64,000 nt of DNA from Cirrosporium novae-zelandiae. Taxonomy: Eukaryota. The stretch lies in contig JAPETS010000032.1 in assembly GCA_026023565.1 (NCBI GenBank), positions 1 through 64,000 of the forward strand. Reading direction: 5' to 3'. The position numbers were made by a program, and so were the translations under genes. Numbering within the stretch: the first letter of the stretch is position 1; each line of letters opens with the position of its first letter. The notes beneath the pieces were generated by a model. The model did not search any database. It saw only the letters and a list, made by a program, of their open reading frames with translations, and was not told the origin of the DNA. Shown here piece by piece: positions 1 to 64,000 of this stretch.

Positions 1-709
1 AAAAAAAAAAAATATTAAAAAAAAAAATCAGAAAATAAAAAAAAATAAAAAAATTAACGGAAAAATTAGAAATATTAGAAAATAAACGAGCGAAACACGA
101 ACGTACTACCGTCGGAATATATACGAGCTATATAAAAAACCGAAACCCGAAAAAACTATTCACAATAAAACTCCCGACGCCCGAGAATTATTATAAAAAA
201 AATTATAAAAAATTAAAAATATTTATTCGATAAAACGAAATCTATTTCGAAAAAAACCCCTATATATATTCTAAAAAAAAAAATAAAATCGCTACGGCTG
301 CGTATTTTCTACAGAACGTTATCGGAAACCTATAATATAAATAAACGACAGAAAAAAAAAACGAATTCAATTAAATAAAATTTAAAAAATTCTTAGAAAT
401 AGAAATCGACGACCTATAGAATAAAAATTTCAAAATAGCAAAAACATTTATACGTACCGAACAAATACCGGGCCAGACACCGCACGCATTTTACGCGTAC
501 GTATAAAATCTCCGGGCACAGCTACCCCTATTCACGAACACGAATTTCTAGGAAATGATTACGATATTCCTCTATCTACAATCACTACTAAAAAAAACCA
601 TAATAATAAACGGATCAATACCGGAAAAAAAAAAAATATAATAAAAATAACAGCAAAAATATAAAACGAATTAAAAAAAAAAAAAAAAAAAAAAACGAAC
701 AACCGTCGG

Positions 710-816
<107 letters not shown>

Positions 817-3800
817 GAACAACCGTCGGAATAAAAAAAAAAAAATAACGAAACAATAACGAAATAAAATAACGAAAAATAACAAAAGAAATAAACAGCG
901 ACGGTAACAGTTGTAAAAAAAACCCCCACGGAACCGAAAACCGGAAGAAGTGCGTCTACCTATTGGAACTGTGGAAAACTGGGATATTTGTCAAAATAAT
1001 ACTGAGCACTAAGAAAGAATACGGGAAAAAAAATAGGCGATCTAAAAAAACCCAACGGGCCTGTCAAATAATCTCGGAAAACAGAATTTTCATAATCGCC
1101 GAAACGCCTGCGGACAGAAGAATAGTAATTAAAATAAAAATACAAATATTATCAGGAAAAAAAAAAACGAAAACACTAATTAATTCAAGAACGGAAAAAA
1201 ATTGTATATCACAACGGCTCGTTAAATAATGGGAAATAAGGGAAAACGAAAAATTATTAACGGAATTAATAGGAGTAAATAGAAAAAAAACAACTATTTA
1301 CGGGGAATATATATTACGACTATATATAATAGATTCAATACGCACGATCCGACAATACGTCCAAAAAATAATCAGCACAAATATAAAAAACAAAGAAAAA
1401 CTAATAATATTAGAAATAAACTGGCTGAAAAAAATAGATCCAGAAATAAATTGAAAAAAAAAAAAAAATATATCGGAATACCGGCGAAAAATATATAGAA
1501 ATCAAAATTATATCGCCCAAAAAATTCGCAAAAAAAATAATAGAACAAAAACAGCTAATATTTCTAATATAAATAATTTTACAAATATAAACAAAAAAAT
1601 AACGATACTATATTAATACCGTAGCGGAAACGGAACAAAAGAACAAAATAATAATACTAAAAAAATACTAAAATTACAAAAATATATTTTCAGAAAAAAA
1701 AACTATACGATTACCGGATATAACCAGAATAACGCACGTTATCGATTTAAAACCCGGCTAAATATTACCGTATCTACCAATTTATCTATTAAACGAGAAA
1801 CAATTACGAATACTAAAAAAATATTTGGACGAAAATCTAGAAAAAAAACGGATCGAATATTCGAAAAATCTATATAGAACACCTATCCTATTTGTACTAA
1901 AATCGGACGGAACGTTGCGCCTATACGTAAATTATAAAGAATTTAACCGGATCATAATTAAAAATAGATATCCGTTATTATTAATCGGGAAAATATTAGA
2001 TAAATTAAAACGGACGAAAATTTTTATAAAATTTGATCTGAAAAATATTTATCACCGAATCCGAATAAAAAAAGGAAACGAGTAGAAAACTATTTTCCGC
2101 ACCCGATACGGATATTTCGAATATACGATAATATTATTCGGACTAACAAACGCTCCAGCCACGTTCCAAATATATATTAACGAAATATTATCCGATTTTT
2201 TAAATATAATTTATATAATATATTTTGACGATATTTTGATCTATTCATTTAATATCGCGGAATATACGGTACACGTACGAATAGTACTGGAACGATTATA
2301 CAAATACAAATTATATATAAAACTACCAAAATATATATTTAGTAAACCGGAAATAACGTTCCTAGATTTCGTGGTCGGAACGCAAAAAATCCGTATAAAA
2401 AAAGAAAAAATAAAAACAATCCTAGAATAGCCGAAACCAAAAAACTACCACGATATCTAAATTTTTATTGGATTCGTTAATTTCTATAGAAAATTTATAA
2501 AAAATTATTCAAAAATAATAAATCTTATCACAGATCTATTAAAAAAAATGAAAAACGGCAGAAAAATAAAAAAATTTATATAGCCCGAAACCGCGCAGAC
2601 GGCGTTTAAAATACTCAAAAAAATATTTACGATAGTACCTATATTATATTATTTCAATCTAACGAAAATAATAAAAATAAAAACGGATATATTATAAAAA
2701 AAAATTGCGGGAATCTTATCGTAATTAAACGACGAACGTACGAAACAGCCACGGAACGGAATATAATATTCAATTACGTTTTAATTAAAAAAACTAATAG
2801 AATTAAAAAAACTAATAGAATTAAAACAAAAATATATAATACACGATTTTGAATTACTCGCAATTATAAAAAGATTCAAAAAATAAAATTATTATTTATA
2901 AAAAAATAAATATATAATACAGGTATTAACGGATCACGGGAATTTACAATTATTTATAAAAATAACGGCGCTAAATAGGCGGCAAGCACGCTGAGCAGAG
3001 AAACTGGCGGAATACGATTTCGAAATAATATATAGAACGGGGAAAATCAATCCAGCAGATATATTATCAAAAAAACCAGATTATATAAAAAAGGACGGAA
3101 ATAAAAAAACGAAAAATAAATTATTACTTACGCTGCAGAACAAATTTAAATAATATAAAAAAAAAAAATTAAAATACCCGGTCAATTAACAATTACGGTG
3201 GCGGCGTTGAACCGTATAAAATACGGGCTGTTTACCGGAAGAACCCCTTTAACGTCAAAAAAGGCCTTAAAAACGACAGAAAAAAGTAATAAAATAAATA
3301 ATTTTTTAAAATATACTGCGGAAAACGTACAATACGTATATAATTATTTATTACCACGAAAAATATACAGAATAGTAGCAATAAAAAATAGACCAAAAAA
3401 AGAAACACTAGAGATATTGATAAATCTATTACGGAAAATACAAGAACTAGACCCCTGGTACAGGATATATATAAAAAAAAAAAAAAAGAGGAAAAATGAA
3501 AAAAAAAAAAAAGAAAAAAAAAAGAAAAAAGAAATAGAACGAAAACGATACGGGTCTATTACGGAAAAATAGAGCGGTATACGTGCCAAACGATACCGCA
3601 CTAAAAAAAAAATAATAAAAGTGAACTATAACTCCCCGTAGTCTAAAAAATATTTCGGGAACGAAAAAACGAGAAAAATAATAAATAAAAAATATTAGTA
3701 GATAAAAATAAACGAAAATATTAAAAAATACGTAAAACGATACGATATATATTAACGATCGAAAACGCGTTATTATCGGTTTTACGGAATCTTAATATTA

Positions 3801-4024
3801 TTATAATATCCCCAGAGCCCAAGAAAAATAATAACAATAGATTTTATTACCGATTTACCGCCAAACAGACGGGATAATAACGTATATAACGCAATTTTGG
3901 TAGTAATAGATAAATACTCCAAATTAGCTATATATATACTATATACGAAAAAAACGAAAACAGAGGACCTAACGGAATTGATATAAAAAACGATCGGAAC
4001 AAAATTTAAAATATCTAAAAATAT

Positions 4025-7000
4025 GAACGATTAATTAAAATCCGATATACATTGAAAACGTTTTTTGGTGACCCCGCGCCACCAAATCAATACACTATTG
4101 TAACGACCGTCATACGAAGCAGTTAACGTTTATCTAAGGCCTATAGAGCCTAGCAGCAGTGGGGAGGTGTCGGGGGCTGGGAGAGTGCGTGCCGTCAGCG
4201 AGAACCAGGCGGACACGAGGGGGCGACAACGCCTAAAAAACGAATCGAACGAACCGGAGCAAAGTTTTGCAATAAGGCCTAGCGATTCGGTATTACGATC
4301 CCCATTCCAGGGGGAAAACGATCAGGCGGGGAAACGTCGTCGAAAGATCTTACGAGGGGGAAAAAACCCCAAAAGAAAACAGATTAATAGCCGGGATATT
4401 TTAATCGAGCAAACGGCTAGATATACAATAATACGTATATTTCCCGCAATCGGGGAGAAAATATACCAGGCTCTAAAGGCCGACGATTTTACGGTACAAT
4501 TACGGAAGATATTTTTCGGTCTGAAAACCCGAATAATCGCTCTGGAAAAACGAGACAACAAAGCTATAAAGGCCCAGAAAAAAAACCAGGAAAAATTATA
4601 CGCGACTAAGTAAGAATTTCTAATAACTAAAAAAACAGCTACAACAATAATCCAGATATTACAGGCCCGGGTGGAAACCGCAGAAATTATATATAGCGGG
4701 GCGGAAAATTCTGCAAATAAGGGTCATATAATCCCGGTAATTAGGCCCGAACGGGTAATAAAGGAAAAGAGGGTAGTACCCCCCCTAATAATACCCCGAA
4801 CGGGTATAACAGCCGGATCGCAGGCACCTAATACGCGGACAATAATATAAACGGATAAAAAAACCTAAAAAAATTTTTAATAGACGGCAAAAATAGCCAG
4901 ACAAAAAATTCTACCGCTAGCACCGAAAATCCCGAAACAGATTTTTGTAAAAATAACGCCGGAATCTACGGGATTTATTTATACTAAAATAACCAATAGA
5001 ATGACAGACAAACCTAATAAAAAATAACAAATAATCAAACCCCGTAAAAAAGAACGCACTGGCTCCGCAGACGGGGACACAAAAACTGAAAATCAAAAAA
5101 TACTGATTTTTAATAGAAAAAAAACCGAATATTCGGGCTCTACGATATTAATAGTAACGGCGATCAACGCCAAATTAATTGATTTAAGCGTACCGTCTAA
5201 ATTACGGGTACGGGAAATTTATATCAATAAAAAAAACAATCTAAAAACCACGCTCGATAAAAAAACTAATACGGGCATATTAATATCTAAATATAAATAG
5301 AAAATTCTAAAGGCCGCAGCGAAAATAAATAACGCGATAATAAATATACGCCTATTAAAAACCCTATATTGGGCAAAAATACAGGGGGTGCCCTTAAAAA
5401 TATTTAAGGGTCCAGATAGACTAAATCTAATAAAAAAAAATTTAAAAAATATTTATCAATTATCCCGAGACACGGTAGTCGCATAGGTGACGCCGGAGAA
5501 ATACCGCCAGAAACGGGTACGAACCGGGTTTGTATTAGGGAGGTATACTACCTCAGTCAAAATAAAGTTTCCGTTTATAATATACGAAAAATAGAAAATC
5601 GAAAATTATTATCTAGCGGGACGCAGACTTCGATACACCCGATAGTTCACGCTAGGGATGAATAAAACGTGCCCAAAGTACGCTCAATTGGGGCATAAAT
5701 CATTCCTAAAATATAAAAATAGAGCCCCTAGGTGCACTATATACGCGGAAATACACGAAACGTAAAACCACCGGTGTCGGATAGCAGGATACAAATCCGC
5801 GTACACGGGGATTTGTATATATATTCTATTGAAATATGCAAACTGTCTAGGCCCCTATATAGTTACGGACGGAAAATACCCAGCTGCCCGAAAGACAGAG
5901 GCAGAATATACGAGAAAAAAACGCCGAAAAAACGTTATATAATCGTTCTACGTACTTGTCCTTCTAAAAGAAAAAATAAGCCTATAGAACCTTAATCAGG
6001 GACCAAAGGCCCCCGAACCAGAAATCTAGGAAAAAATAGGGGAAAAAACGCAAATAGTGTCCGAAATACCGATAATACCGAAAATACCGGTAGCACCCGT
6101 ACCGCAGATAAATAGCGATATATCCGAACTATAAATAAAAATATTATAATATAATTGTTACAGAAAATACGATATAACGATCGTAATTCTAGAATCGATT
6201 ATACAAACCGGAGCGGATATAGTATTATTACAAAAATCTGGCCAAAAACTAAAAAAGGGAATATCACACCCGGCGTGGGATTTTTATTGGCCCGAATTAG
6301 GGGCCCAAACGGGATATAAAACCGCAAGAACGGTTACTACTATACGCAGAAACCGAAAAAATATCGTTTTTAAAATAACCGCAAAAACCGATCTGGTTAA
6401 CCACCCCTATTTTGTAACGCTGGATATCAATATAATAAACGTAGGCGGGGGAGCAGAAAACCCGATCAGGATAATCAACGTTTACGATCAAAAATTAAAA
6501 GACGTATATTCCTAAAAATAAGGCCGATGGTAAAAATCTAGAAAAATTTTACAAAACGTGGAATAAAAGCCTATTTTTAATAGAAACAAAATAATATTAA
6601 TAGAGGATTTCAATATTTATAATCCAATATAAAAACCCGGACGAACTATCTACGTAAACGATACGCCCCTAATAACGTTTATAGAAAAATAAGGCTTAAT
6701 TATACAGAATAACGCCGCCCAGAATATCTGATTCGGAAAAAAATCGGTTCGTTATTTAATAATCGATTTAACAATAATTAATCCCGTAATAAAATCGTTT
6801 TAGAAATAATCTATAAACGCGGTAACCGACAAAATAAATAATAAATTAGGAACTGGTTTAAATCACGTTTTTATTTAATTCGAATAGGAGGGTCAAAACC
6901 CAAAAATAAATTAGTTAATCCCGAATTCGTAGAATTTAAAATCGTTGGAAAACCCCTAACAGCAAACTAAAACGAAATAAAAATAGAAATTCTAATTAAC

Positions 7001-10000
7001 TGCGAAAAATATATTAGCCGCAGATTATACGGAAACGTAATTAAAAAACGAAATATAAAAAATTATTATTTAGTTAAAAACTATTCTAAATAAATACGTA
7101 AAATCTAAACGGATATACGCCTGGTCGAAAATTTGGTAGAACCCCGAATATACCGCCAAAAAATACGAATATTGTATAGCGCTTAAAAAAGCGAGATAAA
7201 AATGCCGAATTTACGAAAAAACTAAAACGGTGCTTAAAAAATTTACAAAATTAATTAGAACCAAAAAAAAGGATAAATAAATTAATTTTTTTTAAATATA
7301 TATAGGGAGAAACGATCTAAACAAACCCTTAAATCCCGAAAATATTCAACGAGAATAAAAAATATTGCAATACTGTAAGCCCTAAAACCGAGACCCGACG
7401 CCGGCGCTCCGTATAGAAGACGGGAGGGTAGCGGTGAAAATCAAGAACAAAAAGATTTTTATACGGGAGCGAGCATTCCCGCCACCCCCAGAAAGCCCCG
7501 AACCCCGGCTTCCGATAGAGGAGGTATTCGCCCAACAACTGTCTAAAAAAGCGGTACGGAAAATATTATACGTACAAAATACGAATAAAACCCCAGGGTA
7601 CGACGAAACTTAATTTGGGGCGTTCCGTATACTATAGTAGTGGGACCCCGGTAGAATAATGGGGGTGGTCCGGTATTATTTCCGGTTAGAGTATCACCCG
7701 ACGCAGTAAAAATATACCCGGGAAATACTATTATTCAAATCTAGACGAGCCGATAAAATATTAATTAAAAATTATAGAGTGATAAATTTATTATATTATT
7801 TAAATAAAATAATCGAAAAAATTATAGCGGACGCGCTAACGGATATATACGAAAACCTAAATAAATTATATAAAAATTAATTTGGATCGAAACGTAACCG
7901 GAGCGCAGTCGATACGCTTGCGTATCTGATATACCGAATAGAAAAAAAATTTAACCGAAAATAAATAATTTATATTTTATTTATAAACGTTAGAAAAGCG
8001 TTTAATTATATATTAAAATTCAAATTAATTCAATACTTAAAACAATTAAAAATCGATAGAAATATTATTAGATAAATAACTAATTTTACGGTCCAACGAA
8101 ACGTCGAATTAGTGATCGACGGAGAAATACAACCCCGAATCAATATAGAAACGGGGGTACCGCAGAGATTATTTGTATCCCTAATATTATTTCTAATATA
8201 TTACAGCGGGTTATTCGCAGCCGTAGAATAGGCGGTTTTTGGGATTAAAACTCTATTATTCGTGGACGACGTAAATTTCTCGATCATTTATATAGATAAT
8301 AAACAAGCCCGAAAAATTATCTAACAAACAGCGAAAACGGCGATTCAATAAAAAAAAAAAAATAAACTAGAATTCGACGTTCAAAAAACCGAGATTATAG
8401 TTTTTTCTAAACTACGTAAACACCAAATTTAGATAAATATTAAATTAAAAATTAGGGTTGATAATCACCCGATCGAATATAAAACGGATTACGTACGGTA
8501 GTTAAGCGTATAACTAAATCCGAAATTCAATTTCTAAATTTATTACGCCCAGCGTTTAGCTAAAACCAGACACGCGGAAAAAATAATTAGATATATTTAC
8601 CACCGAAACGGGCTATTTACGGGATTTGCGCGCCAGGTAGCCGTAGCAACTATAATATCAATCTATATATACGGGTGTGAGGTCTGGTGGAAAAGACAGA
8701 TCGGGTATTAAATAGAATTTCAAAAACTGCTGAATAAACTCGCAAAACTAATAATAAAAATCTATAAAATAACCCCGATAGCAGCGATTATATAGAAAAC
8801 CTATATATATCCCACAGACGTAATACTAAATACCGCGCAGAAAAAATATAGATTTCGGTATTTCCAAAAAACCGAAAAAAATCCAACGAACCTAATACTG
8901 CCGATAACGCTCAGAATAAAAAATGTAAACGCCTAATTAGAGAAATAACCGCTGCAAAATTTTTAATAAATCTAGAAAACTAAAAAAAACACGTTAGATT
9001 AATATTTGGTTATAACGATAATTTAAAAAATAATAAACCCGGGCTTTAGGATCGAAAAAATCTAAATAACCGAAAAAAATAATAATATTTCCAGAATAAT
9101 AGATCTTCAGCGAAACGCTAGCGTAGAACTGGAAAAACGTATATTAATCGGACGGATCTAAACTAAAAAACCGCAAAATAGAGGCGGGGGTAGCCTGGAA
9201 AATAATCGAAAAAACCCCGTGGATAATACGGAAATACTATTTAGGTCAAAATAAAGAAATATTCGATATAGAGTTTTGGGGGGCGCAGACGGTCCTAGAA
9301 ATAGCGGTTAAAGTATATCCAAATAATTACAAAACCCCCGGAAAAAAAATAATAATATTATTTAATTCGCAAGCGGCTATCAGGCGGATCGAAAAAAAAA
9401 AATTAAAAAAAAATCAAACGATCGTATAAAAAATATACGAATATACTAAATATTTAATCGATCAAAAAACGAAAATCGTTATTAAATAAATCCCAGAATA
9501 TTATAAAATATTAAAAAACGAAACAGCAGACCAAACGGCCAAAACAAATATAACGTTAAAAAATAATAAAATAGCCGAATAAATTTCGCTGATTTATATA
9601 GCCCGTAATATAACGGAAAAACAGATTATAAAAACGTACAATCAATTACGCAGCTGAAAAATAAAAAAATCGCCCGATAAATCTTATCGAATATATCTAA
9701 AATATAAAAAAAATCGGGTATTAGAATACGCGCCTAAAAAGTTAATGGATAGACTCTATTAAATAAAAACGGGACACGCCGCCACCGAAAAATATATATA
9801 CCGCACGAAAATTATTACTATCCCGGAATATTGATAATACGGGATTCTATATTAAAATATCCTCTATTTAATATTAATATACCCGCGCTGGAAAACGGTT
9901 AAAGCCCGTTTACGGAAAATAATAAAAAAATAAAAAAATTAATAGTCCAGTATAACCGATAAAAAAAAATTAGTATTCGTATTAAAGAACCGAAAATTTT

Positions 10001-10480
10001 TTAAAGATTGGGTGCGCTTTTTAGACGATACGGAAGTGGGGAAACCCCAATACTGGACTAGACACGAAACGGAAAATCGTAAAACGTACCTAGATTGAGA
10101 ATAGATAGAACCCGGACACGGAAAAAAAAACGATCCAAAAACAGATATTGAATAAAAATTAGACCCGTAATAGAAACGCGGGATAAACGTATACGTAAAC
10201 AAAAACTGAAAAAAATCGAAAATAAATACGAGTGGGCCTATTTATAGATTACGAACACCGAAATAACGCTAAAAAACTATCCGGTTAAATAAATCAGATA
10301 ATTCTAGGAAACCCAAAGAAGGGGGGAAGCTATATAGCCGAATCAGGGGGATAACCCCCACTACTATAGTTAAAAGCAAGCCCGAAAAGGGATACAAAAG
10401 GGTCTAAAAGCCCCCGAGTAGAGTCCGTCATAGCTTCTAAGCGATATATGGACATAAAACAATGAATAATCATTATCATC
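4025..10480 (+). mobile_element. Full-length Tad1-like LINE with RNase H, RIP-degenerate
   Basis: ORF1 relic has three CCHC-type knuckles (~5670-5860). ORF2 relic has an APE endonuclease start (~6135), RT (FVDD, ~8259-8270), RNase H (TDGSKL, ~9150) and a C-terminal Cys motif. It ends in an (AAT/CAT)n tail. TSD atctaaaaatat (4013-4024) / atttaaaaatat (10481-10492); removing the insert rejoins the integrase frame. Confidence 0.92.
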
Positions 10481-10935
10481 ATTTAAAAATATAATATCGG
10501 ATAAAGAATCATTATTTATTAATATTTATTGGGAATTATTCTGTTATTATCTAACGATACAAAAAAGATTGAATACCGTCTACTATTTACAAACGGATGG
10601 CCAAACCGAAAAACAGAATCAAACACTAAAAAGATATCTGAGAATATACTATAATTACAGTTAAAACGACTGAACAATACTATTAGCGAGCGCAGAATAT
10701 ACGTATAATAATACGAAATATCAGAAAACGAAAAAAACGCTATTCGAAATAATATATACGTTCAAACCAGAATTAAGAATAAACGTAGAAAAAATAAAGA
10801 AAAACGAAAACCCTGCTAAAAAAACACGCGCAGAAAATATAGAAAAAACACGGAAAAAAATATAGAAAATATAAGAAAAATCGGTTTTAAAATAAAAAAT
10901 TTACTACGATCGCTATTATATATCGAAATAATATA

Positions 10936-12876
10936 TGATGATTATTCATTGTTTTATATCCATATATCACTTAGAAGCTATGACGGACTCTATTCGGGGG
11001 TTTTTAGGCTCTTTTGTATCCCCTTTCGGGCTTATTTTTAATTATAGTGGTGGGGATTATCCCTCTGGTTCGGCTATATAGTTTCCCCCTTTTTTTAGAT
11101 TTCCTAGAATTATCTGATTTATTTAACCGGATAATTTTTTAGCGTTATTTCGGTGTTCGTAATTTATAAATAAATTTATTCGTACCTATTTTCGATTTTT
11201 TCAATTTTTGCTCACGTATACGCTTATCCCGCGTTTCTACTACGGGCCCAGTTTTTATCTAATACCTGCCTCTGGATCGTTTTTCCTCCCGTGTCCGGGT
11301 TCTATCCATCCCCAATCTAGATACGCCTCACGATTTTCCGTTTCGTATCTGGCCCAGTACTAGGGCTTCCCTACCTCCGTATCGCCTAAAAAACGTATTC
11401 AATTTTTAGAAAATTTTCGGTTCTCTAATACGAATATTAGTTTTTTTTTTCGGTTATACTGGGCCACTGACCCCCCTATTTTTCTATTACTCCCCGCAAC
11501 CGGGCTTTAACCGTTTTTCAGCGCGGATATATTAATATTAAATAGGGAACGTTTTGATACGGAGCCCCGTACCACCAGTATTCCGGGATAGTAGTGGTTT
11601 TCGTGCGGTATATATATTTCCCGGTGGCGGCGTGCCCCGTTTTTATTTGATAGAATCTATCTACCAGCCTTTTAGGCGTATATTCTAGCACCCGATTTTT
11701 TTTATATCTCGGGTGTATTCGATAAAATTTATCGGGCGATTTTTTTGTTCCCCAGCTGCGTAATTAGTTATACGTTTTTATAATCCGTTTTTCCGTTATA
11801 TTACGGGCTATATAGGCCAGCGAAATTTATTCGGCCGTTCTATTATTTTTTAACGCCGCGCCTGTTTTGGCCGTCTGATCTACTATTTCGTTCTTTGGTA
11901 TTTTATAGTGTTCTGGGATCTATTTAATAATAATTTTCGCCTTTTGATCGATCAAATATTTGGTATACTCGTATATTTTTTGTACGATCGTTTGGCCCCT
12001 TTTTAATCTTTTTTTTTCGATCCGTCTGATAGCCGCTTGCGAATCAAGTAATATTATTATTTTTTTTCCGGGGGTTTTATAATTATTTAGGTACGCCCTA
12101 GCCGCTGTTTGTAGGGCCGTTTGCGCCCCCCAAAATTCTATATCGAATATTTTTTTATTTTGATCTAAATAGTATTTCCGTATCGTTTATAGGGTTTTTT
12201 CGGCTGTTTTCCAGATTATTCCCGTCTCTACCTTACGATTTTCTAATTTAGATCCGTCCGACCAGTATATATCTTTCCAGTTCTGCGCTAACGCCTCGCT
12301 GAAGGTCTGTTATTCTAAAAATATTATTATTTTTTTTAAAAATCTATTTTCTTCGGTTATTTGGATTTTTTCGATCCCAAAGCTCGGGTCTATTATTTTT
12401 TGGATTATCGTTATAACCAAATATTGGTCTAACGTGTTCTTTTTGGTTTTCTGGGTTTATTGAAGGTTTTCCAGCGGTTGTTCCTCTGGTTAGGCGCCTG
12501 CGTCCCTTATTCTGAACGTTATCGGCAGTATTAGGTTCGTTGGGTTTTTTTCGGTTTTTTAGAAATACCGAAACCTATATTTTTTCTGCGCGGTATCTAG
12601 TATCACGCCTGCGGGATATATACAGACCTCCTGTATAACCGCTGTTATTGGGGTTGTTTTATAGGCCCCCGTTATTAGCCTGGCAAGCCTATTCAGCAGC
12701 TTTTGAAATTCTGCCTGATAGCCGGCTTGCCCCCTCCACCAAACCTCACACCCGTACATGTAGGTTGACACTACAGTCGCCACGGCTACCTGGCGCGCAA
12801 GCCCCGTAGGTAGCCCGTTTCGGTAGCATATATGCCTAACTGCGCCTTCCGCACGTCGGGCTTTAGCCAACCGTTG
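10936..12876 (-). mobile_element. 5'-truncated copy of the same Tad1-like LINE family, inverted
   Basis: Reverse complement aligns to ~8545-10480 including the 3' tail. Perfect 14-bp TSD atcgaaataatata at 10922-10935 and 12877-12890. ORF 12559-12870 reads as the post-RT region (YGCEVWW, RLITGAYKTTP). Confidence 0.93.
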
Positions 12877-14404
12877 ATCGAAATAATATAAAATAGAGGA
12901 TCAGGTACTACTAACAGCAAAAAATATAAAAACGAAACGGATAAATAAGAAATTGGACGCAAAATATCTAGGACCGTTTATCGTGAAAACTATATACGGA
13001 CAGAACGCGTACCGGCTACGGCTACCCCAGCAATACCAAAGATTATATCCGATATTCCACGTATTATTGTTAGAACCTTACAAAAAAAATCCGGATTACG
13101 AACCCCCGGAACCAGTACTATTAATAGGAACACCGGAATATATAATAGAAAAAATATTGGAATATAGGAAGAAAAAAAAAAAAACGAATATTTAATAAAA
13201 TAAAAAAACTGGTCACACGCGGAAAACCAATAGGAAAATATCGAAAATCTGGCGAATTACTAGAAAAATATAGAAATATTTTAAAAAAAAAAAAAAAAAA
13301 ATAATAAAAAATAAAAGGAAAAAAAACAGAAACGGGAATACCGCCGGAAAAAAAATAAAACGAAATAAAAAAAGATCAAAAAAACAATAAAAATAAAAAA
13401 TAAAAAAAAAATTTTATTAACGGTCTTAAAAATCACGGAATATTTACCGAAAAAAAAAACGCGTTCTGAGCGTACGCAATCCGTAATAGAGAACGCTCGA
13501 ACACCAACAGCTATATAAAAATTTAAATACCGACCGTATTCCCAACAGCGCCAGAATCTTTATTATTTCTAGAAACCGAATTAACACCAATATTAATACC
13601 CACAGAAACGTCGTTAAAAAAAGGATTGTAAAAAAAATAATTTACGTCGTCGTTATTATTTTTTTTTTTATTATTATCGATATTTACGTTATACTATCCA
13701 AAATTAATCGGGAAAAAAACGTACGAAAATAAAAAAAATACGTACAGCAGCCGTAAGCACCTAATCCAATTATCGAATAGATTGATTAATTTCAAACAAC
13801 AATTGATTAATACGGGCGGAAAAATCAAGTGGCGCAGTACGTTCCAACCGACGGGTAGCTACAACCCGACGGTAGAAACGACGGGCCGAGACCAAAAACT
13901 CTCTACGAAAAACGGCACTAGTATTGTTGGGACGGACGGAAACGATAATATCGGTCTACGCAAATAAACGGTTCAGACGAAACACCAGAACAAAAAAAAT
14001 CTAGAAAAATAATAAATAAAAAAAAAAAAAGGGAAAAAAAAATAAAGGAAAAAATAATATCTCGAAATATTTTTTATATTATTTATAACAGACGCCACAG
14101 AAGCGGCCAGACACCTAAAAATATACGAAAAAAAAATTTGCCGCAAAACGCCAAAAACATTTCAGATATATAAACCTGAAAAAAAGAGCGCCACGAACAG
14201 CAGCAGCAGGATTAGGGACGGAAATAAAAAAACGCGAAAAAAATATAATAGTGATAATAATAATAGTAATAATAATAATAATTAATAAATAAAAAAATAA
14301 ATAAAAAAAAAATAAATCTGAAATATAATTAGCAGGGACGTCGAAAAAACAGAAACGGGAAAAACAAAAAAAAAAAACGGGATACAAAAAAAAATAAAAA
14401 AAAA

Positions 14405-14471
<67 letters not shown>

Positions 14472-14880
14472 GCGATTATTTATATTCAGAAAAAAAAACG
14501 CTAATCCGAATAAAAAATAAAAACAGCAGTCCCGGAAAAACGGGATAATCAATAAAAATAAAAACAGCAGTACCAACGCAGTAAATAAATAATAAAAATA
14601 ATAAAAAAACGAAATAAAGCGATAATAAAGAAAATCTCTATTAAAAAAAAAAAAAAATAAAAATAAAAAAATAATAATTTCGCCGGATAAAAAACGATAA
14701 CGAACAAAAAACGGAATTTACGGATACTATAATATTATCAGATTTAGAGAAAGGAAAAACTATATCCAACGGAACGAAAAACCAGCGCTAAAAAATTAAA
14801 AATAGCGGTTGAAAACAACCGTACAAAAAAAAAAAAACTATATCATAAAAAAAAAAAAATAGAATACTAAAAAAAAATTC

Positions 14881-15232
14881 TGTCACAAAAAAAAAAAAAA
14901 ATAGAGTACTAAAAAAGATCGCTACGTCCAGGGACCAAAAACGGGATAAAAACGGAGAAATAGCGTTACGTAGCGCCGATAGATTACCGAAAAAAAAAAG
15001 ACGTCAAATAGAAAAACTTATATAAAAAAATAGAAAAAAAACTGGGAAAAACCAGTTTTCAGTCTTGTATTATATAGGAGTACTATTATTTCAATATTAC
15101 TACGATATGGACACACTACCTATTCGTATCGCTACCTACACTATCAGAGCCCCAACCTTGACAGATTCTCCAATTTTAATAAATAAAAAATCATTTATTC
15201 GTTGAAGCGTTCGGCGAATATATACTACGATA
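14881..15232 (+). repeat. Probable 3' LTR of the Gypsy element
   Basis: Starts TGTCAC after a purine (A) run that could be a RIPed PPT, contains AATAAA, and ends ..TACGATA (RIPed ..ACA) where the hAT transposase frame begins. The 5' LTR is not in the window for confirmation. Confidence 0.5.
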
Positions 15233-16980
15233 TTATGAAGTTTACCCACCGGTCCACGTTTTCGTTAAAACGCGGTCTTTTATTCTAACTGTTTTAGTTG
15301 AATAACTATATTATTTTCGATTTTAAAAATTTTAGAATTTATACCGAAAAAAAAAGATTTAACAGTAAAATTTATAATATACCCGAAATATCGAAAACGC
15401 CGCTACTCAGAAATACTAAATAAATAAAATATTTTTATTAAAATTTTTACGTATATATTATTAGAAAACGCGTTATCTAAAATAAAATAATTTATTTTAT
15501 TCTGAATATTATATTCTTGAATAAGATCTAGAATCGCAGTCAGTTTAGTGATAAATTCGATAAAATTAAAAATATTTATATTTATTAGCGCGTTGACTAT
15601 ATTTTCCTCTATATAAAAACCTTTGAGACGCCGTAGCCCAAATAATCGGGATATATTTTAATAATATTAAGGATTTAAATAATAATCAACAACCCCTAAA
15701 ATCGAGAAATAATTAGATAATATTCAAAAATCAAAATTAAAATAAATAAAATTTTTGCTAGCTCGTAATTAAGTTTTCAAAACCGTTTATTAAACCCGGA
15801 ATTCGGATAATATTTATTAGCGAATTATATAATAATCGCGAAATAAAAAAAATATTATATCTGAATTCAAAATTATCAAAAACGTACGGAATAAATTATT
15901 TTCAATCTAAATAAAAATAATATATATATTTATAATCCACTGAATAAATAAATATTTGAATCTAGCTATATTTGTTTTTATATACAATAAAATAATAGAC
16001 TGATATTAAAACTGAATCGTTGACTTTACTACAGTCTTATCTAAAAAAGTTCTAGATTAAGGGATATCGCCGTATTTATCGATTTTATAATATTCACGAA
16101 AATGGTGAACAGTATAAATAGTAATATTTATCGAATATATTTTTATTTTAAAATATTTTCGAATAAAACTTTAATAATTAATCAGTTTCTAAAAACGAAT
16201 TCTAAAATAGCAAATTATATATATTTATTATATCTCTATTTTCGAATTTTGATATTTCGTTTATTCACCAAAATCGTATTATATCAATGAATTTATAAAA
16301 TCGTATTATTTCTAATATTATATAAATCATCAGCTAAAAAATAATAATTCTGATCGATTTTGAATCGTTTTTTCGAAATATTAAGATAGATATTATCTAA
16401 AGTTTCGTAATTTAAATTTAGGGTTTTTTAATTTGAATTTGGAGCTTGAAATAAGATTAAAACTGAAAAAAAAAATATATCTGAAAAATTTGTATAAATT
16501 AAGGGTAATAAATTATATTTAACGCGAATAATCGATTTAATAAATATAATAATAATAAAAAAAATAATAATAAAAATAATAATAAAAATAATAATAAAAA
16601 TAATAATAAAGATATTAAAAAAAGTATTAAAAAAAATAATAAAAATAAAAATAATTAAAAAAAATATTATACAAAAAAAAAATTAAATTAGTTTTATATT
16701 TCTCGAGTTAAAGCTAATTTGACTAGATAATTAAAGAACCCATATTCCAAAACTCCTTACCCCGAATTTCTCCCGAATTCCCTCCTCCCAAACCCCCCTC
16801 GAAAACCTCAACACCACAAATTCCCCCCCCCCCACCTTATATGTGTATTTATATAGACCAAAATAGACTTTGGGCAGTCAAGGTCTGGTCGGTCTATGAA
16901 AAAACTTGGTCTGGTCGGTCTGGTCGGTCTGGTCGGTCGGGGTCAGACCGTCTATTTGGTCTGGTCCATTCCCTTCACTG
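15233..16980 (-). mobile_element. 5' half of a hAT DNA transposon (Restless/Tfo1-like), RIPed, broken by the Gypsy insertion
   Basis: Minus strand gives RIPed hAT motifs: LFGLRRLKGFYIEENI, YFILDNAFSNN, RRFRYFGYIINFTVKSFFFG (cf. RLRCxGHIINLxxKAFLFG) and *RKRGPVGKLHN. Terminal sequence CAGTGAAGGGAATGGACCAGACC ends at 16980, with subterminal GACC(A/G) repeats. Confidence 0.85.
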
Positions 16981-17100
16981 AATATTACACCAGTTACACC
17001 CTATCAATATACCTCGTAACAGAGTTCCTCACAGAATAAGGTAATTGATATACAAGAATTTAACCACAACAGAATAAATAATTATAATTAACGTTGGTAG

Positions 17101-17587
17101 TATGAAAGAGTTGTGGATTTGGGCGTTTATATGGGCAGTTCGGGATAGAAACTAGGGCTGAGGAACCATGAATTGTATTAAAATTCGCTTGTCTCTGGTT
17201 GGGGTGCCTGAGGTTCTAGAAACCTAGGAAAGCTATCTCCTAAACTGGGCACAAAAACCGCCTTAGAAAGGGGGGGTCAAATTGGGAGGTCAAACTGGGA
17301 GGTCAATTGGCCCATGATAAGATCTTGAGGCTTAGTATGATTCAGCAAAAAAGTTGATACCTGAGTCTGCCTGAAAATAGTTATCTGACCTATTATGATC
17401 CCTACATAACATCCCTACTAAGGCGACCCTTTTGTGCTTAGTTTAGGAGAGACTGTATATAAGGCAGCATGGCTCAGACTAGCTCGAAAGGGATAGGACT
17501 TCGATTGAAGCCTTAGGCAATAGAAGTCAGGACCTCAGGCCGTAGGGTTGATGCTCTAGGCAGCTAAAAATCGCCAACTCTTTCACA
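17101..17587. mobile_element. Solo LTR
   Basis: Termini T(A)TGAAAGAG...CTCTTTCACA, flanked by 4-bp TSD GTAG/GTAG; similar to 19513-19904 in the opposite orientation. Confidence 0.7.
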
Positions 17588-17868
17588 GTAGATTGATAGG
17601 CTACTATTCGAGTACGATGTAATATAAATCGTCGTTATAATTATTCTGAAAAATTGTGAAGCCATAAATATCTAGGGAATCAAATTTGTGAGTCCCCCTT
17701 TTTGTGTCAGGCGCTTGCTATGGCAACAGAGAGGCTTTCATTTCGTCTTTGCGACTATATCATTACCCCTCAGTTTCATTATTCTCAAAATAATCCCTTT
17801 CATAAAATTTTTCGAAAAGTTTTATGCTTTGTTGATACCTTATACTCTTTTGTTGCCTGTATTCAGAC

Positions 17869-19123
17869 ATGGCGGAGACACATAATCCGACTACTCTTTC
17901 TCTTCGGCGGCTCCCTTGGGGTGACCCAACGACTCATGAAGTTCATCCTCTAGCATTCAACCCAGATTTCCGCGTTTACTTGCGCCATCCCGCATATAGA
18001 TACCATTGCAACATTTTACTCATGCTGCCAGGATATGATCATCCTAATGGAGGAATCCACCATGGAACAGCACTACTCGCATGTGCCATTATAACTAACA
18101 ACAGCTTCAATAGGTAGTTCACGGAAGATCGAGAAGGCAAGGTCGTGCTTGACGTACTACGGAACGGCATTCTTCAAAAGCCCAATTACTACTTCTATAT
18201 ATTAAATAACTATGAAGGTGAATAGGAAACTTATAATTATCAATCTTTTACTAATTATTTTTGTATCTACAGAGATGTATCCAGTTATTCCTAGTTTTGG
18301 GCATTGGATATTCCCACGTAAGGGTCTTCCATTTCCATGGAAACTTCGTATTCTTTACAACGCAGAGCACCCAGTGCCGGGCCAAGGTGCTTTTAAAACA
18401 CCCATATATTCACCAACCACTCGGTGTCGAATTACAAATTATCTCGACTGTATAGAACATGCCCACCTAATCCCAAAAAGCGAAAATACTTGGTTCCAGC
18501 AGAACCTGATGGCACAGTATGGGTCGTCCGGATTAAGTTACGAACCAATTGACGATCCTCGGAATACGATCCTTTTACGATCCGATGTGCATACCTCTTT
18601 TGACATGAAACGATTTGCTTCGGTTCCCAAATCTCTGTGGGCTGAATCATCAGAGACAGTATCTCCCATCTCAGATTCCGACGCGTAGGTCGTTCAACTC
18701 TTTAAGTTAATGAATTCAGACGAGCTTACGTCCTTATATTATAACATCACTCTACACCCTCTTAAAGGCATTGCACCTGAATATATATTCGCGCGGTTTT
18801 CCTGGAAAATCTTTCTCTTGGTTTCCATATTCTTGCTGGCCGGAGTTCCTCGACGTTTGGTCTTCCATAAACACCCCACAACGGCCACCAACGAGAACAG
18901 ATTAACCGAAGAGGAAAAAACCCGTTCTGGAGAGCAATGCTATATATTGCCTTTTCGGAACAAGTCTCGCAGTGTCAGTCCAAAAAAGCGAAATCCCGCG
19001 GACAATGAAGATGATTATTACAATGAGCGGCGGTATACGTTATCGGAGGAGGCGTCTGACACGGAAATAGAAGTTTTAGAAAGTGAGTGGGAGCGAGGAC
19101 GGAAAAGATGGAGAGGTATTTAA
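17869..19123 (+). pseudogene. Fungal HNH endonuclease-domain gene with two in-frame TAG stops
   Basis: N-terminal LRHPAY..GGIHHGTALLACAII; intron 18218-18272; HNH core CRITN..EHAHLIP..WF..IDDPRNTILLRSDVHTSFD; then YIFARFSW. TAG at 18115-18117 and 18686-18688. Confidence 0.8.
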
Positions 19124-19512
19124 AAACTATTTAACATCACTGAGTGAAGGATCGGCCTTGATTGATGCGCATAGAAAGACAAAATCCATGGTTTCTATCT
19201 TATCTCTGGCGTTCAAGCGATTCTTATTAGACTTAATTAGTTTTCTCTCGAACCTAACTCAACAGTAACGGCCGAGGGTGGTTCACATGTTTTAATGGTG
19301 TATTAGACTATAATCTTTCGATAAAAAAATAAAAATGAAAACGACCAGACTCAGAAAAGTGACTTTGAAGAGAGAGGCCTTTCAAAACTAATTTTTAATT
19401 TTCAATAACAAGTCGATTTGAAGGCCTCCCTCCCTCCCTAAAGCTCTAATTAGAATATATAAAAATTGATTTTTATTTAAAAAGCCCTCCTCTAGGAAAA
19501 AAAAAATAATAA

Positions 19513-19904
19513 TGTGAAAGAATTACCAGTTTTTGGCTGCCTAGGACATCGAATAAGGGCAAACCTCTATTCGGAAAGCTCTAGGTAAGCGAAGACAGGG
19601 GACAATATACCGGAACCTCGGAGTTAGTTTCTTATCTATTTACGTATTAGTACTAGATAAAGGATACAGCTACTTATTTATATAGGTAGCTGTACGCCCT
19701 GATAAATATAGAAAAATATTAGGCTTTTTTATTTTTTTAATTTTTTTATTTTTATTTGGTTGATTTGTTTTCCTATTCTAAGAGTTACGTATTTGTTTGC
19801 ACACCTAAGTCCTACACACGATACAGTTCCTATAGCTGCACCAGGCTCTTTATATCCTATACCCACAGCTCTATCTAAATGCTCAACCCTAACACTCTTT
19901 CACA
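19513..19904. mobile_element. Solo LTR, same family as 17101-17587
   Basis: TGTGAAAGA...CTCTTTCACA termini; flanks ATAA/ATAG (4-bp TSD with one G>A change). Confidence 0.65.
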
Positions 19905-20029
19905 ATAGTTAAAAAAAAAAGGAATTTGTGACTTCTTATTTATTGTAGTATCTATGTGTGTGGCACCCTATAACAAAACATCTTCGCCAAAATATTCCAA
20001 ACGTTTTTTCGGGGTTAGGTAGGAATAAT

Positions 20030-20100
20030 TAGACCAGACCGAACAACAGACCAAGGGGCTCAGTCTGGTCTAGTCGGTCTTAGTCTATTGACAAGACTTG
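20030..20100. repeat. hAT-like terminal fragment
   Basis: GACC/GGTC subterminal repeats ending AGTCTATTGACAA, the same end as 22390-22635. Confidence 0.45.
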
Positions 20101-20789
20101 CAGTGATCAAGGAGCTCGATAACAAAATAAAAATTTCAAGTATTTAGACCTGTAGTTTCGTTGATCCTGGTCTATTTATTAGGCTGGTATCAGCTTTGGA
20201 GGATATAGGATAGGACGTTCGTTTTTTTTTTTTTTTTGGCAATAGTCTAACTCTGGTTGCCTATTATCTAATTAGTTATTTTTTTTTTATTTTTCTAAGG
20301 TTCAATAGATAATATCAATTATTCTTTGTCAGCGAAAGAAAAGGACCAGACTAAGCCTCCTATTCTTTTTCCTTGGTATATTTATTCTATTACGTTCAAA
20401 ACATGCTAATAAACCAGATTTATCAAAACCTTTCTTTATTTGGTTTTTTTAAAATTACGATACATCAAAGCTGTGAATTTAACTCGTTGTGATTCATTAT
20501 TTTACTATTAGTTTGTATTTTGAAATTTTGTATATTTATCCGATAGAGTCTGTGTGCATGCATGCATGCGCTTATCCATAAGTCTTGAAACGATACATGA
20601 AATCCTCTGATATCGATTCTATCTAGGTTCTATATATCCAGACGCTACTATCGTATTGATTTAGTGTATCTATGTCTATGAGATCTATACCTTAATGGAT
20701 TTATCTATCCCCAAAAATATAATTACAGTGTTGTTCCCGGCGTTTCTAGATGCATGCGTTCGAACGTGCAATTACATTGTTTTTTGCAC

Positions 20790-21470
20790 TCGCGCCCTAT
20801 GTTAGAACTCACGGAAGATATCTGGGTGGAACGAAGACCTCGTCCCAGGCCTGTCCAACGTCTAAACACAAATTAATAAAGAGAAACTAGCGAATAAAAT
20901 TCTCATAGCCAGGTACGGTAAGAACATATAGGTATGCTTAAAGGCTATTATTAACGCATAGGTGGTATACAGTATATATTAGCGGAAGCTTCACTCCAAC
21001 TTTGTCGTATCACGAATATCAACATTTTATCCACAGGATACCACAGAGCCACTGAACCCTTCAAAAATAGTATCGAGAAAATCGCGCATTACGTGTGTCG
21101 GCCATACCCACATCTATATGTATAGGAACACGGCGGTTCTCGCTAAACATGGACGACGATAGACTCGACATGATAGAATGTAGGAATATCGTGTACGTGC
21201 CGGATGATGAGAATTTCGATGAAAGCATTGGGTCTTTCTGTGTGCTGCCCTGCGATTTTACTAGCCTGCCATACTCCCCTCTGGGACGTGCATGAAATGT
21301 TTCTTCAGTAGTACCTTATACCGCTTATGGCTAACGAGGCTGATATACTTACGCTCAAATGGATCATAGGTAATGTCCTAGTAGATCTTTTTACTGCCAG
21401 CAAGTTTTTCTTACTCTATAGACGTGGGGGAACTGGAAAGTCGAATGTATACCGGATAAAGCTTGCGTAT
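20790..21470 (+). pseudogene. Degenerate D5/SF3 helicase-like (P-loop) fragment, possibly viral or mobile in origin
   Basis: ILTLKWIIGNVLVDLFTASKFFLLYRRGGTGKS has a Walker A in D5/SF3-like context; the upstream frame gives CVLPCDF..PYSPL. Frameshifts and stops present, no introns seen. Confidence 0.45.
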
Positions 21471-21749
21471 TTGATGACACTAGCTAATACTATAGTGTTT
21501 TATGAAAAATTATTTAAGTCATATAGACTAGAAGACCTAGACCCCTATTAATTTCTTTTCCCTACTTCTACACAGTACTACCCACAGAGCAAAATAATAT
21601 CAAACAAAAGCCAATGCTAAATAGAATCATTCGATTAATAAACCCGTAATCATCGAGCGAGGCCCTCCTGCCGGAAGTCTAATCGCGGAATAGGATAGGG
21701 GAAGGTGTGTGAATCTGAAGAAAAGCACGGGTTTAGATGAACTCGTCGA

Positions 21750-21956
21750 TTAATCATCAAATGGCCATGCATCCTCCCACTCCCTTACTTCTTTTTCATT
21801 GCTCACATACTTTCGGAAAAAGTCCTTCTTTGTTCTCCGAAAAGCCTTCTTCACCTTGTCGAATTGCTCATAATCGACGAGTCTATCGAGCGATAACTCC
21901 TTTGTCTTATCGACACATTCCCCAAACCGCCGCATCTTATGAATCTTTGACCCCAT
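21750..21956 (-). pseudogene. C-terminal fragment resembling fungal APH/phosphotransferase-family proteins
   Basis: Ends in EKEVREWEDAWPFDD*, similar to the C-terminus I recall for that family; no upstream body found. Confidence 0.3.
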
Positions 21957-22389
21957 TAATCTGGTACCAAAATAAAGCGTTGAGTTTGTGAGGCTCTCCT
22001 CTGACAGCTACGAGTAGCCTTCAAAGCGCCAAACCGCGCTGCTTACTGTAATGTCTAACAACGGGTGTGCATGCACCGTTCAATCAGAATGAACAATATC
22101 AGCCTACTATTGCATGGGCTTGGGCGACCACCACGTACTAAGGATTAGTTTCGTGTGACCATATGTAAAATTACAAAACACTAATATTACTTAAAAAATT
22201 ATAATTAACGAATGTCTTTAATGCAGGGGTTATATTTAGTGCCCCCTTGGGTTAAACCTAAACTTGAAGCTTAACCCCACCATTCTAATGTCGTTTAAAA
22301 GCCTAATCTAACCAGGGTCCTTCTTAACGCCCTTTTCAGGAACCTAAGGCCAATAGATAAAGCCCGTTGCACCTAGTATTATGAATAGA

Positions 22390-22635
22390 TTGGACCAAAT
22401 AGACCTTGGACCGACCAGACCTTGATTGTTCAAGGTCTATTTGGTCTATATAAATGCGAATTATATGGTGGGGGGAGCATATTTTTGTCGTGTTGAGGTT
22501 TGTGGAGGGGGCTTTGCCGGGTGCTGAGGGGGGGAATTAACGACCCTGAGTGCGGAGTACCGAAGTTTTTCGATTTTGGCAGACCGACCAGACTGAGGGG
22601 GTCGGTCTAGTCGGTCTAGTCTATTGACAACACTG
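22390..22635. mobile_element. Non-autonomous hAT-like relic
   Basis: Internal sequence resembles the reverse complement of ~16780-16890 (GGTCTATATAAAT..GGTGGGGGG..TGTTGAGGTT); ends CTATTGACAACACTG. Confidence 0.55.
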
Positions 22636-23330
22636 TCATACCCTCGACGATAAGGCCTAAGAGAAAAAGGGCTTCCTCGTATAAATATGTATAGGAACCC
22701 ACTCTAACTTATTAGGATAGTAAGGAGTTTTTTCTGCCGCAATTTTTCTTTCTGAGATAGATTTCTTTAGAAAGAAAATAGAAATAAAGGAATTCTCGAC
22801 CACCCTTTCGTTCTTTAGTCAAGCACTTCTTTAAGATGCATGCTTATATCCTTCTATTAAGCACACGCATCAACTCTACTACATTATAGTAGTATCTTTG
22901 TCCTTTAATTAGATAGTTGTCTTTTACCACACATCTCCTTAGTTTTTAGCGCTGGCTACCTTTATAATTTTAGTCCTATCAGATTATCATTAAGTGTCCA
23001 CCATCGATTTTGAATATGGCCACAGGGTTGTTAACAAAGAAAGCATTATGTTGCTTATAGATTATCATAAAAAATCTGATAGGTTGACTGCATGGATGCC
23101 CAACCTAGTATTGGATTAGTCGAGCGATATGCACAAACAACTGGCATTTGTATGACGTGGAAAACAGGCAATTATGCTTGAAAAATTAATACAAGAGCTG
23201 TATACTTCTGAATGCTCTTTTGCTTAACTATTTTAGGTACGGAAAGTGATAGGATTTACGTAGCTGTCTTCTAAACGATCCTAACTGTAAATAGTAAGAT
23301 CGTCACTGTTAAGTAATCATGGACGGATAT

Positions 23331-23481
23331 CAGGAAGGGAATAGACCAGACCAGACCGGTCTGACATAGTTAAAATAACCTCATGTTGGGATGGCACGGA
23401 TCAGCCGTAAGAACGTTCACGGCTATTGCTGCAGCAATAATCATTTTCAGACCGGTCTGGTCTGGTCTATTCCCTTCCCTG
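23331..23481. mobile_element. hAT MITE (151 bp)
   Basis: TIR CAGG(G)AAGGGAATAGACCAGACCAGACCGGTCTG at both ends; 8-bp TSD ACGGATAT/ACGGACAT. Confidence 0.88.
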
Positions 23482-23642
23482 ACGGACATTAACAGGTCGG
23501 TGAACCTTTGGGTTGTAAGCGCTCTTGGTTGTATCTGATAAATATATAAAGTGTCCGTTCAGCTTTATATTTTAAAGTTCATTCATCACTAATTGCATTG
23601 GGTATTGCGAGAATCCTTTATAGGAAGAGAGCTGGAGGAGCG

Positions 23643-24430
23643 ATGTTGTCTTCACAAAATTCAATAAGTAATCCATTCAGTGTTTGTAAACTATTTAAAT
23701 TAACGTCTCTTCATCTCAGGCTACAGCGGGTTCCGAGAACTTCGTACCTCATGGCCTTGTTACCACCCTAGGTCTCGAGTATTCATATAGGCTCGCGGAA
23801 GACCCTAAGCAGAAGGAGGATGCAACCACTGCATTTTGGGAAAATTATCTCAATAAAATCTTGTTGAGAAATGAATGGAACATCTATGTCAACAGTCAAA
23901 CACATCATAGCGGAGAACAAACTTCCAGTGACATCACTTTGTCATATTTTGAACCTGGAGGTCGTAAAATCATTTTTACGATTATTGAAAGTAAACGGGT
24001 CACGTTGCCAAAAGGGATTGTGGACCTTGAAGATCAACTTCACCGATACTTTGCTGAAGTTTTCATTGTTAATAAAGAGGCCAATTTCATGTACGGGGGG
24101 ACAGCATTTGGGGGGAAAATTCGGCTCTGGAAAGCCGGAAGGAATGGAAGTTATATTGATGTATGGTCATTATGGGATGGGTATGACAAAGAAATAGAGC
24201 ATTACTATGATGCAGGGGACGATGCGCAGGGAAATGAAATTCAAGTTTGGTTTGAACAGATAATTGGGAATCGCCCTTCATTGTCAATTGACGGCTCAGA
24301 GATGGTTCTCCCATCAATTACTCCAGAAGGAAGGCTGAAATGGAACGAGGAACAAGGAAGATACTATCAACAGGAACCTACCGGCGAGATAGTGTGGACT
24401 CCTGAAATTCGGGTTCGGTACAATGAGTAG
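23643..24430 (+). CDS. PD-(D/E)XK restriction-endonuclease-fold-like protein; exons 23643-23667 and 23727-24430
   Basis: GT-AG splice restores an uninterrupted frame. Motifs SSDITL..IIESKR..LEDQL..MYGGTAFGGKIRLW. TATA-like ATATATAAA upstream (~23542). Confidence 0.65.
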
Positions 24431-24688
24431 CAACGGGCGCTTCCTATCATGAACCCAATACAACCTCTACTGGGGAAGTAGCCTCCGGTCAATTATAATT
24501 GGAGATTTTGTTTTTTATATTGTTTCCTGTTGGCAACCTTATAGTCGCTCTTATTTCAAAATGTTATTAGTTTGTGTATTCTCTGTATACCAAAACCCAA
24601 GGTCTATAGCATTAATTCCGTCTTGGAATGGTAAACATACTTGGATACCGTTGAGTATGTATTTATCGTTTCTCCTAAACTCCAAGTC

Positions 24689-27104
24689 CTAATCATGGAT
24701 TCGAATTATATCGATAGATAAGTTATGACACCACACAAGAACCTTATTCACAATAAGTAATCAGTAAATGGGAAAAATAATAAAGATACTCACACTATTC
24801 TCTCCGACAGGATAATGTAATTGATATTGATCACTTTGATCAGGACCCAGCCTTCTTCCCAGAGTGGTTTCAAAGGAAATCTCTTCTACGGTGTATTGAG
24901 ATCTGGTCGAATGTTTGATCAATATGGCGATTATCTCTTCATCATCTTTCAGCCATTTTATGACTGGTTGGTTCTGCTGCCAACGTCCTAATGTCTCTTC
25001 TACGCTGCCATCTCTATAATAGAGTTGTAGCCCTCTGCAGCGGTTCTTCTCATCCAAAAACCAGCCAATCCTTTCGACTTGAGTTAACTTAGCAAAATGT
25101 TGGAACGTGCAATGCTTTATCCCTTGCAGTATATCTCCTGTCATGATACTAGTCCTATCTTGATATGTTTGGCTCGTGTTTTTCAATAAAGTGTATCGAC
25201 GGTTTTTATTGGAGTTTTGATCAGTCCGCTCTTTCTCTTCACACACGATGCCAAATGAAACGACGTGACCCTGACACTTGGCCCTTCTTAAGATAAAGCC
25301 AGTGAGCGATTCGTTAGCTTTTGGTTGAAGGACACGAGTTTTGTAGCCATCTGTTGAAAGTGGCGCGAAAGAGAACTGTCGTCGGTCGGTATAAAACTAC
25401 AAGAAATTCGTTAGACTTTCCACTACCAACAAAAGAAAAGCATATTAAAAGATACCTTCAAATCTAAAGATCTCATTATAGTGTTATTTGGAACTCTAAC
25501 TTCAATCCTTTGGATAGATTCTTGGTCACTATATGAAAAGTTGATAGCGTAGCCATCTTTTGATCCTGTTAACTGACGGATGGAATCAGAATATACTTCT
25601 ATACCCTGGATAAATGAAGTCGAGTTTCGAAAGAAAAAAGTTATTCTCCCTGCCTTTTTAGGCAATGGAATCATTTCAACAGCCAGAAGACTGAGTTCAC
25701 CTTCAAGGTGAGATTTAGTCGTGACGTAATTAGCCTCATCGATAATTGATTGTTCTGTTACCCAGCTATGTTTTAAGAAAACTCTTGAGCGAAAATTCGA
25801 CAACTGGTTCGATGAGATGGCCCTTTTTGCTAAAATACGGAGTTTGCACCCCTATAGTTCTAGATTAGTCCGTCTACTGGATAATGATACAGGAGTCTCA
25901 CGTCAAATACGCAAAATGGCTGCGGTATGGTATCAACCGACCAACAACTAGTCCAACCAGACGAAGATTGGGAATATCCTTCCCAGTAATATTGGCCAAT
26001 TCTCAATCCTTTTATACCTCGGCCATCTATGCATAAGGAAATTTGATCTTCTCGACCAAGAGTAACTTGTGTGTAATGAGGAGATTCGGATTTGACACCC
26101 AAAATACTCCCATCACTCAATCTGAATCCACAGAGGTATTGGTATGACTGTATCCATCGAGTGAAAAAAATGATAGGTTGGGCTAATTTGCATAATGATA
26201 GTTCTCGGTTACGTTCTGGATTGTATTGCCGAAGATCGGGAAACAATTGCTGAATAGTTTGACCGTTAGAAAACACTATCCATAGATTAGTTGTACGATC
26301 GCCGGTCTTGCTACTTTCATCAGCAACGATATGATGTCGTATTGTGGCCCAACTTGGGCCGACGCTGGTAATGAACCGTTTCATACGCCCTCTATTGCAG
26401 AAAGCATCAATTATGGCTTTGAGGTTTGCATGTACATATGACCACATTGCAAGGTCGGTAGGAGTTAAATACTGAAGGATCATATAGGAAACGTCGTATG
26501 GCAAATTTCTTAAAAGTTCTGCTATCCTTGATATCTCCATAGTCTGTTGGGGTGCCAAAGAAGATGAGATAGTACTTGTAGGCTTCTGGAATAATTCTTT
26601 TCTGAAAAAATAGTCAAACGGATTCAAAGATTCTGCGTATTAAAATCAGTTGCTATACAAAAAATAGTTGTTGTAAATAGAACTTACGACACAAATCCAA
26701 TACATCGATCATTCGATCAAAATCATGTTCAGAATTTTCTTCTGGTCGTAGACTTAAACATAATCTATAGAGTAACTTCAAATCCAGCTGTACATCTTCA
26801 TAGGTAAGGCTCGATAGACAATACTGATGGATCAGGAATCCCGGGGGTAGAGAACTGTTGTGATGATCCACGAAGAATGTTTCAACTTGATATCTAGGTC
26901 GTAACTGTATTCGGAAAGAGGAGCTAAGATTGTAATGATTTTCAGTGCATATCACTGGTCTAAAATCAGTATTTTGGTCGCCTTCCAAAACAAGGCTGAC
27001 ATACATGCTTGAACCTCAAATTCCCATTGCTGAAAGCCTATCTGTTGGTCATCTGGACCACGCTGGCAGATGGCACATACACGTTGAAAATAGTAAGAAG
27101 CCAT
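24689..27104 (-). CDS. Multi-exon F-box-like protein with repeated beta-rich C-terminal modules (DUF7600-like)
   Basis: ATG at 27104 (MASYYFQRVCAICQ). Four long co-oriented ORF blocks are separated by GT..AG introns. F-box-like LRNLPYDVSYMILQYL; repeated GIEVY/GLQLYY..LG modules. Confidence 0.65.
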
Positions 27105-27789
27105 GAGATGTAAGAATGAATTTTAATGAAAGAAAGTGAACTGTAGGGTTATAAGTTCTCTGTGGTAAAAGCAAATATTCGGAATATCACAACCTCCGCT
27201 ATTTCCATTGCTTGGCGCTTATAACATCCCTGATAATTACGCTTAACCTGATTTAATTGAATAGTGGTTCCTTTGTATATTTTTGGTGTTACTTGTTTAC
27301 CCCACATATCCAAGAGGCTAATCTCCACAAACGAGCAATTGACAATCTTTATTAATCCTCCGAAAGAGACACGGCTTAAAAAATATTTTTCCCTCCATGT
27401 TTTTTGTTAGCGCTTTGTCTTTAGTTAGATGCTATAGATATATAAGCCAATGACCTACATATCAGTCGGCTGCGGCTGAATGAGCGATAGTCTGGTAAGT
27501 AAATACCCTGCTAGCCAGGATGCTGGGTCTTTTGATGGTGGTCTAAGCAACCAAGAAATTTATTAGAACCTATAGGTATCATGCATATTACGATTGATTA
27601 GTTGATTAGACATTTCATCGGTTACTTAGGAGGCCTAATATCGCTCCACACAAGTTTCACTAAGCGAGTCAACGAGTTCAAGTGCCTATCTTGCCATTAC
27701 GGAAGTCCAAAGTAGACGTCTTCAGTACTCTGATCTCTCAACCTCGGCAGCATATTCACAACGTGCTTAAGAACATTGTTTTCAACGAC

Positions 27790-28952
27790 ATGCCACGACT
27801 TGTTTTAAAGCGGATTCTGAAGGGTCGAAAGGGCTCGTATCAAGTCATCAAGTCCCTCGCAGAAAATGTATATCAAGCAAATACTGAAGGAACAGGATCA
27901 TCGTCAGTGTTCCTTCTACTCAGTAAATCCCCAAGATCACTTATATAACTTAGGGTTGTTTTAAAAATAGCGCCTGATTAGCTAAAACTCTTCATCAACG
28001 AAGTAAACACGTATCAATACAACTGCATTGCCAAGTCTCCATACATTCGCTTCCTACGTGAATATATCAACAACGGCGAAAGTGACTGTCTCGTCTTTGA
28101 ATGGATGGATAGTATCCTCTGGGAAACCAAGGAAGAAAACACTCAAGCAAAAGCCAAGGTTTTCAAGACGGTCGCAAAATCATGCTTAGAAGCTCTAGCT
28201 ACGTTTCGGGACATGGACGGAACCGGCCAGTATATTCATGCAGGTGAGGGATGACTTCAAATCCAGCTACCTAGTTTTTGATTCTAACAGTTCGTTCAAT
28301 ACCAAGACCTCAACCCAAACAACATTCTAGTGAGCGGTTTCTCCAACTCTACACCCGCGACTAAGCTTGCAGACCTTGGATGGAGTAAGTTATCTAAACA
28401 CGTTCGTTTTAGCTAGGACACTGATCATTCTAGCCACACGCGCCGATTCTAAAGAGGAGAGAGTAATACGAATACAAGGTGATGCAATCCGAGCTCCAGA
28501 GATATGGAAAGGACCAAGTCCTATCCCCGCATGCGATATTTGGGCACTTGGTGTATCTGTAAGTCTGCTTGCTCTTTTACATCTGTAGATACTAATCCGA
28601 TTAGCTCGCTCATTGGATGTCTTCGAGGATTATGTTTGGTGTCGGGGGTTGCAACATTAAAACAAATCATCCTAGAGAAGTAACCGACGCAGGCTGGTGT
28701 ATTGCAAAGCTTCATAAAATGCGAAGAGCCAAACTGGAAGGTCCTGTTGAAGACAGATATGTTATGGAATGCGCTATCGCTGATAAACTTCTTTCGCAGA
28801 ATCTAGTCCAGACTCTTACTACTAGTGAAGAGTTGGAGCAGAAGCAAGTCCCGTCTGAATATATAGCATTCATTGAGCACCTACTAGTTATCGACCCGAA
28901 AAAGCGGCCTTCTGTAGTTGAAGCTCTCGCGCATCCTTTGCTTAGAACGTAA
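27790..28952 (+). pseudogene. Multi-exon Ser/Thr protein kinase with one in-frame TAG (27979-27981)
   Basis: VVLK, LVFEWMD, IHA|DLNPNNIL, KLADLG, RAPEIW, CDIWALGV, DPKKRPS..ALAHP joined across GT-AG introns. Confidence 0.75.
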
Positions 28953-31079
28953 AAAGCGTCTTAATGAGTTCAATCATGTTATGACATCTTTCAGCAAGTT
29001 CATCGCACTAACGAGTATCAACTGGAAAGGGAGGTAGCGAAATAAGAACCGGGAGCATACAAACCAGAGACCAATATGAACACTAGGCCGTTAGTCATTT
29101 TAAGGGGAAAGAAAGGAGATCACCATTGTATAGTTGGGAGACCCACGTGATCTCTATCGAACCTATCTTCTTCTAATCTTCTGAGAATAGCTTACTTCCT
29201 TCAACCCTCAACTGTTGGCGCAACCTTCTCGGCTGTCTAATCTCTATGTTCTAAGTCAATCACGCCCACAAGGCGATGAGTCACCACTTGCCCTTTGACT
29301 TTGACTTCCCTAGCAAGGTAGATAGGGATACCAGTGTTTTTGAAGAATTTTCCAAAAGACATGTCGAATTTGGTCTCTTATTATAGTCACGGTTTATACA
29401 GAGAGCTAGAAATATTCAATCAACGAGATACGCTATTGCTTAAGTTCTGAGGATATATAACAGCAGGATAACGGAGCCAATAAAACATGCATGTTGAGAC
29501 CAAAGACCCGTGGAATATGAACGAGAAGATCTCATTTCTGATGAACCTGGTAGAGATAACTTTTTTCATGGATGATATACCTCTTTATATTTTTTTCTTC
29601 AACTACACATCTTCTCGAGCTAATGCTTTTTCATTCTTCTAAATATGACTAATGCCAAAGGTGAAACCATAACCGCCTGGTTGACTGAAATATCCAACTA
29701 CATGACTCATGCATCATTTGTGTTACATTGCATTTTAGAATCGATTATAACATATGCCGCATCTTCCAAATAGGGATTCTCGCACCGGTCACGCATAACA
29801 GAGTAGGAGCATCTAGTTCTGTTATAAAACTAGTGCTGTGATGAGTCCAGTGTACTTATCGCTATTAAACATCGGCTGCTGTCAAGAATCCAAATAGATC
29901 TGATAACCTAGGGAGCTCTGCTGCTCCAAAGGTGCTGCAAATCCATCTTGTCTATATCTCTATACATGTCCGCCTTAGGAAGTACACAATGCCATCTTTT
30001 TCTCACGGTGTGTATCCTACTGCATATCTTGGCTTGAATCTTTTATTCGAGCTTCATTCATGAGTATATGGTCGTGTATTCTTAATTGATGAACTTCTTC
30101 ATAAAGCCTCAGGAGGCTAACGGGATTGATAGCGTGGTAGTTCACTAGCAAAAGACCAGAATCACTTCACTCAAGAAGTTTCTAGGGAAACCATTGTACA
30201 GTACAACCATATACGCAGTGAATTCCCTAGCCCCAGTTCCGTCCAGCTCCACTAATAGGGCACTCAATGTTGGAACAAGGAAATGTGGAAGTGTGGAAAG
30301 GGGGCAAAAGCTGACTAAATAACAAGCGAGATCATCTGATAGGCTAGGCCCTTAAGACATTGCAACGCTCAACTCAATTCCAAAATACCAAGTTCATAGC
30401 CCCTCAAAGTATCCCTTCCCCCATCATTAACATGTTCTTCATATTGAAGGGACAAATCAGGATAGAAAGTTGTTCATTCAATCTTCGGATGAGCAGTGAA
30501 TATATAAGGGGCGCGAGCACTAACTAGATACGTGGTCATATGGTCTATCTGTGCCTGAGGCATCACAACACTTCATTCGTACCAGTCAACCCAGACGCTA
30601 GCGAGCTGGAATAACTGAAGATATTATTGATCAAGGAAGTGGAGACACCTTGATACTCACGAAGCATGACATTGCTGAGCAGAAGATTGACGGTGGGGAC
30701 AGACATGTCCATTCATACAATAGTCAATAGCATGAAAAGAAAGGGGTTCGGAAATGGGAGAATCTGAAAAGGGGGGGACTTATATTTCCCATGGCATAGC
30801 AATCAAGCTCACAAATGCCTGCACTCAACTGCGTTGCTCCACAGGAGCCATAGCAAGCAATATTAACCCCAGACCAAAAGCCAACCAGCCACCTCAGGTT
30901 TTCCCAGGCCTGTGACTTCGCTCGCTAGAAGACTCGAATTCTGACGGGAGAGGGCCTTTGCATCGAAGTGTCTCACTTCTACGTCGCCCTAATACCCATG
31001 GCAAAGGCTAAAGTCCGTGAAGATTTTATCTCCTGGTCAATCATTTGTCTACTAGAGATCATGACTACAGACAGGGCAT

Positions 31080-32300
31080 GTATATACAGCAGACTCATAC
31101 AGGACTAAAATGGGGTCAGGCTCACCAGAATTTTTCAAAGTCCGACCTCTCTTAGGTTTGATGCTCATCGACGAGAGATCTTGCGAGATTTCTCAACTAA
31201 CTGAACCGTGGTCACATACGACGAGAAAGGATGAGAGAGGCGTTACCATTTCACGTATATTATTAGCGAGGATGAATTACTCAATAAGACCAAAAGAACT
31301 GTCATTGAAATCCGAGAAATCAAATTTCAAACCATCATCTCCAGGAATGAGACATATCCAGGTCTGTAAATTCAAAGTATTGACCAATTCCTCCTCCAGG
31401 AGAATGCAGTTGACGAGCTTCTCCTTAGTGCACTTGGCATTTAGAGTACGAGTTCAACCGTGGTCCAAAGTGGGGCTCAAAGTACCCAACCTCCATCTAA
31501 ATTAGTCAAAGGAGGTTGGGAGTAGTGCCTTTTCGATTGTGAATCATGTTTTGGATGTTAGCACTGGTTCTGTGTATGCTTGCAAGCAGTTTCAATGTGA
31601 ACGAGTCGGACTGAGAAGGGAAACCCGTGTTATGTTGGTTAAGATTCCTCCTTTTCTGCGGTTCCTACTAACTCTCTGCTAGGAACGTATTGTATAGTTT
31701 GTTGCTTTGATTGACAGGCCGTCGTCTCGGTTGCTCCTCGAATACGTTCGGCTTGAAAATGTAGAAGATTCACGGGTTAGGAAAGCTTGGCTATTCTTCG
31801 TCAAAGCCTTGATGCCTTGACCTCCGTCCATGATCAAGGCATTGTCTACTGGGATATTAAGCTAGGAAATATTCTTGCTCAATCCCAAAGCCTTTCCACA
31901 TAAAGCTGTCAGATTCTAGTCTTTCAAAGGACACCGATGATCTAAAACCGTTGTACGGGACACCCCTCTTTGTTGCACCCGAAACCTATCAACCTCATGA
32001 TTCATGCTACACAAATGCTAATGACATTTGGCCTTTAGGCTTCATTATCTTTAAATGCGTCTACGGCTTTCCAAATTTCTATAGTAAAGACATGGGACTA
32101 TGTTGATAGAAGGAAATCATCAAGCAACTTAATAACTAAGATTCCGACCCTTTGATCGATTTTCTATCGACCACAATGTTCATCATAGAACTAGAGAGGA
32201 GGCATTTGGCCAGAAACTGTTGAGTACAAGCATTGTATCTCTCGACTTCGCTCGAAAGCCGTTGTCTAATTCCAACGCCAGCCTCCTACGGGTTGGACCA
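31080..32300 (+). pseudogene. Decayed Ser/Thr protein kinase
   Basis: LGSSAFSIV..YACKQF, GIVYWDIKLGNIL (HRDIKPxNIL with C>T changes), IKLSDSSLSK, GTPLFVAPE, DIWPLG; frameshifts and stops. Confidence 0.75.
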
Positions 32301-35300
32301 GCATTGGATTGGCAACAATGCTGAAGAGCGACAAGCAGCAGAAAATAGAACAGACTCGATGCAGACTGGATGAATGTTCGCGCGTTCTGACAAACAGGCC
32401 GAGACATCCTTCTTCAACAGATCGACGATCAAAGCACGTATGAGTGGAAGAATGCAATCTAGATCCACAAAATCCTAGAAACTTTGACCCTACTGACCTC
32501 TGCAGAGTCCAGAAGATATTAGTTGCAAGATCCAAATTACGTTAGGTCGTCTATTGCTGCCCAAAGAGAGGATGTAGATGAAGGGGGTAGACTGAATGAT
32601 TAGGCCCCCTTCCTTTCCAAAAGCCCTATTTTAGCAGTACCTCTGACGTTGTGGATAAGTAGGACAGTGACTACGGCTCCCCGTTCGAAGACTACCAACC
32701 ACTTTATCAGCCAAATTTTGGGCTGGGACAAGTCGAGAACTCTTCCAGGGAGCTAAATGACCTACAAACCGAAGAGCCTTCCGTACTCGAAGATTATCGG
32801 CCGCTCTGTGAGCCTAATATTGAACGGGGACAATTCGGGAAAGTCTGTGAAGAGCTGACTGACCGACCAACTCCAACCGTGCAACAATCCCAAGGCGAAG
32901 CGGCAGTACGGGCTGTAGCTGTCATGTTCTATTCAGGTAGCAAAGATGGGAAGTCGTAATCGGAGTAGGTATAAGTCATATTATTTGTATATCACTCTAC
33001 TAACCTGTGCAATGTATAGCGTCGGTGCTCAATCTGTCGCTCGAAAAATACTATGCAAGTAATGCCCTTTTAGCCCACGCCTCTTATTTGTGCAACCCAT
33101 TTGACTAAAGCCTCAAGCAAGCGACATTGACCCGCACCGTCCATATTATATTTTTACGAAAGAGGCCCACTATAAGATCGCATCATTCTGATGATGTAGA
33201 TCTTGCCTCTCGACTACAACTCTCCCCACAATCAGCCAAACGATTGGGAAATACAATGGACCGGCGAGAAAAATGGAGTTCTGTTGAAATTTCCATGGAG
33301 AGAGAAGGGACTTAAGATACATGTTTCATTGATCATCCACCTGTGGCGGTCTGACTCCCTCATAAATTCAAATAAACCTGTTTACAGCCAAGTGTTTTCC
33401 TCAGACCAAGTTTGTTGAAATGATAAAAGATAGAGTCTTCCGCGCGTTACCAGGAAATAAGATATCATTCAAGCTAATGCGAAGTCAACCATACAAATCA
33501 TAACTTTGGTCTATTCGCCTTGCACGTATCTTGTATCTTCATTGCCATGCCCGCCTTTTATGCCATGGTTACAGACCTAGCTACTATGGTACTTATATGG
33601 CACTAATAGCTATGTATACCTTCCTCTCCTCCTACCGTTTCTTGCTTTGATCTAACCAATACAATGCGTGGCTGACCTCTTTATTCGACTGATCTATATT
33701 ACAGTGAACGTCCTTTGCTTCAATTTCCGAATCTCTACAATCCCAGAAACAGGCTTTCGAGTCAAATTCTCGCGTTAATCAACATGATCCTGCTTCTCTC
33801 TCCAACTCGTTTTAGGGATCACAGTAATGTGAACTCCCTTTGTCGTAGCCTCTGGCAACGATAATCTCTAGACTGAAAAGCTGGATTGAAAGGTTGGCCC
33901 TTGTACGGCTGCAAGACATTTCAGAAAGTTTCAAACAAAGATATTTATAACGATACAATATTCTTTCAACTCATAAAAATAGGCATGGAGAAATTCTAAG
34001 GACGGGTTTTAATCTCCTTCCAAAATTCAATTGGGACAGCAAAGGCTTGTCTACACCTACTTTACCTCTACAAAAATACTCAAAACAATCTGTCGACGTG
34101 CAAAAATTCTAAATTGACTATACTAGACGGATCAGGCTCACGAAGAACACATAGTACATATTTCACAGAATAGTATCAAGCTCCTATATATACAAATCAC
34201 GGGGCTCATTTAATTGGAGAAGAAAGAAGCTAGTAATTCCCCCCTCCCATCCCCTCCACTATTCCAACCCCAATCCAACCCCTAGATGCATTCAATCACG
34301 TCTCGCACTCTTCCTTTATCGTTATTATCATGGTATATGAATCAACCAAATTCAATAATAGCAGAACGTAGGAAAACGATACAACTTTATTAGATATTGG
34401 ATTTTTGTTGAGCAGAGAAGCTGAAGGCTTCAATATCGTAAATAAACAGTCCCTGCATGGATGTCTAAGACTATACCCAAATGCCGAAGGAACTACTATA
34501 TGCTGAGGCATGACAAACACCAACTCCAAAAAAAAAACAATCCTAGTATTATTTTTTTTTTTTTCAAGGAGGCGAAAAGGTTACTTGTACTTTTTTATGT
34601 TTACCAACCTGGCGATTAACAAAGATAGTCATGTCTTAAAACAGCTTGAATATAAAAAAATCAAATATTCATTCTTTCATCCATTTATTTTTATTACAAA
34701 TTCCAGCTCCTGAGCAACAACAGAGGAACAACAACATAATTTAGCTAAACCTATCAAAGGAAGTCAAGACTTATGTACAAGAACGTACTCTTCATCTACT
34801 TTACTATGCAGTAATTAAACACCTTCCTCTATCCACTCCCGCGCCCACCCCCACGTCCATACCTACGCTCACGTGGTCTAACATCTTTCTTTCTTTCTTT
34901 CCTTTCTTTCTTTCTACTCGTACTATAGATATATATCCAACCCAATCCAATCTATCCGATCTGTCCGTCCACAGATATTACCTTTATACTCATTTGCCCT
35001 TCCTATCCGTATCTCCATTTCCATTTAAATTTTAATCACGCGTATACTCTACAAATGAATAAATAAATAACTAGATTTATCGTTTATCATTTTATAACTA
35101 CACTAAAAGATCCGTATTTAAAAAAGGTCGATCGGTCGGTTATATTTTGTACGCATTAGACGTTAGTGAACAAAAGTTCTTTAAAAATTAGGGTTATCTA
35201 AGGGTCCGTTGTATAGTAGATTAGTAGCGTGGGCAACACAACGCAATACAACCCGGGGTTCCGCCGCTCCGCTACACTACTTGCTTGCTTACTTTACTTA

Positions 35301-37566
35301 CAACTCTAAACAAACCCCTATCATAACAAATCGAATCAATCAATCAACACAACCCAGACAAACTCAACCAACCAAAACCCAAGTAAATCCTAAAAACTAA
35401 CAACCTAAAAGCCCAATCATGTATACCTCCTTTTATTTAATTTTTTTTTTCTTATTTCTTTTTCTTTGTTTCTTATATAGCCTTTAACCTACTTACCATA
35501 TAAGGCCGTCCTTTCCTTCCTCTTCCTTTCCCCTCCCCTTTTTCTTTTGCATGATTAATTGATTAACGTGGTTCCTTATATCACATCACATCGTATCTTT
35601 GTTTTGTTTTTACTTTGTCATTTCTGAAAGGGGTGGGGTATTTATGTATATATGTTTCTTTAATCTAGTTCTTTATCTTTTCTTTCGGGCCTAATGACTG
35701 GCTTGAGTTTTTGTGAGGGGTGGGTGCATCAGGGAATGGTGAACCCCCCCGGGGCTGCTTGGGTTTACTTGGTTATGATGACTATTAATTAGTTGCCTTC
35801 ATTCAACACTACCCTATCAGGTAAGTAGTATATAGCGTCGAAACCCTTTCGCCGCTCACCTTATACCTACTACTCCAGGAAGTAGATACAAAAACCTCAC
35901 AGCTCAAGCTCCAAGAAATGGTAGTGTTCAAACTTACGTTAAACGCGCAATACATCTATTGTATATGCATATCTTATACCGTGCTAGGGCTTACATGCAT
36001 GTCAGTTCTCTTTTTCACACGTAACCCTCTCTATACCAGTCTTATAACTGTGGCTATCCTAGACCGCGAATTTATGCATGGTGTAGCCAAAGTTGAACTC
36101 GTGTATGTCTGGTTGGAGCCTTAGCCCCGGTATTCACCAATAAGTTGAGGATGGATTGGAAGGAAATGATCAAACAGGATTATCTTTGCTGCTGCTGCTT
36201 GAGCGGTGGCGGGACGGATTTGGAATAGATATTTGAGAGCATACCCTTTTGGGTTGAATATGGTATGCCCCAGGGAGTCAGGCAGCAACGGCTTTTGCAA
36301 CATGCTTTTCAATCAAGATCAGCTTAAGCTGGGTCAGTTTCGACTATCATTTCCCTAAAGATTAGAGATGATCTTGAGGTTGGGTATGGAAGCTACATCC
36401 GAAGCTGGAAAAAGGGGGGCAAAGTCGACGGTGATTCCGAATCACTGAACCAGTCAATCATCGGGCAATTTGCATTGGGATCGATCTTTTTATTTTGTGG
36501 CAAAATGCATGGGCTCTCTATCATAAACTGGAATAGTCCAGATATATGAGCCGTCTAATAGATTGTCCATTCTCAGCTGCAGATCGCAAGGATGGATCTG
36601 ACTGGTAACTAAAGCTGTTAGAACATAATATAGTAAAATAGACACTGATCTCTGAACCTCTCCGGGAAGTCTGAGCCGTGTCTGCCATTCGCTAGACAGC
36701 TAGGATTTCTTTGCATGCAATATGCAGCATATGTGCTTTCTGATAACTCAGTAGGCAGCAGACTCACGTACCTCAATAGAATGACTCTTATCAAATACGA
36801 GCAGTGCTTTATTGGTGCCCGCATCTGAGGCGATAGCCATTCTATAATCCTCTCGCTGGAATGGAACGAGTCGATAAGCCTCAAAATGATATCTAAAGCT
36901 GCATTTGCCTTGAGGAACCAAACGGTGCATGGAAAGGAACTCATTATCGGGGCGAGTTCTACATTCCAATGCATTCTATTACATTTAAAATCGGAAGTTT
37001 GCATGTGGTCTTCGTACATAATGCAGCCTTAACAATGCGCCTCAACGTTTTCCGGGTTTGTAAATGGCCAATCATGAAATGTTTGCTGATTTGGTTGGCA
37101 GTGAGGGTGTGACGTGACAGCTGTAGAATTAAATATTGTGGGTGACACTGCCGAAATAGTGGTGGCACTCAGGCCAAAGTATTACACAACTACTGGATTT
37201 TAGAATGCCCAACAAACTTCAGATCGCTATAGCCTGCTGCCTGTAATAAATGTCTGCCTTGAAAAGTTGGGGCTGAAATCTGTTGCCCCTCCCAGCCGTA
37301 CTACAGTAATACAGTACATATTCATAATTCTCATAAAAGAGTGAAGCGCAACTTTTCATCTTCAGCTATTTGGATTTAACAGGTATCCAGCACGCTTTAT
37401 CTCCAGAATCTTGCCAAAGTTATTTCAGCATACATCGGTCTGCTCATAAAGATAATATTAGGATTCTTCTCTTCGTGCAAGCTATATAAGCTATCCGAGG
37501 CTACACGGTAGGAAAAAAGTGACTCGTCTTACTCTGAGTAATATAAGCTAATTATGAAAGACAGTT

Positions 37567-37812
37567 ATGTGTAAATATCTTCGATTCCCTGTCGTTTACC
37601 GGCGGTGCACAGCAGATCCACCGCATCTCATCGAAGTCAGGCTAAGGAAGGACTGGAATCCAGAAATGTCGAACGCCGACGGTAAACAGGCTCCAGATCC
37701 TTGTCCCGAAGAGAAGATGTCAGACGAACTGTGCTCATATGCTGAGCAGGTTGGTCAGTTTGGGAGTTCAAGAAACTATACAGACCCGTGCCCAGGCTGT
37801 GTGAATACTTAA
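37567..37812 (+). CDS. Small Cys/His-rich protein (81 aa, or 63 aa if 37636-37689 is an intron)
   Basis: MCKY..RRC..PPH..PCP..LC..GSS..PCPGC; TATA-like AATATAAG ~25 bp upstream; candidate in-frame GT..CAG intron. Confidence 0.5.
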   Translation: MCKYLRFPVVYRRCTADPPHLIEVRLRKDWNPEMSNADGKQAPDPCPEEKMSDELCSYAEQVGQFGSSRNYTDPCPGCVNT

Positions 37813-38320
37813 TCTGGTGGAACTTTCATCGGTAGATCAATGGGATGATCAATGTTGACGGTGCATGGGAGATTAATTAGACTCTCTTTCGATTGAGCTA
37901 TTATATCTGACAAGTAAAATAATAACTCCCTCAGAACCTATGTTCCATGTTTTGCCGATGTGACCTCCATATTTATACCCTTGAGCCTCTATTTCTGACC
38001 TTAATCAGTTCGCCTTCGGATAGCACACCGTTCCCAGGGCTAGAAACGACCGAGGCGATGACTATCAAGCCGAAGAAGGTAGATATAGTAGGGTAAATCA
38101 TAGACTGTGGGACACAAAAAGTTTCTGCCATACTCGTAGTCTAATTCCGGTTCCATCGCATGACGGATTTCGAAGCGAGGTCTATATGAACAGTTGCTTA
38201 AGTGTACTGGGCAGGAGAGCATAAATGCTATAAAGGTATTGACTAAAGGACCAAGTTTCGTCATTTGCAGAAGCCAAGCGGCCTAGAGAGCTCTTTAGTA
38301 ATTATAACAATTAGAGCCTA

Positions 38321-39055
38321 TTAAGGGAACTCACGTATATCAACCAACACCGCTGAAGCACTTTCATAGCCCCCATGCCAACATTTGTTAATGATACTTC
38401 CCATCTCTAGACTAGACACGTCTGGAAATTCGCCTTTCTTGTAGAGCTGCCTCACTTCCTGATCCGTCTTGTCCGCATAAGGGCGCATTCGCGTAGACAA
38501 CTCATAAATCACTGTACCGAAGCCAAACAAATCATCAATATGATCAAAGTCGTCTGTGTATTCATAGCGGCGTGAACATCTCTGTTCGTAAGAAACACCA
38601 TTGACTTTCACACCGTCGATTATTGAGCCAGCGAAGTCACAAAGCACGACATCTAAATTATCGGTAACGAGGATGTTGCTTGAACTAGTGTCACAGTGCA
38701 CGATCCTATTTCGATGAAGATACTCAAGACCTTCTGCAATCTGCTCTGCCCATTTAAGTGGGAATATTTCTGCATCGGATGGAATATATTCCCTAAGACT
38801 GCCCTTCGGGTGGTATTCGAGGCGGATCCCAATATCTCTAGGTGGTAGTCGTTCTGGTTCTATTGGCATGGGTCCTGGCCCAAGGTATTTTAGGATTCGG
38901 GGGTGGGGGCCAAGCCTTTCATAGACTTTACGTTCGCACTCGGTATCTTTCTCATTTCCGACCCAGGAGTGCTTGAGCACAATGGACGGAGTAAGATGAT
39001 AGACCCTCCCAGATTGGCCAGCACCAACACACTCATTATTGTGACCTTGGGCCAT
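38321..39055 (-). CDS. Small single-exon protein kinase (TKL-like, accessory type)
   Basis: GAGQSGRVY, IVLK, LEYHPKGSL, LHRNRIVHCDTSSSNIL, LCDFAGS, DDLFGFGTVIYEL; intact ORF. Confidence 0.88.
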   Translation of the reverse strand: MAQGHNNECVGAGQSGRVYHLTPSIVLKHSWVGNEKDTECERKVYERLGPHPRILKYLGPGPMPIEPERLPPRDIGIRLEYHPKGSLREYIPSDAEIFPLKWAEQIAEGLEYLHRNRIVHCDTSSSNILVTDNLDVVLCDFAGSIIDGVKVNGVSYEQRCSRRYEYTDDFDHIDDLFGFGTVIYELSTRMRPYADKTDQEVRQLYKKGEFPDVSSLEMGSIINKCWHGGYESASAVLVDIREFP

Positions 39056-39915
39056 GGCGATTGAACGCAACGTAACAAATGCTATTTAGCCTTGGCTTAG
39101 TATATCACTCGAGAATGGTGGAGAGCCAGGTGTTAATTTTAAAACTTAGGTCGAAACAATCTCAATTCCATCTCAGTTCCAACGAGTCGCGTTGCTCTCT
39201 TAAGATCTCACCTAAATTTAGATTAGACAGAGGAGATGGCGAGGTTCCGGTAACGCCTTTCCTGAAACAGTAAGCATTCTGTTAATTACGAGACAGCCAT
39301 TGTCTGCTTTAAGGGTTTGAAATATTTCGACTGTGACTCATCACATCTTTGAATAGAAGCGCGAACATGCATAATTTACGAAAATGTTTAACAAATTAAT
39401 TCTCTTATAGTATCCTGGCATTCCTTGGGAAGCTCTAAACAAACACCTTTCGGATTGGCCACAGTCATGGCAAAACTATAAGGAATGTCTCACGAAATTT
39501 TCGTAATACTGTAGTTTTCAGTAAGGAATATGTTGATATTCCGGAATATTCCGTGCCAAGATTAGATCTATCTACTAAGCAAATCTCCTAAACTCTCCCC
39601 CGCATAACCTACGTAGCCTGCAAGGATTATGATAGGTTAGACTACTCTTTTCAAGATCAAATTAAGCCTCAAAATCTGGATAATATCAACTTTTAGTTTA
39701 ACCCCTACTGCTCGTAGCATGGGCCATGCGGGGACAGTTCAGGAGATGCCATCAATACGAAAGGTACTAAAGGGGAGAGGATTGGAGATGTAGTTGTTGA
39801 TACAATTAATACTATTACATGTAGTTTTCTTAATTCCTAAAAATATATGGACCGCCCTGGTCCTCATCGCCCTTTAGTGATCCTCGTAACCATTCCTCCC
39901 ACCTGTAATCAGGTA

Positions 39916-41441
39916 TCAACCCTTCCTCTTTTTGGGGGATGGTGTCTCCATCCTCGTTGACGTGTCCGGGGTGATTGGCTGTAAATCAATATGACTTGAC
40001 TGGCTGTCTGGTTCCTGCTCCAAGGATTGGTTTTCAAATTGCTGCGGGAGTCCAAATTGCTGCGAGAGTCCAAATTGCTGCGGGAGTCCAGAGGGCTCCG
40101 ATAGTTGCAAATCATCAACAGCAGAAGAGAGTCTTTTGAAGTGATCAGGCATCCATACGTCATAAATGTTCTTCGTGATGGTGTATGCTGTCCACTTCTC
40201 TTTGCCCTCCTGTTCCGTGAAATCAAATTTGCGAATCGGACAATGCCAAAACGTGGTCTTAGCTCCGTCAATCACAGGGTAGTGCCCCCAAATCCTGACT
40301 GAATCATGATTATGAGAAAGCGAAAAACCGAGAATCTCCCGATGAAGCTCTTGCTCACGCCCCACTCGCCGGAAAAGCGCGACAACACCTTTCATTGCAA
40401 CAGTCATGCTGTGAGCATTCTGTCGATCTGCAATCTCAAGTCCGGTATTCCCACATTTGACTTCGCAGGTTAAGAAAGGGAAGTACATGAAATATGTAGC
40501 CCTGAAATAGGATAAACATGATGTGTCGCCAATAAATGGCTGAAGCTTACTAAGCTGATCATCCGAGAATGCAGATCGCGCAAAACCGACCGAAAAATCT
40601 GGTTGTGGGCGAGGTGTTGTTACAGGCATACAATTATTCCAGCCCTCGTTGACACTTTCGACTACGATATCAAGATGCTTTGCGCCAAATATAGCCAGGG
40701 ATTCGGCGGACGGAACGATCAACGGAGTAATATCTTTGAATAGTCTTGCTTCATTTTTGTTTTGTAATCTGGCGCAGGTAGCTCTGAAGGTCTTATCGTC
40801 GCGGAATAAGGTATCTTTCGGGGCAGGTTGCTCCTTCTCAAGTAGTGTCTGGCAGAGACTCTTGCTTGTGTCTGTTATACCCAACTCATACTCCTTCATA
40901 TGACTGTCGCCTTGAATCTCAAGCTCAGTTACATAATGCGGTTGCTTATATAGAGCGCTCTTTACCCTTTCTGATAATGGGTGGCTTGGGGTTGCAGTAG
41001 CGGCGAAACTGGCCTCTGATCGCCTAGGGCTGAACGCCATTGATTTTCTCCTCGCTAACAGAGGATCCATATTGTCTTGTTGATCGTCGTCTTGGTAGAA
41101 GTCTTTAGGCCAGGCGCATTCTTCTGCCCAATATCTGACATGGCCCCTCCAAGATGCGCTGCTAACGCTGGCTACCTCCTGACCAAATGTCTGCCCAAGA
41201 GAACAGTCTGCGGGCAAAGATCGAGGACGTTTTTGAGGCCGTTCAGTCGGTATGTGATTTATGGGATCTTCCGCTTCTCGGGGTCTCTTTTGGCCCCGCA
41301 ACAGTAGAGGAGGTGAGTTTTCTATGGAGTGTGAGATCGGACAGCCACTTTATATACCAGTAAAGGGAGCGTACCATTATCTCCTTGAGGAGAATCCCAT
41401 CGTTGCTCTTGGGCGCTTGGACGTGCTTGGTGACTGGCCAT
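39916..41441 (-). CDS. DUF7924-like PD-(D/E)XK nuclease-fold protein; short first exon from ATG 41441 spliced to the long ORF
   Basis: NEARL..ITPLIVPSAE, RPQPDFSVGF, YFPFLTCEVKC, ADRQNAHS, FSLSHNHDSVRIWGHY. A GT..TAG intron (~41323-41374) joins MASHQARP.. in frame. Confidence 0.8.
40036..40089 (-). repeat. 3 x 18-bp coding tandem repeat (GLPQQF/GLSQQF)
   Basis: AAATTGCTGCG(G/A)GAGTCC repeated three times. Confidence 0.85.
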
Positions 41442-42830
41442 GATGAATGTAATCGGAAAGTTCAGCAGTTTGTTGATGTAGCTGAAGTTGAAGTCGTGGA
41501 ACCAAAGGTGATGAAAGGCCAGGCTGCTGTTGGGGAACGGTCGACAAGTCCTACGCTCAAGGATTGGCCTACCTTACACCCGGGTGTAGCCACAACACAA
41601 TAACAGATAATTATCATTGGCCATAGTAGACTAAGTTATTATGAAATGGCTATATGACGTTATGATAATTATTTTTTAAAAAAATGATCAATATCAAATA
41701 TCTACAGGATCAAATTTGTAGGATAGGCTTCGATTTATAGAGCCTCAGGCACTGGAACTTTGTGCGACCTTCATTAGATAAATTACTGCTAATGATAACT
41801 AAATATCGCCTAGCGGCTAATTAATTACAATGGTTAAATTCTGTATGGAGCCAATAGGACGACCCCGAGATCACTTTTCTGGGTCTGGTCGCTTTTATTT
41901 TTAAGCGACCGCACCTTTACCACAGTAAACATGCGAACCACCCTCAGCCCCCAAACGATATCCGTCATCATCATCATTATTAACGTTATGCCACCACTAG
42001 CCACCACCAATGGCCCATGCTAGTAGGGGTGTCGCATAAAGATTATAGTACATAGCAGGGCTCAAGGTCTTATCATTGAATTTATGCATTAGAAGCGATG
42101 ATGTGATTCACTTCCATATTGCAACAGCTATCGCGTTAGCTTGCCTTCAAACTATAATTTCACATAGATAGAATCACTGGATTTTCTATTTTGCATCCAT
42201 TCTATTAATTATCTCCAAGGTCATTTCAATTCAAGATGGAACCCCCCCTATATCGTCAGTTTACCTGGAGACCCCTCATTATCATAGCTGCACTCCCAAA
42301 AATATCTCTCCAAGAGCGATCATTCAATCTACTATGCTTGGACATGTCAAGAATACTTTCAGTTTTAATTTTTTCCCTTTTAGATTGTCGCTATTTTCCT
42401 ACTTGAAGAATTTACCAAGTGATGCCGAGGATTGGGACGTAAATCTTCACCTGCTACTACTAGTTTTGACACAGTATATAGAGGCTTCGTAGGATCGTTG
42501 AGCGATGACCCACTACTCAAGACCTATTCCAAGTACGAAAATCTCTCCTAGAACCGAACCTCAGCTAATGCATCAAGGGCAAACAATACCTTTTGCGGAA
42601 AGCCAGTGTTTCGTGGAGCTGCCAATTCATATGAATGGCTCTCATATTTTGCTTGACCCGCTCTTCCGTCGATTGTATCTATGTTGACGACATCCGCGCA
42701 AGGAAATGTGCATGCGCCATATCATTATAAAGATGCGATCCTCTTATCCTTCCAGTACCTAATTCCCGTGCATATTCCACATATCTCCAGTCTACTCACG
42801 CGGTTTCATTACAACAAGACAGCTTTCACG

Positions 42831-45732
42831 ATGGCTGATCAATCTCTGGTTCCTCTTTCCCAGGGGGCGGGTTATGGTGTGGTTGTCGGAATTGGAATCG
42901 CTTTCGGCTTTGGTATGATCTTGGTAACCAAGTTCCTAGAAAGATTCCTGCAAGAAAGATCTGACCATTCCGAAATGTTTGTTCCCTAAACCATCTCGAG
43001 CAAACGATATCCATTGTTCTCTATGTTCTCTAGAAAGCTGAGACTAATATAATAATATAGGTTTATGGTCGCTAATCGCTCGGTCGGAACTGGTCTGACA
43101 GCCTCAGCGGTCATCTCATCTTGGATGTGGGCGTATGTTGCTAGACATTGCATCTTTTTATGTTCATAACATTTTGAGTCTCTAAATATTGGAACAGAAC
43201 TGCTATTATTTGGACTGCAGCGCAAGCTTACCTTTATGGAGTTGCAGGTAAATTGTTCTCTCTGTATGCTACCCCGTTAGTATCCTCATCTAACTTGATT
43301 ATAATAGCTCCTTTTTGGTATGCAGCTGGCTGCTCAATTCAAATCGCCATAATGACAGTTTTGGCTATACATGCTAAGATAAAGATACCGTAAGATACCA
43401 TTAAAGCAGCCACTCAAGCAGGCACTAACATACTACCTACAACATAGTAATGGTCACACCGCATTGGAGATTGTTCGTCTTCGATATGGGGCTGCTGCGC
43501 ATGTGGTCTTCATCTTTCTTTGCTTAGTTACCAACCTTCTTTCTGTTACAGCCATGATACTTGGAGCAGCCGGAGTGATAACAAATTTGACCGGCATGCA
43601 TATAGCTGCCTCGACATTTTTATTACCACTAGGTGTCATTATCTATACTGTAGCCGGAGGGCTCAAAGCAACGTTCCTAACTGACTATGTGTAAGTGCTC
43701 AACTCCAATTTCCCAGTTCTTGTGGCTTTCTCAGATGCTGATTCATTTTTCTGATCTTGAATTTTAGTCACACATTAGTTGTGATGGTAATCCTTCTCTT
43801 CCTTACTCTAAAGACATTCAGCAATCCGGCGATCCCCAATCTTAACGCATTCTATGACATTTTGGTGGAGGCTGATAAGACACGCAATATCTCTGGAAAT
43901 TATGAGGGTTCCATACTATCTTTCAAGTCCAAGAGCTCCATCATCTTTGGACTCGTCCATTCATTCGGAGACTTTGCTCTCGTGATAATGGATACAAGCT
44001 TTTGGCAAAAGGGGTTTGCTGCAGACACTGCCGCCGCTATGCCAGGATATATGCTCGGAGGGATTTCTTATTTTGCGGTTCCATGGGCAGTTGGCACTAC
44101 GATAGGATTAGCAGCCATTGGGCTTGAAAAGACATCCATTTTTCCAACCTACCCGCGAGCCATGACTACGGCAGAAATAAATTCTGGCTATGTCCTTCCC
44201 TATGCCGCAGTGGCACTGGCCGGTAAAGGCGGAGCATTTGGGTTGCTTTTGGTTGTATTCATGTGTGTCACCAGCACCACCTCCGCAGAATTGATAGCCG
44301 TGTCGAGCATCATATCATTTGACGTTTACCGCACCTATATCAATCCGCAAGCACATGACAAACAAGTCATCCGAGTATCCCACTGGTCCGTCGTTGCCTT
44401 TGGTCTGTTTGCCTCGGCTTTTGCAACTGCGCTCCATTATGGGGGAATCGACCTCAACTGGATGGGCTACTTTCTTGCCACAATAATTTGCCCCGGCATG
44501 TTCCCCATGGCGTTTACCATTCTCTGGAAAAAACAATCTGCTGCAGCCGTTACACTCTCGCCTATTCTTGGTCTCGTAAGTAACCATGTACCGAGAACAT
44601 ACATTATATCGAGGCCATGAAATTTCTAACGAAAAAAACAGGCAAGTGGAATTGCAGCATGGCTCGGAAGCGCATACGCTTATTACGGAGAGCTTACCAT
44701 CGAAAGCACCGAAGCCCAATTACCCTGTCTCTGGGGAGCCATCACATCAACATTCTCCTCAGCCATCTATTCCATCCTCATAACTTATATCAAGGTCTTT
44801 ACCCACCCCGATACCTCTTCCATCCATCTAACTACCCCTATCCTTATTTCCATCCCCATCCAGCAACTCCGCCAACCTGCTGACAAAACCCCAGCCCCAA
44901 AACTTCGACTGGCGCATCTTCCTCCTCCTCAACCAAGTTAAAGACTCCGATGCCAGCGGTGAAAACAGCAACGCCAACAGTAGCAAAAACTCATCTCCCA
45001 GCCCGTCGACGGGCCACACCAGAACCGCCAAAATCGCAGATACAATCACAACCCCAGACCTATCCCAAACCCAGCATCCATACCCACCTCAAGAACTCCA
45101 CCGCATGCACCGCGCTGCCCAAATCGCCAGCATCTTCAGCATCGTAATTGGTCTTGTAACTTGGGTTGTTTGGCCGTTGCCTCTATACCGTGATTACATT
45201 TTCAATAGACCTGTAAGTCTTGTCTGTTCTTTTACTCTCCTTTAACAAGAAAAAAAGAAAAAAGAAGCCAGAGGCAGACACCATACCTCCAAACCCTTAG
45301 CCTCTCTTGCTTACACTCCACCCCTAATCCCTAATCCCCCGTTCACCCACACCCCGTCCCCATCTCTTCTCCACCCTACCCCAGCCCAACTACTGATCCA
45401 CTAATCTCTCCCTCCACCAGTTCTTCCTCGCCTGGACAACCGTCTCTGAGATTTGGTTATTTTTCTGTTTCCTAGTCGCCTGCATCTACCCCCTAATAGA
45501 CGGCCGCCACGTTCTAAAACGAGCTATGATCTCTGCTTGGGATGCGCTTTCTCTAGGTAAGGCACGGGGGATGGGTAAGGATGGAAGGGAAGTGAATGAG
45601 GGAATACGAGGGGAAGGGAGGGTGAGGATTGAGGGAACAGAGGTTGTGGGGTTGAGTGGGGGCGGCGGGGAGAAAGAGAAGGTAGAAGAGAAAGGTGGGG
45701 ATATAGAGGTCGGTGGAGTTAGAGGGATATAA
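42831..45732 (+). CDS. DUR3: Urea/polyamine active transporter (sodium:solute symporter family), multi-exon
   Basis: [94 protein letters not shown] introns. Confidence 0.9.
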
Positions 45733-46603
45733 TCAGAATTCTGGATTATTCGGTATCACGATAACTAACAAGGGAAACCAGAGAGTGAGAAGAGGAGAGA
45801 GGAGAGAAATCGTGGGATACGTACATGCATGCATACACAAGATAGAGGTTCTCGGTAGATAAATTCTCATAGATATAGATGGATTGATGGATGGTGGGAC
45901 TTGGATGTGTGATATGATATGATATGATATAATTCAAGGTCGACTTTTCATTCCTTTTTTATGTTATTATTATCATATTTGGTTGTTCGCTCCGTAGCAG
46001 GAATAAACATTTGACTGGAGCATAAACAGCCGCGCGTGCTTGGCCAGGTCGTAATCCCGATCGCTGCACTGTGGGTTCCCAATTCCCGAGGTTGGACATT
46101 CCCAACGTTCCAATTAAAGGATCATCGGGAAGGTAGTCATTCCTATTCTGATTCCCGTTCAAAGGGGGGAAGGGGAACTCGACAGCATAGAATAGGAAAT
46201 AATGATTGGTGTAAAAATAAATAAAAAAGCTTAGAATTGCAAGAAAGACTGATGTTGTTATTTTTTATGTTGTTTGAACAAGGTGCAAGCAAGCATTGTT
46301 GGTTCAAAAAGTTATTAGGCGTCATAACCTGCGCACCCGGTCCCTCTCCCATCCCGTTGACATTTTCGAAAAAAATACCCCCAAATTTGTTCCCCGAGCT
46401 TCTCCATCCAACAATTTGTCTGATCCATTTCACACATCTAATTCCAAAACCACAGAACCTCCCATTTCAACCTAACCTCGCTGGATCGGATTAAACCTCG
46501 GCCTCTCTCCACAAAAGTGAAAAAAAAAGAAAGAAAGAAAATTACTTTTCTTGGACGAATTGATTTGAACCAAAAAAAAGAACTACACACACACATAGAC
46601 AAA

Positions 46604-47169
46604 ATGGTTAAGCTTACTGAAGTCGAAGATGAACACTTCCAGCAAACTCAACCCGGGCCTCAAGAAGATGATAGCGATGCCTACACTGATACCGGTAAAT
46701 ACCCCCTTCCCACCCCCCCAATGATCCCCCATCAACTAACCCCCCCCCCCCTCCCTTAGACTCCAGCCTCAGCTCCGAAGAAGAAGACTCCGACGCCGAA
46801 ACCTCCCACCCTCTCGAAGAAACCCTCTTCGACCGCCTCCTAGCCCTAAAAGACATGATCCCACCCAAAGCCCGCAACACCATCTCCAGCACCACCGCCT
46901 CCCTCACCTCCATAACAAAATCCACCCTCTCCTTCTCCGGAAAAGCAATGTGGGTTCTCGGAACCTCGGTCCTGCTCATCGGCGTCCCCTACGGCCTCGC
47001 GTATATCGAGGAACAGCAGATGGTTGAGATGGAACGGGAACAGAGGAGTAGGGAGATGGGCGCTGAGGTTTTGACGCCGGGTGCGCAGGGGCAGCTTATG
47101 TTGGGGCAGAGTGGGTCTTCTGGGTCTGGGTCTGGGTCTTCTGAGGGTAAGGTGCAGGCGGCGTTGTAG
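46604..47169 (+). CDS. TOM22: Mitochondrial import receptor Tom22; intron 46695-46759
   Basis: MVKLTEVEDEHF, acidic N-terminus, ETLFDRLLALKDMIPP, TM segment WVLGTSVLLIGVP, EEQQMVEME. Confidence 0.95.
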
Positions 47170-48154
47170 ATGTGGGTGGATGGGATTGTGAATGTGAATG
47201 TGAATGGGTGCGCTGTTGTTGCTGTTGTTGCTGGATATATGAATATGGAATATGAATATGGGGGATCGATCCTGAGAGCTTGTGACCCGCAAGGGAGCCG
47301 GGGGGGTCGTAGTGAGGGGAACCAACCCCTTCTACGCTTTCTTTGTTGGTGGTGATCAAATAAATCACCATTGGAGCGTCACGGCGGCCACGAATATTCC
47401 ATATTAATAAGCTAATAAGCTAATTAGATGATGGGCGAAAGAGAGAGAGAGAGAAAGAGAGAGCTTATGAGGATATGTCGATGCCACACCATGTCCATAT
47501 CCATGTCCTCTCTCTCTATTCTATTTTATGTGTATGTATGATAAAAGGAAAATTTTTGTTTTTTTCTTCTCTTTTCTTTCGATGGTGGGTAGATTTCATT
47601 ATGCTTGACCTTGGTTTTCTGGCGTTCGGGGTTGTGTATTTTTATGCGATATGTGATGTGTGTGTGTGTGTGTATGTGTGGAAAGGAGGATGGGATGGGA
47701 TAGAGATGGGGATTCCATTCTCCTCTCCTCTCCTCTGCTTTGCTCCGCTTTACTCTCCCCTCTAGATATGAAATACGAAATACGAAATACGAAACATGGA
47801 ATACACCAAATATGGTCCAATGACCCTATCTAGTTTGCCTGCTCTAAATAAATACGTCAAGACTTCATGAACGAATTTCATATGTCACATGGATGGATGG
47901 ATTGGTGGATGGATGGCTTTTTGGTTATATACGGATTTTTAGATGGGTGGATGGGTGGGAGAGAGGGTTATCTATCCATCTATCTATTCCAAGCAAGCAT
48001 ATATATAGCATATGTGATTGGTATATATGCCATGCCATGCAAGTTCATCCAACAATGTTTCTTTCTATTAGTACAAGATAACCCCTCATTTTATCCCACC
48101 CTCGCTATCTTATCCCATCCCCCCTATCCCCCTTATCCTACTACTACCACACAT

Positions 48155-50014
48155 TCACCGCCTCCCCAACTTCCATCTGGAAATCCTCTCCTGGATTTCC
48201 TCCCACCCCAGCTTCCTCCTCCTCCCACCGCTCACCTCACCCTCCTGCAACACCACCGTCGGCGCCCCACTCCCACCCCCTAAATTCCTCACCTCCCCAC
48301 CCAACACCAGCCGTGCCACCCTCCTCAAATCCCCCACCGTCACATTCTCAATCTGCGTGCACATTTCGCGCACGCCTACCTTGCGGCCGTGAACTTGTAC
48401 CTGGCGGCCTAGGTCTTCGAGCTCGACCATTCGGGATTCGAGGTTCATGAGGAGGGAGGAGCGGAGTTGATTCTTGGCGCGCAGGACTTCGTCTTCGCGG
48501 AGGGCGGAGAAACCGGTGTCGAGGGTTAGGGATTGGAGTTCTCGGCACATGACGTCGAGCATGTGCATGATGTGGTCGGGGGCGCAGGAGGCGGCGATGC
48601 CGAAGAGGCCGCTGTCGGTGTAGGCGTTGTTGAAGGCGACGGCAGATTCCACCCAGCCGTGTTGGTTTAGGACGTTGGTGTACAGGCGCGAGTACATGCC
48701 TTTTCCGGGGCCGCCGGCGGAGAAGGATCCGCCGCCCCCGAGGAGGGTTTGGAGTGTTGCGAGGGCGTAGATATCCGGGGAGGAGATCGGGAAGGCCTCG
48801 AAGGCTAGGTGGATGTGGGTTAGGGCTGGGATGGTGGGGTTTAGGGGTGGCGGGATCGGTGGGAGGGACAGGAACCCGCCCGTGTAGTGGGAAGGCGCAT
48901 GTAGGTTTAGCGTGAGGGGGTCGTAAGGGAGATCCGGGAGGACGGTGGCATTTTTGGGCGCGGAGGTGGATAGGTTTTTGAAAAATGGGATTTTGTTTAG
49001 GAGGCCGTTTTGGTGGTGGGTTGATGCCGAGGATGAGGAGGAGCCGTGGGAGGTTGATGATGAGGCGGATGAGGAGGAGGATGCGGAGGTGGTGGAGGAG
49101 GAGGAGGAGCTGCTGGAGGCTTCTGGAAGTCCGTCAGCGGGTGTGGTGGGGATGTTGGACGTTTCGGGGACCGAGAGGATGGGTGGTGTGTCTTTTTGCA
49201 TGTCTCCAAAGTATCGTTCTGTTAGTTTCAACGCTTCCTCGTGGCTCACTCCTGCAAATGCGACGACCAATCTTTCGGGTTTGAAGAATATACTTCGGTA
49301 TCGGTCAACAACGGCTTTATCGATCTTGTCTAATCGCTCTTTTGGACATAGCAGCGGATTCCCCAGTGTGTTGTCCTTGTATGCAGCCACGTGCACCAAT
49401 TCGGGCAGAATGAGGTCTGGTTTGGCCCATATTTCACCAATCTCGTAGTCGGCGGTTTCCAGTTGGTCCTTGACCTCCTCCTCGGTAATTAAAGGTTCTC
49501 GTATCGTTTCCGCGAGAAGGCCGAGCGTGGTGGGAATAGCAGAGTTGAAGCTCGCGGATTGGTACATGAGAGATTCACGAGAGGATGAGCATTGGATGTT
49601 TCCACCAAGAGCTTCTAATGCATCGAACATTTGGTCTGCGCTTCTGCTTTTTGTGGACTTGAAGGCCAGTCTATCGATGATATGGCTCACGCCCTGGAGA
49701 TCCGCACTTTCATATCTTGAGCCTGCGTCGACGTAAACGCCAATACCGGAGAAAGGACCAGGTAATGATTCGGTCGCGACACGGACGCCATTTGGAAGCG
49801 TAGTTATTTCATCGAGTTCTGTGGGATCCTACTGCGGGGGTTAACAATCAATTTCTTTGCCAAGTCATTTTTTTTCCTATGGAAGCTTGCGGGTTACCTT
49901 TGAGCTCTCAATGACAGATGCGAAATTTCTAGCTGGAACAGAAGTCTTCTGAACCAAGGTACGAGCAGTTGATTTCGGGACCTGTTTTAAGGATTGAAGG
50001 GCAGTCCGTCGCAT
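48155..50014 (-). CDS. MAS2: Mitochondrial processing peptidase alpha subunit; intron 49829-49897
   Basis: Basic presequence, TTLPNGVRVATE, GVYVDAGSRYE, SHIIDRLAFKST, Gly-rich loop GGGGSFSAGGPGKGMYSRLY. Confidence 0.97.
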
Positions 50015-50874
50015 ATTGGCGATATCAAGGTTTAATGTATATACAAAAGCCCAAGGTTGGTTTGGTTGTATTCTTCGATAAGACTAATCTCAATCTCAAA
50101 TCTCAAATCTCAAATCTCCAATCTCTGGTGGTTGGCGGCAAATGGAGAATTCCGGACCACGGAGAACGGGCACAACAAAGTACCGACCATTCCGAAAAAT
50201 CTTTCTTTTCTTTTCTTTTCTGTCGTCGCCGAAACGTCGGATGGGACATGCCGTACAGTAGATGCCGTAGATGCCGCGGATCAACCGCTGTTCTCTCCTG
50301 TCCACTGGTTACCAATCAAATCTATGAATCAATCAATCAATTCTCAAAAGACCCTGAAACGTTTATTTTGATTTTGCTTTCTGTTTTGATTGAATTTCTA
50401 CTACGTAGTATCCCTGGTTGAATTATAATTCTTGGTAGGTTCTCGATGACAATGATAGTCGAAGTGAAAGGACAATCGAGGAGATGGATGGATTTAAGGA
50501 TGGATGATAGTAATACACTAAAGGTGAAATCGTCTGTAATAAATAACCTACCTCGGTATCCATCATGTCAGTCAGGTCTTGGGCCATGCATTAGACTGGT
50601 TACCAACTAAGTAGTCGAACAAAGACAGCTCTTTCTTTCCTGATGATGATATCCACCACAGTATTGCTTTAGTTCTGGGGTCAGTTCTGGGGTCATGTCT
50701 GTAATCATTATGAATCCATTCTTATCGATCCCTGTGAATTAATTAATTAGCGAATAGTATAGTATGCTGATCAGGTCAGGGGATGTGGTTTATGATGGGG
50801 AAAGGCAAGAAAACCCTGGACTAGTAGATGTCATGACCTAGATAGCCTTATGAACTTAGAAACAGCCCAGTGAT

Positions 50875-50947
50875 GAGTTATGCCCAGGGCTATGCCCAGA
50901 GTTATGCCCAGAGTTATGCCCAGAGTTATGCCCAGAGTTATGCCCAG
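50875..50947. repeat. 12-bp minisatellite (GAGTTATGCCCA) x6
   Basis: Six consecutive units, one variant (GGGCTATGCCCA). Confidence 0.9.
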
Positions 50948-51750
50948 TAACTACCAGCAACCCAGCAAAAGTGCCCTAAGCAAAAAACGCCCAACAAGTC
51001 CTACTCGAGTCGAGTAGATACCATGTAGTAGCCTTGGGTCTCAGCCATCTATTCACTTCCCATATGAACTCAAGTCCATTGGTCTCGACTCTTGAGTCTT
51101 GACTCTTTTTTACCAAATGATACCCCCCCCCCCCCACACACCCACACCCACACCCACACCCCAATCCTTCTCTCCAAAAGTAGAATTAGCTCCTCATGGT
51201 TCCTATGTAGTGGCTCCCCCAGCTTCAAAAGATCAATATCATCAGGTCCTAAAAAGGTCCTAAAAAAACCCTCATGGTCTCCCTCAAGCCTAAGGTCTAG
51301 GTACAGTACAGTACATAGCTCCATCACTCATCATCCCATAACACCTTCGTTTCAACATCTTCACATCTTCACATCTTCACTTCTTAACATCTCCTCATAT
51401 TATTCTCCGGTATTATATCCATATTCGACCTGTCTCCATCCTCAATAACTCCACATCAAAATATCTCGGTCGTATGATTCCGACGTCAAAACAAAACTTG
51501 GCTATTGGACCATTATCCAAACCTCAATAGTTGCTCGTGATCACAGCTCCCTAGCCCCCCTAGAAGGTCTACTGTGTATACTTTTGTAGAGGTCAGGTTC
51601 AATTGCTGACCGATATTCAACAAAAGAATTTTGCTGTGAGAAAAGAAGGCTTTCGGGTTTTTGAAATAATTATCAATCGGAAAACATCAAGATCAACAAC
51701 CAGGAAAACGGGAGGATCAAACTATCCGTTGTATCGCTTGAACCGCCGAC

Positions 51751-53778
51751 ATGTTCACCACCTCCGCAGCTTCGGCTCCTGTTCCAGCTTCTCCCCCTGC
51801 ACCAGCACCGTCCACCTCGCGACGCTTACGAGGTCTGAGTTATTTGCGAAGTTATACTTCCAGTCATCTTTCATCACACTCGAACCAAAATCACAGTTCC
51901 CGTTCCCAGCGACAAAGTTTATCCCGCACCACCTCCTGTCCATCTCAACCCGACCGTCCTGCGGAAATCTCTACCTCTCCTCGAGAAATTCAACGTCGCC
52001 CCCACAATCACTCTAATAATCCCTCAGACTCCTCCGATAGCCAAGCCTCTTCCAGCCACCAACCTGCTGGGTGGATGTCGACCCCCGATGAGCAAAACCA
52101 TCTGACCCGACGCCGGACCGAGCCTCAGCATAGCCCAGGAGCTCTTTCCGTGACGCCTAATGTCGATAATCCTTTACCATCTACAAATCGGGATATGAGC
52201 CCGCCAAGGACAACCTCCAGGGCGAGGAGATTACGAAATTTAGGCGCAACAATTATTAGAGGGGATGGGGCCACTTCCGCCGAAGAGCCAACCATGAACG
52301 AACCGGCTTCATCGTTAGAGGAGCATTCTAGCATACAAAATAGGACAGAAGAGGAACGGCCACACCAGTTGCCAAAGATTCGTTTCATTCCCCACCAGGA
52401 CCCTCGCTCCACCAGACCATCCCTCACCTTTCATACCATCTCGAGAACACTTCCAGACGAAACCCAGGTGATCCGAGTAGGCCGGTATTCAGAGCGAGAT
52501 GCATATCCGAGCCCCGCTCCTAATCAGCCATCAACCGCTCCGGTCGGTTTCAAATCAAAAGTCGTCAGCAGGAAACATTGTGAATTCTGGTGTCAAAATG
52601 GCCAGTGGTACATAAAAGATGTAAAAAGCTCGTCCGGTACATTTTTAAATCACATACGTTTAAGTCAGCCTAATGTGGAGTCACGGCCTTGGCCGATCAA
52701 TGATGGAGATGTCGTTCAACTTGGAATTGACTTTCGGGGAGGCGAAGAGATGATATTTCGTTGCGTCAAAATGCGGATAGAGTGCAACCGAGGTTGGCAG
52801 ATGAGCTTAAATTCATTCAAGTAAGATGTTGCGTATTCTGTTCGAGTTTTACCGCTGACGGGCTATTTACAGTACTGCCGCTCATAAGCGACTAAGAGAC
52901 CTGGCAAAGTCCTCTTCGGCTCAAGATGATACAGCCTCCACCCATGGTCTGGAATGCTCGATATGCTTGGGTTCGATAGCAGTATGTTTGACCCTCCGTT
53001 TTCATGTCTCGACTAACCGCAACAGCCTTGCCAATCTTTGTTTGTGGCACCGTGTTCCCATGCATGGCACTACAAATGCATCCGACCGATCCTGAACGAC
53101 GACTCGAAATATCCCAACTTCCTATGCCCGAATTGTCGCGCGGTCGCAGACCTCGAAGCCGATGTCGATGTACCAGAGGAAGAAGAAGATATATGGGAAA
53201 AATATGAATTGGAAGCCAACAGAGAAGAGGAAATCCATATAACCCCAACCGAGAGCTCGCATAGTTCGGTCGAACCATCTACATCAGTTACAGCAACTCC
53301 GACGGTGCAGCCTGCACCAAGTCAGTCAGATGGCCGAGATGACACTGTCCTGATCACTTTGGCGGAGAATGTTTCTCTCGAGCAAAACTCTTCAGCCTCT
53401 CAGGACTCAAATGAAACGCCAACACCAATCTCCCAATCTTCTCTATTCGCTCGACGGCAGGCAGCGCAGGCTGGAAATTCTTCGCATGTGAATGGTACTG
53501 CTACAGTTGGATCAATTGACGTGAGGACCTCTAGTGCACCAATCTCGAACTCTATAGCCGAACCCACTACTGAATTAGAAGCAAGTTCTTCAAACGACGT
53601 GCTTAGATCAACTACCCCTGTATCCAACGATGTGGTGCCGCCGGATGCGCCAATGACGCCTACAAACGACGCGGGACCTTTTGTTATTGACGGGAGTGCC
53701 GGGAGAGCATCGGGAGAACGGATCGCAGCGAACATAGCGGCTGTATCCGGATCGCCGGAACCAAGGTCGCCGAATTAA
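51751..53778 (+). CDS. DMA1: FHA + RING E3 ubiquitin ligase Dma1; exons ~51751-52820, 52873-52981, 53027-53778
   Basis: FHA: VGRYSE..GFKSKVVSRKH..DVKSSSGTFLN..QLGIDFRGG. RING: ECSICL..APCQSLFVAPCSHAWHYKCIR..CPNCR. Confidence 0.95.
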
Positions 53779-54377
53779 CCAGTTCATATGTAGTAGTTCT
53801 CTTTTTTGAAGTGGCAAATTGAGCTGGAATGATGGAATACCCGTACAGATTTCTTTTCTCATAGCTTCAGTTTGTGCATAGCGGGACTCTCCAACGGGTG
53901 TTTGTGGGATAAGTGGGGTCTTGTTTGCTGTTGGAATATTGCTTGATGAAAGATTGTTTCCTTACTGGCTGTGCCTGTACTGCTCGATCGTGTTGGAGAT
54001 GAGGCCGCTAGCTATGAACGGCTTGATGGACAGCATCCTAGACAAAGTGCCTAATTTATCAATAATCCAACCTCAACGTCAATCACTTATCCAACGGTTC
54101 CACCACTTATCGTCCAGTCGTCTAAGTTGAAAATCGTCAGATGATCGACAGAAGTATGCACGATCTCTACACGTGAGTGGGACGCTTTCCTCGTGCCAAG
54201 ATTTAAGCGCACCCCTTATCTGATAGACACTGCACGACTACAAGGACAGGGGATATGGCGCTTGTATCCAGTCTGTTACAACCAACACCAATCTAAAAAA
54301 ACCCAAATTCCAATCTAATGCCAACTCGACCGAAGGTGACTATCTTTCCTTTTGTTTTCACATCACACTTCTGTTCA

Positions 54378-55625
54378 ATGTCTTCTCCGACCAAGACCAC
54401 AATGGCTGAGACCTTTTATTCTATTGATACCGGTAGACATCACCAGCGAACACCAACGGTGCCCAATATAAACGCGTCAAGAAGAAAACCACGCCGGCAT
54501 GTTAACCCCACCTATCTTGTTAAAGTGCTTCAACTGACCATATAGATGGCCTCTCGTTCTTCGCTTCATCAAAGGAGCTATCCATGGCGCCATTCTCCTA
54601 CCAGTGTTCCTACATGCCCTATTCACAATCCTTATCGTCTATATCGATCAGAACCTCGACCATAATCTAGGTTTACCAGCCAGCATTGTACGTGCGTCGT
54701 TTGATCCTGCTTGGTTTCAGCCCGGTAGGGTTAAAAAGCTTCTAGATAACTGTCAGCTAATTTCTTTCAACACTAGATTCCCTCCCTCTCCATCGTTGTG
54801 GGTCTTATGCTCGTCTTCCGCAATCAAACTTCCTACAATAGGTTCTGGGATGGTCGAAACTATCTGACCACAGTCATAACCTGCGTCCGCAATCTCACAA
54901 GATCCTTCCTCGTGTGCTCGCACAACTCGACGACCCCTCCAACTCCAGTCGAACTCGCCGATACCGAACGCACAGCACGTATACTCCTCGCCATAATTTA
55001 TGCGACCAAAAACCACCTCCGCGCAGAATGGGGCAGCTATATTGTTCCTGGGTCATCTACCCCAACCGACACCTCTCCCCTGCTGGTTGACACCACCACT
55101 CTTTCCCTGCGTCCCGAATACAGCGGCCTCGTTCCAAAAGGCTTACGCGGATTCGAAGGTGATGGCCTCGGCCTCCCGCTGGAATTGACCTTCCTGGTCG
55201 AGGGATACATCAAGCGTGGCGTCGAACGCGGCTGGTTCAATGCCCCACAAGGCAGCCAGCTAACTGTCCAACTCAACACGCTCATGGATGCCTACGGCAA
55301 AATGGAAACCATTCGTCTAACGCCCATACCTGTAGCCCACCTCATCCATCAGAAACAGGTCCTTGCCCTCTTCGGATGTGTATTGCCATTCGCGCTCGTC
55401 GACGATATGGGCTGGTATGCCGTTCCCATCGTCATGCTCGTTATATTCACCTTGTACGGAATCGAGGGTATCGGATGCCAGCTGGAGGATCCGTTTGGAT
55501 ATGATAGGAACGATATTAAAATGGATTATATCATTGCCGATGCGGCCGTAGAGTGGGGGGTTTGCTTTGAGGAATGGAAAAAAGCCAAGAATGCGAGGGA
55601 GATGTTTATGAGAGAACAGATATGA
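54378..55625 (+). CDS. Bestrophin-like/UPF0187 membrane channel; introns 54497-54545 (GC-AG) and 54688-54776
   Basis: GLMLVFRNQTSYNRFWDGR, METIRLTPIP, YGIEGIGCQLEDPFGYDRND. Confidence 0.9.
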
Positions 55626-56257
55626 TATGACATAAAAAAGCCTTTAGACGAATTGTTGATGCATTCGATGGATGTTTGTTTTTCGTCTATGTCCAGGGTG
55701 TACTGAGCAAGGAAAAAAATAGATGAAAATCTTACCTGGCTTACCTGCTTGTTTTTCTTGTTGCACACCTTTTTTCATGTCTGAACAATTGCCATTACCT
55801 TGTTACTTGTTACATATTACATAGATTTGTGCCAAAAAAAGTCAGGTGTTGCTTTGATTTGTCTTTTTTGATACTCGGAAATTATATACATATCTCCCAC
55901 CAACGGAGCCTTATAAACATGGATTAGCTATTTAATGGTAGATTGTTTCCAAGATGCTACGAACCGATCAGATATGTCAGCATTTATTCATCAAACACTT
56001 TGTTTCTTATAGCAACGGTTGGATTTCTGTTTAACCACACACATGCTTTGTACTATCTTGTTAATTTGTCACTTTTTTATTTCACCTCTCCTGGAAGCTC
56101 CCCTATGATGCCTACGTTGTCTTGATATTGATGGGCCTAACTACTAATGAGCGCATCCAGGAATGGATCCAAGAGCTAGAACTCTCGTTCAATCACAACC
56201 CCAAGCTCGCCCTCCTACCCCGCCACAGATCACTTTCGCATAATATCTCCTCCTTCT

Positions 56258-56634
56258 CAGTGAAGGAAATGGACCAGGCCAAATAGACGGTCTGACCCCG
56301 ACCGACCAAACCTTAATTGCCCAAGGTCGATTTTGGTCTATCACGTGTATATATATATATATATAATATATTACTGAAGTACCCAGATAGATATTTGATG
56401 TTATTTTTTTATTTCGTAGAGATTAGTAATTATCTTATCTGCACGTTATATCACGTGGAAATAAGACAAAAATGTTGTAAATCGGAGATATGAAATTTTG
56501 TTCCGCGTTCCGCGCGGCCTGTGTCATATTAACCGACGGTCTATTCTATCGACCGACCAGACCGAGCCTCTCCGTCTGTAGATCGACTAGACCGAACTCC
56601 TTGGTTTGGTCGGTTTGGTCCATTCCCTTCACTG
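56258..56634. mobile_element. Non-autonomous hAT element/MITE (377 bp)
   Basis: TIR CAGTGAAGG(A/G)AATGGACCA at both ends; left arm nearly identical to the hAT end at 16980; 8-bp TSD CTCCTTCT/CTCTTTCT. Confidence 0.92.
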
Positions 56635-57026
56635 CTCTTTCTTCAGATAGTTGGGAGCGCAAGATTGAAAAAATTTGTTTTTCAGCACCTCCCCAATCTC
56701 CCAAAATACGACGCACTGAAGATGTAGAATCGAATAGCATTTCGGCGCAAAGCTAATTTTGGAAAAAGAGACTTAAAAATCGAAAACGCAGATCAACTGG
56801 TACGTGATATTTTCCTAAAAATGATGGCTTAATGGCAAAGCTTGTGTGCAAGAGATTCCTACTACTACTGGCGAATAGATGTTGTCAGTTCTCGAGCAGG
56901 AACGATGATTTATCCAGTCAAATCTAACTCTAACAGTTTTCGATCGGCTTTGGGTCCAGCCTACTAATTATTGATAATGTCTTTGGGGCCCTCTCCCTCC
57001 CTACCTTAACCCAGTCTACCGAAAGC

Positions 57027-57637
57027 TGTTATTCTATCCCTCCGTCTTTTGCAGCAGCTTCGACGGGTAGGTGCCTACTGGGGACCAATCGTTCAAACAG
57101 CAATTGTTAGATCACCCTCGGGGTTTGAAGGCGAGGCTTCTTCTACCATATGGCATTCGCCCATTGGATTCCTAGAACCCTAAGCATAGATACATAATCC
57201 ACGCCGGTTATACACCTAAGGTCTGAACCTTGTAAGAGCTATTATCCTAGGCGTGTTGTAACAGGAGGAAGTCGATGTGGCTGGGAGTTGGCAGGAACGG
57301 TGATGGTATTTTCGGGGTACCGGCTCAGCAATGCTTATTGATTCTTTTTTAGGAAGGGGGCTGGCTGAGAAGCGCTTTCGCAATAGGGTAATTACGGTTA
57401 CGCTTATTATGACGGTATTTTACATTTATCACTTCTCCTTTCCTTTCCTTCCCCTTACTTTAAGTACCCGCCCACTCTACCCTACCCTACCCTCCTTATT
57501 CGAAGAGCATAAGAAAAGCAAAACACTCTTACCTACATACCGACCTATCCAAGCCAAAAAGAGTCTACATCAGGAGTAATTGTTTGCTCAGGTTTACGGA
57601 TAGGATATGAATAACACACCCCCCCCCCCCCCCCCCC
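57027..57637 (-). mobile_element. Probable LTR with adjoining polypurine tract
   Basis: Termini TGTTATTC...GAATAACA (57027-57616) followed by a C-run, i.e. a G-run PPT directly before TGTTATTC on the minus strand; no TSD. Confidence 0.5.
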
Positions 57638-57702
57638 AATTGTTAAATGTTGTTGGGATTTATTATATAACCTATGACCTATGACCTATAATAACCTGGA
57701 CT

Positions 57703-57771
57703 CAAGGGAAGATAATAGACCAGACCAAATAGGACCTTGAGCAGCCTCGATCTGGTCTATTCTCTTCGCTG
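57703..57771. mobile_element. Minimal hAT MITE (69 bp)
   Basis: Degenerate TIRs CAAGGGAAGATAATAGACCAGA / TCTGGTCTATTCTCTTCGCTG; 8-bp TSD CCTGGACT/CTTGGACT. Confidence 0.7.
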
Positions 57772-59620
57772 CTTGGACTATCGTAGCTTGTACGATTATA
57801 CATGTATACCTTGTATACCTTGTATAATAATATCTAACAACAACGACTGTTTATTCGAATCTTATTAGTTAGGGTGAAGTGAGATGGAGTGGGGTACGAT
57901 AAGGTATGGTATAGTATATAAAAATAATAAAATTACAAAAAATGTTATCAGCTGGTTACCCAATATATAGATATATAACCATATAAATATAAAATCACAA
58001 CTTCCACTTACTTACTGTAGGCTCCCTCGAATTAAATCTTTTTAATTCCTTCTTTATTCCTTCATCCCCTTATCATCCCTCTCCTCTACTTTCTTCCTTC
58101 CTGCCTCAAATTCAAATTTAAAATTTAAAATTCAATCCCAACCTAAACCTTACCCCTCCTATTTTCCCATTTCAATAAGAAACCCTTCTTCTGATTTTAA
58201 ATTTCTGATTCCCCAACTACAGTTACAATTATCATTTATAGAGGAACTAAAAAAGAGAAAAAGAAAAGAAAAAAAAAAGTAGAAAGAATAGTAGAATAGA
58301 ATAGAATATCTATTTATATTGGGAAATGGTATTTGAGATAAGGATGGGATAGGATGGGACGGGGAAAGGTAAATCTTGATTTCTTCTTCTTCGAAGTGGG
58401 GTGGGTGAGGTGGGGGTTTAAAGGGGTAATTGTAAGGGTGGTAGTTTGTGCTGAATAAAAGAGAGGGAAAATCATTAATAATAATAATAATAGTGGTAAT
58501 ACAAGTGGTGATGGTGGTGACATAAACTCTTATCAGTTACCTAGGTAGGTAGGTAGATCCATCGGACCTCTCCTTGTGTTTATGTTTTATATTAAGGCAT
58601 GCGCAGACATGTGTGAATTTTGAGTAAATGAATGAGTGGATGAGGGAAGTAGATTCCAACAACACCCCCCTTCCACTTCCCACTCGACGACACTCACTCA
58701 CTCACTCACTTATTCGATAAAAAGCACCACACACCACCAACCCGTCAAGGCCAGACATAACTCGGCTTCAGAGATTGGTGATTGGGGATTCACCTCTTAC
58801 AAGACACAGTAAAAAAAGAAAGAAAAGAAGAGAGAGAAAAAGGAAATAAAAGGGAAAAAGAAAGAGGTTAAAAATTTGCTTGGACTTGAGTGTGAGGGAG
58901 GGGATCTAGATTTTTATTTGAGGGTGGAGGTGGGATATATATTATATAGATATATATCGGTGAAATAAAGGTCTTAGGTTATTAGATAATTCTAGATTAT
59001 TCAACCTCGTGAGTTTTCTTTTTTCTTTTTTTTTTTCTTTTGCGAAAAGGGGAGGGGAGCGGAGGGGAGCGGTTAATAACCATTGTGGTAAGTAATATAG
59101 TAATATACATTATCGATATCTTTCTTCTTTAGCAGCATACCTAGGTAATTACCTAGGTAGTTAGTTATGAAAAATCAGGGATGGAACGTGCTGCGACTTT
59201 GTACTGTATTGAAAAACCAACTTGTTTGTTGGAAAATAGAAATAAAACTGTGGTAGGAAGTACGAGGTGGGAAGTGGGAAGTGAGAGGTGGGATTAAAGT
59301 TGTTGAGCAAGCTTAAGCTTAAGGTTTAAGGCTTGAGGTTTGAGCAGGTAACCGTGTAACAGTGTAATGTTGTACTTGTAACGGGTTCGTGTGTAAGGGG
59401 TTCGTGTAAGGAGTTCGTTGTACCAATGTATGCTGAAACCCGATTTGGCGGGTTGGGTTGGGGGTTGCATGCGGGTGGAAGCATAACGGTAACTGTAACT
59501 GTACTGTACCTAGGTATTTAGTACTTACGGCATCCCAATCGATGTAGGCACCCTTGGAGCGATAACTACTGCTGACACATTCCTCAAAAAAAAAACACAT
59601 ACACACACAATGATTAATCC

Positions 59621-60892
59621 CTAACCACAAATATCCACAATCAACCTCACAAACATCTTAACACAATCTATATAATCCACAATATCAACCTTCTCATCCG
59701 GTCTAGTATTATACCTGCCCCCAGGTCCACACACCACCCCCTCCATGCCCAACCTCTTATAAAGATGTCCCGCATCGCTTCCATAAAAGCACGTTGGGGC
59801 CAACGCCCCCGTTGGTTGCACCTCCCCCTTTCTCACTCCTGCATAAGCCGCATTTAGCGCCTTCACGATCCTGGAATCCCTCGATACCTCGAACGCAGGC
59901 ATGGTTGGATATTCCACCGGTTTCAACTCGAAGCGAAGACCTGGAAACTTTTCTGATATCATCTTTTCGATCTCGGATTTGATGTCCGAGAGTACTACCG
60001 CTTGGGTTTGGCCGGGCGCGTACCGGGCAGAACCTTTGATCCGAACGTAATCTGATACCTGTGGGGGTCGCCATTCCGCGAGGTCTTTCCCCAGGGCGCC
60101 GTGCATGACGCCGACGTGGCAGCGGTTGATCTTTGAGTGTTCTGGGGACCGGGCACCGCTAAATTTCATGGATGTTAGTCGTGGGATCAGTTCGCATGCA
60201 GCGAGGATCGCATCGACAGCTTCTTCCCTTGCGGACATGTGGCGCGTGATGCCGATCAATGTGAGCTCGAAGACGAGGGATTCCGCGTGCATGGTGATGG
60301 CGCGAATGTCGGCTGGCTCGCAGTTGACGAAGTAATCGGCGTTGTTGCAGCGGTTCTGGTCGATTAGTGCGACGGTTCCTACTCCGCCTTGGAGCTCGCC
60401 GACCACGTAGGTTAGGATCACGGTGCCTTTGGGGCGCCAGCCGGATTCTTTGAGGGCTTTTACGGCACAGTAGTAGGCGGCGCATCCGGATTTCATGTTT
60501 GAAACTCCGATACCGTAGATGAATTCTTCGTCGTAGGAGCCGGCCCAGGGGTCGATGGTCCAGCCTGAGCTGACGGGGTTGGTGTCGAGATGGCCATTGA
60601 ATAATAGAGATTTTCCTTTTGTTTCTTTTCCTTCTTTTCTTTCTTCTTTTTCTTCTTCTTCTTTTTCTCTTGTTCCATGCCAGATGCCAATGGCATTTTG
60701 ACGTTTTCCGGAATCAAATGGGACAACTTCGGCCTCTAATCCTAGACTTTTCATGGCATCTGCCATATACTGAGTGGCTTCGAGCTCTCCTGATGTCTGG
60801 GAATAAGATTTGATTTGAATCAAACGCGATAAGAAATCTAGGCATTCTTTCTGGTTGACTTCAGGATAACTGCCTTGGTTGATATCATCCAT
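59621..60892 (-). CDS. M20-family amidohydrolase (ArgE/DapE-like), intronless
   Basis: LSRLIQIKS, SLLFNGHLDT, IYGIGVSNMKSG, GSDAGHL, GPG..PDEKV; 423-aa single ORF. Confidence 0.88.
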   Translation of the reverse strand: MDDINQGSYPEVNQKECLDFLSRLIQIKSYSQTSGELEATQYMADAMKSLGLEAEVVPFDSGKRQNAIGIWHGTREKEEEEKEERKEGKETKGKSLLFNGHLDTNPVSSGWTIDPWAGSYDEEFIYGIGVSNMKSGCAAYYCAVKALKESGWRPKGTVILTYVVGELQGGVGTVALIDQNRCNNADYFVNCEPADIRAITMHAESLVFELTLIGITRHMSAREEAVDAILAACELIPRLTSMKFSGARSPEHSKINRCHVGVMHGALGKDLAEWRPPQVSDYVRIKGSARYAPGQTQAVVLSDIKSEIEKMISEKFPGLRFELKPVEYPTMPAFEVSRDSRIVKALNAAYAGVRKGEVQPTGALAPTCFYGSDAGHLYKRLGMEGVVCGPGGRYNTRPDEKVDIVDYIDCVKMFVRLIVDICG

Positions 60893-61799
60893 GGTTTTGG
60901 CTTGTTGCTTTTGTAATTTAGGCTTGAAGATTTGCTTTGTCGTCTAAGGTACGCGTGATATATATAGATATTAAATCCAAGATCTCCACGGGATCATTCT
61001 GCGCAGCAATTGACAGAATACCACATCTCAGCCTAGCTAGTGGGGGTTCCGAGAGCGGACCATGATACAAATGGCCAACATAACGACCTAGGTCATGTTG
61101 TATGGATGTCACCGAAGAAATAGGGAACTATATCGCAGAATCGCGGGTGTTTTTGTCATCTCCTGCATGCCAAGCCAACTACAGATTCCCTGTCTCTCAG
61201 TTAACTGTATTGTGTTGAGATTCACATGATGAAACAAACACAAAATTTAATCCACTGAACTGACCTCCACTTTAGTGGATCGGTTTAAATTGTGTAGTCT
61301 GCTCTTTCAAGATGGAGTAGAAAGTGTTGAAAAGGTGAGTGAGGTAGGTAGCATGATTTATTTTATTGCTCATAGAAAGTATCGGCCTTAAGCAATGACC
61401 GACGCGGCTTGGGGGCCGAAAGCCCACTTTTGCGGCCTTTAAGCCTCTAGTTCTCTCTTGTGGTTGCTTATCTTTAATGCGGGGTTGTGGGGGGGCACGC
61501 CGGTCCCACAATAAACGGGACTCACAGATTGTTTGAAACCCCGAGGGCAAGTCGCCTGTTTGAATAATTTCCTCATGTCGTGAGTACATATTCAAACATA
61601 CGACTCTCACCTTCGGCCTCCGAAAAATCATTTTTGAACAAAGTAGAAGTTAGAATTGTTGTGTTGTTGTCTCTCCTGTTAATTGTGAGTGCCATAGTAG
61701 AATTAATTTTGAGCACAGCATTTTTGCGGAATATATAACCAGTACCTCTTCTTCTACAAATCTGCATCCTTTTTACATCTCTTGCTCTCTATTGCCAAG

Positions 61800-62948
61800 A
61801 TGGAAGAACAAGACCTCGGTGTCGAAGAACCTCTCAAACAGCTTCGGATAGCAAAACGAGAGAGGTTGAAAGCTGAGCAAAGAACAGAGCAGGCCAAGTT
61901 GCTACTACAAAATACAACTCTACATGAGTTTCTAGAATACTATCACTACATTTCCAAACCATTCTACGTTCAAAGAAATAGGACTGGATTTAGTCTTATA
62001 AACCCCCAAGATAAATTTTATCCCAAGAGGCTATGCGAATGGAGTGATTTCAGCCAGACTCAGAGATATTTCTTCGACAAGGCATATTCTGTTCTTCATC
62101 CAGCTTCAAAGCCACCTTTACGGCCCTTCGACTCAATATCCTATATCGAGACTGCCGGACCTAAAGACTGCGTTCGACCATTTCAAAGCGAAACGTATCT
62201 TCAGATATATGAAAAATACGCAGTTGAGCAACCTGTCACAAGCATTATCGCCGCTTTGGCTAAAACTCCACTTACCTTACCCTACAAGCTCGGCAACGGT
62301 ATTATATTTGGAGTTTATCCCAACACTCTCGGCCATTTGAACAGGGAACTTGAAGGGCGTCAGCAGACTGAGATGAGACCTCCAAATACTAACCAGCAAT
62401 ACGTCTACAAGAATGACAGTGGTCTTCAAACTCCTCTTTTTGTCATCAATTATCAAGGTCCATACGAGGTTTCGGTTGAAGATATTTCATGGGGCTTCCG
62501 TGACAGTTTAAGCATCTCAAATATCATTCAACGAGACACCGTTCCGACCGACTTGAATCAAAGGTCAGCAGAGAATTCTGAAGAAGTTATAGCAGCTGTT
62601 GTGACACAAGCCTTTGACGCCATGATCAACTGTGGCCTTGAATATACCTACATCATAACGGGGGAAGCGATAGTGTTCCTCCGCGTCAACGAGAATGAGC
62701 CGACGACCTTATATTATCACGTATCTTTGCCCAACCAGGAGGCAGATAGATGTCATGATCCGATATTACGCATCTCTCGAACTACAATTGGGCAGGTATT
62801 GGGATTTTGTCTCATGGCTTTCCAGTCCGAACAGAGAGGTGATGATTGGCAAACCTCAGCAAAGGAACAGCTAGAGAAATGGCCTATTAGTCGTCTTTTC
62901 CGCCATCCTCAGGCAAGGGAACGAGGAAAGGCACCTCTGGGGTTGTAG
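61800..62948 (+). CDS. Spok-like protein (coiled-coil + nuclease-fold region only, 382 aa)
   Basis: Coiled-coil AEQRTEQA, TTLHEFLEYYH, NPQDKFYPKRLCEWSDF, AVEQPV, GNGIIF, AAVVTQAFDAMINCGLEY..ITGEAIVFLRV..EPTTLYYHVSLP, TTIGQVLGFCLMAF, which match the N-terminal half of Podospora SPOK proteins as I recall them. Confidence 0.8.
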   Translation: MEEQDLGVEEPLKQLRIAKRERLKAEQRTEQAKLLLQNTTLHEFLEYYHYISKPFYVQRNRTGFSLINPQDKFYPKRLCEWSDFSQTQRYFFDKAYSVLHPASKPPLRPFDSISYIETAGPKDCVRPFQSETYLQIYEKYAVEQPVTSIIAALAKTPLTLPYKLGNGIIFGVYPNTLGHLNRELEGRQQTEMRPPNTNQQYVYKNDSGLQTPLFVINYQGPYEVSVEDISWGFRDSLSISNIIQRDTVPTDLNQRSAENSEEVIAAVVTQAFDAMINCGLEYTYIITGEAIVFLRVNENEPTTLYYHVSLPNQEADRCHDPILRISRTTIGQVLGFCLMAFQSEQRGDDWQTSAKEQLEKWPISRLFRHPQARERGKAPLGL

Positions 62949-63552
62949 TTCAAGGCAAGAGTCCTTCTCTTCCGTCAAGGTCGTTTAGCTGAGACTGCGA
63001 CAAGGTGGAATGGCAGGATATAGGCTGTAATTGTCCGGCATTCATTATTGTTATCAAAAAGCTTTTTGACAGGAATCCTGGTTGTCTGTATTTTAATTAA
63101 TAATTTCTAGTTTTGTTCCTATCCTTCAAGCTTTATTGCTGTAGATCATAGAAATAACCGGAATTTCAAGTGATACAGCTAGCCCTTGTCTGTAATAATT
63201 CTGGGATCTAATAAGTGTGTTATTTTGTAACAATGTAGAATTAATTCTATGAAAAATATGCTATTAATTAACGGAACATCAATAACCCTGCAAGAAACCA
63301 CAATCGTACTATGATAGACTATCAGGTGAAATAATCCCTGGTACGGTAGGGCTACTCCACACGGAGTTTAACTACTTCAAGTAACCGCTAGGCGATGTTT
63401 AGTATAGTGACTGCCTCATATGGTTAGAGGAAGATTTTAATTTGAGTGTGTACTAGGGATTATTTGGCTTGACACCATAGCTACCTACGCTTAGTTTAGA
63501 GAGCATTCTATTTTACTTACCAACACTTTCAGCTATTTAGCCATCACTATTA

Positions 63553-64000
63553 ATGCCAATAATTTATTGTCCGCTTCCTCCAGGACCGACAAGGCGCCCT
63601 CGTCTAGTTCGTCCGCTGAACCATGGATCTCTCAAACTAGAAAAGGTCTTCTCATTTCTCTCCGAAGAAGAGAAAACGACCCCTCCGACACTACAGACGT
63701 GGAAGGAAATTCAAACCCCAAGGCTCAGACGTTATCCTGACTGCGAGAAAATATTGATTCAAGAGCTGATCGATGATCGTGGGATGGATGGCTACGTTTT
63801 TAAGGTGGACATGGGTGGTACTGGTCCATATGTGCTAAAAAATTGTACTAAGTTTCGACTAAAACATCGCCTCAAATGTAATGCCGACTTTATCTTAGTT
63901 CAAGCAAACATTTCCGTCACGACCACCTTTTATCTGGCCCTTCTATAGAGAATGCCTTTATTATTCTCGATCAGAAGCAGTGAATGCAGGTGTGTTGAAC
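63553..64000 (+). CDS. FTA2-like kinase-fold gene, partial, possibly degenerate
   Basis: PRLRRY..GMDGYVFKVDMGGTGPYVLK, then a probable intron and WPFYREC, resembling the GxVFKV..YALK..PFxxECR signature. Confidence 0.5.

Follow-up and report, generated by a model that had tools for sequence, protein, structure and literature searches.

To our knowledge, no meiotic drivers other than Spok genes carry poison and antidote on one protein, and we know of little documentation of the ways in which genes of this kind decay or become tamed. The 64,000-nucleotide stretch of Cirrosporium novae-zelandiae DNA analyzed here (hereafter the window) contains, close to its end, an open reading frame that resembles the N-terminal half of a Spok gene. 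A sequence-only reading of this DNA had proposed that the frame is disarmed in both functions and that it may be a domesticated pseudo-nuclease, a decoy or a suppressor of Spok drive rather than debris. The question raised by this locus is whether the frame is the remainder of a decaying toxin–antidote gene or a shortened module that was itself retained by selection.

According to the parts of PMC6660238 drawn on here, SPOK3 is composed of a coiled coil, domain 1, a PD-(D/E)XK domain, a Cys cluster and a kinase, with the PD-(D/E)XK motif at residues 219–240, QxxxY at residues 294–298 and D667 in the kinase. The same parts describe truncated SPOK3(1-490) as toxic and the K240A substitution as abolishing toxicity; full-length SPOK3 with K240A does not kill and keeps resistance, which maps to the kinase half and not to the N-terminal half, and the kinase counters toxicity in cis and also in trans (PMC6660238). 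The toxicity and protection results for SPOK3 are reported to have been confirmed in yeast and Escherichia coli (PMC12693581, PMC9972908), and a single change, K240A or at K247, is reported to end toxicity in Podospora, yeast and E. coli (PMC6660238, PMC12693581, PMC9972908). Furthermore, SPOK3(1-490) is described as more toxic than a kinase point mutant, and pseudogenised Spok copies are said to 'exist in many genomes' (PMC12693581).

The frame and its stop are located as follows.

61800–62948, plus strand: Spok-family N-terminal half, 382 codons plus TAG (open frame; homology at E 1e-100 to the 722-residue protein P0004)
62946–62948, plus strand: TAG stop, located where the inter-domain linker begins, past which the relatives continue for another 330–430 residues (sequences; family HMM alignment ending at residue 380)

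The uninterrupted 382-codon frame, from the ATG at 61800 to the TAG, was reproduced exactly as it had first been proposed, and the public gene model, on a contig of 346,971 bases, likewise has 382 residues. A chance open reading frame is ruled out because 382 open codons coincide with homology at E 1e-100. An in-frame TTG at 61782 would lengthen the protein by six residues, and the stop-to-stop frame opens at 61713.

In the protein database, the PF27653.1 tag is attached to the window protein and to every relative; a copy of Pfam without PF27653.1 returned no family at E ≤ 1 for this frame or for the open frame downstream of it. Only two proteins of similar length were matched in the protein database, among them P0002, which has 346 residues without a start on a contig of 1,213 bases. 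Eight matches were to longer proteins (713–813 residues), the best of which was P0004 (722 residues, E 1.3e-100, 48% identity, 90% of the query covered); the full-length relatives P0005–P0010 have 738–813 residues. The region of homology corresponds to the first ∼395 residues of fungal proteins of 700–810 residues with the SPOK layout. From the N- to the C-terminus, these relatives comprise a charged N-terminal repeat, the motifs 'DQxCVY', 'EYKxPHKL' and 'TQTFxYM' and a linker, after which follow 'YCTQxCLLGL...CPN...H' and a kinase-like end with 'HxD...N...IDFE'; the full-length relatives carry a C-x3-C-x13-C-x5-H cluster together with the kinase-like C-terminal half. An exhaustive HMMER search returned 1138 representatives at E ≤ 0.001, of which 645 remained at 1e-10 and 99 at 1e-30, mostly of 700–830 residues among the matches listed (150 of 1138). 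A family HMM built without the window protein scores it at 361 bits, and the homology includes both domain 1 and domain 2 of the SPOK family. The Spok-like identity, previously proposed on N-terminal motifs, is thus borne out by the E value of 1e-100, the profile score and the SPOK layout of the relatives. The window gene can be regarded as a probable Spok-family N-terminal module, its tie to the Podospora SPOKs running through architecture and motifs as described in PMC6660238. No orthologue was found in the protein databases, in which the closest relative is 48% identical. The nearest named relatives of the source lineage are lichen-forming fungi, and a literature search for Spok genes in lichen-forming fungi gave no such paper among the matches listed.

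A structural model was predicted with AlphaFold2 from an alignment of 86 sequences that includes the window protein (A1), with a pLDDT of 89 and a pTM of 0.88. Three regions can be delimited in the model.

61824–61907, plus strand: long N-terminal helix (residues 9–36), the predicted equivalent of the SPOK coiled coil (AlphaFold2 secondary structure; aligned with the charged, Glu/Arg/Gln-rich N-termini of the relatives)
61920–62294, plus strand: domain 1 (residues ∼41–165; AlphaFold2, pLDDT mostly >90), with 12 of 47 conserved columns changed
62295–62834, plus strand: domain with a predicted PD-(D/E)XK (restriction-endonuclease-like) fold (residues ∼166–345; VIA-align)

The last of these regions is predicted to contain the alpha-beta-beta-beta-alpha-beta core of the PD-(D/E)XK superfamily. 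Foldseek gave nothing at E ≤ 0.001 against the PDB, with HsdR chains only at E 1.5–2. VIA-align, which was run over 48,161 chains and in which a Z score under 8 can reflect a common arrangement, placed BpuSI first (Z 9.7, 146 aligned, rmsd 3.2), followed by DrdV (Z 7.1), HsdR of EcoR124I (Z 6.5) and Vibrio vulnificus HsdR 3h1t (Z 6.3). Two restriction-endonuclease-like proteins and then SgrAI and TT1808 occupy lower rows, and restriction endonucleases or restriction-endonuclease-like entries make up eight of the top ten. On the predicted model, the family of matches is consistent, and it includes V. vulnificus HsdR, which is given as the best HHpred match for SPOK3 (PMC6660238). In their nuclease domains, BpuSI, DrdV and type I HsdR would share the fold of the window protein; however, they are bacterial restriction enzymes with intact active sites, and the sequence identity is 6–14%.

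The active site of this predicted nuclease domain has been replaced. The catalytic D...ExK reads N198...N217-Y-Q219, and the motifs concerned are listed below.

62307–62318, plus strand: family motif F-E-N-H read as F-G-V-Y (residues 170–173; E171G, N172V and H173Y, in columns 56–80% conserved)
62391–62393, plus strand: Asn (N198, AAC) in the catalytic Asp column (94% D in 85 relatives)
62448–62456, plus strand: N-Y-Q (N217 AAT, Y218, Q219 CAA) in place of the catalytic E-x-K (columns 95% E and 98% K)
62463–62468, plus strand: Y-E (Y222, E223) in place of the nearly invariant H-K of 'EYKxPHKL' (columns 93% H and 94% K)
62607–62621, plus strand: Q-A-F-D-A in place of QxxxY (Q270 kept, Y274A; Y column 79%; role of the motif as described in PMC6660238)

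In the AlphaFold2 model, N198 starts strand 199–206, N217–Q219 end strand 209–218 and a helix follows at the QxxxY position. The earlier placement of TNQ (T197-N198-Q199) at 62388–62396 and of NYQ (N217-Y218-Q219) at 62448–62456 proved exact, and the alignment of homologues, which had been suggested as a check, puts the catalytic positions in columns that are 94–98% D, E and K in the relatives. In a MAFFT alignment of 160 sequences, D/E/K is present in 129 rows and N/N/Q in the window protein only; D/E/K is kept in 98 of the 106 full-length rows, namely those with the Cys cluster and with the N-terminal region covered. Alignment A1 contains 23 columns with at least 90% conservation, and the window protein differs in seven of them (G64F, D198N, C201Y, E217N, K219Q, H222Y and K223E). 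Invariant non-catalytic residues have also been lost (G64F, C48Y, C201Y and D133Y), and E131 (first helix) and Q270 have been retained. The metal-binding acidic residues and the catalytic Lys common to the SPOK family and the PD-(D/E)XK superfamily are hence replaced by N, N and Q, and the QxxxY motif has lost its Tyr. With D>N, E>N and K>Q replaced, the protein would not be expected to cut DNA or to kill. The codons agree with the previous statement that E>N (GAR>AAT) and likewise K>Q (AAA>CAA) require a transversion, a type of change outside what RIP produces; since D198N, C201Y, H173Y and H222Y could each have arisen by a single G>A or C>T change, a RIP-type contribution is possible.

The search for the antidote half covered the 1,052 bases from the stop to the window end. 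On comparing ten relatives with the whole window by tblastn, only the N-terminal match was obtained, all other matches having E ≥ 0.43; the best kinase-region matches fall on an ordinary protein-kinase gene at 38321–39085 on the other strand. The six frames of 62700–64000 were also scanned, all filters being disabled, with a profile built from 75 C-terminal halves, and the best score was −1.7 bits. The C-x3-C-x13-C-x5-H Cys/His cluster is absent from the open reading frame and from all frames of 62700–64000, as is a C-terminal kinase (resistance) domain up to the window end. The missing Cys cluster and kinase, originally reported for the next 600 bp, are thus confirmed by tblastn and profile over the full 1,052 bases. 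The sequence-only reading had also allowed that the frame might be spliced to a downstream Cys/kinase exon, and none was found in any frame to position 64000. Without a Cys cluster and kinase, the protein would presumably be unable to protect. Four defining Spok features are lacking (catalytic triad, QxxxY, Cys cluster and kinase), and the gene is therefore filed as a disarmed derivative and not as a Spok driver.

The sequence around and beyond the stop contains the following features.

62949–63023, plus strand: possible, weak in-frame linker remnant past the stop (its F-K-A-R lines up with 'SSFKAR' in P0008)
63226–63480, no strand assigned: multi-copy repeat at the expected place of the kinase (23-nt inverted repeat, 63322–63344 and 63450–63472)
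61533–61779, no strand assigned: multi-copy repeat ending 21 bases before the ATG (depth in sequencing run X1)

The family HMM aligns to the open reading frame through residue 380, among the first residues of the linker. Read-through of the TAG would gain just 24 codons before another stop, and the next three in-frame stops are all TAG. The tblastn alignments of P0007 and P0008 cross the TAG, to 62981 and 62963, respectively, although the family HMM does not support this extension. The register of 'FKAR' past the TAG is a weak hint at a nonsense mutation within a formerly longer frame. The place expected for the Cys cluster and kinase is AT-richer and is occupied by the multi-copy repeat with its 23-nt inverted repeat. 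An open reading frame at 63553–63948, with its own ATG, was considered as the missing kinase and rejected (hhalign probability 0.6%; no match to the profile of C-terminal halves). This frame includes a glycine-loop-like stretch; an identity search gave only a weak FTA2 lead, and no homologue was found among longer proteins.

At the upstream repeat, the depth in run X1 rises from ∼360 to 2000–2900, with loose ends at 61533, 61606 and 61779. The two flanking repeats were considered as the terminal repeats of one element, and this was rejected as the upstream and downstream copies do not match. Among the sequencing runs listed, which include no RNA run with this sequence, the stretch is present only in X1, which is probably the run of the source DNA, and next to none of it in two other runs of the study. 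No close paralogue was seen in X1, in which a single contig covers the open reading frame at a likeness of at least 80%, holes in X1 proving nothing in this respect. The RIP indices of the open reading frame are 0.78 (TpA/ApT) and 1.21 [(CpA+TpG)/(ApC+GpT)], compared with 1.05 and 0.60 for positions 1–17000 of the window, and the first 17 kb consist of RIP-like retroelement debris; RIP as the sole cause of the changes was rejected, the indices of the frame not being RIP-like. The genes nearby are of ordinary kinds (M20 peptidase at 59621–60892, bestrophin, RING, FHA, M16 peptidase, Tom22, solute symporter, protein kinase and DUF7924). No Starship captain-like or DUF3435 protein was detected in the 37 open reading frames of at least 110 residues that were scanned among the 60 listed, the other 23 being mostly frames overlapping longer ones, together with those scanned separately against Pfam.

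Constraint was gauged against family conservation. In a maximum-likelihood tree, the window protein is sister to P0002 and P0004 (SH-aLRT 97), and its branch length is 0.75 versus 0.25–0.34 in the sister pair. Departures from conserved columns number 40 of 146 in the window protein versus 7 of 113 in P0004 (binomial p 1e-6), where a column was counted if its consensus reached at least 40% in the 83 other rows and was kept by the other one of these two proteins. The window lineage is accelerated relative to its sister, by a factor of 2–4. Among the 40 changes, 13 are of the G>A/C>T type versus five of the A>G/T>C type.

The distribution of these changes follows conservation. Outside the active-site motifs, changes affect 19/48 columns conserved at 0.4–0.6, 6/40 at 0.6–0.8 and 4/39 at 0.8 or above; weakly conserved columns thus changed far more often than strongly conserved ones (19/48 versus 10/79, p 0.0009), and because the latter were spared, the fold was under selection through most of the divergence. 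In the active-site motifs, by comparison, 6/10 columns conserved at 0.8 or above changed versus 4/39 elsewhere (p 0.002), with the wider motif windows partly picked after the changes had been seen; at the sites named in the literature (D, E, K, Q and Y), 4/5 changed versus 13/66 other columns conserved at 0.7 or above (p 0.01). In neutral simulations, 137–172 substitutions were needed to match the observed column change, and 3–4 of 1000 runs remained free of stops (P ∼0.004), indels being ignored. The gene does not have the properties of an unconstrained pseudogene, since its changes are graded by conservation and no internal stop is present, which describes the history of the lineage as a whole and not necessarily the period after truncation. 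The active site was released at a time when purifying selection, relaxed but present through most of the lineage's history, still acted on the fold, in full-length or truncated form. The argument from the open frame, on which the sequence-only reading leaned, holds in so far as neutral decay is unlikely (P ∼0.004); however, the same signals fit a full-length ancestor and a recent truncation.

We assign a rough probability of 0.52 to the reading that the window gene is a disarmed relic of a Spok-type toxin–antidote gene that decayed stepwise, the poison first and the antidote later. The nuclease would have been inactivated first, in the full-length gene, giving a resistance-only allele like SPOK3 K240A or Spok2 of strain A, and such a nuclease-dead intermediate would be viable because K240A is reported to lose killing and keep resistance (PMC6660238). 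Later, with resistance no longer paying, the kinase half would have been removed by a nonsense mutation within the linker together with loss of downstream DNA, and the remainder would be an orphan frame not yet broken, with no role in drive. This decay is consistent with the Spok N-terminal homology, the N/N/Q triad and the lack of a C-terminal remnant within the window, with an accelerated lineage indicating relaxed constraint, the lost invariant non-catalytic residues and the 13:5 excess of G>A/C>T-type changes, with a repeat abutting the start codon and repeats occupying the place of the kinase half, and with the recurrence of short degenerate Spok-like models and of pseudogenised copies reported for many genomes (PMC12693581). 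It is opposed by the open 382-codon frame and the selection on the fold through most of the divergence, and also by a stop that coincides exactly with the domain boundary, so that a neat module of two domains remains, with an ATG of its own and a predicted structure at pLDDT 89. These same features would also fit a second, less probable reading, in which the truncated dead pseudo-nuclease was itself retained by selection. In that case the module might bind DNA or dimerise and so poison or titrate an active Spok relative via the coiled coil or the nuclease-domain interface, acting as a decoy, a suppressor or a dominant negative, or it might have taken on a different role by co-option. A frame open against the neutral expectation (P ∼0.004), change graded by conservation outside the active site (p 0.0009) and concentrated in the active-site columns far above other strongly conserved ones (p 0.002; a-priori sites, p 0.01), an intact coiled coil, ATG and domain boundaries in a confident model and the recurrence of short forms with degenerate triads in three named fungi would all be expected of such a protein. 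However, a full-length resistance-only ancestor truncated recently would leave the same signals, the lineage evolves 2–4 times as fast as its sister, invariant residues outside the catalytic set have been lost, the protein databases contain no orthologue, the motif windows were partly picked after seeing the changes, and resistance is reported to map to the kinase half rather than to the N-terminal half (PMC6660238). We consider it unlikely that, more specifically, a double-disarmed Spok module has been kept as a pseudo-nuclease that suppresses spore killing, by dimerising with an active Spok or competing for its DNA target, and has arisen repeatedly in fungi.

The gene could also be complete, the kinase lying past the window end or being reached via a long intron, stop editing or read-through, so that the truncation would be an artefact of the gene model or the window. 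The window does end just 1,052 bases past the stop, and the next three in-frame stops are TAG, early-UAG editing being reported to control a Neurospora spore killer; yet such an artefact is very improbable given that C-terminal homology is absent in every frame to 64000, that repeats and an unrelated open reading frame with its ATG at 63553 intervene (hhalign 0.6%), that read-through of the TAG gives only 24 codons and that the public model on the 346,971-base contig also has 382 residues. It is scarcely credible that the protein is still an active toxin acting via other residues and held harmless in trans by a separate full-length Spok: E131 and Q270 are retained, protection in trans is documented for SPOK3 (PMC6660238) and SPOK3(1-490) is reported to exceed the kinase point mutant in toxicity (PMC12693581), but all three core PD-(D/E)XK residues are gone, in addition to H222, K223 and Y274, and K240A or a change at K247 alone is reported to abolish toxicity (PMC6660238, PMC12693581, PMC9972908). 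The possibility of protection in trans also bears on the previous argument that losing resistance would be suicidal unless the nuclease had died first. The nuclease-first order is still the one that we infer, but the logic was too strict because the kinase is reported to act in trans as well (PMC6660238), so that the toxicity of a truncated killer could have been countered by a full-length paralogue.

The relic reading can be set beside several known systems. SPOK1–4 and the FuSpoks share with the window protein a coiled coil at the N-terminus, domain 1 and a domain of PD-(D/E)XK fold, and the spacing from D to K is 21 residues in both SPOK3 (219–240) and the window protein (198–219). In contrast to the SPOKs, the window protein ends at the linker without a Cys cluster and kinase, and has N/N/Q for D/E/K and QxxxA for QxxxY. 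A likeness in design exists to the engineered, non-toxic Spok3(1-490) K240A, reported in Vogan 2019 and Genetics 2025, in which, as in the window frame, the kinase half is removed and the nuclease lysine destroyed; Spok3(1-490) without K240A is described as strongly toxic. However, the window frame is natural, lacks the linker and is thereby ∼100 residues shorter, and its active-site motifs contain at least ten changes versus one. Spok-Psi-1 of Podospora and the pseudogenised FuSpoks are Spok copies losing function, which are reported to be common, but Spok-Psi-1 is described with many internal stops, a transposon insertion and a missing 5' end, whereas in the window gene the 5' half is open and the 3' half missing. 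The resistance-only Spok2 of strain A and Spok3 K240A, in which nuclease function is reportedly lost while the protein is still selected, correspond to the proposed intermediate; they keep the kinase and protect, which the window frame, on present knowledge, cannot. For the suppressor reading only, a likeness exists to the antidote-only wtf suppressors of fission yeast (PMC7032740), in which a disarmed member of a killer family suppresses drive. However, wtf is an unrelated family, and its suppressors are reported to keep the antidote part, which the window frame has lost. Within the Spok family, 21 short forms lack the Cys cluster with the N-terminal region covered, and degenerate triads are found in 6/21 of these versus 8/106 full-length proteins (p 0.013). 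Three of the short degenerate forms come from named fungi and long contigs (P0035, 369 residues; P0048, 376 residues; P0053, 389 residues), and they may be pseudogene fragments.

The locus is a natural equivalent of the laboratory-made Spok3(1-490) K240A. If the module does function, no suppressor before it would have come from the toxin half of a Spok gene, and the suppressor reading, if true, would make it a host-side or intragenomic anti-drive factor derived from the killer's own toxin half. If it is not functional, it would be one more decayed Spok copy, decayed copies being known to be common. The way in which the changes are distributed supports, at the sequence level, the order of decay that would be expected, in which the poison goes first, with the protein still under selection, and the antidote goes afterwards, and the window gene carries a measurable trace of that past selection.

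The surroundings of the Spok-like ORF (61800-62948, forward strand; 382 aa), which carries the family N-terminal half only, comprise the following features.

1-17000: AT-rich block, GC 0.24-0.41
2086-2427: reverse-transcriptase fragment within this block
18206-18688, forward strand: frame of 160 aa encoding an HNH_2 endonuclease domain (E 4.6e-12)
39916-41349, reverse strand: open frame of 477 aa that matches DUF7924 very strongly (E 1.7e-105)
59621-60892, reverse strand: M20 peptidase gene
61533-61779: short repeat with multiple copies in X1, the DNA sequencing run from which the window probably derives
63226-63480: second multi-copy repeat, MITE-like, with a 23-nt inverted repeat (63322-63344/63450-63472)
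63553-64000: ORF that starts at an ATG of its own and contains a glycine-loop-like stretch, 'GYVFKV...YVLK'

The AT-rich block, across which AT skew is strong, is RIP-like in its dinucleotide indices, with TpA/ApT at 1.05 and (CpA+TpG)/(ApC+GpT) at 0.60; the HNH_2 frame adjoins it. The peptidase frame contains, at 60619-60726, a Glu/Lys-rich low-complexity insert, 'EKEEEEKEERKEGKETKGK'.

The Spok-like ATG lies 21 bases past the end of the upstream repeat, which may have supplied or replaced the promoter of the ORF; the copies of this repeat in X1 differ chiefly by G>A and C>T. The downstream repeat has one weak copy elsewhere in the window, at 41798-41850. Beyond it, the ORF at 63553-64000, which probably resumes after an intron and runs beyond the end of the window, was considered as the Spok kinase, the C-terminal resistance half of full-length relatives, and was ruled out, being unrelated on profile comparison (hhalign). 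A Pfam scan of this ORF returned no match and a homologue search among longer proteins found none, FTA2 (PF13095) being the sole lead, a weak one at 0.88.

In three other named fungi, long contigs carry short Spok-like gene models (369-389 aa) whose catalytic triads are degenerate: DGK in P0035, NDK in P0048 and YEQ in P0053. In the tree, P0035 and P0053 form a supported three-row clade with P0026, a full-length relative (SH-aLRT 98). The short, degenerate proteins and this grouping suggest that disarmed, kinase-less Spok-like forms are recurrent.
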